64,000 nucleotides of DNA from Phyllobates terribilis (taxonomy: Eukaryota), in NCBI RefSeq assembly GCF_046119375.1, contig NW_027362764.1, forward strand, positions 428,668,001-428,732,000. Direction: 5' to 3'. The translations under genes were made by a program, and so were the position numbers. Positions 1 to 64,000 of this stretch are shown in pieces (positions within the stretch are counted from its first letter, which is position 1; each line of letters opens with the position of its first letter). Below the pieces are notes generated by a model, which searched no databases, was not told where the DNA came from, and saw nothing but the letters and a program-made list of their open reading frames with translations.

Positions 1-1820
1 TGCAATTGATGTGCATCACATCTTACCCAGTGATTGCAAGGGAAGAGGCAATCTATGCTTTTTGACGTCCCAATGATCTGAAAAGAATCAACCAATCACA
101 CTACCAATTGTTATTCCAGCATGGTGCCCCCATTAGGAAAGGAGTTTCAAGGAAGAAGAAGTGGACTTTACAATATCCAAACATTCCATCTGCAATATGC
201 CCAGTACCACATACAGAACTGCCGGTTCCAAAAGCTCCAGAAATATTTTCAGTCAAGTCAAGTTAGGGAGAAGAGGGCACTTGGTGTCATGAAGCATCTT
301 CCTCTCATGACCCACACATTCTGTCAGCATCCTCAACTGAACCAGTGAACTGAACAAAGTGAACTGAACAATCTTGTTAGAGATTTTGATCTGCCCAAGA
401 GTAGGCTGAGCTCTTAGGTTCCTGACTACAGCAGTGGAATCTCCTAGCGGGCAATGTTCGAATTACTTTACTCCACAACCGTGGCAAAGATCCTGTCCAA
501 TAATTCTTCATGGAGGGCGATTTTGTGGCATGCAGCAACATCAATAGTTTAATGGAAAATCTGAAGATAAGTCATAATCCAGAAGAAAGGAGGCTCTCCA
601 TCGATTCGTCCACAACAAGTCTAAAAGCCATCTTGCTACATAATGGGAATGTGCTACATTCAATTCCAGTTGGTTAAGCAGTCCACATGTAAGAAACCTA
701 TGACAACACGAAACAGCTGTTGAGGTGCCTGAACTATGACCAACATTTGTTGCCCCTATGTTGTGACTTAATGGTGATTGTCCTGTTACTTGGTCTCCAT
801 GGTGGATACACAAAGTACTGCTGCTTTCTGTGTGAGTGGGATAGTCATGCAAGAGAATATCAGTACAATAAAAGAGACTGGCCTCTCCAACATTCACTTC
901 AGCCAGGGAGTACAAATGTCCTGCACTTGTTGACACACATAAGATTTTGTTACCACCATTGCATATCAAGTTGGGCCTAATGAAGAACTTTGTAAAGGCA
1001 ATGGATAACAATGCAAAAGCATTCTGGTATCTCACTGATAAAGTTCCAAGGTTGAGTGAAGCAAAGATAAAAGAAGGAGTCTTTATTGGATCTTAGAATC
1101 ATAAACATCTTCAGAAAAAGGCTGCATGGGTAGCATTTGCACTAGTAGCAACTAATTTGTTTGTGAAACTCAACAGCAGATAACTATGAAGAGTTGGTGG
1201 AAAATCTCCTCAAAACATACAAGGATCTTTGCTATAACATGTCTTTAAAGATTAATTTCTTACATTTGCAACTAGACTTTTTTGCACCAAACTGTGGAGC
1301 AGTGAACGACTAGTACCGTGAGAGATTTCAACAAGATATAGCGGTTATGGAGAAAAGATATCAAGGAAAATGGAATTCATCAATGCTTCCAGATTACTGT
1401 TGGACAATTGTAAGAGATAATCCGATGCAGGAGTACAAGAGACAAGCAAAAACGAGTTGTCACTGAATGAGGACCAAATTTTGTAGCGTAATATCTGTAA
1501 CTGTTTATAATTCACAATAGTGTTTAGACATGTTTTAGTAATTTGAATTGTTGTTAAGTTTCCTCTAAATAGATATCCGAAAATTGGCATTACAAAATAT
1601 TCTGCATCTTTATATTTGCAAACATAATAATGTTTCAAAGTACTGAAACTTTTATGCATTAATTATATGCAGCAGAAAATGGAAAACTCTTTGATATCAT
1701 AGAAACAAAAGCCATATAATAATTTTCATTGTCAGATTTCAATTCAGGAGGTCAAAATCATTAAGAAATGGCTCATTTCATAATAGAACCTGACAACTTT
1801 TGAAAATATGTAGAACAGTG
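1..1820 (+). mobile_element. Chapaev3-like (CMC superfamily) DNA transposon, right portion; left end outside window
   Basis: Degenerate transposase in + frames. Terminus ...TAGAACAGTG at 1820 is followed by TAA, consistent with CAC...GTG ends and a TWA target as recalled for Chapaev3. Confidence 0.65.
340..1466 (+). pseudogene. Chapaev3-like DDE transposase pseudogene
   Basis: Hand translation gives ELNNLVRDFDLPK, RLSIDSSTTSLKAILLHNGN, GGYTKYCCFLCEWDS, ILLPPLHIKLGLMKNFVKAM, MSLKINFLHLQLDFF and ERFQQDIAVMEKRYQGKW. In-frame stops (e.g. TAA 675-677) and frameshifts are present. Confidence 0.8.
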
Positions 1821-3019
1821 TAATTAGAGCATTTGTGACATTTCATTTTTTTCTTATTACTTGATTTATACATTTCATCATGAATCTAAAGTATATGAGA
1901 ATTCAACGTGTACTTTATTGATTTTGTATTTTACTGTATTTGATTCTTTATAGGATTATCACACATTTCTGATTTATTGCATTTCCTGAAGTTTATTGTC
2001 AAGTGCAAAATCACGGGGCTTGAGAGACTGCATGAATGAGAATGTCTGTGTGACTAGAAGTACATCATGTTCTGTAGAGTTGGCAAATGTTTGACTATTG
2101 TTAGAATAACATTCAAATGATGATTTTAATTTGAATATTCTTAAAGACTTAAAAAGGTTTTTGCATAATTTACCTACAGGAGCACATCGTGAGCAGGAAG
2201 CCAGGTGGTTGTGCTCTTCTGCAGATTGACTGGACCAGTGGTGTTGACATACTCTCTCAGTTTTACCCCTGTAGTATTCTAGGAGCTGGCTGAATCAGGA
2301 GTCAACAATGTATTCATGTCATCTTCCATGTAGTGCTTACAAATTCTACTGTAATGAACTTGTAAGCACTGTGCATGTTCAGCCACTACTACTAAACTGC
2401 AAAGGTGTCCGGTAATCTAGTAAAAGAAATGTACACAAATTAAAAACCTTTACTGAGAAATGAGCGTATTTTTAATCATTTACAATTGCAATATTATCTA
2501 TTTAACAAGATAAGACAACCCCTATAAGGCTGAAGTAACAATACTTCTTTGGCCTTGGTGTTTACCATGAACACTTAATATTAATAAAATTAATATAAAA
2601 TATATTAAACTGACCTTTTTCATTTGGTCCTTACCTATATGCAAATTACACTTAAAACCCTTGCGTGCATCATAAAATTAAGTGAGAAAATTTTCAATTG
2701 ATCACAATAAAATAGAACAATTAAGTGACCAGAGTATAATTGTATAATAGTGAACAAAATGGATCCCTACACAATCCAGGAGTGCTGTAGAACCTTATAA
2801 TCTGTAATTCGAATGAGCGCATGATAATGATCAGTGCTAGTCTAACTAGGGGCAATATTTTAGAAACTGCAAATCTTGAGCGCATATAAACAACAAGTTG
2901 TTGACTAAATCATTCAATGCTGGATGTCAAAAATCATCTAACAGACAGCTTAGAGTTAAACAAATTGTGGCTGAATTCAATTTTCAATCCTTAAAAATCA
3001 GTGGCTAGACCTCAAAATA

Positions 3020-3357
3020 GCAGTACATACAAGACGACCCAGGAATTTCACAGAACTGGAAGAATTTTCCAAGGAAGACTGGATGAAAATGGCCACAAAA
3101 AGCATTTCCAAGCTGTGATACTTTCAAAAGGGGGTGCTACCAGGTACCAACCATGCAGGGTGACCAAACTTTTGCATCTACCCATTTTCATTTTTGTAAT
3201 TTTTAAAATGTAAAAAATTCCAATATATATTTTTTTGCCTAAAATACAAAGGAAATGTGTCATCATTAACTTTAACCCTTTTACAGATCATTTCATCTTC
3301 ATCTTGCTTAACTGTTAACAATAACAGTAATTTTGCCCAAACTTTTACATGCCACTG
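3020..3357 (+). mobile_element. Tc1-like 3' end fragment
   Basis: C-terminal motif FQAVILSKGGATRY, inner direct repeat CCAAACTTTTGCAT and right TIR ...CCAAACTTTTACATGCCACTG followed by TA (3358-3359). Confidence 0.7.
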
Positions 3358-3439
3358 TAAGCTAATTGAGGAAGACACATAATGCCTTAGATATATTTAC
3401 TTGGAACATCTGGCAATATGGTAGAGAGTTGCCCCAAGA

Positions 3440-3730
3440 GCAGGGGTCTGGTGCCCGGAATTCCACAACATGAACTGTAAGTGACAAGCTCCTAAGGCTG
3501 TTCCACAGATTAATAGTTCTCATTGTAAAGAAGGTTCATTTCCAATATTGAACCTTTTTTCTCCAGCCAGAGGGAGTGCCCACTTGTCTTTTGAGGGAGT
3601 TTGACATGAAACCCCTTTGATCAGATTTTTGTACTTTAAAGTTAATCATGTCCCCCCTTAGATGTCTCTTTTTAAGACTAAATAATTCTTCCAAGTCTCT
3701 TATCAATTTAGTGGCTCTTTTCAAACTCCA
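3440..3730 (-). mobile_element. CR1-type LINE 3' remnant
   Basis: Minus-strand translation KRATKLIRDLEELFSLKKRHLRGDMI and FFTMRTINLWNSL resemble the CR1 ORF2 C-terminus. Confidence 0.65.
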
Positions 3731-4162
3731 GGAAGAGGTACATGCTGGTGATTTATTTTAGTGTCTTTGGTAACATGTTTTAGGCTTGTAGTTTGCATCT
3801 AAAAAATGGGGATTGTCAGTAATAACACTGGCTCAGTTTGTGACTTGACAAAACTACAACCTATATTCTAGGCACTTTTGAAAAATGTAGTGTGGCACAA
3901 ATAACTGTTTTTTTACTGGAGAATTTCAGTGAAAAATTTATCTAAAATGATTTTTCTCCAAAGTTCTAACAAATCTAATACAAAAATGCTGGTTCAACCA
4001 GTATAGTAAATAAAAAGCATTTTTTAAAACATTGGCCATTGGCTCATGTTTACAAAGGCACCCATTTTATGCTGTACTTTCTTCCAAATTTCATGTGTAA
4101 ATTTTTTTCCATAAAAAATAATGATCCTATATGCTATGCACAACATTTTTAAGTAAGATTTT

Positions 4163-4535
4163 GGCCTCAATTTATAAAGACTAAAGTTTTTCATGCTAGT
4201 CTTGATGAGGGGTTGGGGTGGAGTGTGAGGTACCTGAATAATTAAAAGGAGCACACCTCTCAGTAAGGCAAGGAGCGAAGTGCTATTCGTCTCTGTGTAT
4301 GCCTCGCCACATGTCTTACTTCTCTCAGGAAATGGATTAAGATTTGTAGCGTTAGGTATGCCATTGCTCATCATGAATTTGATGAGTAGGGGTCACCATG
4401 CCCCATACTGCCCCCATCCAAGCTCCAACCACTTTGATGAAACTGGGTAAAAATTGCGTGATGACGCCAAAAATCGCAATATATTTGCGCAGTCTCGCGT
4501 TGTGCAAAAATGTAGCAGTTTGATAAATTGGATCC
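4163..4535. mobile_element. Degenerate MITE (Harbinger-like ends)
   Basis: Imperfect TIR GGCCTCAATTTATAAA ... TTTGATAAATTGGATCC; no ORF. Confidence 0.35.
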
Positions 4536-5649
4536 AAAGTATCTAACTTCTATCAAAATGTGTCAAATCTATCACATATTGTGCCCCACTGTAAGAAATT
4601 TGGATCATCTGCAGATGCCTGGATTATATTATACTGTTTATGAGAAATCATTGTGTAAGAGGGCCATTGTGTGTAATCTCAGCCTAAAGAATATAAAGAG
4701 AAAATTTCAGAAAAATATATCATGTGAAAGCATACATATAAATGCTCAACATCACGTTTATTGTATACCGTCTGTGATAACAACAGTAACATTTATTCCA
4801 GACTAAAGACAGCTATGTTTCAGTAACCAAACATATGTGTTATTGTTATGGATGATACTTTTTTTTATATCATATTAAAGACCCCCTGTAAATTTAGTGG
4901 GTTAAACTCAAAGTCAGGCATGTAACAGATAAAGAACAGCTGATCCCTGCGGTAATATTATTTTAATGCACATTATTGATCTGATCAACCAGTACATCAT
5001 CTCTACATCCCATGTGATATCTGTAGAGTACATTTATCAGATGGCTCTTCACATATCTTACTGTTAATAGAAAGGTCTTGTGAAATATTTGGTTAAGCTT
5101 ATTTTTTAACAGATATATCAGGCTTTCTAGTTAACTAGAAGCAAATTATTTTCCAGTCAGTTTTTTTTTTTTTTTTTTGCTCCATTGTTCCGCAGCAAAG
5201 AATTATTATTATTAACTGTCTGATAATCTACCATTCATTCAAGTGCTTAGATGTATATCCTTTATTCCCAATAGAGAGGCATCCCATCTAAAGTAGAATG
5301 GTGATATAATACATCCTTATGGAGCTTATTTTATCATTCCCACTTAAAACTGGAAATTTGTGAAATACAATAGTCAACAAGAAGCTGACATTTTTCTGGA
5401 TATTCCGTCAGTACAGTTGACAGATGCTTCTGTTAAGCGGGCCATACAATTAGATCAAAGTAGGCCAAAGCAGATGATTTCCCCTGATGGCTGATTTTGG
5501 AGGAAAAAAATGATCAAGAATGTTAGATTTCAAGAACTGTCTTGTAATGGCTTTGCCTCTTTTTTCTCCTTGTCCTCCTTGAAATGCATGCTTGGCTGAA
5601 CCTTGGTATGCATGTTTACAAGGATATCATAAGGAAAAATGAATATATA

Positions 5650-7278
5650 CAGTACAGACCAAAAGTTTGGACACACCTTCTCATTTAAAGATTTTTCTGT
5701 ATTTTCATGACTATGAAAATTGTACATTCACACTGAAGGCATCAAAACTATGAATTAAAACATGCGGAATTATATACTTAACAAAAAAGTGTGAAACAAC
5801 TGAAAATATGTCTTATATTTTAGGTTCTTCAAATTAGCCACCTTTTGCTTTGATGGCTGCTTTGCACACTCTTGGCATTCTCTTGATGAGCTTCAAGAGG
5901 TAGTCACCGGAAATTGTTTTCACTTCACAGGTGTGCCCTGTCAGGTTTAATAAGTGGGATTTATTGCCTTATAAATGGGGTTGGACCATCAGTTGTGTGG
6001 TGCAGAAGTCTGGTGGATGCACAGCTGATAGTCCTACTGAATAGACAGTTAGAATGTGTATTATGGCAGGAAAAAAGCAGCTAAGTAAAGAAAAAGGAGT
6101 GGCCATCATTAATTTAAGAAATGAAGGTCAGTCAGTTCGAAAAATTGGGAAAACTTTGAAAGTGTCCCCAAGTGCAGTTGCAAAAACCATCAAGCGCTAC
6201 AAAGAAACTGGCTCACATGAGGACCTCCCCAGGAAGGAAAGACCAAGAGTCACCTCTGCTTCTGAGGATAAGTTTATCCGAGTCACCAGCCTCAGAAATC
6301 ACAGGTTAACAGCAGCTCAGATTAGAGACCAGGTCAATGCCACACAGAGTTCTAGCAGCAGACTCATCTCTTCAACAACTGTTAAGAGGAGACTTTGTGC
6401 AGCAGGCCTTCATAGTAAAATAGCTGCTAGGAAACCACAGCTAAGGACAGGCAACAAGCAGAAGAGACTTGTTTGGGCTAAAGAACACAAGGAATGGATA
6501 TTAGACCAGTGGAAATCTGTGCTTTGGTCTGATGAGTCCAAATTTGAGATCTTTGGTTTCAACCACTGTGTCTTTGTGCAACGCAGAAAAGGTGAACGGA
6601 TGGACTCTACATGCCTGGTTCCCACCGTGAAGCACGAAGGAGGAGGTGTGATGGTGTGGGGGTGCTTTGCTGGTGACACTGTTGGGGATTTATTCAAAAT
6701 TGAAGGCATACTGATCCAGCATGATTACCACAGCATCTTGCAGTGGCATGATATTCCATCCAGTTTGCGTTTAGTTGGACCATCATTTAATTTTCAACAT
6801 GACAATGACCCCAAACACACCTCCAGGCTGTGTAAGGGCTATTTGACCAAGAAGGAGAGTGATGGGGTGCTACGCCAAATGACCTGGCCTCCACAGTCAC
6901 CAGACCTGAACCCAATCGAGATGGTTTTTGGTAAGCTGGACTGCAGAGTGAAGGCAAAAGGGCCAACAAGTGCTAAGCATCTCTGGGAACTCCTTCAAGA
7001 TTGTTGGAAGACCATTTCCAGTGACTACCTCTTGAAGCTCATCAAGAGAATGCCAAGAGTGTGCAAAGCATTCATCAAAGCAAAAGGTGGCTACTTTTAA
7101 GAACCTAGAATATAAGACATATTTTCAGTTGTTTTACACTTTTTTGTTAAGTATATAATTCAAAATGTATTAATTCACAGTTTTGATGCCTTCAGTGTGA
7201 ATGTACAATTTCCATAGTCATGAAAATACAGAAAAATCTTTAAATAAGAAGGTGTGTCCAAACTTTTGGTCTGTACTG
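5650..7278 (+). mobile_element. Full-length Tc1/mariner element, DD38E (Intruder-type)
   Basis: TA flanks at 5648-5649 and 7279-7280. TIRs of ~265 bp (5650-5914 / 7014-7278) begin CAGTACAGACCAAAAGTTTGGACACACC. Confidence 0.95.
6054..7100 (+). CDS. DD38E Tc1-like transposase (probable start ATG 6063)
   Basis: 348-aa open ORF with HTH N-terminus, WSDESKF and QHDNDPKH...PDLNPIE; 38 residues counted between the second D and E. The TAA at 7098 looks like a mutated GAA. Confidence 0.9.
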   Translation: MCIMAGKKQLSKEKGVAIINLRNEGQSVRKIGKTLKVSPSAVAKTIKRYKETGSHEDLPRKERPRVTSASEDKFIRVTSLRNHRLTAAQIRDQVNATQSSSSRLISSTTVKRRLCAAGLHSKIAARKPQLRTGNKQKRLVWAKEHKEWILDQWKSVLWSDESKFEIFGFNHCVFVQRRKGERMDSTCLVPTVKHEGGGVMVWGCFAGDTVGDLFKIEGILIQHDYHSILQWHDIPSSLRLVGPSFNFQHDNDPKHTSRLCKGYLTKKESDGVLRQMTWPPQSPDLNPIEMVFGKLDCRVKAKGPTSAKHLWELLQDCWKTISSDYLLKLIKRMPRVCKAFIKAKGGYF

Positions 7279-7898
7279 TATATCATAGAGGTAAAGTGTT
7301 CGCAATGACAGCCAGGTCCCTGGGTTTAAGAATAAGTCCACTTGCCAAATAGGTAGACAACAGTGTAATACATAAGAGGTGGGAACCATGTTACACTACA
7401 AATAAAACCTTATTTCTATGGCTAAACTAGACCTCTACTCATCTTCAATTGACTACAAACACCATGCTCTTTGCATTTAGGTTTTCATTCATTGGTGCAT
7501 AGAATTTTAGCAGTAGTTTCCACATAAACCTTTTTATGATATAATTACTGTAATATCAAAATGTAATGTAATCTTTTTCAGTATTTCTAACATTTTAAAT
7601 TCTTACATTATTCTTCTTTGTTTCCATTTACTGAAATGTCCTTGTGATTACAACTATATATATATATATATATACATATGCTATATACTGTAAACATATT
7701 TTGAAATTTTATTTTCAACCAAAGTCACTTTATTACTCTTGAATAGTAAAACTGGAGAGACAACAAAATGCAAATAGGGTCTTAGCTGATAACCAAGCGG
7801 TATAGAATATTATAGGTAAGCTCAACCGATAGGGTTGTGACAATCACAACTACTATAGCAGTATGAAAAGGCTGCTGCAGGACCAAGAATGAGATACG

Positions 7899-8202
7899 AT
7901 GCAATAAATGAGGAATACAGTGGTTCAGAGTCCGCGCTGCCCAAGGTTCAAAGGTACAATCACACACAAAGCTGAAGCATGAATGTAGTTTATTGTGTGA
8001 ACGTGTTTCAAGGTTTTCAAATCTCTTCATCAGGATAAAACCACATTGTTATCATTTTGGTTTGGTCCTGATGAAGAGGTTTGAAAACCTAGAAAAATGT
8101 TGACACAATAAACCCCATTCATGCTTCAGCTTTGTGTGTGATTGTACCTTTGAACCTTGAGAAGCGCGGACTCTGAACCACTGTATTCCTCATTTCTTGC
8201 AT
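7899..8202. repeat. Long imperfect inverted repeat (arms ~137 bp, loop ~30 bp), probably Penelope-derived
   Basis: 7899-8035 is the reverse complement of 8066-8202. Each arm has CTGATGAAGAG(G/A)TTTGAAAACCT(A/T)GAAA. Confidence 0.85.
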
Positions 8203-9049
8203 TTTATTACTATTGAGGAACCATGCTGCTACCAATTTAATGGAGTTGATATGCCCTAACCACATGCACTTAAAAGGTCATTAAGACATCATAGATTGAT
8301 CCCTTTTATTCTGGTCTGAATTTTCGATCAAGATCATCTAACTATCCACAGATAAAGCATATGGTAAAAGGGACCTAGCGGGCAGAATAACTGCATGTGA
8401 GCTACAACTGCCAATTGGGATAATCCTTACAAGCCCTAGCCCATTTTGAACCCAGTAATTCTCTTTATCTTTTCCATTCTTTTCAAGAGCTATAAGTTCT
8501 TTTTGTCAATTTTCATGTTAACAAAAATGTACAAAGGATTATTTTTCTTAGAATAAATTGTAAGCTTATTGATGCCATTTTGGGGAAAATATAATTTGTT
8601 GAACAATTAATTTTAGCTTCATTTTTGTAGAAAAATTCTACCACTCTGTTTGCATTAGCATAGCATGTAAATAATGTTAACATTGGATGATTATAATTAT
8701 GGTGATACCAAATTTATGCAAGTATTACATTTCAGAACTTTTTTCAGTATAAAAACATGTTTTATTGAAAAAAAAAATTCTATTGCCACCTTAAGAGACC
8801 CTTTATGCATTTTTGCGTCATTTTTTACATAATCTATTTACAGAGATGTGATTATGATTGTGGTAGCAAAGTGTTACACTGATAGACAATCTATTAAGCC
8901 ATGTTTCTAGGTTTTCATTTTTTTAGATTTTAATCCATAGCAAGCCTGGGAGTCCGTGATTGGCCTTCTGCTCCCATGGTGTAACCTCAGCACTTATCTT
9001 TTAATTTTTAGATTACTGATGGGCTGACAGAAGGAGCTACCTACCTCTA

Positions 9050-9350
9050 TCCATCTCCTTACATGCCACAACCACTGTTGGCACAGAAGTGTGCCTGCGC
9101 AGGTGCGCGATACCGAAGACACTGTGTGGATGACGTAGAACGTGTCATCCACACAATGCAAGAAGAGAAGAGGTGCCAGATCAAGAACAGTGATGGCCAT
9201 CGGACTTGATCATCCTGTAGGTGAGTATAATAAAAGCAATTTTTTGTTTTATAGAGAGTACATTGGGGACATATAGACAGAATGCTTTGTATGAGGGTGA
9301 GCAGGCTCTGTCCATACTTTATATGGGAAAAACCTGGTGACAGATTCCCT
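9050..9350. mobile_element. Right half of a T2/Kolobok-type MITE
   Basis: Ends AACCTGGTGACAGATTCCCT-TTA, the same terminus as the complete copy at 39426-40150. Confidence 0.55.
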
Positions 9351-9869
9351 TTAGCATGGTTAAAAAGAGGCTTCCACAATTTTGTTGGCTAGATAATTGT
9401 AAATCAGTCCCTACCAGAAGAAGCAGAATAACCACAGGCTACAATATTCTAACTTTTTCAATACTAGACGTTTGACACAAGCCATTAAGAAACATATTTT
9501 ACCCAGTAACTGCCTTTTTAATCTATATATTTTCATAATTTTGATAATTGGAAATGTATAATAAATGAACATGTAAAGATTAAACATCCCTTATTTTTAC
9601 ATACAAGAGTTGCCCAGATGTGTCAGGCCACATCCTGAATGTGGTTAAGGACTTCAATTCTTATGAAGCAAATTCAATACAATATTGCTTCATGCTATCA
9701 AGATGGTTGACTGACAACGGATGACATCTAAAGCACTTGATCGCCACATGTAGGCACATATTACAAAAACATATCACTACTGCTCAACTTGAGCAACTGC
9801 ACATTTTCACATTTCAGGATATGGTGCACGAAGAACAAAGGTTATGATGGACATCAAAATCTAATATAC

Positions 9870-9873
<4 letters not shown>

Positions 9874-9918
<45 letters not shown>
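9874..9918. repeat. (TA)n microsatellite
   Basis: Pure TA run abutting a Tc1 end; a similar run lies at 11142-11183. Confidence 0.95.
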
Positions 9919-9925
<7 letters not shown>

Positions 9926-11138
9926 CAAAAAAATAAAGGGAACACTCAAATAACACATCCTAGATCTGAATGATTGAAATATTCTCATTGAATACTTTTT
10001 CTGTACAAAGTTGAATGTGCTGACAACAAAATCCAAAATCACACAAAAATCATCAATAGAAATCAAATTTATTAACCAATGGAGGCCTGGATTTGGAGTC
10101 ACCCCCAAAATTAAAGTGGAAAAACACACTACAGGCTGATCGAATTTTGATGTAATGTCCTTAAAACAAGTCAAAATGAGGGTCAGTATTGTGTGTGGCC
10201 TCCACGTACCTGTATGACCTCCCTACAATGCCTGGGCATGCTCCTGATGAGGTTGCGGATGGTCTTCTGCGGGATCTCCTACCAGAACTTGACTAAACCA
10301 TCCGTCAACTCCTGGACAGTCTGTGGTGTAAAGTGACATTGGTGGATGAAGCGAGATATGATGTCCCAGATGTGCTCAATCGGATTCCGGTCTGGGGAAC
10401 GGGAGGGGCCAGTCCATAGCTTCAAGGCCTTCATCTTGCAGGAACCTTTCTTTGGAGGGCCACACAGCCCTCCATGTGCTCGCCAGAGGTAGCCTGACTG
10501 CCATTAGGTACCGAGATGAGATCCTCAGACCACTTATGAGACAATTTTCTGGTGCTGTTGGCCCTGGGTTCCTCCAAATGCAGGACAATGCCAGACCTCA
10601 TGTGGCTGGAGCTTGTCAGCAGTTCCTGCAAGATGAAGGCATTGAAGCTATGGACTGGCCCGCCCGTTCCCCAGACCTGAATCCGATTGAGCACATCTGG
10701 GACATCATGTCTCGCTTCATCCACCAATGTCACTTTGCACCACAGACTGTCCAGGAGTTGGCGGATGCTTTAGTCCAGGTCTGAGAGGATATCCCACAGG
10801 AGACCATCCGCCGCCTCATCAGGAGCATGCCCAGGCATTGTAGGGAGGTCATACAGGCACGTGGAGGCCACACACAATACTGAGCCTCATTTTAACTTGT
10901 TTAAAGGACATTACATCAAAGTTGGATCAGCCTGTAGTGTGTTTTTCCACTTTTTTTTGGGGGGTGACTCCAAATCCAGGCCTCCATTGGTTAATAAATT
11001 TGATTTCCATTGATGATTTGTGTGTAACTTTGTTGTCAGCACATTCAACTTTGTACAGAACAAATTATTCAATGAGAATATTTAATTCATTCTGATCTAG
11101 GATGTGTTATTTGAGTGTTCCCTTTATTTTTTTGAGCA

Positions 11139-11141
<3 letters not shown>
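9919..11141. mobile_element. Palindromic non-autonomous Tc1 derivative built from two inverted 3' ends
   Basis: 9919-10445 is the reverse complement of 10622-11141, and both arms include transposase C-terminal coding sequence. Termini are CA(A/C)TGCTCAAAAAAATAAAGGGAACAC, with TA runs on both sides. Confidence 0.9.
10446..10883 (+). pseudogene. DD34E transposase C-terminal fragment
   Basis: MQDNARPH...DWPARSPDLNPIEH (34 residues D to E), an internal TGA at 10782-10784, and the end ARGGHTQY*. Confidence 0.85.
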
Positions 11142-11184
<43 letters not shown>

Positions 11185-12407
11185 GAAATGAAAGAACAGA
11201 TAGTTTTTCAAAGTTTAATATTAGAATTTATGAACAATCTTTTTTGACATGTATTAACTCTCAGAAGCCAAAAACCACATTTAAACGTATGTCTCTTCTG
11301 AGTTGTGGCGTTATCAAATGTATTTTTTCATTTCCAATTCAATTCCCACTTACTGAATAAAGGCTTGTTCCCACTAGCAATCAATCCATATCAGACACAG
11401 ATACAGTAGGTGCTACCTTGAACTATGAAAAAAATCATGCATATATATTAAATTGTAGTGCATTGGATTTACAAGACCTATGAACACCGTCAGCTGGTAA
11501 AAGAATAAAAAATATATATATTTTTGTATTTTGTACATCTAATGCATATGGCATTTTCAAATGTCGCTAAATATGAGAAAAATAGTGAAATATTTATTTT
11601 TTCAGTAATAAAACTATTCTACAATTTTTTATCCAATTTTACCTTGTTAATGCAAACTTCAAACTTCATGTTTTTCACTGCAGCTTACACAGTGAAATGG
11701 AAAGAATCCATAAACATTACCAATTCATTCACATCTCATTTTAATTCTTTTCTTCCAAATACCTATCAATTTTTTTGAATAATATAGCATCCTAGAATGA
11801 ATAAACTCTTGATTCGGATACCATCAAAATGTTGAATTGAAAATGTCTGAAGTGGTACTATCTGGAAGGTAATTGGGAGCCTTTTTGTCTTAAAGGGAAT
11901 GTATCTTCAGAAAAATGTCATTTTTATGTTGAAAATTTTATTTTTAAGAAAAAATCATATTACTCTCTATATTAAAAACAATAAAAAAATAAAAAATCAG
12001 CAGCTTAATAATAGACTGACACTTCCTGGTATGCAGAAATTACATTTTAGAAGTCATCTCATTCTCAAAGAAGAGGAAAATCTATATATAGATAACACAA
12101 AATCGACCATTTGCAAGAGTGATGCTAACTTCCCTCTTTTTGCACAACCACGCATGCCTAGAAAACTCTCTAATAGTTAATGAACATCTACAGCAGGGAT
12201 CCCCAACCTGTAGCTCAGGAGCCACATGTGACTCGCGGGACCATGATGTGTGGCTCGTGGCTGTCTGCCAGCTTGATGCTTTACCACCAAGTCTAGCAAA
12301 CAGCTAGGAAGGGCAGGTCTTCAGATGGTGACTTTTATGAGTAGCCTCATACAGAAGAGCAGATCTGGATGTGCATATACTGGACTTGATGTTGGAGAGA
12401 TAAATTA

Positions 12408-12930
12408 CCGTATTTTTTGGATTATAAGACGCACCTTTTCTCCCTCAAATTTGGGAGGAAAATGTGGGTGTGTCTTATAATCTGAATGTAACTTACCTGG
12501 GGAAGGGTGGCTGCAGTGGAGCGGGGTTACAGGTGGCAGGGTCACTGCTGCAGAAGGCCGGTGATGGCAGGAGTGGGGCAATGCTGCAGGTCCCGTGCTG
12601 TGAGGAAGGGGTGTCCAGGCGGTGCAAGGCTGCAGACCCTGGGTTTTCATAAAATATTGGCGGTCGGCAGAGTCTTCTTCCCATTGATTTCCCTGAGCTG
12701 GGCTTCAGGAAAATGGCCACCAGAAGGGGTGCATGTGCAGATTGAGATCTCAGGAGCTGACATCTTGTCTTCCGAGATCTCATCTCCCGAGATCTCAATA
12801 TGCGTATGTGCTGCCTTCGGTAAGCTACCGTAAAATCGGAATTTAAGAAGCACCACCATTTTATTTAAAAAAAATGTTTCTTACTTTCCTCTCCAAAATT
12901 TGGGGTGTGCCTTATGGTCCAGGGAATATT
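12408..12930. mobile_element. pogo/Tigger-like MITE remnant
   Basis: TA-CCGTATTTTTTGGATTATAAGACGCAC terminus, a second TACCGTAAAATCGG...AAGAAGCAC copy at ~12825 and GTGTCTTATAATC inverse motifs. Confidence 0.5.
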
Positions 12931-13859
12931 ATAGTCCACAAAATACAGTAAGCACTGAACTGGACATAGGATGATACTGCCAGACAGAGGGGGTGCTTAA
13001 AGCTGGATGCGTTAGCGTGGCGGAAGTGCTTGATGTAAGAATATTGAATGAGGATAAGGTAGGAATCCATGGATGTAAGTATTCTGCCCTGGTCTGATTT
13101 CTGCGGGAAGCTTTGGCTGTCATTATACCGATAATGGGGGCTCTGGACGTCACTATTATGGGAAGAGGGGGTTCTCTGGTTGTGGCTTGCGACCCTCTTT
13201 CAGAATTAAATGTGGTTCTCAAGGTAAGAAATGTTGGGGAATACTGATACACAGTCTATTGTTCCCTAGGATCCGTTTGGCTGCCATAAAGCAAATCTGA
13301 ATATTGATTACAGCAGCTCAGGCAACATGGCCAGTCCTATTTGTGCAGAAAATATGATACAAAATGTAAAATAAGAAATTAATAATAGATTAAAAAAAAT
13401 ATCTATCAGTATCTGGTTTAAATTGTTCTATAATTTAAAGAGGTTGTATGAATGTATTTTTTTCCGAAACAGTGCCAATCTTGTTAATAGACTGTTTCAG
13501 GTATTGTAGCTTAGCCAAATTTAAGTGAATGGTCCAGAAATTTGTTCTGCTCTCTGACTTCAAGAACATAGTCCTCCCATTATGCAGGTGGTATTCCTGA
13601 ATGGATAGATCCTAAGTATCTAACATTTGACGAACATGATTCCTTCACATCCTATAAATCCATTATTTTTAGCATCTTGACAGCTGCATTAGGAGATAAA
13701 TAAGGCACATTGTTATTACTTTACAGATATAGCAGTCATAAACATAACGGCTGTGGCAAGCTATGACGATAATGTAGTGTGTCGTTCATTAGTAAAGAAT
13801 GAGAACACTCACCTACACAAATAGCATAGATTAGATGGGCACTTTATTATATTAATGTA

Positions 13860-14046
13860 GTGCACCGACTCACTGGTAGACAAGAAAGAAGAGGGCCCCT
13901 GTGCAAGAATAATATATGGGCCCTATGCAGTTCAATAACTCATCATAATGTACATTTCCACATGCATTTGAGGTGGAAATGGGCCCCTTTACCTCTCGGG
14001 CTCCTTTGCCGCCACACAGGTTGCACTAATGATATGTCCGCCCCTG
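13860..14046. mobile_element. Short hAT-like MITE remnant (related copy ~14750-14960)
   Basis: Shared blocks ATATATGGGCCC...TCATCATAATG and ACACAGGTTGCAC; end ATGTCCGCCCCTG. Confidence 0.4.
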
Positions 14047-14191
14047 CACTGATGATCCTATTAACAGTTGCTACACCTGTATATCACAAGAAAACTGATA
14101 CACTGATACACTGTGTTGTGGTAGGTGCACGGCCAAAGATATACCTGATAATGAGATTCTACTTACACCAACCACTTAGGTCCTGCATTAA

Positions 14192-14649
14192 AGGGAACCT
14201 GCTATCAGTTTTGACTATCTAAATAAATGCCACCACATCATCTACTTCTTTACTGCAGTCCAAAAATATGATTATCTACTGACTCCCTATGTATATCTAC
14301 AAAAAATACCATTTGAATTTCTCCCATGCTGTATGTAAATTAGAATGATCCAGTCCAATGGACGTCATCGGTGCGGAGTCTGTGCCTTTTCTCTACTCCT
14401 AATCGCTGTCCTTCGGCTCTGAATTATATATATGGATGACGTCTCCTGCATCATCCACATAGGACAATGTAGCATCACAAGCCCGCACAGGCGCACTTTG
14501 CTCTGCCCTACTGAGGGCAGAACATAGGACATCAATACACATGTGCAGGAAGACATCATTCCGGCTCCAGTGCATGTGGATGGCAGGAAAGGACTGGATA
14601 AAGCTGGTGACATTTGTGTAGATACTCAAAAGCTGGTGACAGGTTCCCA
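14192..14649. mobile_element. T2/Kolobok-type MITE
   Basis: TTAA-AGGGAACCTG ... GTGACAGGTTCCC ends. Confidence 0.6.
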
Positions 14650-16373
14650 TTAGGCATATTATTAATGCAAGCCCTATATTGGGCAGGAACCAAAGTGAAT
14701 GAAGGTAATTCTTGTACAGTATGCCATATATATATCTATGTACATATTGGAGCGGACACAGACGGACGATGGCCCCAATTGTAGAACAATATATGGGCCC
14801 TTTGCAGTATGAAAGCTCATCATAATGCACATAATGCACAATACACATTATAATCCTAAATTTTTGGCATTTTTGGAGCTGGAAGTGGGCTCTTTTGCCT
14901 CATGGACCTATGTGCGGTAACACAGGTTGCACCAATGGTACAGTATATCCATCCCTTATATATACCATAGTGTTCCCTGAATGTCTTATGGTAATTATAC
15001 GCTTCAGGACCAGCAAAGTGCAGGAGAAACTAACCAGTTTTCACTTTTCCCTTTTCATGAAAATAAATCCAAGCACTAACCTGCTATCCAAAGGTCAAGC
15101 TATAGAAGACTCCATTAGGAGGTGTAAGCTAAGAGTTACATTGGCTGGTGGGTCTACAAGTACCTACCTCTCAAACAAGCTGGTGCTAATAGAAAGTTGT
15201 ATGTATGTATGTGGAAAGTTGTATGCATGTGGAAAGTTGTATGTATGCATGTGGAAAGCCTCCTTATGCATTATTTACACTCAATTGGGCCTTAGAGCCA
15301 TATGATTTAATGCTACTGGTCTAACGACTCATACTTGATTTGTTCTTACATTTGGAGGAAAGTACAGTGTACAGTAATTACCATCATTACTTGGGAAGAA
15401 AAATACAATAGTTACCTCCTGTTGTTAGAAATTGACATGTAAAACCTATGTGGAAGGTTATGGGATAATCATATCCCAGATGTTATGGGTTGTCGTTAGC
15501 ACCCACAATAGTAAAAGATCTTTAAAAAGAAACAGGGTAAAGTCAGTTTAAAAATGCACACACTCATCCACAGGATCGCTCCTAGATACATACTGTATAT
15601 AATATTAATAATGACCTTCACAGAAAGAGTACAATCATTTCAATCCATTTGTATGATTAAAGGGTTTGATTTTGTTGCTTCGTTTCAATTTTTTTTTTCT
15701 ATATAGAATAAAAGAGGAAAATTAGTAGAGCTGAAAAGCTCCAGCTAAGGTAAAACCAAGTGTTGATTTATTTACTACTACGCAGAAACATATGGATCTC
15801 TCGCTATTCAATCCCCAGTGTGTATTTGTGTCTGCCAGCCCATCTATTAATGGTCATGTTACAGGTTCACACAGTATGCTGATATTGGGGATCAGCTTGC
15901 GATTGTCATGTGCCATTTTTTCCCTGTAGGTAAGCTGTTTTTCTGCATAGAAACTGTATGACAATAACATTCGATAGGTCAACAGCTTCCAAATGTGAGA
16001 ACATCATCCTGATATATGTTTTCTGTGTGCATCTGTATCGACTTTATAAAATATTTAATGAGCGGTAGCAGGTTATAGTTTGGTGTGACACTGTACTGTT
16101 CTGTTTGATGTAGTAATAAACATACCTGGCAGCCCACCCCCATTCCCAATTCCTTTGATGCTTTTATAGTATTGACGTGTGGATCTTAAGTTTCTTAATA
16201 TAAACAATATGGTTGAAATATAATTTTTTTTTGTTCTTAAGTATTCAAAATTATTATTCATGTTGATAAATACCAAAGTATCATATATATTATATACGTA
16301 TATACAGAATACTTAAATTGCTCATGCTGAATGCAGAGCAGACACTTGCCACATATACATTAGACACTATATA

Positions 16374-16526
16374 NNNNNNNNNNNNNNNNNNNNNNNNNNN
16401 NNNNNNNNNNNNNNNNNNNNNNNNNNNNNNNNNNNNNNNNNNNNNNNNNNNNNNNNNNNNNNNNNNNNNNNNNNNNNNNNNNNNNNNNNNNNNNNNNNNN
16501 NNNNNNNNNNNNNNNNNNNNNNNNNN
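16374..16526. other. Assembly gap (153 N)
   Basis: Run of N. Confidence 1.
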
Positions 16527-17526
16527 TATGCATTCAGCTTGAGGAATCAATACAGTCTCCTGATAGCACAGACTTGCATCCTGAACCAGAAGCATTGCTA
16601 GGCGGACCATATGCTTCCCTCTATATACACAGCACATCTATGTCTGAGAGTTCCTACAAACGATTCAATGCATGAACAAACAGAATAGTCTTTGATGCTT
16701 CCCCAGCCAACACATCTATATCAAGTCCTGACAAGGCAATGCACTGTTGGTGAAGTTTATCCATTGTATAGATATCATCTGACAGCAGTTTATTCCATAT
16801 TAGCAATAGAAAAAAAAGAAGAAATCCTTTTCCCTAGTTCTATGTAGTAGAAAATAACTGCACCTTTCTGAGAGCAGCCAGCTGGAGGACAAGCTGAAGC
16901 TGAGGAAGGCTTCTTGCATTGCATTAGTTGCTGAACCTTCTGCTTTAGCTGGCTGGAATTGCTAATGAAGCAAGTCTGGCAGTTCAGTCTCTGATCAGCA
17001 TGACATACTGTATACTTTCTGTGTTTCTGCTCTAATACAAGACATCACAGAAAACCCAGAAATCCACACCGTGACATAAGACAACCATCACTACATACTT
17101 GAGATGATTCTACAGAGCAATGCAATTCATTCCAGAAGAGGAGCACATGAAGCCAGTGCTGCAGTCATGGATCCTGCCCTAAATGAAGAAGTGGGGTTAT
17201 GCCGTCTTACCTTGGATGACTTGCCCTAACTGCTGTCAACGAACTTATTATTTGGAGGAAGAAAATAGGGAGTTTCTTAAAGCTGCCCTCATGTCCTCAG
17301 AGAGGAAAGCGACTCCAGCACTGTGTAACTCCAGAAGCCTGAGCCTGTCTGCTGAGCTGCTGCAGCTCGCCGGGGCTGCTCTCATTGGGTCTGAGCACTG
17401 CCCTGCCTCCTTCTTCTCCTCCTCCCTTCTGCTTTCTTAGCAGTCTTTCTTCTGCTTTGCTTTTATTCCCTTTTATGCTTCTTCTTCTTCTTCTCCTCCT
17501 AAAACCATCTACCTCTTGCCTTGCAG

Positions 17527-17697
17527 GGCTTGAGATTGCACAGCTCTTCTCACTCCAGCCACCTCCAGTGATCCAGGCTCCTAGGGATGAGCAGCCATAG
17601 GAGATGCCGAGCTGTGTCGCTGTCCAGCATTTCAGGAGGATGGCAGCACCTTCCAGGTCCTGGGCATGAGGAATGACAGCGGTGCTCACTGAGAATT
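17527..17697 (+). other. Candidate host exon (171 nt), possibly 5'UTR plus first codons MTAVLTEN
   Basis: A long pyrimidine tract ends CCTTGCAG|G at 17526 and a donor ATT|GTGAGT follows at 17698. It lies in a repeat-poor GC-richer island. The gene was not recognised. Confidence 0.3.
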
Positions 17698-20173
17698 GTG
17701 AGTGGGCTGGAGAGGGGGGAAGCTTTCCAGGCAGCTGAGGAGCTGCTGAGGAGGAGGCACATGTGTGACAAGATGCTAAGATCTTCTTCCTATCTTCTCC
17801 CTGTTCATCACGGACTGCTAAACCTCCAGCTGCTGGATCATTCATCAGTTTCCCACAGTCCCATGTATTGCAAGCAAGATTGGGGCTAACAAATGTCCTT
17901 TTTTACCCTGCGACCCTGAATTGATGGACTGCCTGCAGCAACTGTCTTACCTTGTAAATCGGTTTCCAATTAAAGCCATTATTACCATACAAGATGTGCT
18001 AACATAATGGCACAGCTAATTAAGTGTCATGTTGCAGACACAGCCATATTTACAATGTGCACACCATGCCTACATACATGTGCTAATGTAATGACACCCT
18101 ATGTATGTGTAGGTACATGTGCACACATATCTGTATGCATATACTGTAGACTATGCCTAATGAATTACTAGATCAGCTTCACTGTATTCCTCTAAGTTGT
18201 TAACCTTACGCTGCGCTGGATACTGCTGGTTTTTGCTTTTTTTTTTCCATCTTCACTTAAAATGTACATAGACAATATCCATCTAAGGGAGATAAAAAGG
18301 GACAAGAGGAAATGAAAGCGAGCGGTAACTGATAAGCAAAGCAAGGACACAAATAACAGCAAAATATGGGAAAATGATACCAGGGAGAGAAACAAATACA
18401 TAATGCAATGGTATAAAAATCTACAAAAATACTGTAAATGTAAAACACATAATCTTACTTACAAATATTAGATTTTTTTGTGCATGCCCTGTATGACTCT
18501 AAACATGCCCTGCTCTTTCAGTGAATCAATACATTATTTTTTTTTTCTATTTTGATCCTTAGTATTGTATTTAGATGATATTTTACATTTCTGTGTGAAG
18601 TGATTGCACAACATGGCACGTATGATGTTTCGGTTACGTTATTCAATATATCACTACCATTTCCTAATGTAACAAGTTTAGCTGGATGACTTGCATTTTG
18701 TTCTGTCTATGCGAAGAACAAAATAGTTGTCGGACGTTTTCTAAAGGACACGTATGACAGCTGAGATTTGACTAGATAAATTAGGAACGTGAAACAGCAG
18801 AGAAGCATTCAAATCATCAAATATGTAGAAAGAACAGGAATCCAGATTTAATGTTATTCTGTAGCTGAATCAGAGGCAGACTGAGGGGAAGCGAGACCCC
18901 TTGGCAGTAATGGTCACAATTCCTTCTACCATCAGTCCTTGCCATCATGCATGTACATTTGCTTCCAAATTGTTAAATGTAACCCCTTAAAGAAAAATGA
19001 CATATATTCAGCACAGGTGAGCTCTATATATTGTTTGATTATGGATATGCTGTCGTAATTATCTTGTCTATTCTGCATGATATATCCATAAATTCATGGC
19101 AGGAACACAACTGTACTCCTGCCACAACTAGTGAAATTTGAGAATATGCTGAAGGCCAATACCAACCACAGCATCTGTGGTGTTTGCCACATAGAGTCTT
19201 CATCTATTAGACCATCTGCAGCTTGCAACATGATTAGAGGGCATCAGTTTGTTACCATTGTGGTCCCATGCTTGCCTTTATCATTTGAAAATCCAGCAAA
19301 AAATAATTTTATAATAATAATCATTTTATTTCTATAGCGCTAACTTATTCCACAGCACTTTACATTTTATAGGGGACTGTACAGACAATAAAGACATGAC
19401 AGAATAACACACAATTCAACAGATACCAAAAGGAGTGAAAAAAAAACAATACAAGCCTGTATATGGCTATGTTGACAAATATAAAAAAACAGAAAATAAT
19501 CTCCATAAAACAAATTTTAGTTGTGCCAAAGTACTTGAACATAAAAAGCATATTTGATCTCATAAAAAATAATTTTGACCTGCTAATCCTATATGTTATT
19601 TTTACCTCATAGTAAAGAGTAAAAAAATGTTGTATCACTTCTTAAAAGTAATTACAGCTGATTTTAAAAGCTAATAAATAAAAAATATAGACTGTATACT
19701 ACAAAAAAGCTATTCATTATTAGAAAAAAACAAGCCATCAGTATGTAAATAATAAAATAAGAAAAATTAGCTTATCCTCTATCTATAATTTTGAGATTTT
19801 CTGGAACCTGAAACTCTACTAATGCTGAGATTTGAGATTTTTAAGAGTCTTGTATACATGGGACAGTGGTCAATCATACACACTTTCATTCCATTTATTC
19901 TTTACGGAACCACTAGGAATAACTGAACTCCCATTAAGGATGAAGTGGAGTGGAGGTGCTCATGATCGACCACCGATCCATTCACAAGGGACTCTTCAGA
20001 GCTCTGGTTGTTGGAATCAGTGGTGGGTCCCAAAAGTCATAACTCCCGAGATCGGAAGGTGATCTCGTATTCTTAGATATATGATAACTTCTAAACTTGG
20101 TTCAACACCTTTAAAAAGGTTCTGAATGGACTTGTGAAAACAAAGAAGAGGGATCTATTAGCTAATAATTTAA

Positions 20174-20558
20174 AGTGTTTGTCTGGCCTTAGGCTACAAG
20201 TCGTCAGTCACTCTATGTGACTGCAGTCTTGTGAATCCTCACATTGCGTGCATTGCACTTTGAGGATTGTCTGGTGCTGGTGCCAGGAACGGGCAGTTAT
20301 GTGATCAAAATTATGTGATTTGCATACTTCTGGCCACATTCTGTCTAGACTATTTATGGCCTCGCTCAAGACACTTGCATTGAGTGAGGACACACCCAAC
20401 TAGTCATCATGTGATTGCATGTATGCTAATCAGATACATGCTATAACACGCTAGCCGCTCCCAGCGGCGGCACTGGAGAATCCGCACTGCATGCAATGTG
20501 AGGATTCTCAAGTCTGCAGTCACATACAGTGACTACAGACTTGTAGCCTAAGGCTACT
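20174..20558. mobile_element. T2/Kolobok-type MITE (degenerate)
   Basis: TTAA flanks; inverted CCTTAGGCTACAAGTC / GACTTGTAGCCTAAGG arms; related to 22574-22961. Confidence 0.65.
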
Positions 20559-20851
20559 TTAAGAGCTTCTTAAAGATTTCTCAAATAATAGAGTAACTTC
20601 CTGAAAACTGTTTTCACAAAACAAGAAAGGGAGAGTTTGATGGGTTACTTCGGGACAAACTGACAATTATGTGTCCTAAAGCATCTTCCATCTGAAAACC
20701 TCCACAGATTCGCAGTAGTCTAAAAGAAGGCGTGTGCATATTCCCTGACAGTGGCCATACCCTTCAGATAGTAGTTAAGACTCCCATACACATTAAACTA
20801 AATTTGGCCAAACCCGCTGATATCAAAAGGTTCCGCTGATAGTCCAATATG

Positions 20852-21750
20852 CAGGGTTGGCTCCAGGTTTTTCTGGGCCCCGGGCGAAAGAGTCTCAGTG
20901 GGCCCTTTTAACACATACACGATTCATGATGCACAGATACGGCGGAGAAATCTATATATAGTGCACAGGGCCCAGCCTGCCACCTCATCCTTCACATATG
21001 CAGACATGCGCACACACACAGTACGCAGACACATGCACGCACACACGGTACGCAGACATGCGCACGCACACACGGTACGCAGACATGCACACGCACACGG
21101 TACGCAGACATATGCACGCACACACGGTACGCAGACACACGCACGCACACATGGTACACAGATATGTACACATACAGACATACACACATTTTTACACAAA
21201 TTCTTAAAAACATATATAAAACAGACAAATATATATACACAGTCATGCACACTGACATTCACATACATGCACTCACACAGACCCATTACAAATATTTTTA
21301 ATATGGGGATTGGGGAAGCCTCACTCACCTGTCCCCGGTCCAGTGTCCTGTCCAGCAGCTCCTCAGGTATGGGGCAGTGCAGGGCCCCCGGTGTGTCACA
21401 GACATCATGGCCCTGGACCATCAGAGGGGCCCACTTGCGGTCGGGTCCGGGCCGCTCCCCCCCATCTGTGCAGGACATCCGATGGTGTTTGATTGCCAGC
21501 ACTCCCCCCGACATGGCCGCGCGCTGTAATGACGCGGCAGGGGTGACACACAAGCACAATTAAAGGTGCAGTGCCGTTGACCCTGCCGTGTCATTACTAG
21601 CAGACACAGCCGCACAGCGCGCGGCCATGTCTGGGAGAGTGCCGGCAATCAATCAGCGCCTGCATCACTGAACAGGTGCTGAGGAAGCGGCCAGGGCCCC
21701 GACAGTGAGTGGGCGGTGGGCCCCGACAGTGAGCATGTCTGATTTCGGAC
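20852..21750. mobile_element. hAT-like non-autonomous element containing a CA-rich minisatellite (~21000-21145)
   Basis: CAGGGTTGGCTCCAGG...GGGCCCCGGG start and GGGCCCCGACAGTGAG repeats at the other end; tandem GCAGACATGCACGCACACACGGTAC units. Confidence 0.4.
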
Positions 21751-22573
21751 TGTAGAACCTTTTGTTCTTTAAGTGATAATCTGCCGCCAGAGATGTCTAA
21801 CAACGGCTCTCATAGACACAGAAACGCTCTGCAGAGTGAGCAATCCTGTACATGTGAGAGACAGGCGAGATAGCTGCCAGCCGTATAACCGGACAGCTGT
21901 CTATAGTGTATGGGGGCTTCAGTCAATTTCTTCTTCAAATGACAGACATTCAGACAGTTGTATTTTTAGTCCAGCATTTTGTCTTTTTAATGTTTTAGTA
22001 TCAAGTCTCATAAATTAAAGATTACAACACCTAAATAACCACCGTCAGTACATTAATACAATGCCTGAACCACCATCAGTACAGTAAAACATCAACAAAA
22101 CCACCTTAAGTACAGTAAAACATCACCAAAACCACCGTCAGTGAAGCGATACATCATCAGAAGCACCGTCAATACAGTAATACATCACGAGAACCTACAT
22201 CAGTACATGAATACATTGTCAAGTTTAGCACAGCAATCAATTGTAGTGTCAGGTCAGGCCCAAATACAATTGTATCGCATTAACCGACAACCCTCAGTAT
22301 GCCCTTAATAATGGTAAGGAGATGCTGGGAGTTGTTGTTACCAGCCATCATCAGACTGCAGTCCATACAGGAATCACAGTACTGCTTGGTCCTATGCAGG
22401 AGCTTTATTAAACAAGAGAGCTGCGCTCAGTATTCTCCAGCACTCCTATTAAGAATGAATGGAGTGATTGTGCGGATGATCGACCGCTGCTTCAGTTTTC
22501 AGAAATTCTTGGGGTCCACGTGTGGTTAGGGAATAACCTTCCATCTTGAAACAACCCCTTTAATGAGTTTTAA

Positions 22574-22961
22574 AGGGGTTGTCTGGTCTAAAACTACAAA
22601 TCTGCAGTCACAATGTAACTGCAGAGTTGTGAATCCTCCCAGTGGACACACTGCTTGCTGTGAGGATTTTGCAGCGTCAGAGCCAGTAACGGTGGTCATG
22701 TGACTACAAGTATGTGATATGCATACTCCCAGCTACAATCCAACTAGATGGACACGGCGTCGTTCAATTTACTTGCATAGTCGGATTGCGGCTGGAAGTA
22801 TGCAATCACATAGTTGCTGTTACGTGATTGCCGTTCCCAACGCTGACACCGGAGAATCCTCATAGCAAGCAGTGCATGATGTGAGGATTTACAAGTCTGC
22901 AGTCACATAGAATGACACATAGAGTGACTGCAGATTTGTAGTTTTAGACCAGACAACCCCT
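22574..22961. mobile_element. T2/Kolobok-type MITE
   Basis: Perfect ~38-bp TIR AGGGGTTGTCTGGTCTAAAACTACAAATCTGCAGTCAC with TTAA on both sides. Confidence 0.85.
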
Positions 22962-24149
22962 TTAACACTGAAACTGATTATCAATCTATCTAAACTGGCT
23001 GTCAAACACTCGGTACATGAGCAAAACGCTCATTCATAGGGTAAAAGTAATTTTAAGCTTACGGAAAGGGAGTCTGTCAAAATGACAATTAAACTGCATA
23101 AAGATTTACATAGGGGACATAGCCCCTACTAAAATAATACCAGGAATACAGTGTGTACGGAAAGTATTCAGACCCCTTTAAATTTTTCACTCTTTGTTTC
23201 ATTGCAGCCATTTGGTAAATTCTAAAAAGTTCATTTTCTTTCTCATTAATGTACACTCTGCACCCCATCTTGACTGAAAAAAAACAGAAATGTAGAAATT
23301 TTTTCAAATTTATTAAAAAAGAAAAACTGAAATATCACATGGTCATAAGTGTAGCATCGGCGTCTCTGCCCCCTGACAGGCAGAGACGCCGTCCCCCTTA
23401 CCGCCGTGCTCCTGGCCCGGCGCCTTCCGGCTCTCCTGCTGCTGCTGCTGCCGGTGCGCGCAGTTTCCAGGGCACTGTGCTTAGGGCGCGCTCGCACTCC
23501 CTCCCTCTTAAAGGGGCCGCGAGCGCCGTCCTAAGGAGTCCCCGGCCAATGGCCGAAGGACTTCTCATATAAAAGACACCTCCTCCAAAATGGAGGTGTC
23601 CGTGCAAAGTTGTAGCTCTGTATTCTAAACTCTGCTTCAGCCCTCAGGTCCTGCTGCTAGTCTGACTACCAGTCCAGTCCGCCAGCCTGACTACCAGTCC
23701 AGTCTGCCAGCCAGACTACCAGTCCAGTTCGCCAGCATGACTACCAGTCCAGTCTGCCAGCCTGACTACCTGTCTCTGCCAGCCAAGTACACTCTCCAGC
23801 CTGACGGTCTGCCTACGGTCCAAACCCGCCAGTCTGTCTATGGGCCAGGCTTGCCTGCCTACCTGGAGAATGTACCCGTTACCTGCCGTGCCTACCAGCC
23901 AGCCTACCCGGAGGCTCCTGCCAGTTACCCATGGTGTCTGCCAGTCCGTCTACCCGGATCACCCGTCAGCCTGCCTGCCGTGCTCATCTGCTGTACCGGT
24001 CAGTCCCTGCCTTCTGACCCCTGGGAGTCATCAGCTCTCATACAAGGACTGGCCCAGAGTAGCACCTGGTTCCTCTGCTCGGTCCTTCCCTGGTTCATGG
24101 AGTCGATTGAGACACAGTGCGACCTTGGTCAGTCCGAGTTGATACCTAG

Positions 24150-25751
24150 TGTTATGCACACGCCCGGGCTAAGCGGCGTGTGCGTGTGATTGGTAGTGAT
24201 TCCACTGGACCGTGCCGGAGAGTGTATGCCTGGAGGGGCGTGACTAAGTATTCACCCGATCCGACCAGGGTCGCACGACGGCATACGACGCCAGTGCACC
24301 AAGGAGGAACCGAGCAGAGGGACCAGGTGCTACTCCAGGACAGACCCCGGACACGGCTGTTGACCCACACAGGGGAATACAGGAACAGGCTGGTAGGCTG
24401 GCACACAGACTGGAGGGTATAGGCAGGCACGACTGGAATGCAGGCAGGCGGGTATGCAGGCAGGGGGGTAAAGGCAAGCACAGCTAGAGTGCAGACGGGG
24501 AGGCACTAGCAGGTAGGAACACAGGCGGGATAGAACCCAGTACACACCGGGACTCAGGAACAATACAGGCAGGATAGGGCCCAGTACACACTGGGACTCA
24601 GGAACAATACAGGCAGGATAGGGTACAGGCAGGGCAGGACAGGACTGCCGGAGCAGCGGGCAGAAGCAGGGCAGGACAGGACTGCAGGAGCAGCGGGCAG
24701 AAGCAGGGCAGGACAGGACTCTGTTCACACGGAACAGACAGGAAGGGAAAGACAGAGCCAGACACCCACAGGGTACTTGCAGTGAAGTAGCGAGTGGACC
24801 ACAAACTCACAAACGGGAGTACAGAGACAACAGGCAGGAGTTAGGTACGAGTTCAGACTCTGCAGAAAAAGGAAGGGAACGGACATAGAGGAAAAACAGG
24901 TAAAGGATAGGAGAGAGTTCAGACTGGAACTGAGTGTACAGAGGAGACCGACACTGCAGCGGAATACAGGAGCGGGTCTGGGAATACTGCCCCCAGAGAG
25001 GCGGAACGAACAGGCAAGGAGCGTGTTCAGACAGGACAGACAAGATACAGGAGCGGGTCTAGGTAATCGGCCCCTAGAAGGCGGGAGGAACAGGCTAGGA
25101 GCGTGTTCAGACAGGACAGACAAGATACACAGAAAGGACTCAGTTCTGACACGGGAACTAATACCGCAAAGCAGGAGACATACAGGACACAGTTCAGACA
25201 CGGGAGCTGACACCGCAAGGCAGGAGAAATACAGGACTTAGTTCAGACACGGGAACTAATACCGAAAAGCAGGAGACATACAGGACACAGTTCAGACACG
25301 GGAGCTGACACCGCAAGGCAGGAGAAATACAGGACTTAGTTCAGACACGGGAACTAATACCGTAAAGCAGGAGACATACAGGACACAGTTCAGACAGGCC
25401 TGGAAATACAGCCTCCAGGAAAGGCGGACAGGGAAACAGGAACGGACCTGGCACCTTCAGAGTGCAAGCACACACTGAAAGAAACACTTATGCTCAGGCA
25501 GGGATAGAAGGGAGCTGCTGAGCTATATACCAAGTGACAGACAGCAATAGGCTGAGGACGCACAAGGGGTGTGACCCACAGCAGGTACAAAAGACAGGAA
25601 GTGATCGGGCGCCGCCCTTAAGCAGCAGAGACAGACACAAACAGACAGCATGGAGGGAAGCCAGAGAGACATTCTGGACAGGAGATCAAGTGCGCGCTCC
25701 TGCACAGTGGGAGATGGACCACTATGCAAGGACGCCGCCAGGTATGTTACA
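24150..25751 (-). repeat. LTR copy 1 (3' LTR) of the tandem element
   Basis: 1602 bp, TGTTATG...TGTTACA, with internal tandem repeats in R/U5. Confidence 0.95.
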
Positions 25752-27160
25752 GTACCTCCCCCCTTACGCCCCCTCTTCTTCAGGCCTGCCAGAATCTTCC
25801 GCAGGGAATTCGAGGACCAGTCGTTCACTGGGTTGGAGGGGGACAGAGACTTGAGGGTAATCTCTGCTTCGAGGTACATCTTGTCAAGCTCACAGGAAAA
25901 AATAGACGGGTTATCAGGTACATAATGAGGAAAAGTCACTGTCTCTTTGTTATCTGGTGGTATCCCGGAGGATTCAGGAAACAACTGGAGGTCCTCCGCC
26001 GGGTCAGAAGAGTACAGAGGCTCAGAGAAAACATCTGCTTCAGAGTACACTAGGTCGGACTCACTGGAGGAAGCCGGCGAGGTATCAGGTACAGGAAATA
26101 GGAAAGTCTCTGTCCATTCACCACCAGGTGGCACCCCGAAGGGTTCTAAACACAACTGGAGGTCCTCCGCCTGGTCGGAGGGGTGTAGAGACTCGGGAGT
26201 AACTTCTGCTTCGGAGAACACTAGGTCGGACTCACTGGAGGAAGCAGGCGAGGTATCAGGTACAGGAAATAGGAAAGTCTCTGTCCATTCACCACCAGGT
26301 GGCACCCCGAAGGGTTCTAAACACAACTGGAGGTCCTCCGCCTGGTCGGAGGGGTGTAGAGACTCGGGAGTAACTTCTGCTTCGGAGAACACTAGGTCGG
26401 ACTCACTGGAGGAAGCAGGCGAGGTATCGGGTACCGAGTATAGGAAAGTCTCTGTCCATTCACCACCAGGTGGCACCCCGAAGGGTTCTGAACACAACTG
26501 GAGGTCCTCCGCCTGGTCGGAGGGGTGTAGAGACTCGGGAGTAACCTCTGCTTCGGAGTACACTAGGTTGGACTCACTGGACGAAGCGAGCGAGGTATCA
26601 GGTACAGAGTATAGGAGAGTCTCTGTCCTTTCGTTACCAGGTAGCACCCCGAAGGGTTCAGGAGGTCTCAGGGAGGACAGACCCAGGCGTGACTGCTTGC
26701 CTCTAAGTCTAGCACGTCTGGACTGCCTCTTGAGGTTGGGAGAAGTATTCCGGAAAGCGTAGTCACCCTGTGAGGATTCTGGGCGGGCAGTAGTCTCATT
26801 GGGCTGGAGAACTATTACGCTACCCACACACATTACCCATTGGGGCTGCTCCGGGATATTGGGAAGTGAAGCTTCAGCAGGAGCCTCCGGGTTAGGATCA
26901 TCGAAGACCATTAGAAAGGCCACCAGGAAGGCCATTAGGTCCCGGAGGATCGGATCCTGTGTCTCATATAGGGGGTTGATCCATTCCAAGGCATCCCCCG
27001 CCAGGTAAGACATCATAAAGGCCACTTTAGCCCAATCGGAAGGAAAATAAAGAGGGTAGGCCTTAAAGTGTAGCATGCATTGCTCCACAAATGCACGACA
27101 CTGTCTTGGATCCCCATAGTAACGTGGCGGATCCGCAGGAACGAGAGCTGATAGATCCAT
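25523..27160 (-). CDS. Gag N-terminal domain fused to a 57-aa acidic tandem repeat (copy 1), 545 aa
   Basis: The N-terminal ~90 aa (PPRYYGDPRQCRAFVEQCMLHF...AKVAFMMSYLAGDALEWINPL...FDDP) align by eye with the window's own gag (PPRFGGHPSQARGFINQCTLHF...AKVAFIMSHLTGEALAGLNPL). About 5 repeat units follow, with no PR/RT/IN. Expression is unknown. Confidence 0.75.
   Translation of the reverse strand: MDLSALVPADPPRYYGDPRQCRAFVEQCMLHFKAYPLYFPSDWAKVAFMMSYLAGDALEWINPLYETQDPILRDLMAFLVAFLMVFDDPNPEAPAEASLPNIPEQPQWVMCVGSVIVLQPNETTARPESSQGDYAFRNTSPNLKRQSRRARLRGKQSRLGLSSLRPPEPFGVLPGNERTETLLYSVPDTSLASSSESNLVYSEAEVTPESLHPSDQAEDLQLCSEPFGVPPGGEWTETFLYSVPDTSPASSSESDLVFSEAEVTPESLHPSDQAEDLQLCLEPFGVPPGGEWTETFLFPVPDTSPASSSESDLVFSEAEVTPESLHPSDQAEDLQLCLEPFGVPPGGEWTETFLFPVPDTSPASSSESDLVYSEADVFSEPLYSSDPAEDLQLFPESSGIPPDNKETVTFPHYVPDNPSIFSCELDKMYLEAEITLKSLSPSNPVNDWSSNSLRKILAGLKKRGRKGGGTVTYLAASLHSGPSPTVQERALDLLSRMSLWLPSMLSVCVCLCCLRAAPDHFLSFVPAVGHTPCASSAYCCLSLGI
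25947..26660 (-). repeat. 171-bp coding tandem repeat (~4.5-5 units); second copy at 29098-29811
   Basis: TCGGAGAACA recurs at 26211 and 26382 (171 bp). Unit: EPFGVPPGGEWTETFLYSVPDTSPASSSESDLVFSEAEVTPESLHPSDQAEDLQLCL. Confidence 0.95.
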
Positions 27161-27300
27161 CTGGACGGTGCGTAATTCGCCTGGAACTCAGCTAAGGGAA
27201 AAAAAATTTATTTATTTATTTTAATGCATATATTCGCTGGAAAAAACTTCTCAAAGAGTGAAGGCCGTGGGGCTCAACGGGAACCATGGCCTGAGCATGC

Positions 27301-28902
27301 TGTTATGCACACGCCCGGGCTAAGCGGCGTGTGCGTGTGATTGGTAGTGATTCCACTGGACCGTGCCGGAGAGTGTATGCCTGGAGGGGCGTGACTAAGT
27401 ATTCACCCGATCCGACCAGGGTCGCACGACGGCATACGACGCCAGTGCACCAAGGAGGAACCGAGCAGAGGGACCAGGTGCTACTCCAGGACAGACCCCG
27501 GACACGGCTGTTGACCCACACAGGGGAATACAGGAACAGGCTGGTAGGCTGGCACACAGACTGGAGGGTATAGGCAGGCACGACTGGAATGCAGGCAGGC
27601 GGGTATGCAGGCAGGGGGGTAAAGGCAAGCACAGCTAGAGTGCAGACGGGGAGGCACTAGCAGGTAGGAACACAGGCGGGATAGAACCCAGTACACACCG
27701 GGACTCAGGAACAATACAGGCAGGATAGGGCCCAGTACACACTGGGACTCAGGAACAATACAGGCAGGATAGGGTACAGGCAGGGCAGGACAGGACTGCC
27801 GGAGCAGCGGGCAGAAGCAGGGCAGGACAGGACTGCAGGAGCAGCGGGCAGAAGCAGGGCAGGACAGGACTCTGTTCACACGGAACAGACAGGAAGGGAA
27901 AGACAGAGCCAGACACCCACAGGGTACTTGCAGTGAAGTAGCGAGTGGACCACAAACTCACAAACGGGAGTACAGAGACAACAGGCAGGAGTTAGGTACG
28001 AGTTCAGACTCTGCAGAAAAAGGAAGGGAACGGACATAGAGGAAAAACAGGTAAAGGATAGGAGAGAGTTCAGACTGGAACTGAGTGTACAGAGGAGACC
28101 GACACTGCAGCGGAATACAGGAGCGGGTCTGGGAATACTGCCCCCAGAGAGGCGGAACGAACAGGCAAGGAGCGTGTTCAGACAGGACAGACAAGATACA
28201 GGAGCGGGTCTAGGTAATCGGCCCCTAGAAGGCGGGAGGAACAGGCTAGGAGCGTGTTCAGACAGGACAGACAAGATACACAGAAAGGACTCAGTTCTGA
28301 CACGGGAACTAATACCGCAAAGCAGGAGACATACAGGACACAGTTCAGACACGGGAGCTGACACCGCAAGGCAGGAGAAATACAGGACTTAGTTCAGACA
28401 CGGGAACTAATACCGAAAAGCAGGAGACATACAGGACACAGTTCAGACACGGGAGCTGACACCGCAAGGCAGGAGAAATACAGGACTTAGTTCAGACACG
28501 GGAACTAATACCGTAAAGCAGGAGACATACAGGACACAGTTCAGACAGGCCTGGAAATACAGCCTCCAGGAAAGGCGGACAGGGAAACAGGAACGGACCT
28601 GGCACCTTCAGAGTGCAAGCACACACTGAAAGAAACACTTATGCTCAGGCAGGGATAGAAGGGAGCTGCTGAGCTATATACCAAGTGACAGACAGCAATA
28701 GGCTGAGGACGCACAAGGGGTGTGACCCACAGCAGGTACAAAAGACAGGAAGTGATCGGGCGCCGCCCTTAAGCAGCAGAGACAGACACAAACAGACAGC
28801 ATGGAGGGAAGCCAGAGAGACATTCTGGACAGGAGATCAAGTGCGCGCTCCTGCACAGTGGGAGATGGACCACTATGCAAGGACGCCGCCAGGTATGTTA
28901 CA
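27301..28902 (-). repeat. LTR copy 2 (shared middle LTR)
   Basis: Matches copy 1 at an offset of 3151; all ORF-track translations are identical. Confidence 0.95.
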
Positions 28903-30311
28903 GTACCTCCCCCCTTACGCCCCCTCTTCTTCAGGCCTGCCAGAATCTTCCGCAGGGAATTCGAGGACCAGTCGTTCACTGGGTTGGAGGGGGACAGAGA
29001 CTTGAGGGTAATCTCTGCTTCGAGGTACATCTTGTCAAGCTCACAGGAAAAAATAGACGGGTTATCAGGTACATAATGAGGAAAAGTCACTGTCTCTTTG
29101 TTATCTGGTGGTATCCCGGAGGATTCAGGAAACAACTGGAGGTCCTCCGCCGGGTCAGAAGAGTACAGAGGCTCAGAGAAAACATCTGCTTCAGAGTACA
29201 CTAGGTCGGACTCACTGGAGGAAGCCGGCGAGGTATCAGGTACAGGAAATAGGAAAGTCTCTGTCCATTCACCACCAGGTGGCACCCCGAAGGGTTCTAA
29301 ACACAACTGGAGGTCCTCCGCCTGGTCGGAGGGGTGTAGAGACTCGGGAGTAACTTCTGCTTCGGAGAACACTAGGTCGGACTCACTGGAGGAAGCAGGC
29401 GAGGTATCAGGTACAGGAAATAGGAAAGTCTCTGTCCATTCACCACCAGGTGGCACCCCGAAGGGTTCTAAACACAACTGGAGGTCCTCCGCCTGGTCGG
29501 AGGGGTGTAGAGACTCGGGAGTAACTTCTGCTTCGGAGAACACTAGGTCGGACTCACTGGAGGAAGCAGGCGAGGTATCGGGTACCGAGTATAGGAAAGT
29601 CTCTGTCCATTCACCACCAGGTGGCACCCCGAAGGGTTCTGAACACAACTGGAGGTCCTCCGCCTGGTCGGAGGGGTGTAGAGACTCGGGAGTAACCTCT
29701 GCTTCGGAGTACACTAGGTTGGACTCACTGGACGAAGCGAGCGAGGTATCAGGTACAGAGTATAGGAGAGTCTCTGTCCTTTCGTTACCAGGTAGCACCC
29801 CGAAGGGTTCAGGAGGTCTCAGGGAGGACAGACCCAGGCGTGACTGCTTGCCTCTAAGTCTAGCACGTCTGGACTGCCTCTTGAGGTTGGGAGAAGTATT
29901 CCGGAAAGCGTAGTCACCCTGTGAGGATTCTGGGCGGGCAGTAGTCTCATTGGGCTGGAGAACTATTACGCTACCCACACACATTACCCATTGGGGCTGC
30001 TCCGGGATATTGGGAAGTGAAGCTTCAGCAGGAGCCTCCGGGTTAGGATCATCGAAGACCATTAGAAAGGCCACCAGGAAGGCCATTAGGTCCCGGAGGA
30101 TCGGATCCTGTGTCTCATATAGGGGGTTGATCCATTCCAAGGCATCCCCCGCCAGGTAAGACATCATAAAGGCCACTTTAGCCCAATCGGAAGGAAAATA
30201 AAGAGGGTAGGCCTTAAAGTGTAGCATGCATTGCTCCACAAATGCACGACACTGTCTTGGATCCCCATAGTAACGTGGCGGATCCGCAGGAACGAGAGCT
30301 GATAGATCCAT
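28674..30311 (-). CDS. Gag N-terminal domain fused to a 57-aa acidic tandem repeat (copy 2), 545 aa
   Basis: Translation is identical to 25523-27160. Confidence 0.75.
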   Translation of the reverse strand: MDLSALVPADPPRYYGDPRQCRAFVEQCMLHFKAYPLYFPSDWAKVAFMMSYLAGDALEWINPLYETQDPILRDLMAFLVAFLMVFDDPNPEAPAEASLPNIPEQPQWVMCVGSVIVLQPNETTARPESSQGDYAFRNTSPNLKRQSRRARLRGKQSRLGLSSLRPPEPFGVLPGNERTETLLYSVPDTSLASSSESNLVYSEAEVTPESLHPSDQAEDLQLCSEPFGVPPGGEWTETFLYSVPDTSPASSSESDLVFSEAEVTPESLHPSDQAEDLQLCLEPFGVPPGGEWTETFLFPVPDTSPASSSESDLVFSEAEVTPESLHPSDQAEDLQLCLEPFGVPPGGEWTETFLFPVPDTSPASSSESDLVYSEADVFSEPLYSSDPAEDLQLFPESSGIPPDNKETVTFPHYVPDNPSIFSCELDKMYLEAEITLKSLSPSNPVNDWSSNSLRKILAGLKKRGRKGGGTVTYLAASLHSGPSPTVQERALDLLSRMSLWLPSMLSVCVCLCCLRAAPDHFLSFVPAVGHTPCASSAYCCLSLGI

Positions 30312-30439
30312 CTGGACGGTGCGTAATTCGCCTGGAACTCAGCTAAGGGAAAAAAAATTTATTTATTTATTTTAATGCATATATTCGCTGGAAAAAACTT
30401 CTCAAAGAGTGAAGGCCGTGGGGCTCAACGGGAACCATG

Positions 30440-30449
30440 GCCTGAGCAT
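30440..30449 (-). promoter_or_regulatory. Self-priming PBS ATGCTCAGGC (second copy 27289-27298)
   Basis: 2 nt downstream of the LTR; perfectly complementary to GCCTGAGCAT (31801-31792), which starts 30 nt after the TATA box. Confidence 0.8.
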
Positions 30450-30451
30450 GC

Positions 30452-32053
30452 TGTTATGCACACGCCCGGGCTAAGCGGCGTGTGCGTGTGATTGGTAGTG
30501 ATTCCACTGGACCGTGCCGGAGAGTGTATGCCTGGAGGGGCGTGACTAAGTATTCACCCGATCCGACCAGGGTCGCACGACGGCATACGACGCCAGTGCA
30601 CCAAGGAGGAACCGAGCAGAGGGACCAGGTGCTACTCCAGGACAGACCCCGGACACGGCTGTTGACCCACACAGGGGAATACAGGAACAGGCTGGTAGGC
30701 TGGCACACAGACTGGAGGGTATAGGCAGGCACGACTGGAATGCAGGCAGGCGGGTATGCAGGCAGGGGGGTAAAGGCAAGCACAGCTAGAGTGCAGACGG
30801 GGAGGCACTAGCAGGTAGGAACACAGGCGGGATAGAACCCAGTACACACCGGGACTCAGGAACAATACAGGCAGGATAGGGCCCAGTACACACTGGGACT
30901 CAGGAACAATACAGGCAGGATAGGGTACAGGCAGGGCAGGACAGGACTGCCGGAGCAGCGGGCAGAAGCAGGGCAGGACAGGACTGCAGGAGCAGCGGGC
31001 AGAAGCAGGGCAGGACAGGACTCTGTTCACACGGAACAGACAGGAAGGGAAAGACAGAGCCAGACACCCACAGGGTACTTGCAGTGAAGTAGCGAGTGGA
31101 CCACAAACTCACAAACGGGAGTACAGAGACAACAGGCAGGAGTTAGGTACGAGTTCAGACTCTGCAGAAAAAGGAAGGGAACGGACATAGAGGAAAAACA
31201 GGTAAAGGATAGGAGAGAGTTCAGACTGGAACTGAGTGTACAGAGGAGACCGACACTGCAGCGGAATACAGGAGCGGGTCTGGGAATACTGCCCCCAGAG
31301 AGGCGGAACGAACAGGCAAGGAGCGTGTTCAGACAGGACAGACAAGATACAGGAGCGGGTCTAGGTAATCGGCCCCTAGAAGGCGGGAGGAACAGGCTAG
31401 GAGCGTGTTCAGACAGGACAGACAAGATACACAGAAAGGACTCAGTTCTGACACGGGAACTAATACCGCAAAGCAGGAGACATACAGGACACAGTTCAGA
31501 CACGGGAGCTGACACCGCAAGGCAGGAGAAATACAGGACTTAGTTCAGACACGGGAACTAATACCGAAAAGCAGGAGACATATAGGACACAGTTCAGACA
31601 CGGGAGCTGACACCGCAAGGCAGGAGAAATACAGGACTTAGTTCAGACACGGGAACTAATACCGTAAAGCAGGAGACATACAGGACACAGTTCAGACAGG
31701 CCTGGAAATACAGCCTCCAGGAAAGGCGGACAGGGAAACAGGAACGGACCTGGCACCTTCAGAGTGCAAGCACACACTGAAAGAAACACTTATGCTCAGG
31801 CAGGGATAGAAGGGAGCTGCTGAGCTATATACCAAGTGACAGACAGCAATAGGCTGAGGACGCACAAGGGGTGTGACCCACAGCAGGTACAAAAGACAGG
31901 AAGTGATCGGGCGCCGCCCTTAAGCAGCAGAGACAGACACAAACAGACAGCATGGAGGGAAGCCAGAGAGACATTCTGGACAGGAGATCAAGTGCGCGCT
32001 CCTGCACAGTGGGAGATGGACCACTATGCAAGGACGCCGCCAGGTATGTTACA
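30452..32053 (-). repeat. LTR copy 3 (5' LTR)
   Basis: 1602 bp; TATATA at 31826-31831 (minus). One visible difference from copy 1 (T31583 vs C25281). Confidence 0.95.
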
Positions 32054-32315
32054 CCTAGTTACGCCCCTCTGGTCCCTCCTTGCACCGCAGCACAGAGTTT
32101 CCACCACCCGGATCCGTAACAATAAGTATTGAGACCCTTTGCTCAGACACTCATATTTAAGTCACATGCTGTCCATTTCCTTGTGATCCTCCTTGAGATG
32201 GTTCTACTCCTTCATTGGAGTCCAGCTGTGTTTAATTAAATTGATAGAACTTGATTTGGAAAGGCACACACATGTCTATTTAAGACCTCACAGCTCACAG
32301 TGCATGTCAGACCAA

Positions 32316-33342
<1,027 letters not shown>

Positions 33343-34803
33343 GCAAAGGGTCGGAAGACTTATGACTATGTGACATTTCAGTTTTTCTTTTTTAATAAAT
33401 TTGCAAAAATTTCTACATTTCTGTTTTTTTCAGTCAAGATGGGGTGCAGAGTGTACATTAAAGAATAAAAAAATGAACTTTTTTGAATTTACCAAATGGC
33501 TGCAATGAAACAAAGAGTGAAAAATTTAAAGGGGTCTGAACACTTTCCATACCCACTTTATACAGTTTTGCGTAATATTTGTTGAATAAGTGACATTTAT
33601 TTAATATGCACATGAAGACACCTCTGTGCACCCTTGGCATGGCCTAATCCTTGGTGCTCCTGTGGGTCAAGTTGCCACAGATGTACTGCATCTCACCCAG
33701 AGGTGTGGTACCCCACTCTCAGGTAAGGACGGAGTACTACCCGGGACCCACACACCCACATCCAACACTACACCACTCCAGACTAGAAGGAGTGGCAAGA
33801 TGCACTTATCCACTGCTGAGCCCTGTCCCTGGCTGGAAGGGGGAGAACCAAGAGAGGGGGAACCATGTAGTGGGTGTGGGTGGAGGAAGTAGCTCAGTGG
33901 AGCACAGACAGAAAGGATGTAAAAGAGAGATAGAAACATCTAGAAGGGTCCAGTCCTGCTCAGGAGAGCAGTGCAGAGGGGTCCATGCTTCTGGCTCCAG
34001 TACTTGGAGCAGGAGTTTAGTGGAGAGAGAGGAGTCGGGCCTAGAAAAAGAGGCCCAGGAGGAGAGTGAGAGAAGACGGGAGCAGAGAGAAAGGCTCCAG
34101 AGACAGAAAGGATCCCAGGGGCACGGTGAGTGCAGGAAGCCACCCGTGCACCGAATTTCACACTGACGTGGAGCGATCAGACCACAGAAGGGGACCGGCC
34201 CCAGACTAGTGGAAAACAACCAGGCTCAGCTAGCCAACCGGAGGCTGCTTCATTTTCAAGATGTTGCAGCCAACATCCACAATTACATTTCTGAAAAGGT
34301 GGCAACATAGGGTCCAGGGGACTGCACGTCGCCCGACAAGGCACAAGGTCACTGGCTTGGGACACTGATTGTGAGGCGCAGGGCAGGAGGGTGAGAGCCA
34401 GCACAATGAGACGACTGTGAGTAAAACCTGAAGACTGCATCTCACTGTGTCTTTGAATAATTGCTGCACCATCACCAGCCCTGCACTACACTGCACCAAC
34501 AACATCTACCTCATAAAATCTCTATATCCTGCCCTGGAGCTTAGCTCTGCCTTTGGAGAGCTGAACCAACTCTGCTGTGTCACCATCAACTCCAGTGGAT
34601 CTGCACCACAGCGGCAGGACCATATAGCCGCATACCACAGGTGGCATCACGAACATTATCTCTAAAAACATTATTCCCCTTTTACTTTTCCTTTAATTAT
34701 TTGACCGCCCGGGGTCACGGACCGGGTCACTGCCACTGTGACATCCCCAGCACCGACTGGCCTGGCTACCAAGTACCCCACGGCCCCAGGGGGTGCGTCA
34801 ACT

Positions 34804-34821
34804 TGGCATCACGAACAGGAT
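34804..34821 (+). promoter_or_regulatory. PBS complementary to the tRNA-Ser(CGA) 3' end
   Basis: TGGCATCACGAACAGGAT matches 17/18 to TGGCGTCACGAACAGGAT, the reverse complement of the vertebrate tRNA-Ser-CGA 3' end (tRNA sequence from memory). Confidence 0.7.
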
Positions 34822-35079
34822 GAACAGACCCGTTGCAACGGGTTCTGTGCGCCACAAAGACTGTGGATAACTGTATAAACCGCAGCCATTACTGTAGCAC
34901 ATACGAAGTAAATGATATGTGGGGTGTCCCATCGTGGGCGGAGCCTCAGAAACAGTGCCAATATAGGCCCCTCCCACTTGCATAGACTGTGCCAGAGTTG
35001 TCTGTCACTCAGGCTGCAATTTGCCAGCCTTCCCTTTGAATCAGACTGAGGGGGGTGATTGTCGCCTCCCACTTGCAGA

Positions 35080-35330
35080 GGGCTGTGTGATCCCATCTAT
35101 CCATCTTCTGCAGCCCTGTGCTGTGTGATCCCATCTATCCATCTGCTGCAGCCCTATGCTGTGTGATACCATCTATCCATCTGCTGCAGCCCTGTGCTGT
35201 GTAATCCCATCCATCCATCTGCTGCAGCCCTGTGCTGTGTGATCCCATCTATTAATCTCCTGCAGCCCTGTGCTGTGTGATCCCATCAATCCATCTGCTG
35301 CAGCCCTGTGCTGTGTAATCAATCCACTCA
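35080..35330. repeat. ~33-bp minisatellite inside the LTR element
   Basis: Tandem GCAGCCCTGTGCTGTGTGATCCCATCTATCCATCTGCT-like units. Confidence 0.85.
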
Positions 35331-35954
35331 TCCGACGATCCCAGCTGCTGCAGCTCTGTGAATACAACACAAGTGTGAGAAGCTGTGCAGCAAGAGTGCA
35401 GCTGTACAGTGACCAGCAGAGCAGTCTCGGTGACCTGCTGTGCAAGGAGCAACGACATAAGCATCCGGAGCAGTGAGTCCTACCCCGGAAAGGGTGAACT
35501 AGGGGGGAAGAAAGATGCCCACCTTAGGAGAAGCTCCAACAGTGGGTGCTACCACAGCCCCCATAATGCCACTGTCTATGCCATGCAACCCATGATCGGC
35601 CTGGTTACCACAATACTATGGAGAGAGGGGGTGGTACGCGTTTGATGTGCAGAAAGCGAGCGCGGAGGACATGCCCATGACTTCTGGTGTCGCTGACCCT
35701 GGCCACCCACAAGCTGCTTCTGCTCCGTCTGCAGTTAAGTACCCCGGAGACAGAGTCACCTACACCTGTCACCATGGAGAATGGGGGTGGTACACCTTAA
35801 ATGTCAGGAGGGTGGAAGTGGAGGAGAACGCACCCCTGCCATCGGAGGCTGATGACCCGGCTGGGCCATCCAGTGGTGCACAAATGTTTCCCCAGAGGGA
35901 GCACCACCAGTGAACTGAACTAAGTAACTATCAGAAAAAAAAAATGTGTATATA

Positions 35955-37524
35955 CAGTCATGGCCAAAAGTATTGAGAATGAGACAAATAGTAATTTTTT
36001 CAAAGTTTACTGCTTCATTTTTTGTAATGGCAATTTGCATATACTCCTGAATGTCAAAGAGTGATCAGCTTAACAGCAATTACTGTACTTGCAAAGTCAA
36101 TATTTGCCCAGAAAATGAACTTTAACCCCCAAAACACATTTCAACATCATTGCAGTCCTGCCTTAAAAGGAGCAGCTAACATCGTTTTAGTGATTGATCC
36201 ATTAACACAGGTGTGGGTGTTGATGAGGACAGGGCTGGCGATCAATCAGTCATGATTAAGTAAGAATGACATCACTGGACACTTTAAAAGGAGGCTGGTT
36301 CTTGGTATCATTGTTTCTCTTCAGTTAACCATGGTTATCTCTAAAGAAACACGTGCAGCCATCATTGCACTGCACAAAAATGGCCTAACAGGGAAGAGTA
36401 TCGCAGCTACAAAGATTGCACCTCAATCAACAATCTATCGCATCATCAAGAACTTCAAGGAGAGAGCTTCCATTGTTGTCAAAAAGGCTCCAGGGCGCCC
36501 AAGAAAGACCAGCAAGCGCCAGGACCGTATCTTAAAACTGTTTCAGCTGCGGGATCGGACTACCAGCAGTGCCGAGCTTGCTCAGGAATGGCAGCAGGCT
36601 GGTGTGAGTGCTTCTGCACGCACTGTGAGGCGGAGACTCTTTGAGCAAGGGCTGGTTTCAAGGAGGGCAGCAAAGAAGCCACTTCTCTCCAGAAAAAACA
36701 TCAGGGACCGACTGATATTCTGCAAAAGGTACAGGGAGTGGACTGCTGAGGACTGGGGCAAAGTCATTTTCTCCGATGAATCCCCTTTTCGATTGTTTGG
36801 GACATCTGGAAAACAGCTTATTCGGAGAAGAAGAGGTGAGCGCTACCACCAGTCTTGTCTCATGCCAACTGTAAAGCATCCTGAAACCATTCATGTGTGG
36901 GGTTGCTTCTCAGCCAAGGGAATCGGCTCACTCACAGTCTTGCCTAAAAACACAGCCATGAATAAAGAATGGTACCAGAATGTCCTCCAAGAGCAACTTC
37001 TCCCAACCGTCCAAGAGCAGTTTGGCGCCCAACAATGCCTTTTCCAGCTTGATGGAGCACCTTGCCATAAAGCAAAGGTGATAACTAAATGGCTCATGGA
37101 ACAAAACATAGAGATTTGGGGTCCATGGCCTGGAAACTCCCCAGATCTTAATCCCATTGAGAACTTGTGGTCAATCATCAAGAGACGGGAGGACAAGCAA
37201 AAACCAACAAATTCTGGCAAAATGCAAGCATTGATTATGCAAGAATGGACTGCTATCAGTCAGGATTTGGTCCAAAAGTTGATTGAGAGCATGCCAGGGA
37301 GAATTACAGAGGTCTTGAAGAAGAAGGGGCAACACTGCAAATATTGACTTGCTGCATTAACTCATTCTAACTGTCAATATAACCTATTGGTACTCATAAT
37401 ATGATTGCAATTATATTTCTGTATGTGATATAAACATCAGACAAACACTAATAAAAACCAGAGGCCAGCAGATCATGTGAAAATATAATTTTGGTGTCAT
37501 TGTCAAAACTTTTGGCCATGACTG
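35955..37524 (+). mobile_element. Full-length Tc1/mariner element, DD35E (Traveler-type)
   Basis: TA flanks at 35953-35954 and 37525-37526; short TIR CAGTCATGGCCAAAAGT(A/T)TTGA(G/C)AATGA; length 1570 bp. Confidence 0.95.
36331..37347 (+). CDS. Intact DD35E transposase, 338 aa
   Basis: Open ORF with GRPR, VIFSDESPF and QLDGAPCH...NSPDLNPIE; 35 residues between the second D and E. Confidence 0.92.
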   Translation: MVISKETRAAIIALHKNGLTGKSIAATKIAPQSTIYRIIKNFKERASIVVKKAPGRPRKTSKRQDRILKLFQLRDRTTSSAELAQEWQQAGVSASARTVRRRLFEQGLVSRRAAKKPLLSRKNIRDRLIFCKRYREWTAEDWGKVIFSDESPFRLFGTSGKQLIRRRRGERYHQSCLMPTVKHPETIHVWGCFSAKGIGSLTVLPKNTAMNKEWYQNVLQEQLLPTVQEQFGAQQCLFQLDGAPCHKAKVITKWLMEQNIEIWGPWPGNSPDLNPIENLWSIIKRREDKQKPTNSGKMQALIMQEWTAISQDLVQKLIESMPGRITEVLKKKGQHCKY

Positions 37525-39425
37525 TAGTTACCTGGATGGGTATTAGTGTCAGTATTGTGTGAAAAAAGAAAATGTGTTTAAAAAAAAACAAAAAAAAACC
37601 AGTTTTTATAGTTACCGGTTAAGTAAAAAACACATTGTGGTTAAGGACAGTGATTAACCTGAAAACTTAAATTGTAAAAAGTTAGCACTTCTTAAGGTGC
37701 TTCTTGTTGGTTTTATCAAGACCACTGAACAAAAACCCGTTTGACATGGCCGAAGACGTGGTCCAACAATTGGATCAGTTATGCCCTGCAGCCATGCCCA
37801 GGGCCTACTTTGGGGGTTTGTTGTGGACGGGTCCCCCCCACTTTGCACCTTCCTCAGTGAGATGGACACCTGGTTATGGATCTCACTGTCGCCTGCTGAA
37901 AAATGTTTTATATGTGTGAAGAAAAATGTTATTTAGAGAAGTTTTATATAGTAACCTGAAACGTTTAAGAAAAAGTGCCTCCCATAAAGGGAAGAAAAAG
38001 TTGCGATTGTTCTTTTATGTGATGCATCTAAAAATTTTGTATGTCTAAAAACACCTGTGTTTTACTCTGTTCCAGCCCGGGGATGTGCTGTGTTTAATGG
38101 GGGAGGAATGTGGTGCCCCTGCGCGTCCAGTTGCCACAGAGGTACTGCATCTCACCCAGAGGTGTGGTAACCCACTCTCAGGTAAGGACGGAGTACTACC
38201 CAGGACCCACACATCCACATCCAACACTACACCACTCCAGATTAGAAGGAGGGGCAAGATGCACTTATCCACTGCTGAGCCCTGTCCCTGGCAGGAAAGG
38301 GGGGAACCAAGAGAGGGGGAACCATGTAGTGGGTGTGAGTGGAGGAAGTATGTCAGTGGAGCACAGACAGAAAGGGTGTAAAAGAGAGATAGAAACATCT
38401 AGATGGGTCCAGTCCAGCTCAGGAGAGCAGTGCAGAGGGGTCCATGCTTCTGGCTCCAGTGCTTAGAGCATAATTTTAGTGGAGAGAGAGGAGTCGGGCC
38501 TAGAAAGAGAGACCCAGGAGGAGAGTGAGAGAAAACAGGAGCAGAGAGAAAGTCTCCAAAGACAGAAGGGTTCCCAGGGGCACAGTGAGTGCAGGAAGCC
38601 ACCCGTGCACCCAAATTCACACTGACGTGGAGGGATCAGACCCCAGAAAGGGAACGGCCCCAGATTAGTGGAAAACAACCAGGCTCAGCTAGCCAACCGG
38701 AAGCTGCCGCATTTTCAAGGTGTTGCAGCCAACAGCCACAATTACATTGCTGAAAAGGTGGCCACATAGGGTCCAAGGGACTGCACGTCGCCCGACAAGG
38801 CCCGAGGCCACTGGCTTGGGACACTGATTGTGATGCACAGGGCAAGAGGGTGAGAGCCAGCGCAGTGAGACGACCAGGAAAGATACATAGAACGGGGTCC
38901 CGTTTAAGTGCTCCTGAGATACCGGAGAGATTGCTGGATCCCTACCCCGGAGGACACAGGACGATGTAGGTGGTTACACACCGGTAACTGTCACCTGGAG
39001 TCTTGAACCACTGTGATTAAAACCTGAAGACTGCGCCCCACTGTGTCCTTGAATAATTGCTGCGCCATCACCAGCCCTGCACTACACCGCACCAACAACA
39101 TCTACATCATAAATCTCTATATCCTGCCCTGGAACTTAGCTCTGCCTGTGGAGAGCTGAACCAACTCTGCTGCGTCACCATCAGCTCCAGTGGATCTGCA
39201 CTGCAGCGGTGGCCCCATACAGCCGCATACCACAGGCGGCATCACGAACATTATCTCTAAAAACTTTATTCCCCTTTTACTTTTCCTTTAATTATTTTAC
39301 TGCCCGGGGCCACGGACTGGGTCACTGCCACCATGACATCCTCAACACTGACTGGCCCAGCTACCGAGTACCTTACGGCACCAGGGGGCGCATCACACCT
39401 TTATGATCCAGCATCTGAAAATGGA

Positions 39426-40150
39426 AGGGAACCTGTCACTCAGTTTTCCCCATATAAAGTAAGGCCAGCACCTATAAACCCTCTGTTATAGAATTCTGGT
39501 ATGCTGTCTGTATGTCCCCAATCCCCTATGCAATGCACAACAAAAAACAACTTTTATTATAACCACAGATGGCGTGGTCTGGTCCGATGGGCATCTCTGG
39601 TCTTGATCCGGTGTCTCCTCTCTTCTTACAGTCATCGTCCTCCTTCCCTGCTTCAAGTGGATGATGCGCCCAATGTCAACATCACGATCTCCCCTGATCG
39701 CACTCCTGCACAGGCACACTTTTTTCTGCCCTGCCGAGAGCAGAGGAAAGTACTATAGTGTGCTTAAGCCAAGAAAGGCAAAAGAGCATTGATGACACGT
39801 AGGTAAAGCTGGCGCATGCGCACTACCGAACTTTGCTCTGCCCTCGGCATGGCAGAGAAAAGTGCGCCTGCACAGGAATGCAATAGGGGACACCTTGTGG
39901 ATGATGTAGGACACTTCATCCACATGAAGCAGGAAAGGAGGACAACAATTGTAAGGAGAGAGGAGATGCCGGATCAAAACCAGAGACACCCATCAGACTG
40001 GACCGTGCTGTCTGTGGGTATAATAAAAGCTAATTTTATGCCTTGCATAGGGGATTGTGGACATACAGACAGCATACCAGAATGCTGTAACAAAGGGCTT
40101 ATAGGTGCTGGACGTACTTTATATAAGGAAAACCTGGTGACCGGTTCCCT
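39426..40150. mobile_element. T2/Kolobok-type MITE, almost entirely palindromic
   Basis: AGGGAACCTGTCAC ... GTGACCGGTTCCCT-TTAA; the internal halves are reverse complements (e.g. CTGGTATGCTGTCTGTATGTCC / GGACATACAGACAGCATACCAG). Confidence 0.8.
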
Positions 40151-41464
40151 TTAAAGTCAGTCCCTTGTCTTGATAGTTATCCATTGGTAAGAGCGAGCAC
40201 AGTTCAACATCAGTTCACCTGTCTGCGGTTGCACACTGACACTGGAAGAGCACAGCAGCACATTCCAAGTGTCAGTGTGGGTGTGCACATAATGTGGCTG
40301 TGGGCGCGTTGTGATGCCTGGATCTTGTCTGTCTGCGACTGCCACTCTTTGCATCTGGAAGTAGTGAGTGAGCAACTTCAGTGAAGAGGAAGACAAGGCA
40401 TTGTGATGTGCTGTCTGCTCACCTCAACGAACTTCCTCCTCATGGAGTCCGCAGCCTAAAGGAGACAGCAACCACACATCAGAACACTCCTGCAGTCACA
40501 CTGTGTGCCAGTTCACACTGACACTTGGAGCAGTACCGTGCTCCTGTAGTGACAGGGCACAGGCAAAGAAATGCAAATTTATTTTAGACAGCACTTACTC
40601 TCACCAAAGACCTCTGTCAATTATAACAATGGAATGGCTTTAATATGCAAATAAGAGGGTGTAACAGAGCACCAAGGCATAGGCCATGCCAATGGTGCCC
40701 AGAGCACCCTCATTTGCATATAAAAATTAAGTTAAGTTAAAACTGTATATGCCTGACTATGTCCCCTATATGAATGTGTATAGAGAATAATTGGAATTTT
40801 GGGGGAGAAAGTCTCCTTATATATATCATCGTTCTGAGCAACACATTATCCTGTGTAGAACAATGCTTTATTATGTGCACAGGACAATTATGTTAATGAT
40901 CGTTCTGTGCACATGAAAGTGAGCCCACATCCTGTCTAAAAAGGCTATTAAGTGACTGTCGATCGACTTCATATAGCAGCTCAGCGGTTTTTCAAAGGCT
41001 GCAACTGACCAATATATATGCACCTTAGATCTAAGTACCTTACTCCATGATGATTTTCCCATCCACAGCTTGTCTCTGCAGGCTTCTATCTTCTCTGGTC
41101 TTCTGCAGCACATTCCGACACGGTGACCTTAAAAATAACAGTGTCATTATAATGTTCCTGGATAAAAATAGCCACCCACGCTGTGCCCTAAATAAGTCCT
41201 ATGCTGTGCCCCTATATACACCCTATCCTGTGCCCCAATATATGCTCTATGCTGTGCCCCTATATGCCCCCTATGCTGTGCCCCTAAAAATATAATAATT
41301 ACCCCACACTGTGCTCCCTGCACAAAAAATTACTCAACACTGTCTCACTTATGTTACACAGTCTCCACACTATTCTCTCCTATAAAAAATTCCACACCAC
41401 ACTGTCTGCCCTTGTGACAGTTACAGCACCCCCACAAACAAAATACACCACACAGTCCTCTCAA

Positions 41465-41876
41465 TTCTCCATACAGAGCTCCCCCATGTCCTCCATACAA
41501 AGCTACCCCATATGTTCTCCATACAGAGTTCCCCCATTTGGTCTCCATACAGATCTCCCCCATATGTTCTCCATACAGAACTTCCCCTCATATGTTCTCC
41601 ATATAGAGCTCCCTCCCATATGTTCTCCATACAGAGTATTTCCCATGTGTTCTCTATACAGAGCTGACCCTCATGTTCTCCATACAAAGATCCCCCATAT
41701 ATTCTCCATACAGAGCTCCCCCCATGTTCTCCATACAGAGCTCCCCCATGTTCTCCATACAGAGCTCTCTCCATGTTCTCCATACTGAGCTCCCCCCATG
41801 TTCTCCATACAGAGCTCCTCCATATATTCTCCATACAGAGCTCTCCCCATGTTTTCTCCATACAGAGCTCCTCCCT
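41465..41876. repeat. ~22-24-bp minisatellite
   Basis: Tandem CCCCATGTTCTCCATACAGAGCT variants. Confidence 0.9.
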
Positions 41877-42971
41877 TAGAGAGTCTAAAGAGGGATTTTA
41901 AAATATAGATATATATTTATATATAATTTTTTTCTTATTTTGACCTTCTGCAACCCGGCGCCCTAGATACCGGAACTCTGATGCCTAGTCGCAAATACTA
42001 GCCTAGCTGAGTGGCAAGTTTTCTCCAAGGTAGTGTCACAGACCTGAACATCCATTAACTCCTCCTCCCTCCCCCTCAATCAGGTCCAGACATAGGTCAG
42101 GGATTACACCATGTCAGAATTTTAGAAACCAGATCCCTGTCCTGTCTGAAGAACACAAGGAGGGGGAATAATATCATGAACATGAGGAAAGAAGCAATAC
42201 ATCTACATCAGAGCTCCAGCCCTTGTGTGAAACATTCCCCTCTGCCTCCCATGAGGAATGATGTTGCGAGTTCTGAGCCTGCTGCCCTCTCCTTCACACA
42301 ACAGGAGCACAGCAAGCATTGTTAGTGCATAAAGGCTGTACTTAAACTGTACTGATGCAGGATGATCTCATGGAACATCAGGGGATAACTGCAGGCTCAG
42401 AGCTTCCTCCTCCTCAGTGCTGCCTTTAGTCTTCCTTATGCACTGTGTACATGTAATCTTTCAGCGCTCAGCTTTCTTTTTATCACTGCCTCACTATGCA
42501 GCGCATTCTGTCTGACCTCAACTAATCAAGAAAGCACACATAAACACACAAATCCACCCCCACCAGAAAAACACCATAACTACTTACAAGTCTGGAGGGA
42601 GACAGAGAGGAGTTTAAAAAACAAAAATTCACCACTTGGTGGCATTGCCCCTTTCAATGTGTCGCCCTAGGCACCTACCCTCCAGTGCCTAATGGTAAAT
42701 ATGGCTCTGTCATAGGATAAAATTAGTCTGAAGTAGAGTCAGCTGTTAGTCAAATTATGAGGGTGTGCATATACTGTAGCTGCTGCTCACAATATATATT
42801 ATGACTGAAGTCACAGTTGCACGCCTGCATGACAGAAAGTCAGCAGCTCCAGGGAGAAATAAAGTTATTTTTTTCCTGGGTGCTGCCCTTTCAGAATCGT
42901 GACTGGGTATTAACCTCTGGCAATTATGCTTCAGATTAACCATAAATCTGCAGGTTAATAGCATTGTCAAA

Positions 42972-43792
42972 TATGGATGACTCAGAAAAGGCAAAACCTG
43001 TTAAAGATCTTACATACGGATACAGCACTCTTGAAATTGCTATGATATCGCGGAGTGATCACAGAACTATCAAAAGTTTTGTTGCGAATAGTCAATAGGG
43101 TCGCAAAAACGTTTTGCCAAAAAAAACGCACATAAACTGCCAAAGATTGAGAGGAATCAAACATGAAGAGACCAAGAACTCATTATCCTTCAGTGCTGTC
43201 ATACTCCAGAAAAGAACATAAGTACAAGGTGTTCAGTGCTCAAAGATTTGGCCAGTGTAAAGAAGGCTGAAACCCAATCACCACTTAACAAGACACATAA
43301 GTTGAAATGTCAAGATATTTTTTAATATGTGAAGACAAATTTTTTCAAAAGTTTTATAAACTGATGAAATGCAAATGACTCTGACTTTTGACTGAGCAGA
43401 TGTATAAAACAGTGCCTGGATCTGTAGCGGCACAGACCTCCACTTCACTAAGACGCCAATAAGGTGGAGGTGGGGTACTGCTATCTGCTGGTATTATTAA
43501 AGAAGTGCTAGTTGGACCATGTTAGGTTGAAGATGGACTCAAAATGCAGATGACAATAAACAAATGAGATGGGAAAATTTAAGTTTTCATTAAGTCACAT
43601 AATAATTCTGTACACCAATAGTTGGCCAATAATTATGCACACATAAATATTCTAACAAAGACAAAACCTCACTTTTTCTTTCTCAAATATTCAGGTTTAT
43701 TTACTATTTAGTTTGACCAATAGCACTATAGTTGATCAATGGTATAATTAGTCATCAAAAATAGAAGTTGCCAAATAATTGTGCACACAGTG
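42972..43792 (+). pseudogene. Highly degraded, internally deleted TRT-like (DD37E family) Tc1 remnant
   Basis: Remnant peptides GYSTLEIA..DHRTIKSFVANSQ, KKAETQSPLNKTHKLKCQD and GGGGVLLSAGIIKEVLVGP; right end AATAATTGTGCACACAGTG with an inner DR. The family call rests on recalled similarity because the catalytic D-E segment is deleted. Confidence 0.6.
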
Positions 43793-44065
43793 TCCATCAC
43801 ATAGGATACACTGAGACTCTGCTGTATACATCATATAGGATACACTAAGATTTCTGTGTCATGACAGGAGACATGAGACTGCTGTATGTACATCACATAG
43901 GAGACACTGAGCCTGCTGCATATAAATCAATCATATAGGACACATGAGACTGCTGCAGGGGCATACACTGACAGCTTGGGGGCCCTGTGCAAAAAATGTG
44001 TTGGGGCAACCAAGCTATACCTATATATACATGCGTGTATATATATATATTTATAGCCACTTTCC

Positions 44066-44101
<36 letters not shown>

Positions 44102-44105
44102 TGTA

Positions 44106-44136
<31 letters not shown>

Positions 44137-44634
44137 TGTGGGAAAGTGGCTTGCTCAGCTGTACACGGAGGAAGACACGGTACACGGTCTCTTTAAGTTT
44201 CAGGTTGGTTTATTAAAATGTCATAAACCAACCTAGAGTTCGCAAAATAAACACAGCAGATTCGGCATAATGGCAAAACAAAATAAAAAAATGCAGCACA
44301 GTCCGTAGATCGGCCGTAGTCCGGTCACTCAGGGTTAAACACACATTGTTCAGCTCAACACATGCAAGCTCCACTCTGGAGCAAGCCTGTCCAGATACTG
44401 ACCCACACCTGAGTCACAAGGCTGGCTATTTAAAGCCCAGACCACACCCTGGGGTGGCGACATGGTGAATGGCCTCCTGCCCGCACTATGGCCATTCACC
44501 AGTAAAACATGCCCTTCTAAATATGGCTTTTTAATCCTCTCTGCACCTACTATGCAGGAGAAGACTTTCACATTACTAAAGCTAAAAGCCTCAGTGAAAC
44601 ATATCTCCCCTCCAGCACTCTGCCAGTGACTTTG

Positions 44635-44638
<4 letters not shown>
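44137..44638 (-). mobile_element. Solo LTR embedded in (TA)n tracts
   Basis: TGTGGGAAAGTGGC ... GTGACTTTGTCAC ends; minus-strand TTTAAATAG and AATAAA motifs. Confidence 0.55.
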
Positions 44639-44669
<31 letters not shown>

Positions 44670-45147
44670 TATATATATATATATATATATATACAGTTAG
44701 GTCCATGTATATTTGGACAGAGACAACATTTTTCGAATTTTGGTTCAAGACATTACCACAATGAATTTTAAACAAAACAATTGAGATGCAGTTGAAGTTC
44801 AGACTTTCAGCTTTCATTTAAGGGTATCCACATTAAAATTAGATGAAGGGTTTAGGAGTTTCAGCTCCTTAACATGCGCCACCCTGTTTTTAAAGGGACC
44901 AAAAGTAATTGGACAATTGACTCCAAGGCTATTTCATGGACAGGTGTGGGCAATCCCTTCGTTATGTCATTCTCAATTAAGCAGATAAAAGGCCTGGAGT
45001 TGATTTGAGGTGTGGTGCTTGCATTTGGAAGGTTTTGCTGTGAAGTAAACATGCGGTCAAAGGAGCTCTCCATGCAGGTGAAACAAGTCATCCTTATGCT
45101 GCAAAAACAGAAAAAACCCATCCGAGAAATTGCTACAATATTAGGAG

Positions 45148-45939
45148 TGTAACGGGTCAGAGAGGTGGAACCTCTGAGCAACGATACAAAGGGGCAGTCC
45201 TTGTAAGGAAGCGGGTGGCACCCAGGGTAGGCGGGCAGGTAGTCACGGCAAGTGACGGGGACAGTCTCTTGGTAGAAGGGCAGGAGGTCACGGCAAGTAA
45301 TGGGGACAGTCTCTGGGTAGAAGGGCAGGAGGTCACGGCAAGTGATGGGGACAGTCTCTTGACAGGCGGGTGGTCACGGCAAGTGACGGCTAAGCCTCCA
45401 GATAGGCTAACAGGCAGGTAAGAGTCTCTGAACAGGCAGGTGGTCACAGCACGTGACGGCAGAGCCTCCAGGTAGGCTAGCAGGCAGGTAGCAGATGAGC
45501 ACTCCCAGGTGAGCGGGCAATCAGATCCATAGACAGACTGGCAGGGCTGGTAGGCAGACTGTCGGACCACAGGAATGCAAGTAGATAGACAAGTATCAGG
45601 CAGGTATCAAGCAGGAATCTGGCAGGTAACTGGCAGGTATCTGGTAACGGGACCTGAGGGCTGAAGCAGAGTGATAGGCTATGCAACAACATTGCTCGGG
45701 CACCTCCATTTTGGAGGAGGTGCCTTATATATAGTGAGGTCCTCCGGCCATTGGCCGGGGACTCCTTAGGACGGCGCGCGCGGCCCCTTTAAGAGAGGGG
45801 GAGCGCGCGCGCCCTAAGCACAATGGCCGGGAAGCAGCGCGCGCTGCCAGCAGAGCGGGAGGAAGACGCCGGGCACGGAGTGGAGAGGTGAAGGGAACAG
45901 CGTCCCTGCCTAGCAGGAGGCAGGGACGCCGACGCTACA
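45148..45939 (-). repeat. 3' LTR (792 bp)
   Basis: Direct repeat of 50153-51573 lacking most 99-bp units. Confidence 0.95.
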
Positions 45940-48900
45940 GTACCCCCCCTTTAGGCCCCCCCTTTTTTAGGCCAGACAGAAATTTATCAAGGATGAGAGG
46001 GGCATGGATGTTCTCCCGGGGCTCCCACGTTCTCTCCTCAGGACCAAACCCCTTCCAATCCACTAGAAAAAAGGTCTTTCCTCTTACCCTTTTGGTGGCC
46101 AGAATGTTCTCTACCTCAAACTCGTTTTCAGCGGAAACCGGAGCAGGAGGCATACCTGTAGACTTGGCAAAAGAGCTAAGTACCACTGGTTTTGAGTAGA
46201 GATACATGGAAGGAGTTAGGGATCCGCAAGTTGGCCGGGAGTTTCAATTTATAGGCCACTGGGTTGATTTGTTTGATAACTTCCAGTGGGCCGATGAACC
46301 GAGGCCCTAACTTGTAGGAAGGAATCTTGAGCCGGACATACTTGGACGAGAGCCAGACTTTATCTCCTGGACAGAATTGTGGAGGATCCAGGCGTTTTTT
46401 GTCAGCGTGTCTTTTCATCCGCTCGGACGACTGAAGGAGTGCGGATCGGGTACTCTCCCAAATGGAGGAGAATTTGCTAACGGGAGATTCCGCAGCCGGA
46501 TTGTCCACTGAGGTTGAGACGGGAAATGGGATCCGAGGATGCTGACCGAAGACTACAAAAAACGGGGATTTGGAGGAAGATTCGCTCTCGTGATGATTGT
46601 AAGAGAACCCGGCCCATGGTAGGAGATCCACCCAGTCCGAATGGTGGGCATTAACGAAGTGCCAGAGGTAACTGGTCAGAATCTGATTGATCCGCTCCAC
46701 TTGACCATTGGACTGTGGGTGGTAAGCGGAGGAGAAGTCCAAGGTGACGTCCAGCAGCTTACATGTGGCTCTCCAGAAGCGTGAGGTGAACTGAACCCCA
46801 CGATCCGACATGATGTGGAGGGGCAGGCCATGGAAACGGAAGATGTGGCAGATAAAGTCTTTAGCCAGCTCGGGTGCAGACGGGAGGCCCGGCAGGGGAA
46901 TGAAGTGAGCCATCTTGGAAAAGCGGTCAGCGACCACCCAAATGACCGTACAACTGGCAGAGACAGGGAGATACGTTATAAAGTCCATAGCTATATGCTG
47001 CCATGGGGCAGCAGGTACTGGAAGAGGAAGGAGGCGACCGGCTGGCAGATGTCTCGGAACCTTGTTGCGGGCGCAGGACACACAGGCTGAAACAAAGTCT
47101 ATTACGTCCTTGTGCAGGGTAGGCCACCAGTAATGCCGGGTAATAAGCTGGAGGGTCTTTTTCTGACCGGCGTGGCCAGCTAGCTTAGACGAGTGACCCC
47201 AGTGTAGGATCTTCTTCCAATCAGGTACTGTTACGAACGTCTTACCGGGAGGGAGACGATTTAGATTCACGGGGGCCACCTGCATTACTCTAGCGGGATC
47301 AATGATGTGCTTAGGCTCCTCCCCTAGATCAGATGCCAGGAAGGATCGGGAAAAGGCGTCAGCTTTGATGTATTAGTCTGCCGGGCGAAAATGAAGAACG
47401 AAATCAAAGCGGGCAAAAAACAAGGACCCCCGGGCTTGGCGCGGGTTAAGTCTCTGGGCGCTCTGGAGGTAAGCCAAGATCTTGTGGTCCGTGTAAATAA
47501 TTACTGGGTGAAGAGCCCCCTCGAGCAGGTAACGCCATTCCTCCAGTGCCAGCTTAATGGCCAATAATTCTCGGTCTCCTATAGAATAATTGAGCTCAGG
47601 AGGGGAGAAGAGTTTGGAGAAGAAGCCGCAAGTTACCATTCTTCCGGAAGACGACTTTTGGGTAAGTACCGCTCCGGCTCCAGAGGAGGAGGCGTCCACC
47701 TCCAGGAAGAATTGTTTGTTGCCGTCCGGATGATGCAGCACCGGGGCGGAAGTGAAAGCCTGTTTTAAGGAAAGAAAGGCTTCCTCTGCTTCGGGCGGCC
47801 ATTCTCTGGGATTAGTGCCCTTATGGGTGAGCGCAGAGATTGGGGCAGTCCGGGAAGAGAAGTGCGGTATGAAGAGGCGGTAGTAGTTGGCGAAGCCCAG
47901 GAACCGCTGAATAGCCTTCAACCCCTCTGGTCGGGGCCACTTCTGGATGGCAGACAGCTTCTCAGGATCCATTCGTTGGCCGGTCTGAGAGATTATGTAG
48001 CCCAAGAATGGAAGCGAGGTCTGCTCAAAGAGGCACTTCTCATATTTAGCGTAGAGGTGGTTCTGCCTGAGCCTGAGCAGGACCTGACGAACATCCCTCC
48101 GGTGAGTGAGAAGATCCGGGGAGAAGACCAAGATGTCGTCCAGGTACACCACTACGCAGGAGTAGAGAAGGTCCCAGAAGATGTCATTGACCAACTCTTG
48201 AAAGACGGCGGGAGCATTACAGAGACCGAAGGGCATTACCAGGTATTCATAGTGGCCGTCCCGGGTGTTGAATGTCGTCTTCCATTCATCCCCCTGACGG
48301 ATAGGGACCAGGTTATACGCCCCACGGAGGTCCAGCTTGGTGAAGATTCTAGACCCCTCAGACTGTCAAATAATTCCGGAATGAGCGGAAGGGGGTATTT
48401 ATTCTTCACTGTGATCTGGTTAAGGCCTCTATAGTCTATACAGGGACGGAGTGAGCCGTCCTTCTTTTTGACGAAGAAGAAGCCTGCTCCCGCCGGGGAG
48501 GTCGATTTCCGGATAAATCCCCGGGCCAGATTCTCCTCAATATATTCAGACATGGACCGGGTCTCAGCAGCGGACAAAGGGTAAATACGCCCACGGGGAG
48601 GAGTAGCGCCGGGCATCAGGTCGATTGGGCAGTCGTATGGTCTATGAGGGGGTAATGTCTCTGCCTCCTTTTTATTAAAGACGTCCGCATAAGACCAATA
48701 GGGAACCGGAAGACCAGGTAGATTGGCTGGGGTAGGAGAAGGACGGACAGGATGAACGGGAACTAAACAAGTCTTATGGCAGTCCTGTCCCCAGCGAAGG
48801 ACTTCTCCGGTCTGCCAGTCAAGCACGGGTGCATGTTTCTGAAGCCAAGGTAGGCCTAGCAAGAGGGCGTGAGAGAGTCCAGGCAGAACATGAAAGAAGA

Positions 48901-49207
48901 TGCTCTCTGAGTGCAGCATTCCCAACTGCAGGGTTATGGATTCGGTGATGAGTTGGATGGGATGTGGTAAGAGGCCCCCATCTACGGCAGCGACAGATAA
49001 GGGTACAGCTAGAGGTTTGGTGGGAAAGCGGTATTTCTCTACCTGGGACTGAGAAATGAGATTTCCGGCAGCTCCAGAGTCAAGTTGGGCTAGTTCAAAA
49101 TAACAGTTCTCCCCGCAGATGATAGAGACCGACAGCAACAGAGATGGAGAGGGTTTACTCTTTTCTAGGATGACCTCTCTGAGCGATCATAGACACGGGC
49201 GTTTCCC
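45935..49207 (-). pseudogene. pol: pol (protease, RT, RNase H, integrase, chromodomain) with stops and frameshifts
   Basis: Motifs LDSGA, YLDDIL, LEVDASSSGAGAVL, HSSKLAGH..CVSC, IAMDF/SDRG/QVER, GPRFIGP and chromodomain FEVENIL..FLVDWKGFGPEERTWEP. The ORF is broken at ~49188 (TGA), ~48340, 47373 and ~46200. Confidence 0.95.
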
Positions 49208-50139
49208 GACCTCTCCGGGCAGGAACGGATCCGGTGCTCCTTACTGCCACAGTAGAAGCAGCTCCACTAGGCTCGGCGTAACTCTTGACGGGTCTTGACC
49301 ATCTTGGTCTGGTCGACCTGCATAGGCTCGGGTGAGTGCGCCTGGGGAGTAACGAGAGAAGTGACGGGCTTCTGGAAGGTAGGGGCTAGACGTGGAAACC
49401 TCCTCTCACGGGTGACCTCTTTGGCGCGCTCCTGGAACCGGATGTCTATCCGGGTGGCAAGAGTTATTAAGTCGTCGAGAGTGGTAGGAATGTCCCGACC
49501 AGCGAGTTCATATTTAATACGGCCGGACAGACCCTCCCAAAAGACAGACACCAGGGCGTCGTTATCCCAGGCCAGCTCCGAAGCAAGGGTACGGAACCAT
49601 ATGGCATATTGGCCCACGGTGAGATTTCCTTGACGGAGGCGTAGCAGAGATGTTGCGGATGAGGTCTTCCGTCCTGGTTCGTTGAAGACTTTCCGGAAAG
49701 CCGTGAGAAAGGCTGGCAGGTTGGACACCAGGGGGTCTCCTCTCTCCCATAGAGGATTTAGCCCAGCCAGTGCCTCTCCCGTGAGGTGGGACATGATGAA
49801 GGCTACTTTGGCTCGGTTGGTGGAAAACTGGTGTGCCAACAGTTCGAAGTGCAGAGTGCACTGGTTAATGAAGCCCCGTGCCTGGCTGGGATGTCCGCCA
49901 AAACGAGGAGGAGCGGAGAGGCGGGGACCGGGAAGAGATGCCATGGTGCTGATGGGCTGCGGCGGTGCCGGGGTAGTAAGTGTGCGTGTGGAGGCAGCTC
50001 CCGAAGAGGTAGACAATGTGTCCAGGCGGGAGTTAACACTACGCAGAGGACTCAGGATGGACTCCTGTTGGGACCTCTGACGGGAAAGTTCATGACACAA
50101 GTCCGAGAGCGAGGGAGCTTGGGTGCCACCGGGTTCCAT
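49162..50139 (-). pseudogene. gag: gag with a premature TAG (49267-49269) just before the CCHC knuckle
   Basis: 290-aa ORF with PPRFGG..AKVAFIMSHL..LRLRQG..VFWEGL. The same frame continues WSCFYCGSKEHRIRSC (CX2CX4HX4C) after the stop. Confidence 0.92.
49201..49207 (-). promoter_or_regulatory. -1 ribosomal frameshift slippery heptamer G GGA AAC
   Basis: Correctly phased in the gag frame after the CCHC. The -1 frame leads into [13 protein letters not shown]. Same heptamer as PEG10. Confidence 0.75.
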
Positions 50140-50140
50140 G

Positions 50141-50150
50141 GCCCGAGCAA
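50141..50150 (-). promoter_or_regulatory. Self-priming PBS TTGCTCGGGC
   Basis: 2 nt after the 5' LTR; complementary to GCCCGAGCAA (51329-51320), which starts 30 nt after TATATAA (51359). Confidence 0.8.
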
Positions 50151-50152
50151 AC

Positions 50153-51573
50153 TGTAACGGGTCTGGGAGGTGGAACCTCTGAGCAACGATACAAAGGGGC
50201 AGTCCTTGTAAGGAAGCGGGTGGCTCCCAGGGTAGGCGGGCAGGTAGTCACGGCAAGTGACGGGGACAGTCTCTGGGTAGAAGGGCAGGAGGTCACGGCA
50301 AGTGACGGGGACAGTCTCTGGGTAGAAGGGCAGGAGGTCACGGCAAGTGACGGGGACAGTCTCTTGACAGGCGGGTGGTCACGGCAAGTGACGGCTAAGC
50401 CTCCAGATAGGCTAGCAGGCGGGTAGCAGGTGGGCGCTCCCAGGTGAGCGGGCAAGAGTCTCTGGACAGGCAGGTGGCCACAGCAAGTGACGGCAGAGCC
50501 TCCAGGTAGGCTAGCAGGCAGGTAGCAGGCGGATGCTCCCAGGTGAGCGGGTAAGAGTCTCTGGACAGGCAGGTGGTCACAGCACGTGACGGCAGAGCCT
50601 CCAGGTAGGCTAGCAGGCAGGTAGCAGGCGGACGCTCCCAGGTGAGCAGGTAAGATTCTCTGGACAGGCAGGTGATCACAGCACATGACGGCAGAGACTC
50701 CAGGTAGGCTAGCAGGCAGGTAGCAGGCGGACGCTCCCAGGTGAGCGGGTAAGAGTCTCTGGACAGGCAGGTGGTCACAGCACGTGACGGCAGAGCCTCC
50801 AGGTAGGCTAGCAGGCAGGTAGCAGACGGATGCTCCCAGGTGAGCGGGTAAGAGTCTCTGGACAGGCAGGTGGTCACAGCACGTGACGGCAGAGCCTCCA
50901 GGTAGGCTAGCAGGCAGGTAGCAGGCGGACGCTCCCAGGTGAGCGGGTAAGAGTCTCTGGACAGGCAGGTGGTCACAGCACGTGACGGCAGAGCCTCCAG
51001 GTAGGCTAGCAGGCAGGTAGCAGGCGGATGCTCCCAGGTGAGCGGGTAAGAGTCTCTGGACAGGCAGGTGGTCACAGCACGTGACGGCAGAGCCTCCAGG
51101 TAGGCTAGCAGGCAGGTAGCAGATGAGCGCTCCCAAGTGAGCGGACAATCAGATCCATAGACAGACTGGCAGGGCTGGTAGGCAGACTGTCGGACCACAG
51201 GAATGCAAGTAGATAGACAAGTATCAGGCAGGTATCAAGCAGGAATCTGGCAGGTAACTGGCAGGTATCTGGTAACGGGATCTGAGGGCTGAAGCAGAGT
51301 GATAGGCTATGCAACAACATTGCTCGGGCACCTCCATTTTGGAGGAGGTGCCTTATATATGGTGAGGTCCACCGGCCATTGGCCGGGGACTCCTTAGGAC
51401 GGCGCGCGCGGCCCCTTTAAGAGAGGGGGAGCACGCGCGCGCGCACCCTAAGCACAGTGGCTGGGAAGCAGCGCGCGCTGCCAGCAGAGCGGGAGGAAGA
51501 CGCCGGGCACGGAGCGGAGAGGTGAGGGGAACAGCGTCCCAGCCTAGCAGGAGGCAGGGACGCCGACGCTACA
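50153..51573 (-). repeat. 5' LTR (1421 bp) with ~7.5 copies of a 99-bp unit
   Basis: CGGCAGAGCC recurs every 99 bp (50491, 50590, ...). Confidence 0.95.
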
Positions 51574-52774
51574 AGGAGTGGCAAAATCTACAGTTTGGTA
51601 CAGCCTGAGAAAGAAAGAAAGCACTGGTGAACTCATCAATGCAAAAAGACCTGAGCGCACACAGAAGACAACAGTGGTGGATGATCACAGAATCATCTCC
51701 ATGGTGAAGAGAAACCCCTTCACAACAGCCAACTAAGTGAACAACACTCTCCAGGAGGTAGGCGTATCAATATCCAAATCTACCATAAAGAGAAGACTGC
51801 ATGAAAGTAAATACAGATAGTTCACTGCATGGTGCAAGCCACTCATAAGCATCAAGAATAAAATGGCAAGACTGGACTTTGCTAAAAAACATCTAAAAAA
51901 GCCAGCACAGTTCTGGAAGAACATTCTTTGGACAGATGAAACCAAGATCAACCTCTACCTGAATGATGGAAAGAGAAAAGTATGGCGAAGGTGTGCTACA
52001 GCTCATGATCCAAAGCATACCACATCATCTGTAAAACACGGCGGAGGCAGTGTGATGGCTTGGGCATGCATGGCTGCCAGTGGCACTGGGTCACTAGTGT
52101 TTATTGATGATGTGACACAGGACAGAAGCAGCCGAATGAATTCTGATGTATTCAGAGCCATACTGTGTGCTCCGATCCAGCCAAATGCAGCCAAACTGAT
52201 TTGTCATCGTTTCATTTTACAGATGGACAATGACCCAAAACATAAAGCCAAAGCAACCCAGGAGTTTATTAAAGCAAAGAAGTGGAATATTCTTGAATGG
52301 CCAAGTCAGTCACCTGATCTCAACCCAATTGAGCATGCATTTCACTTGTTAAAGACTAAACTTCAGACAGAAAGGCCCACAAACAAACAGCAACTGAAAA
52401 CCACCGCAGTGAAGGCCTGGCAGAGCATCAAAAAGGAGGAAACACAGCATCTGGTGATGTCCATGAGTTCAACACTTCAGGCAGTCATTGCCAACAAAGG
52501 GTTTTCAACCAAGTACTAGAAATGAACATTTTATTTACAATTACTTAATCTGTCCAATTACTTTTGGTCCCTTTAAAAACAGGGTGGCACATGTTAAGGA
52601 GCTGAAACCTAAACCCTTCATCCAATTTTAATGTGGATACCCTCAAATGAAAGCTGAAAGTCTGAACTTCAACTGCATCTGAATTGTTTTGTTTAAAATT
52701 CATTGTGGTAATATCTAGAACCAAAATTAGAAAAATGTTGTCTCTGTCCAAATATATATGGACCTAACTGTATA

Positions 52775-53001
52775 CAGTACAGACCAAAAGTTTGGACACA
52801 CCTTCTCATTTAAAGATTTTTCTGTATTTTCATGACTTTGAAAATTGTACATTCACACTGAAGGCATCAAAACTATGAATTAACACATGTGGAATTATAT
52901 ACTTAACAAAAATGTGTGAAACAACTGAAAATATGTCTTATATTCTTGGTTCTTCAAAGTAGCCACCTTTTGCTTTGATGACTGAATACTTTCACAATGC
53001 A

Positions 53002-53004
<3 letters not shown>
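52775..53004 (+). mobile_element. Left end of the DD38E element fused to the right TIR tip of another Tc1 family
   Basis: 52775-52984 matches 5650-5858, then TGAATACTTTCACAATGCACTG-TA resembles the TIR family at 23149. Confidence 0.75.
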
Positions 53005-53044
<40 letters not shown>

Positions 53045-53519
53045 ACATAGTCTCCTCTCATTATGTATATTGCTGTCCCTTTTACACATTGCCCTCTCTT
53101 GTTATGTCCAGCACCATTTCTTACATATCAGATTCTCATTATTTTTGTTATTTGTAGCACCCTGTTCTTTATTACATAGTGTCCTCTCTTGTTAGATATA
53201 AACTAAAATAACTGCTGATGGAGTATGGTAAAGCTTCTTTTCTGATGGAGGAGTCTGATGGACTGACCTTCTGGTCAGATGCTGTTCTACCAGCAGTCAT
53301 TTTATTTTATATCTAACAAGAGAGAACTCTATGTAATAAAGAGAGGGCGATTTGAATAACAAAAATAATGAGAATTCGCTATGTAGGGGATGTTGCTATA
53401 TATAACAAGGCATTACTATGTAATAATGGGACAGCACTGTACATTACAGAAGACGCTACATAATAAGGGACCACTCCATACATAGCTAGAGAGGATGATA
53501 TATAATAAAGGATGCCCCT

Positions 53520-53830
53520 TCCAGTAATAATGTCCCCATACTGGGCCACTTCCAGGGATAATGTCTCCCAACCTGGCCTCCTGCTTGGTATAATGTCCCC
53601 CATCCTGGTTAACTTCCAGGTATAATGTCCCCCATCCTGATGTAGTGTCCCTCACTGTGGTATAATGTACCTTATCCAGGTATATATGTTCCCAATCCTG
53701 GTAAACATGTCCCCTATCCTGTTATACATGTCCCCCATGCTGGTATACATGTCCCCCATCTCATATACACGTCACTCATCCTGGCATATATGTGCCCCAT
53801 CCAGTTATAAATGTGCCCGATCCTGCTATA
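53520..53830. repeat. Degenerate ~20-bp minisatellite
   Basis: Repeated ATAATGTCCCCATCCTGG-like units. Confidence 0.55.
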
Positions 53831-53858
53831 ATGGGCCCTATCCTTGTATAAAGTGCCA

Positions 53859-54799
53859 TGTGAAGACATTGGGGTCTCCTGTTGGTTATACTACTCAGCC
53901 AACATAGGCTGTGGGTAAAACAGTGTGGCAATAATTTATTGAACCACCAAACAGACAATAACATATAGAACAGTCCCAGCAAATACACAAGATGCAAAAT
54001 TACAAAGTCTCACACTTCCGCTGACTCTCCAGGATTAGAGCAGCTGTGACTCCGGAGCTTCCAGGGCCAACTACCCCCACCAGTGGCAACCCGCTTTTGC
54101 CAGGCACCCACAAAGAGGAGGTAATGACAAGCTTAGGAAGCTGACAATCGATTAAGGCACATGGCCAGGTGACCGAATGGTCCCAACCTGGCTTCTCCGA
54201 GTTTTTCCATGGGTGCCAGGTGACCGGAGGGTCCCAACCTGGCTACCCCAAATATATCCATGTGACCAGGTGACCAGAGTGGTACAATCCTGGCTTCCCC
54301 AAATGTCTCCGTATGGTCAGTGATGGTCAATGGAGCAAATCTGTGTTCTTCAAGCTGTTGCCGTGGTCCCCTAAGCTGACATCATGTTGAGTCAAATCTG
54401 TGTCCCTCTTGATGGAGCCATGTGTCCTAGCTGCTGTTCTGAAGAGTCTTTCTCTCAGAAAGATAGGGATCCTTTTTATATCCACATCTGTGGTTCATGT
54501 CATCATGCACAGGTCAGGGGGCAGGTGGGATGAGTTTAACTCTCATTGTTTGAGTATTTAATCAATCTACCTATAGTTTGTCATCCCCTGTTTAACTAGC
54601 TGGCCTGATACATTATGTAATCAGTATATTAGCAAACATCATTGTTCGATGACAATGCATCCCTGTCCTCCAGAGATAACAGACAATATTTTACAACAAA
54701 CATCAACTCAAGTGTCAACATTCAGACAATATGACAATGTCTCCTGACCTACTGAAAATAAATGTCTGGATAATTAAGATTAAATGCTTTATCATAACA
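53859..54799 (-). mobile_element. Probable solo LTR
   Basis: TGTGAAGAC...ATCATAACA ends; flanks TGCCA / TGCCC (4/5 TSD match); minus-strand AATAAA at ~53936. Confidence 0.5.
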
Positions 54800-54818
54800 T
54801 GCCCCATTGAGGCATATA

Positions 54819-56181
54819 CAAGTGCTTCTCACTAAATTAGAATATCATCAAAAAGTTAATTTATTTCAGTTCTTCAAAACAAAAACTGAAACTCATATAT
54901 TATATAGACTCAATACAAACAGAGTGATCTACTTCAAGTGTTTATTTCTGTTAATGTTTTTTACAGCCAATGAAAACACAAAAGTCATTATCTCAGTAAA
55001 TTAGAATAATTAACAAAAAACACCTGAAAAAGCTTCCAATGCGTTTAAGAAGGTCCCTTAGTCTGTTTCAGTAGGCTCCACAATCATGGGGAAGACTGCG
55101 GACTTGACAGATGTCCAGAAGGCAGTCATTGATGCACTCAACAAGGAGGGTAAGCAACAAAAGGTCATTGCTAACGAAGCTGGCTGTTCACAGAGTGCTG
55201 TATACAAGCAAATTAATGGAAAGTTGAATGGAAGGAAAACTGCAGCCTTGAAAGGATAGTTAAAAAAAAGGCCATTCAAAAATTTGGGGGAGATTCACAA
55301 GGAGTGGATTGCAGCTGGAGTAATTTCTTCAAGAGACACCACACACAGACGTATCCAGGACATGGACTACAAGTGTCGCATTCCTTGTGTCAAGCCACTC
55401 ATGACCAATAGACAACGCCAGATGCGTCTTACCTGGGCCAAGGAGAAAAAGACCTGGACTGTTGCTCAGTGGTCCAAGGTGTTGTTTTCAGATGAAAGTA
55501 AATTTTGAATTTCATTTGGAAATCAAGGTCCCAGAGTCTGGAGGAAGAGTGGAGAGGAACACAATCCAAGCTGCTTGAGGTCTAGTGTGAAGTTTCCAAA
55601 ATCATTGATAGTTGGGGGAGTCATGTCATCTGCTGGTGTAGGTCCACTGTGTTTTATCAAGACCAAAGTCAGCGCAGCCATCTACCAGGAAATTTTAGAG
55701 CACTTCATGCTTCCCTCTGCCGACAAGCGTTTCGAAGATGGAAATTTCATTCTCCAGCAGGACTTGGCACCTTTCCACACTGCCAGAAAGTACCAATACC
55801 TGGTTTAAAAACAACAGTATCATTGTGCCTGATTGGCCAGTAAACTCGCCTGACCTTAACCCCATACAGAATCTATGGGGTATTGTCAAGAGGAAGATGA
55901 TAGACACCAGACCCAACAATGCAGACGAGCTGAAGACTGCTATCAAAGCAACTTGGACTTCCATAACAACTTAGCAGTGCCACAGGCTGATTGCCTCCAT
56001 GCCACACCGCACTGATGCAGTAATTGATGCAAAAGGGGCCCTGACCAAGCATTGAGTGCATTTACTGAATGTAAATTTCACTAGGCCAACATTTCGGATT
56101 TTAAAAACATTTTTCAAGCTGTTGTTATAAAGTATTCTAATTTACTGAGATAATGACTTTTGTGTTTTCATTGGCTGTAAG
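54819..56181 (+). mobile_element. Degraded Tc1 element whose right TIR is cut by a hAT insertion
   Basis: Left TIR TA-CAAGTGCTTCTCACTAAATTAGAATATC; the partial right TIR ATTCTAATTTACTGAGATAATGAC...GGCTGTAA stops at the hAT end. Confidence 0.8.
55086..56055 (+). pseudogene. Tc1 transposase pseudogene
   Basis: MGKTADLTDVQKAVID, VLFSDESKF and QQDLAP..NSPDLNPIQN (catalytic E replaced by Q); deletion, frameshifts and stops. Confidence 0.85.
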
Positions 56182-56889
56182 TAGTGTTGAGCGAACATGC
56201 TCGACACTGCTCGGTACTCGCCCGAGCATAGAATTAGAATTATAGAATGTTGGAGTTGGAGGGGACCTCCGGGGTCATCGTGTCCAAGATGTTCGGCGAG
56301 CACCGAGCATTTCCGGGTTACTCGGGCGGGAGCTCGGGTCTCCGCCCTGCATGTTTGGCACTCTTTACAGAGCCAATGAACATGCAGGGATTGCCAGCCA
56401 GTCACTGTAATGCTGCAGCCATGTTGGTTGTGGGCATTACAGTGATTGGCTGGCCGCACAGCGTCACCTCGAGTATTTAAAACCGGGCGCCGCCATCTTG
56501 GACACAGTCGCTCCGGATTAGACAGTGTAGGGACAGCGCTGCTGATTTAGGGAGAGATATAAACTGCGAAATAGTTAGTGTAGGGTCTGTAAAGGCTGCC
56601 AGAACAAACAAACAGTCCTTTTCAGTACTAATATCCATCCCAGATACCAGGCAGGCAGGCTGTATAGGAGACACAGTGGTTATACCAGCAAACGCTGCAT
56701 TACAGTCCTGTGTGCTCCTGTTGCTCAAATTGCTGGACTTAGCACCAGGTGTCGGGGGCCAGGAAAAATCCTTTTTTTTCCATCTAAATCCTCCTTTTTT
56801 TTTCCTCCTTCACACTGTACAAATACCCGTCTTATTAACCTTTTGGTGTGTCCCCCCTCCCCCCCCCAAAAAAAAAAACGTGTCTCTGA

Positions 56890-57720
56890 TTTTTCAGACA
56901 CAAATATAACTGTTGAAAATAGTCTGGTGTAGGCTAGAGAAACAGAAGTGTTGTTTTGCACTTCCACAGTTCAAACCTGTGTATTATCCATTTTGTGCCA
57001 TTTGTATCTAAAAAAAAAAACAGTTTGAGTGTGTCGCTCACTGTTCAGCCGCAAATATCTCTATTTAAAAAAGTGTGGTATACCCCAGTAAACAATAACT
57101 GTGGTTTTGCCATCCCACGGTAAAAAATCTCTATTATTCAGCTTTTGGTAGTTTTTTACGTAAAGAAAAACAGTAGTGTCTCCTGACTGTTGTGACACAA
57201 AAATGTATCTGTTGAAAATAGTCTTGTGTAGGCCCGACATCCCAGTGTGGTTTCGCAGTTCCACGGGTCAAATCGCTGTACTATCCAGTTTTGGGCCTTT
57301 GGTATCTAAAAAAAAAGCAGTTTGAGTGTGTCGCTCGCTGTTCAGCCGCAAATATCTCTATTTAAAAAAGTGTGGTATACTCCAGTAAACAATAACTGTG
57401 GTTTTGCCATCCCACGGTAAAAAATCTCTATTATTCAGCTTTTGGTAGTTTTTTCGTAAAGAAAAACAGTAGTGTCTCCTGACTGTTGTGACACAAAAAT
57501 ATATCTGTTGAAAATAGTCTTGTGTAGACTCGACATCCCTGTGTGGTTTCGCAGTTCCACGGGTCAAATCGCTGTACTATCCAGTTTTGGGCCTTTGGTA
57601 TCTAAAAAAAAAGCAGTTTGAGTGTGTAGTTCACTGTTCAGCCGCAAATATCTCTATTTAAAAAAATGTGGTATACCCCAGTAAACAATAACTGTGGTTT
57701 TCCTCTTCCACGGTTCTAAT
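56890..57720. repeat. ~298-bp tandem repeat x~3 upstream of the hAT transposase
   Basis: GTATCTAAAAAAAA recurs at ~57004, 57302 and 57599. Confidence 0.9.
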
Positions 57721-57782
57721 CTACTCTTTATTACCCTTTTTCCATTGATAGTGCAAGTGTAAGCTATTTTACTTCACTTACA

Positions 57783-60700
57783 ATGGGCAAGGCGCGTGGC
57801 AAGGGACGTGGAAGTGGACGTTCTGGTGATGGTTCGTGCAGAGGACGGGGCCGTGGCCAAGGCGAAAATGTGCCACAACCAACAGCCACATCTTCTCGCT
57901 CCCACTTCTTTACCGAATTACTAGGGAAGCACAGAACAACACCAGTATTGAGAACTGATCAGTGTGAACAGGTTATTAATTGGATATCAGACAATACTTC
58001 CAGTTACCTGGGCACCACCACCTCCGGTCTGTCTTCCACACGGTCAACTCTTAGTAGCCGTGAGTCTCGACCGCATACTCCTCCTCACCCTGATGCTCCT
58101 TCCTCCCACCATGCCGAGTGTCATCAGACAGCAAGTGATCCCACACTTGGACACTCTGAAGAGCTGTTCACTGGTCCATTTCCATATTTGGGCCCCTCGT
58201 CTGATACGCTTGAAGTGGTGGAAGAGGAGATCCCATGTTGCGATGCCCAAATATTTGAACAGCCATGGCCACAGGAAGTCGATGTTGGCAATCTGTCACA
58301 AGAGGTGGACGATGACGAGACACAATTGCCAGGAAGTGAGGAGGAGGATCGTGGTGCGCAAGTGGAAGAGGAGGAGGTGGTGGATGATCTAGTAACTGAC
58401 CGAACGTGGAAGGAGGACATGCAGAGTGAGGCCAGCAGCACACAGGGAGAGGGAGGCAGAGTACCACAACAGGCAGGAAGAAGCAGTGTGGTGGCCACAG
58501 ACAGAAGGCAGGCAACCGTTCCCCGTAACACCAACATGAGGGACGTTGCCAGTACAAGCGGTAGGTCTTCCAGAGTCTGGAATTTTTTCAAAGACTCTGC
58601 TGATAACCCCAATAAGGCCATATGTTCCACCTGCCATGCCAGCATCAGCAGGGGTGACAAAACTACCAGCCTGACCACCACCAGCATGATCAGGCACATG
58701 GCAGCAAAGCACCCGACTTTGTGGAGCGAAGCCCAAGGTCCACGACCAGCGTCAGCGGGTGTCACCACTGCTTCTTTCACTGTTGTGCGTGCAATAGAAC
58801 CCCCTGTTGTGTATGCAAGGCAATCCCCTGTCCATACTGCATGTAAAGATGCCCCCTCATCTCAGTCTTCACTTGTTATGGCAGTTTCTCAAGAAACAGC
58901 ATCAACGTCCACGTCCACGTCCCACCGCAGCGTTCTATTGTCCATATCCCAGACCTTTGAACGAAAGCGGAAATATGCAGCTAACGCCCCACAGGCCACA
59001 GTCCTAAAATCGCACATTTCACGACTGCTTGAATTGGAAATGCTGCCTTTTAGGCTGGTGGAGACGGAATCCTTCCGCAATCTTATGGCGGTGGCCATCC
59101 CTCGGTACTCGGTCCCCAGCCGTTACTATTTTACCCGGTGTGCCATCCCCGCACTACACAAGCACGTGTCCCAAAGCATCTGCCGTGCCCTCAACAACGC
59201 AGTTACTGGGAGAGTCCACCTGACAACGGACACGTGGACAAGTGCTTGTGGCCAGGGACGGTACATCTCTCTGACGGCACACTGGGTAAACATGGTGGAA
59301 GCCGGGACCCAGTTGGACCTTGGGACGGAACACATCCACCCCACACCGAGGATTGCAGGCCCTATGTCAGTCAGAGTTGCCCCCACAGTGTACAGCTCCT
59401 GCCCATCCTCCTCCTCCTCCTCCTCATGTTCAGCCTCCATCTCAGATATCACCACATCAGTTACAAGCTGGAAGCATTGCAGTACTGCCTCCGCCAAGCG
59501 GCAACAGGCTGTGCTGAAACTCATAAGCTTAGGTGATAAACCTCACACTGCTTGTGAGTTGTGGACAGCTGTGAAAGAGCAGGCAGATCTGTGGCTGAGA
59601 CCGCTGAACCTACATCCCGGCATGGTCGTGTATGACAATGGCAGTAACCTGGTGGCGGCTCTGAGGCGAGGTGAGATCACACACGTACCATGCCTGGCTC
59701 ATGTGCTTAACCTCGTGGTTCAGCGGTTTCTTAAATCGTACCCCGAGTTGCCAGATCTGCTCGTGAAAGTACGCCGCCTGTCAGCTCATTTTCGCTAGTC
59801 GGCTACAGCTTCCGCCGCCCTTGCTGTGTTGCAGCAGCGTTTGCAGCTTCCGGTACACCGACTGGAGTGTGATGTCCCCACACGTTGGAACTCTACCCTC
59901 CACATGTTGCAAAGGATTTGTGAGCAGAAGAGAGCAGTTGTGGAGTACCAGCTGCAACAGGGCCGTCGATATTCAGGTCAGACTCCACACATAAGACCTC
60001 AGGAGTGGACCTGGATGTCTGACATATGAACCATCCTGACAAACTTTGAGGAGGCCACCAAGATGGTGAGTGGCGATGACGCCATCATTAGTGTCAGCAT
60101 CCCACATGTCTGTCTTTTGCAATGCTCTCTGCAGAGAATTAAAGAGGAGGCATTGCAGCCAGAGTATGATGAGATGGATCAAGAAAAAGTAGCAGGCGAT
60201 TACACACAGCCCAGCCTCATCTCATCCCAACGTGCATTGGGGGACAATGAGGGAGAGGAGGAGGAGGAAGAACAGGAGCTGCTATCATGCGTTGTAGACG
60301 GTAGTACCTGTACAAGTGTCATACCGACGGTTCAGCGTGGGTGGCCTGAGGACAGGGGGAGGAGGAAGAGGAGGAGGAGGAGGAGGAGGAGAGCATGGTC
60401 AGTCGTCATCTTGGTGAGGACACGGAAATCTTGCCCATTACCAGTCTGGCACGCATGGCTGACTTTATGTTACGCTGCCTTAACCGTGACCCTCGCGTTG
60501 TCAAAATATTGGGTGACAGTCATTACTGGTTGGTGACACTTGTAGACCCCGGCTACAAGGACAACTTTCACTCTCTTATTCCTGAGGTGGAAAGGTCTAC
60601 AAAAATGGGGCAATACCAGAAGGCCAGTGCTGCAGAACTCTTAAAAAAATTCCCATCTGAACAAGCTAGCGGCAGAGGTCACAATTCGTACAGGCGAGAG

Positions 60701-61131
60701 AGATGCAACTCCAATCCAGCAGAGGCAGGGGAACACTGTCAATGTTCTGGGACAGTTTTCTGACACCCGCCCAGCTTACAGGCCCTGAGGCGCGGGGTAC
60801 TCACACAAGGAGTGGAAAGTTTCAAAAGATGGTGAGGGAGTACCTTGCCGATCGTACCAGCGTCCTCCGCGATTCCTCTGTGCCTTTTAATTATTGGGTA
60901 TCCAAGCTGGACACTTGGAATGAACTCGCTCTGTACGCCTTGGAGGTCCTGGCCTGCCGTGCTGCTAGCGTGTTATCGGAGCGTGTTTTTAGTGCCGCTG
61001 GGGGAATTATAACTGATAAGCGCACTAGCCTGTCAACTGACAATGCTGACAAGCTGACCCTTATCAACATGAACAAGGGCTGGATTGGGCCAGACTTCTC
61101 ATCACCACCAAATGACAGCAGAGTAACATAA
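57783..61131 (+). pseudogene. hAT transposase pseudogene with BED zinc finger and C-terminal dimerization domain
   Basis: BED motif VWNFF..AICSTC..MIRHMAAKH; HLTTDTWTS; VYDNGSNL..CLAHVLNL; DVPTRWNS; SERVFSAAG. Stops at 59796-59798 and 60027-60029, and frameshifts at ~60370 and ~60700. Confidence 0.92.
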
Positions 61132-61277
61132 AGTCAAATCCACTGTGTTATTTCGGGAGGTGTATTCACATGCACCGCTTCACACCCACACATGGGTATA
61201 CGCTTCCTCGTTTCGGCTGTTTAATCTTTTTCTCCTTATCCTCAGCCTCCACCACCACTATACCACCAGGGTGCCAG

Positions 61278-61660
61278 CATTGCAAGTTCCTCCATCCTAA
61301 TTTTTGGCAGCTTTTGCTGGGAAAGCATAAGCAAATACCATGGGACACCTACTCCCCAATAATGGGACTTATGTTTGTAATATGCTGTACTGCATGGCTC
61401 TTGTAAGGGGCATTGCAAGTTGCTCCATCTTAATTTTTGGCAGCTTTTGCTGGGAAAGCATAAGCAAATACTATGGGAGACCCACTCCCCTATAATGGGA
61501 CTTATGTTTGTAATATGCTGCACTGCATGGCTCTTGTAAGGGGCATTGCAAGTTGCTCCGTCCTAATTTTGGGCAGCTTTTGCTTGCATGGCATAAGCAA
61601 ATACTATGGGAGACCCACTCCCCAATAATGGGACTTATGTTTGTAATATGCTGTACTGCA
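61278..61660. repeat. 133-bp tandem repeat x~3
   Basis: CATTGCAAGTT at 61278, 61411 and 61544. Confidence 0.9.
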
Positions 61661-62068
61661 TGTGACGCGCCCCCTGGGCCATGTGTACACGTGTGTGGGA
61701 TACCCGGTGCCGGGTCTCTGGGGTCTGTAGTCTCTGTGGCGGTTTCCCGGTCCCATGGCTCAGGCTGGTCAAACCAGTGGCAGTCTTTCTTAGGTTTTGA
61801 GGTTAATTGTCCGACTGCGCCACCCGTGGATTGTGGTTAGGGAGTACCACTGCTGCGAGGCAGACCGCTGAGGCTGGTGTTGTGTGCGCAGCATAGAATG
61901 GGATAACTCCCCTCGGGAGGAGTATAGCCTCAGGGCAGTGAGTGTGGATGATGGAGGTGATGGTGCACGAGCGCAGCAGGAATGACTCAGAGTCTTTGCA
62001 GTGCAGTTCAGGGTCTTTACTGATGATTATAAGGTAGACCCTCCCGGGAGTGCTGGCTAGCATAAGAG
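61661..62068. mobile_element. Gypsy-type LTR fragment interrupted by a second hAT
   Basis: Starts TGTGACGCGCCCCCTGG, similar in style to the LTR end at 38109; the other end was not seen. Confidence 0.45.
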
Positions 62069-64000
62069 TAGAGATGAGCGGTGTTCGACTAGAACTGTTC
62101 GCCAATCTCAAATTCGAGCTGTTTTGGGCGGTGTTCGAGTTGTTCGACGAACCCGAACGAATTGCAAAAAATTCGGCTGTTCGAGGTTATGTTCGATAAC
62201 TGTTCGTGCACCAAAAGCGTGTCCTGCATGTCTGGTGCTATTTAGAGCACCAATCATGCAGGGATTGTCTGCCACTCACTGTAATGCCACAGCCATGGTG
62301 GTTGTGGCATTACAGTGATTGCCCAAATCGATGGGAACAGTGCCAACAGTGAAACATGAAAAGCCGGCAATTCAGCAGCGGCATACACCGGTACCCGACA
62401 AATTAGAACCGAAAGAATAGAGCTTCACACATAGATTAGATAGATATTAACATGTCAGCCACATATATACGAAGTACAGTGACAGTATTGCTTACTGTAC
62501 TTGTCATTTAGCGTAAAGGATTTATCAAAAAAAATAATAGTGTTTTCATGCACCGTCTCTTTAAAAAAGCCGGCCGGCAATTCAGCAGTGGAGATGAGCG
62601 TTGTTCTACTCGAACTGTTCGCCAATCTCAAATTCGAGCTGTTTTGGGCGGTGTTCGAGCCGGTCGGCGAACACGAACAATTTGAGAAAAATTCGGCTGT
62701 TCGAGGTTATGTTCGATAACTGTTCGTGCACCAAAATCATAACTGGATTTTTTCTCAGTAATGATGAAAATTAATGTTAATACGCAGTTTGAGTGTACAG
62801 CGGGGCGGGGGGAGGCGCAGGGGATGGATCTCTGCAGGAACAATGAAGATCTCCATTTTTTTTTCTCTTTCCCGCATTTGCAGTGGGGAGGTGCAATCTG
62901 TCAGCCTATCAGCAGCGCACACACGGAGCGAAGTGCTTTTTTCACACAAGCAAGGGCATGTGTGATTGGCAGTGTATGTCACATGTCCTTGCCCTATAAG
63001 ACCAAGCCATTTTCCCCGTCGCCACCATTTTCTCACTGCTGCAGCTGCGTGTTAGACGGCACCGCTGTTGCTGTGTGCGCTATACCTTGTTAATTTCAAG
63101 CCAATTTTCGCACAAATATACAGATAGCTTGGGAGTAGGGAATAGTTGTGATTGCAGTCCTTTTAAGGACTAGGTTACAGCATTTCCTACGACTTTTATC
63201 AGGCAGGTCTGTGCTCTTAAATAGATAGATTGTGGGAGTAAAGACTAATTGTAATTGGAGTCCTTTTCAGGACTAGGTTACATCAGTTCCTATCAGTTTT
63301 TGCCAGGCAGGTCTGTGCCAGTGCTGTGCAAGTTTTTTTCACAGCATTTGGCTGAATCTAGCAAAGCTAATCCTTTTTGGCCTATTGCAGAGTGTGTTAG
63401 TCAGTGGAGTAGCCTATCTGTGTTGCAAGATATACCACCTGTGTATAGAATACCAATTTTTTTACTGCACCTAGTGAAGTAAAATCTTTTGGGCATAGCA
63501 TCATTCTATTAGTCCATCTATACTGACCTCCATCAGGTTGCAAACTGAATATAATTTTTTTCTGCATCTAGCTCTGAAAAAATATTTGGGCTTCTAGCAG
63601 TGTGTGGGACTTGGTCTATTAGTCCATCTATACTGACCTCCATCAGGTTGCAAATTAAAAATAATTTTTTTCTTCATTTAGCTCTGAAAAAATATTTGGG
63701 CTTCTAGCAGTGTGTGGGACTTGTTCTATTAGTCCTTCTATACTGACCTCCAGCAGGTTGCAAATTGAATATAATTTTTTTCTGCATCTAGCTCTGAAAA
63801 AATATTTGGGCTTCTAGCGGTGTGTGGGACTTGGTCTATTAGTCCATCTATACTGACCTCCATCAGGTTGCAAATTAAAAATAATTTTTTTCTGCATCTA
63901 GCTCTGAAAAAATATTTGGGCTTCTAGCAGTGTGTGGGACTTGGTCTATTAGTCCATCTATACTGACCTCCATCAGGTTGCAAATTAAAAATAATTTTTT
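62069..64000 (+). mobile_element. Left part of a second hAT family element (duplicated left end at ~62590)
   Basis: TAGAGATGAGCG end with dense TTCG/CGAA motifs; 62069-62215 is repeated at 62590-62735. Confidence 0.7.
63505..64000. repeat. 110-bp tandem repeat x~4.5
   Basis: AGTCC(A/T)TCTA at 63511, 63621, 63731, 63841 and 63951. Confidence 0.92.

Follow-up and report, generated by a model that had tools for sequence, protein, structure and literature searches.

A recently mobile, pol-less Ty3-type retrotransposon of Phyllobates terribilis encodes a capsid N-terminal lobe with the signature of purifying selection

The window, a 64,000-nucleotide stretch of the Phyllobates terribilis genome, carries an array on its minus strand in which three 1602-bp LTRs alternate with two 1549-bp internal regions (LTR-internal-LTR-internal-LTR; Table 1). 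The LTRs end in TG..CA, a polypurine tract (PPT) is present, and comparison of the array with itself gives a period of 3151 bp with one mismatch over 4753 bp. The unit is 4,753 bp long, and sampled young copies of the same family are similar or longer. An initial annotation of this DNA had reported a 545-aa ORF present twice between intact LTRs. The ORF is real, and the two identical ORFs, the LTRs, the TSD and the PPT were all recovered; however, the whole array is flanked by a single TSD (CCTAG) and the middle LTR is common to both units, as in one tandem insertion and not two. The tandem may be an assembly duplication, and tandem copies are also known at other loci (L097, L121). The insertion is nested in a solo LTR that belongs to a related family.

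The ORF starts 140 nt past the LTR, and its frame crosses the PPT and stops inside the TATA box of the LTR that follows. The primer-binding site (PBS) appears to be of the self-priming type, in the layout of Tf1-type elements: ATGCTCAGGC pairs over 10 nt with GCCTGAGCAT, which lies 30 nt after the TATA box. The TATA/self-primer motif is present in 35 of 36 LTRs examined, the RNA start itself being predicted.

Table 1. Features of the tandem insertion, in positions of the window.
Feature	Position	Strand
3' LTR, 1602 bp	24150..25751	-
Middle LTR, common to both tandem units	27301..28902	-
5' LTR, one mismatch relative to the other two LTRs	30452..32053	-
TSD CCTAG	24145..24149 (partner 32054-32058)	.
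545-codon ORF, unit 1; last 76 codons within the LTR, stop within the TATA box	25523..27160	-
545-codon ORF, unit 2, identical to unit 1	28674..30311	-
Capsid N-terminal lobe, aa 1-88, DUF4939; dN/dS indicative of purifying selection	26897..27160	-
Linker, aa 89-166, where the capsid C-terminal lobe has been deleted; gag-tail remnant at its end	26663..26896	-
About four acidic 171-nt (57-aa) units, 53 D/E against 3 K/R	25871..26662	-
End of the chromodomain relic, in overlap with the polypurine tract	25752..25804	-
Predicted self-priming primer-binding site ATGCTCAGGC	27289..27298	-
TATA box and self-primer GCCTGAGCAT 30 nt downstream (predicted RNA 5' end); motif in each LTR	28641..28680	-
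23-codon upstream ORF opened by the ancestral gag ATG	27216..27287	-
Pyrimidine run and YAG, putative splice-acceptor-like site	27192..27207	-

Pfam recognizes a single domain in the 545-aa ORF, DUF4939 (aa 11-86, E=1.3e-7), with no match to Retrotrans_gag or Ty3_capsid and none to protease, reverse transcriptase (RT), RNase H or integrase domains. Similarity to the full gag of the window (47% identity) covers aa 11-99, and a capsid C-lobe profile matched 0 of 3 ORFs of this family as against 101 of 150 outside Gag proteins, in agreement with the earlier proposal that only the N-terminal domain of Gag is encoded. The pol-terminal motif, also pointed out before, is indeed kept (LRKILAGLKKRGRKGG matches LDKFLSGLKKGGPKGG). 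Judged from its sequence, the element has lost RT, RNase H, integrase, protease, the capsid C-lobe and the zinc knuckle. The protein has no recognisable RNA-binding knuckle.

An AlphaFold model of aa 1-96 predicts a five-helix bundle (pLDDT 78.8), whose top structural matches include the dArc1 capsid (Z 7.6, rmsd 2.5, 75 residues); the Ty3 capsid N-terminal domain scores Z 7.6 with an rmsd of 3.8 over 73 residues. Scores of Z 7.6 are moderate; they agree with the sequence evidence and fall within the range of common helical arrangements. The single-sequence model of the full-length protein is of low confidence (pLDDT 37), and the tail yields no fold. Word-based protein searches with the ORF or the lobe as query returned nothing at E<=0.001, a PDB sequence search returned Ty3 Gag only at E=1.1, and Foldseek gave nothing at E<=0.001, with the Ty3 capsid N-terminal domain first at E=1.3. 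HMMER retrieved 1,191 proteins; among the best 150 the best stretch was the lobe in 149, one low-complexity match to the repeats was present, and therefore no outside protein combining a half-capsid with the repeat was seen among these best 150 of the 1,191.

In the 10.57-Gb genome, a 22-mer of the young junction has 4,608 exact matches, the pattern of the window's own subfamily 460, that of an older subfamily 1,786 and the LTR head 21,812, while reversed-sequence controls of these exact-pattern counts give 0. The young sample comprised 40 of the first 41 young places listed, of which 39 were parsed (L102 left out). Both LTRs are present in 35 of the 39, the other four being without a full LTR pair; divergence within the pair has a median of 0.16% and is at most 0.5% in 26 of the 35, and an exact 5-bp TSD flanks 32 of them. 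Because the LTRs are nearly identical, TSDs are retained and loci number in the thousands, the family is recently mobile, a young, high-copy, non-autonomous Ty3-type LTR retrotransposon, which bears out the initial description of a recently mobile pol-less satellite.

The genome contains a graded series that leads from full gag-pol through enzyme-less Gag-protease forms and C-lobe-deleted forms to the half-capsid. Three loci (L081, L091 and L098) carry whole Gag, protease, the RT start and a chromodomain, the enzymes between being absent, and three others (L158, L093 and L085) have the C-lobe deleted. In older subfamilies a single frame runs through relics of the gag tail, the zinc knuckle, the protease, the RT start and the chromodomain. 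L087, a member of the old subfamily, has a 626-codon frame with similarity to gag (aa 33-245), to pol 1-219 (E=7e-20) and to the chromodomain (E=7.5e-9); 17-19 chromodomain residues persist in the window copy. In the young subfamilies the protease relic is gone and the 57-codon unit has been amplified 2-6 times. On a midpoint-rooted tree of the lobe, all 24 CTD-less rows group in a single clade (99/96), apart from 11 CTD-bearing rows. The full-gag relatives found for the lobe are five old CTD-bearing matches with 64-67% identity over the lobe, and exact patterns, which would miss diverged donors, found 0 CTD-bearing carriers of the window-type lobe tract.

The acidic repeat, originally taken to be novel, can be followed through intermediates to pol and the chromodomain, and the rest of the ORF is not new either, given the relics in older subfamilies. 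DNA similarity connects the repeat with L085, where the segment is duplicated, with L158, where it is single, and with the Gag-protease forms. The window's repeat unit matches a segment of L198 (0 of 500 shuffles), and this segment matches pol 622-671, which covers the RNase H end and the integrase linker (again 0 of 500); compared directly with pol, the unit gives no significant match (85 of 500 shuffles, and likewise with a profile). This chain from the unit to the L198 segment to pol, by transitive homology only, makes amplified pol debris the probable origin of the acidic repeat, as opposed to new sequence, and the unit may be a chimera of the RNase H-integrase junction and the chromodomain start. 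The RT start was an early candidate for the source of the repeat and was dropped.

In 33 of the 39 position-ordered young copies, and in 30 of 30 best-hit copies, the ORF reads through from its internal ATG as far as the PPT. Its length is divisible by 3 in 37 of 39, with 14 in-frame length classes, many of the changes being in-register repeat exchanges that keep the frame automatically. Variants common to at least three copies include 0 stops, as against 26 private stops (p=0.001); the chance of a stop-free tail on a single lineage is not rare (P 0.08-0.49). Old copies have decayed, none of the 19 complete old copies sampled being open. The leader before the ORF is spread over all frames in the 39 young copies (11/15/13) and always contains a stop. 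In all 39 the ancestral gag ATG, right after the PBS, now opens a short stop-terminated ORF, and the internal ATG is likewise present in 39 of 39, with the pyrimidine-YAG acceptor-like site upstream. The predicted RNA leader is 1.2-1.9 kb long and holds 2-11 upstream ATGs in addition to the stop-terminated upstream ORF. Six runs of contigs, their type guessed or unknown, span the element without a joint at the acceptor-like position; they have no bearing on transcription or splicing either way.

Substitution patterns indicate that the capsid N-lobe is under purifying selection (dN/dS 0.30-0.43), with the protease, RT and repeat relics near 1. Pairwise among 40 young copies the lobe ratio is 0.41 (CI 0.21-0.82), a value that is low owing to high dS and not to low dN; between young and 26 old copies the net ratio is 0.33 (0.15-0.66; net range 0.30-0.37), or 0.37 (0.14-0.90) without CpG columns. 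A maximum-likelihood codon model of the 27 youngest copies put the lobe at 0.433 (p=0.009 against 1), the linker at 2.6 and the last repeat unit at 1.3; pairwise ratios of the relics were 0.89 (protease), 0.96 (RT) and 0.71 (chromodomain), and the last repeat unit ranged from 1.15 to 1.28. For lobe variants in at least three copies N:S is 29:33, as opposed to 91:49 for private ones (p=0.02) and to 119:64 outside the lobe (p=0.016). Amino-acid changes at the level of lineages also tend to spare those columns of the lobe that 41 outside Gag proteins conserve (p=0.02, with flat controls). CTD-less subfamilies have exchanged tracts of the lobe, which is a mosaic as a result, so variant counts do not represent independent events. 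When codons 19-51 are left out, the net ratio becomes 0.60 (0.22-1.60) and significance is lost, and on the deep branch the linker also has a dN/dS of 0.41-0.57 (CI includes 1), the contrast between lobe and linker being weaker there. Young and old subfamilies, both without the C-lobe, differ by ~18% in the lobe, and the constraint lasted ~0.3-0.4 substitutions per site after C-lobe loss. ORF retention and dN/dS on the Gag part had been named in advance as the check on the first reading; with the ORF mostly open and the lobe ratio as given, the outcome was not a neutral one for the N-lobe.

A chromodomain-PPT-LTR pattern occurs at 50 places in the genome, 25 of which were examined; 24 of these have integrase-end sequence and six are stop-free in the stretch covered. 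What these 25 candidates have in common with the satellite is only the LTR termini and the TATA/self-primer layout, many also having a 100-nt U5 segment with 71-84% identity to it, and an autonomous element with the satellite's LTR body was found at none of the 25 of 50 examined. A helper class is present in the genome, with chromodomain-bearing autonomous relatives as candidate enzyme donors.

Pol-less mobile LTR elements are known from plants. TR-GAG elements, as described in PMC4350172, possess a PBS, a PPT, a 5-bp TSD and one Gag-related ORF and are mobilised by an autonomous partner, and RLG_Quinta and RLG_Sabrina_SA are presented as Gag-contributing partners (PMC11302176, PMC9744471). 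The satellite shares with TR-GAG the LTRs, PBS, PPT and 5-bp TSD, as well as a single ORF devoid of protease, RT, RNase H and integrase domains, of which older subfamilies hold no more than degenerate relics. It works like the TR-GAG or RLG_Quinta type but lacks the whole-Gag feature: the Gag precursor of those elements is thought to build particles, according to these sources, whereas a protein without C-lobe and knuckle would not be expected to form a shell alone. In addition, its 4,753-bp unit exceeds the <4 kb given for TR-GAG, and unlike TR-GAG, RLG_Quinta and RLG_Sabrina_SA as described there it lives in an animal host and appears to be self-priming. Self-priming chromoviruses of the Tf1/sushi group, for which Butler et al. 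2001 is reportedly the reference, resemble the satellite in other respects. Here as there, the PBS can pair with the predicted start of the RNA; the related autonomous elements in the same genome extend the likeness, as the chromodomain relic at the 3' end may also do (features as set out in PMC4600332). The satellite differs from them in that RT, RNase H and integrase are absent and the protease is not intact.

Closer in domain content are RTL8 and LDOC1, mammalian half-capsid genes of the SIRH/RTL group (PMC10516033, PMC11684626), with which the satellite shares, going by those accounts, a capsid N-lobe without C-lobe (DUF4939), Ty3/sushi-type ancestry and constraint on the lobe. The LDOC1/RTL8 likeness drawn initially therefore holds at the domain level, as these sources describe the genes. 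They are, by the same accounts, fixed low-copy host genes without LTR mobility, whereas the satellite is mobile in thousands of copies, bears a relic tail of 380-460 aa and decays in its old copies; 'LDOC1/RTL8-like gene before domestication' is an analogy only, with 0 of 19 sampled old copies open. The parallel to Ty1 p22 fares worse, since p22, the product of an autonomous copia-type element, corresponds to the other half of the capsid, its C-terminal lobe (PMC12530519). Ty1 p22/p18 and Drt2 are alike in being single capsid lobes able to contact full Gag; as described there, they differ in comprising the C-terminal lobe and being copia-type, and Drt2 is a fixed gene (PMC12530519). Among amphibians, Xenopus 1A11 and Xretpos are pol-less LTR elements with one ORF, Gag-like in 1A11, and are expressed in embryos (PMC4585706); by their description they have tens of ORF copies and their mobility is thought lost (PMC4585706). 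No mobile N-lobe-only element was found in the literature as judged by titles and the starts of abstracts; repeat libraries (Repbase/Dfam), supplements and subscription papers lie outside this scope and could hold the family.

How might half a capsid serve a mobile element? The constraint bears on changes common to amplifying lineages and individual insertions decay, which argues that intact lobes aided the multiplication of their own copies and hence that a benefit in cis is required; purifying selection on element proteins has been linked to cis-preference elsewhere (PMC13558583). RTL8, for its part, is described as binding the N-lobe of PEG10, entering its particles at a low level and lowering their yield (PMC11684626). 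The cis requirement and this precedent together favour low-level co-assembly with helper Gag. In the reading that we prefer, and to which we give not quite an even chance, the half-capsid docks onto the assembling Gag shell of a helper, and its own RNA is preferentially packaged and copied. The enzymes would be supplied by the chromodomain-bearing relatives, and translation of the ORF would begin at the conserved internal ATG, made accessible either by splicing or by re-initiation once the short upstream ORF has been read. Contact with helper Gag would be N-lobe to N-lobe, by analogy with RTL8 and PEG10, and low-level co-assembly would bring the satellite RNA into the particle. The benefit would fall in cis if, for instance, the RNA remained tethered through a ribosome still at work on the long disordered tail; the tail would be kept stop-free as a tether or against nonsense-mediated decay and not for its amino-acid sequence. 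Several observations weigh against co-assembly: RTL8 incorporation reduces particle yield, which would harm a satellite; the leader is long and burdened with upstream ATGs and a stop-terminated ORF; the lobe is mosaic and its ratio loses significance without codons 19-51; the frame-keeping indels are partly automatic, and on a single lineage chance not infrequently leaves the tail without a stop; and no RNA-binding knuckle is recognisable.

That the tail has a dN/dS near 1 and yet no shared stop also suits an explanation at the RNA level, in which a frame open to the 3' LTR shields the RNA from nonsense-mediated decay and the folded lobe does no more than make the product stable or harmless. 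In its favour, the frame continues up to the TATA box, close to the predicted RNA end, and an older subfamily carries at least five relic segments in one frame. By itself it leaves the amino-acid constraint on the lobe and the bias towards family-conserved columns unexplained, and the stop-terminated upstream ORF in every young copy fits it poorly; we regard it as unlikely, while allowing it some weight. The initial annotation had named interference with helper capsids beside co-assembly. As an inhibitor in trans, an RTL8-like half-capsid would poison the capsids of helpers or competitors and limit copy number, to the gain of the host or the family. The domain is that of RTL8, reported to reduce PEG10 particle release (PMC11684626), the C-lobe is absent, and restriction by truncated Gag is described in yeast, there with the other lobe (PMC12530519). 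Interference in trans is nevertheless hard to select along transposing lineages: the constraint sits on changes shared by those that amplify, insertions decay (none of the old copies is open, and stops are private), the encoding copy gains no advantage and the family reached thousands of copies. A cis benefit fits better, and we consider the inhibitor improbable.

A neutral relic, whose copies would have had too little time to decay and whose low dN/dS would be a legacy or an artefact of recombination, is already disfavoured and keeps a slim probability: most copies are indeed very young, the lobe is mosaic and one sub-test is non-significant, but the net ratio stays low across the young-old difference accumulated without a C-lobe, the adjoining leader freely took frameshifts and stops, and no close CTD-bearing donor was found. 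A host protein as partner of the lobe, comparable to the peptides that the Arc N-lobe binds, so that the RNA-protein complex is steered to an assembly site or away from silencing, seems very unlikely, for although the fold matches include Arc lobes and the constraint persisted after C-lobe loss, a fold likeness within the range of common helical arrangements shows no function.

Under the docking model, the half-capsid could be described more specifically as a cis-acting boarding pass: an N-lobe, tethered to its RNA through a long disposable acidic tail, that enters helper capsids together with that RNA, and RTL8/LDOC1-type genes could then stem from truncations already selected in mobile satellites before domestication. 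We offer this fuller version tentatively. The Gag-only satellites known so far are taken to supply a complete capsid; a C-lobe lost once, an N-lobe seemingly under selection and thousands of copies suggest an undescribed way to parasitise capsid assembly. The same picture offers a testable origin of the mammalian half-capsid genes, with truncation preceding and not following domestication. With full gag-pol, Gag-protease and half-capsid forms in one genome, each step of the series can be dated and compared.

An older pol-less family (L081, L091, L098, L196, L198 and L200), in which the internal region is about 1.9 kb long, carries a whole Gag together with relics of the protease, the start of the reverse transcriptase and the chromodomain, and every sampled copy is decayed. 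This family appears to be the ancestor of the half-capsid clade, the self-priming satellites whose ORF retains only the N-terminal lobe of capsid. The full-length gag-pol element of the window has unequal LTRs, with a 99-bp array within the 5' LTR; a premature stop terminates its gag, and pol is spread over several frames.

Tandem arrays of two to four units with common LTRs were found repeatedly in the half-capsid family, and spacing was below 5 kb in 5 of the first 99 gaps among the matches listed. The array in the window lies within a solo LTR that belongs to the autonomous-type family (23350-24149 and 32054-32121, TSD ATAAG) and itself splits a Tc1-like element, so that three layers are nested.

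The window LTR contains one donor-like GTGAG(T) motif at position 942 (27961), and most young LTRs likewise carry a single one. Splicing from this motif to the acceptor-like site ahead of the ORF could remove the PBS together with the upstream ORF. The contigs covered, which are of unknown type and neutral as to splicing, showed no such joint. Sequence runs X1-X5 and X8, which carry two of the three organism labels listed, contain segments almost identical to parts of the ORF, with depth over the LTR far above that over the internal region.

Among the remaining features of the window, two of the three transposase ORFs that are, by their motifs, probably Tc1/mariner-like are nearly full length, and the hAT-like coding sequence is disrupted into several frames.

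Features of the window and tandem arrays elsewhere in the genome
Feature	Position	Strand	Remark
Transposase ORFs, Tc1/mariner-like	window 6054-7100; 36331-37347; 51863-52519		
N stretch, 153 bases	window 16374-16526		no relation to half-capsid array
Full-length gag-pol element	window 45150-51570	-	chromodomain-bearing
hAT-like transposase with BED zinc finger	window 57783-61131		Pfam
Tandem arrays, half-capsid family	G000:C1 86491986-86504321; 109129384-109133415; 29113505-29117511		also L097
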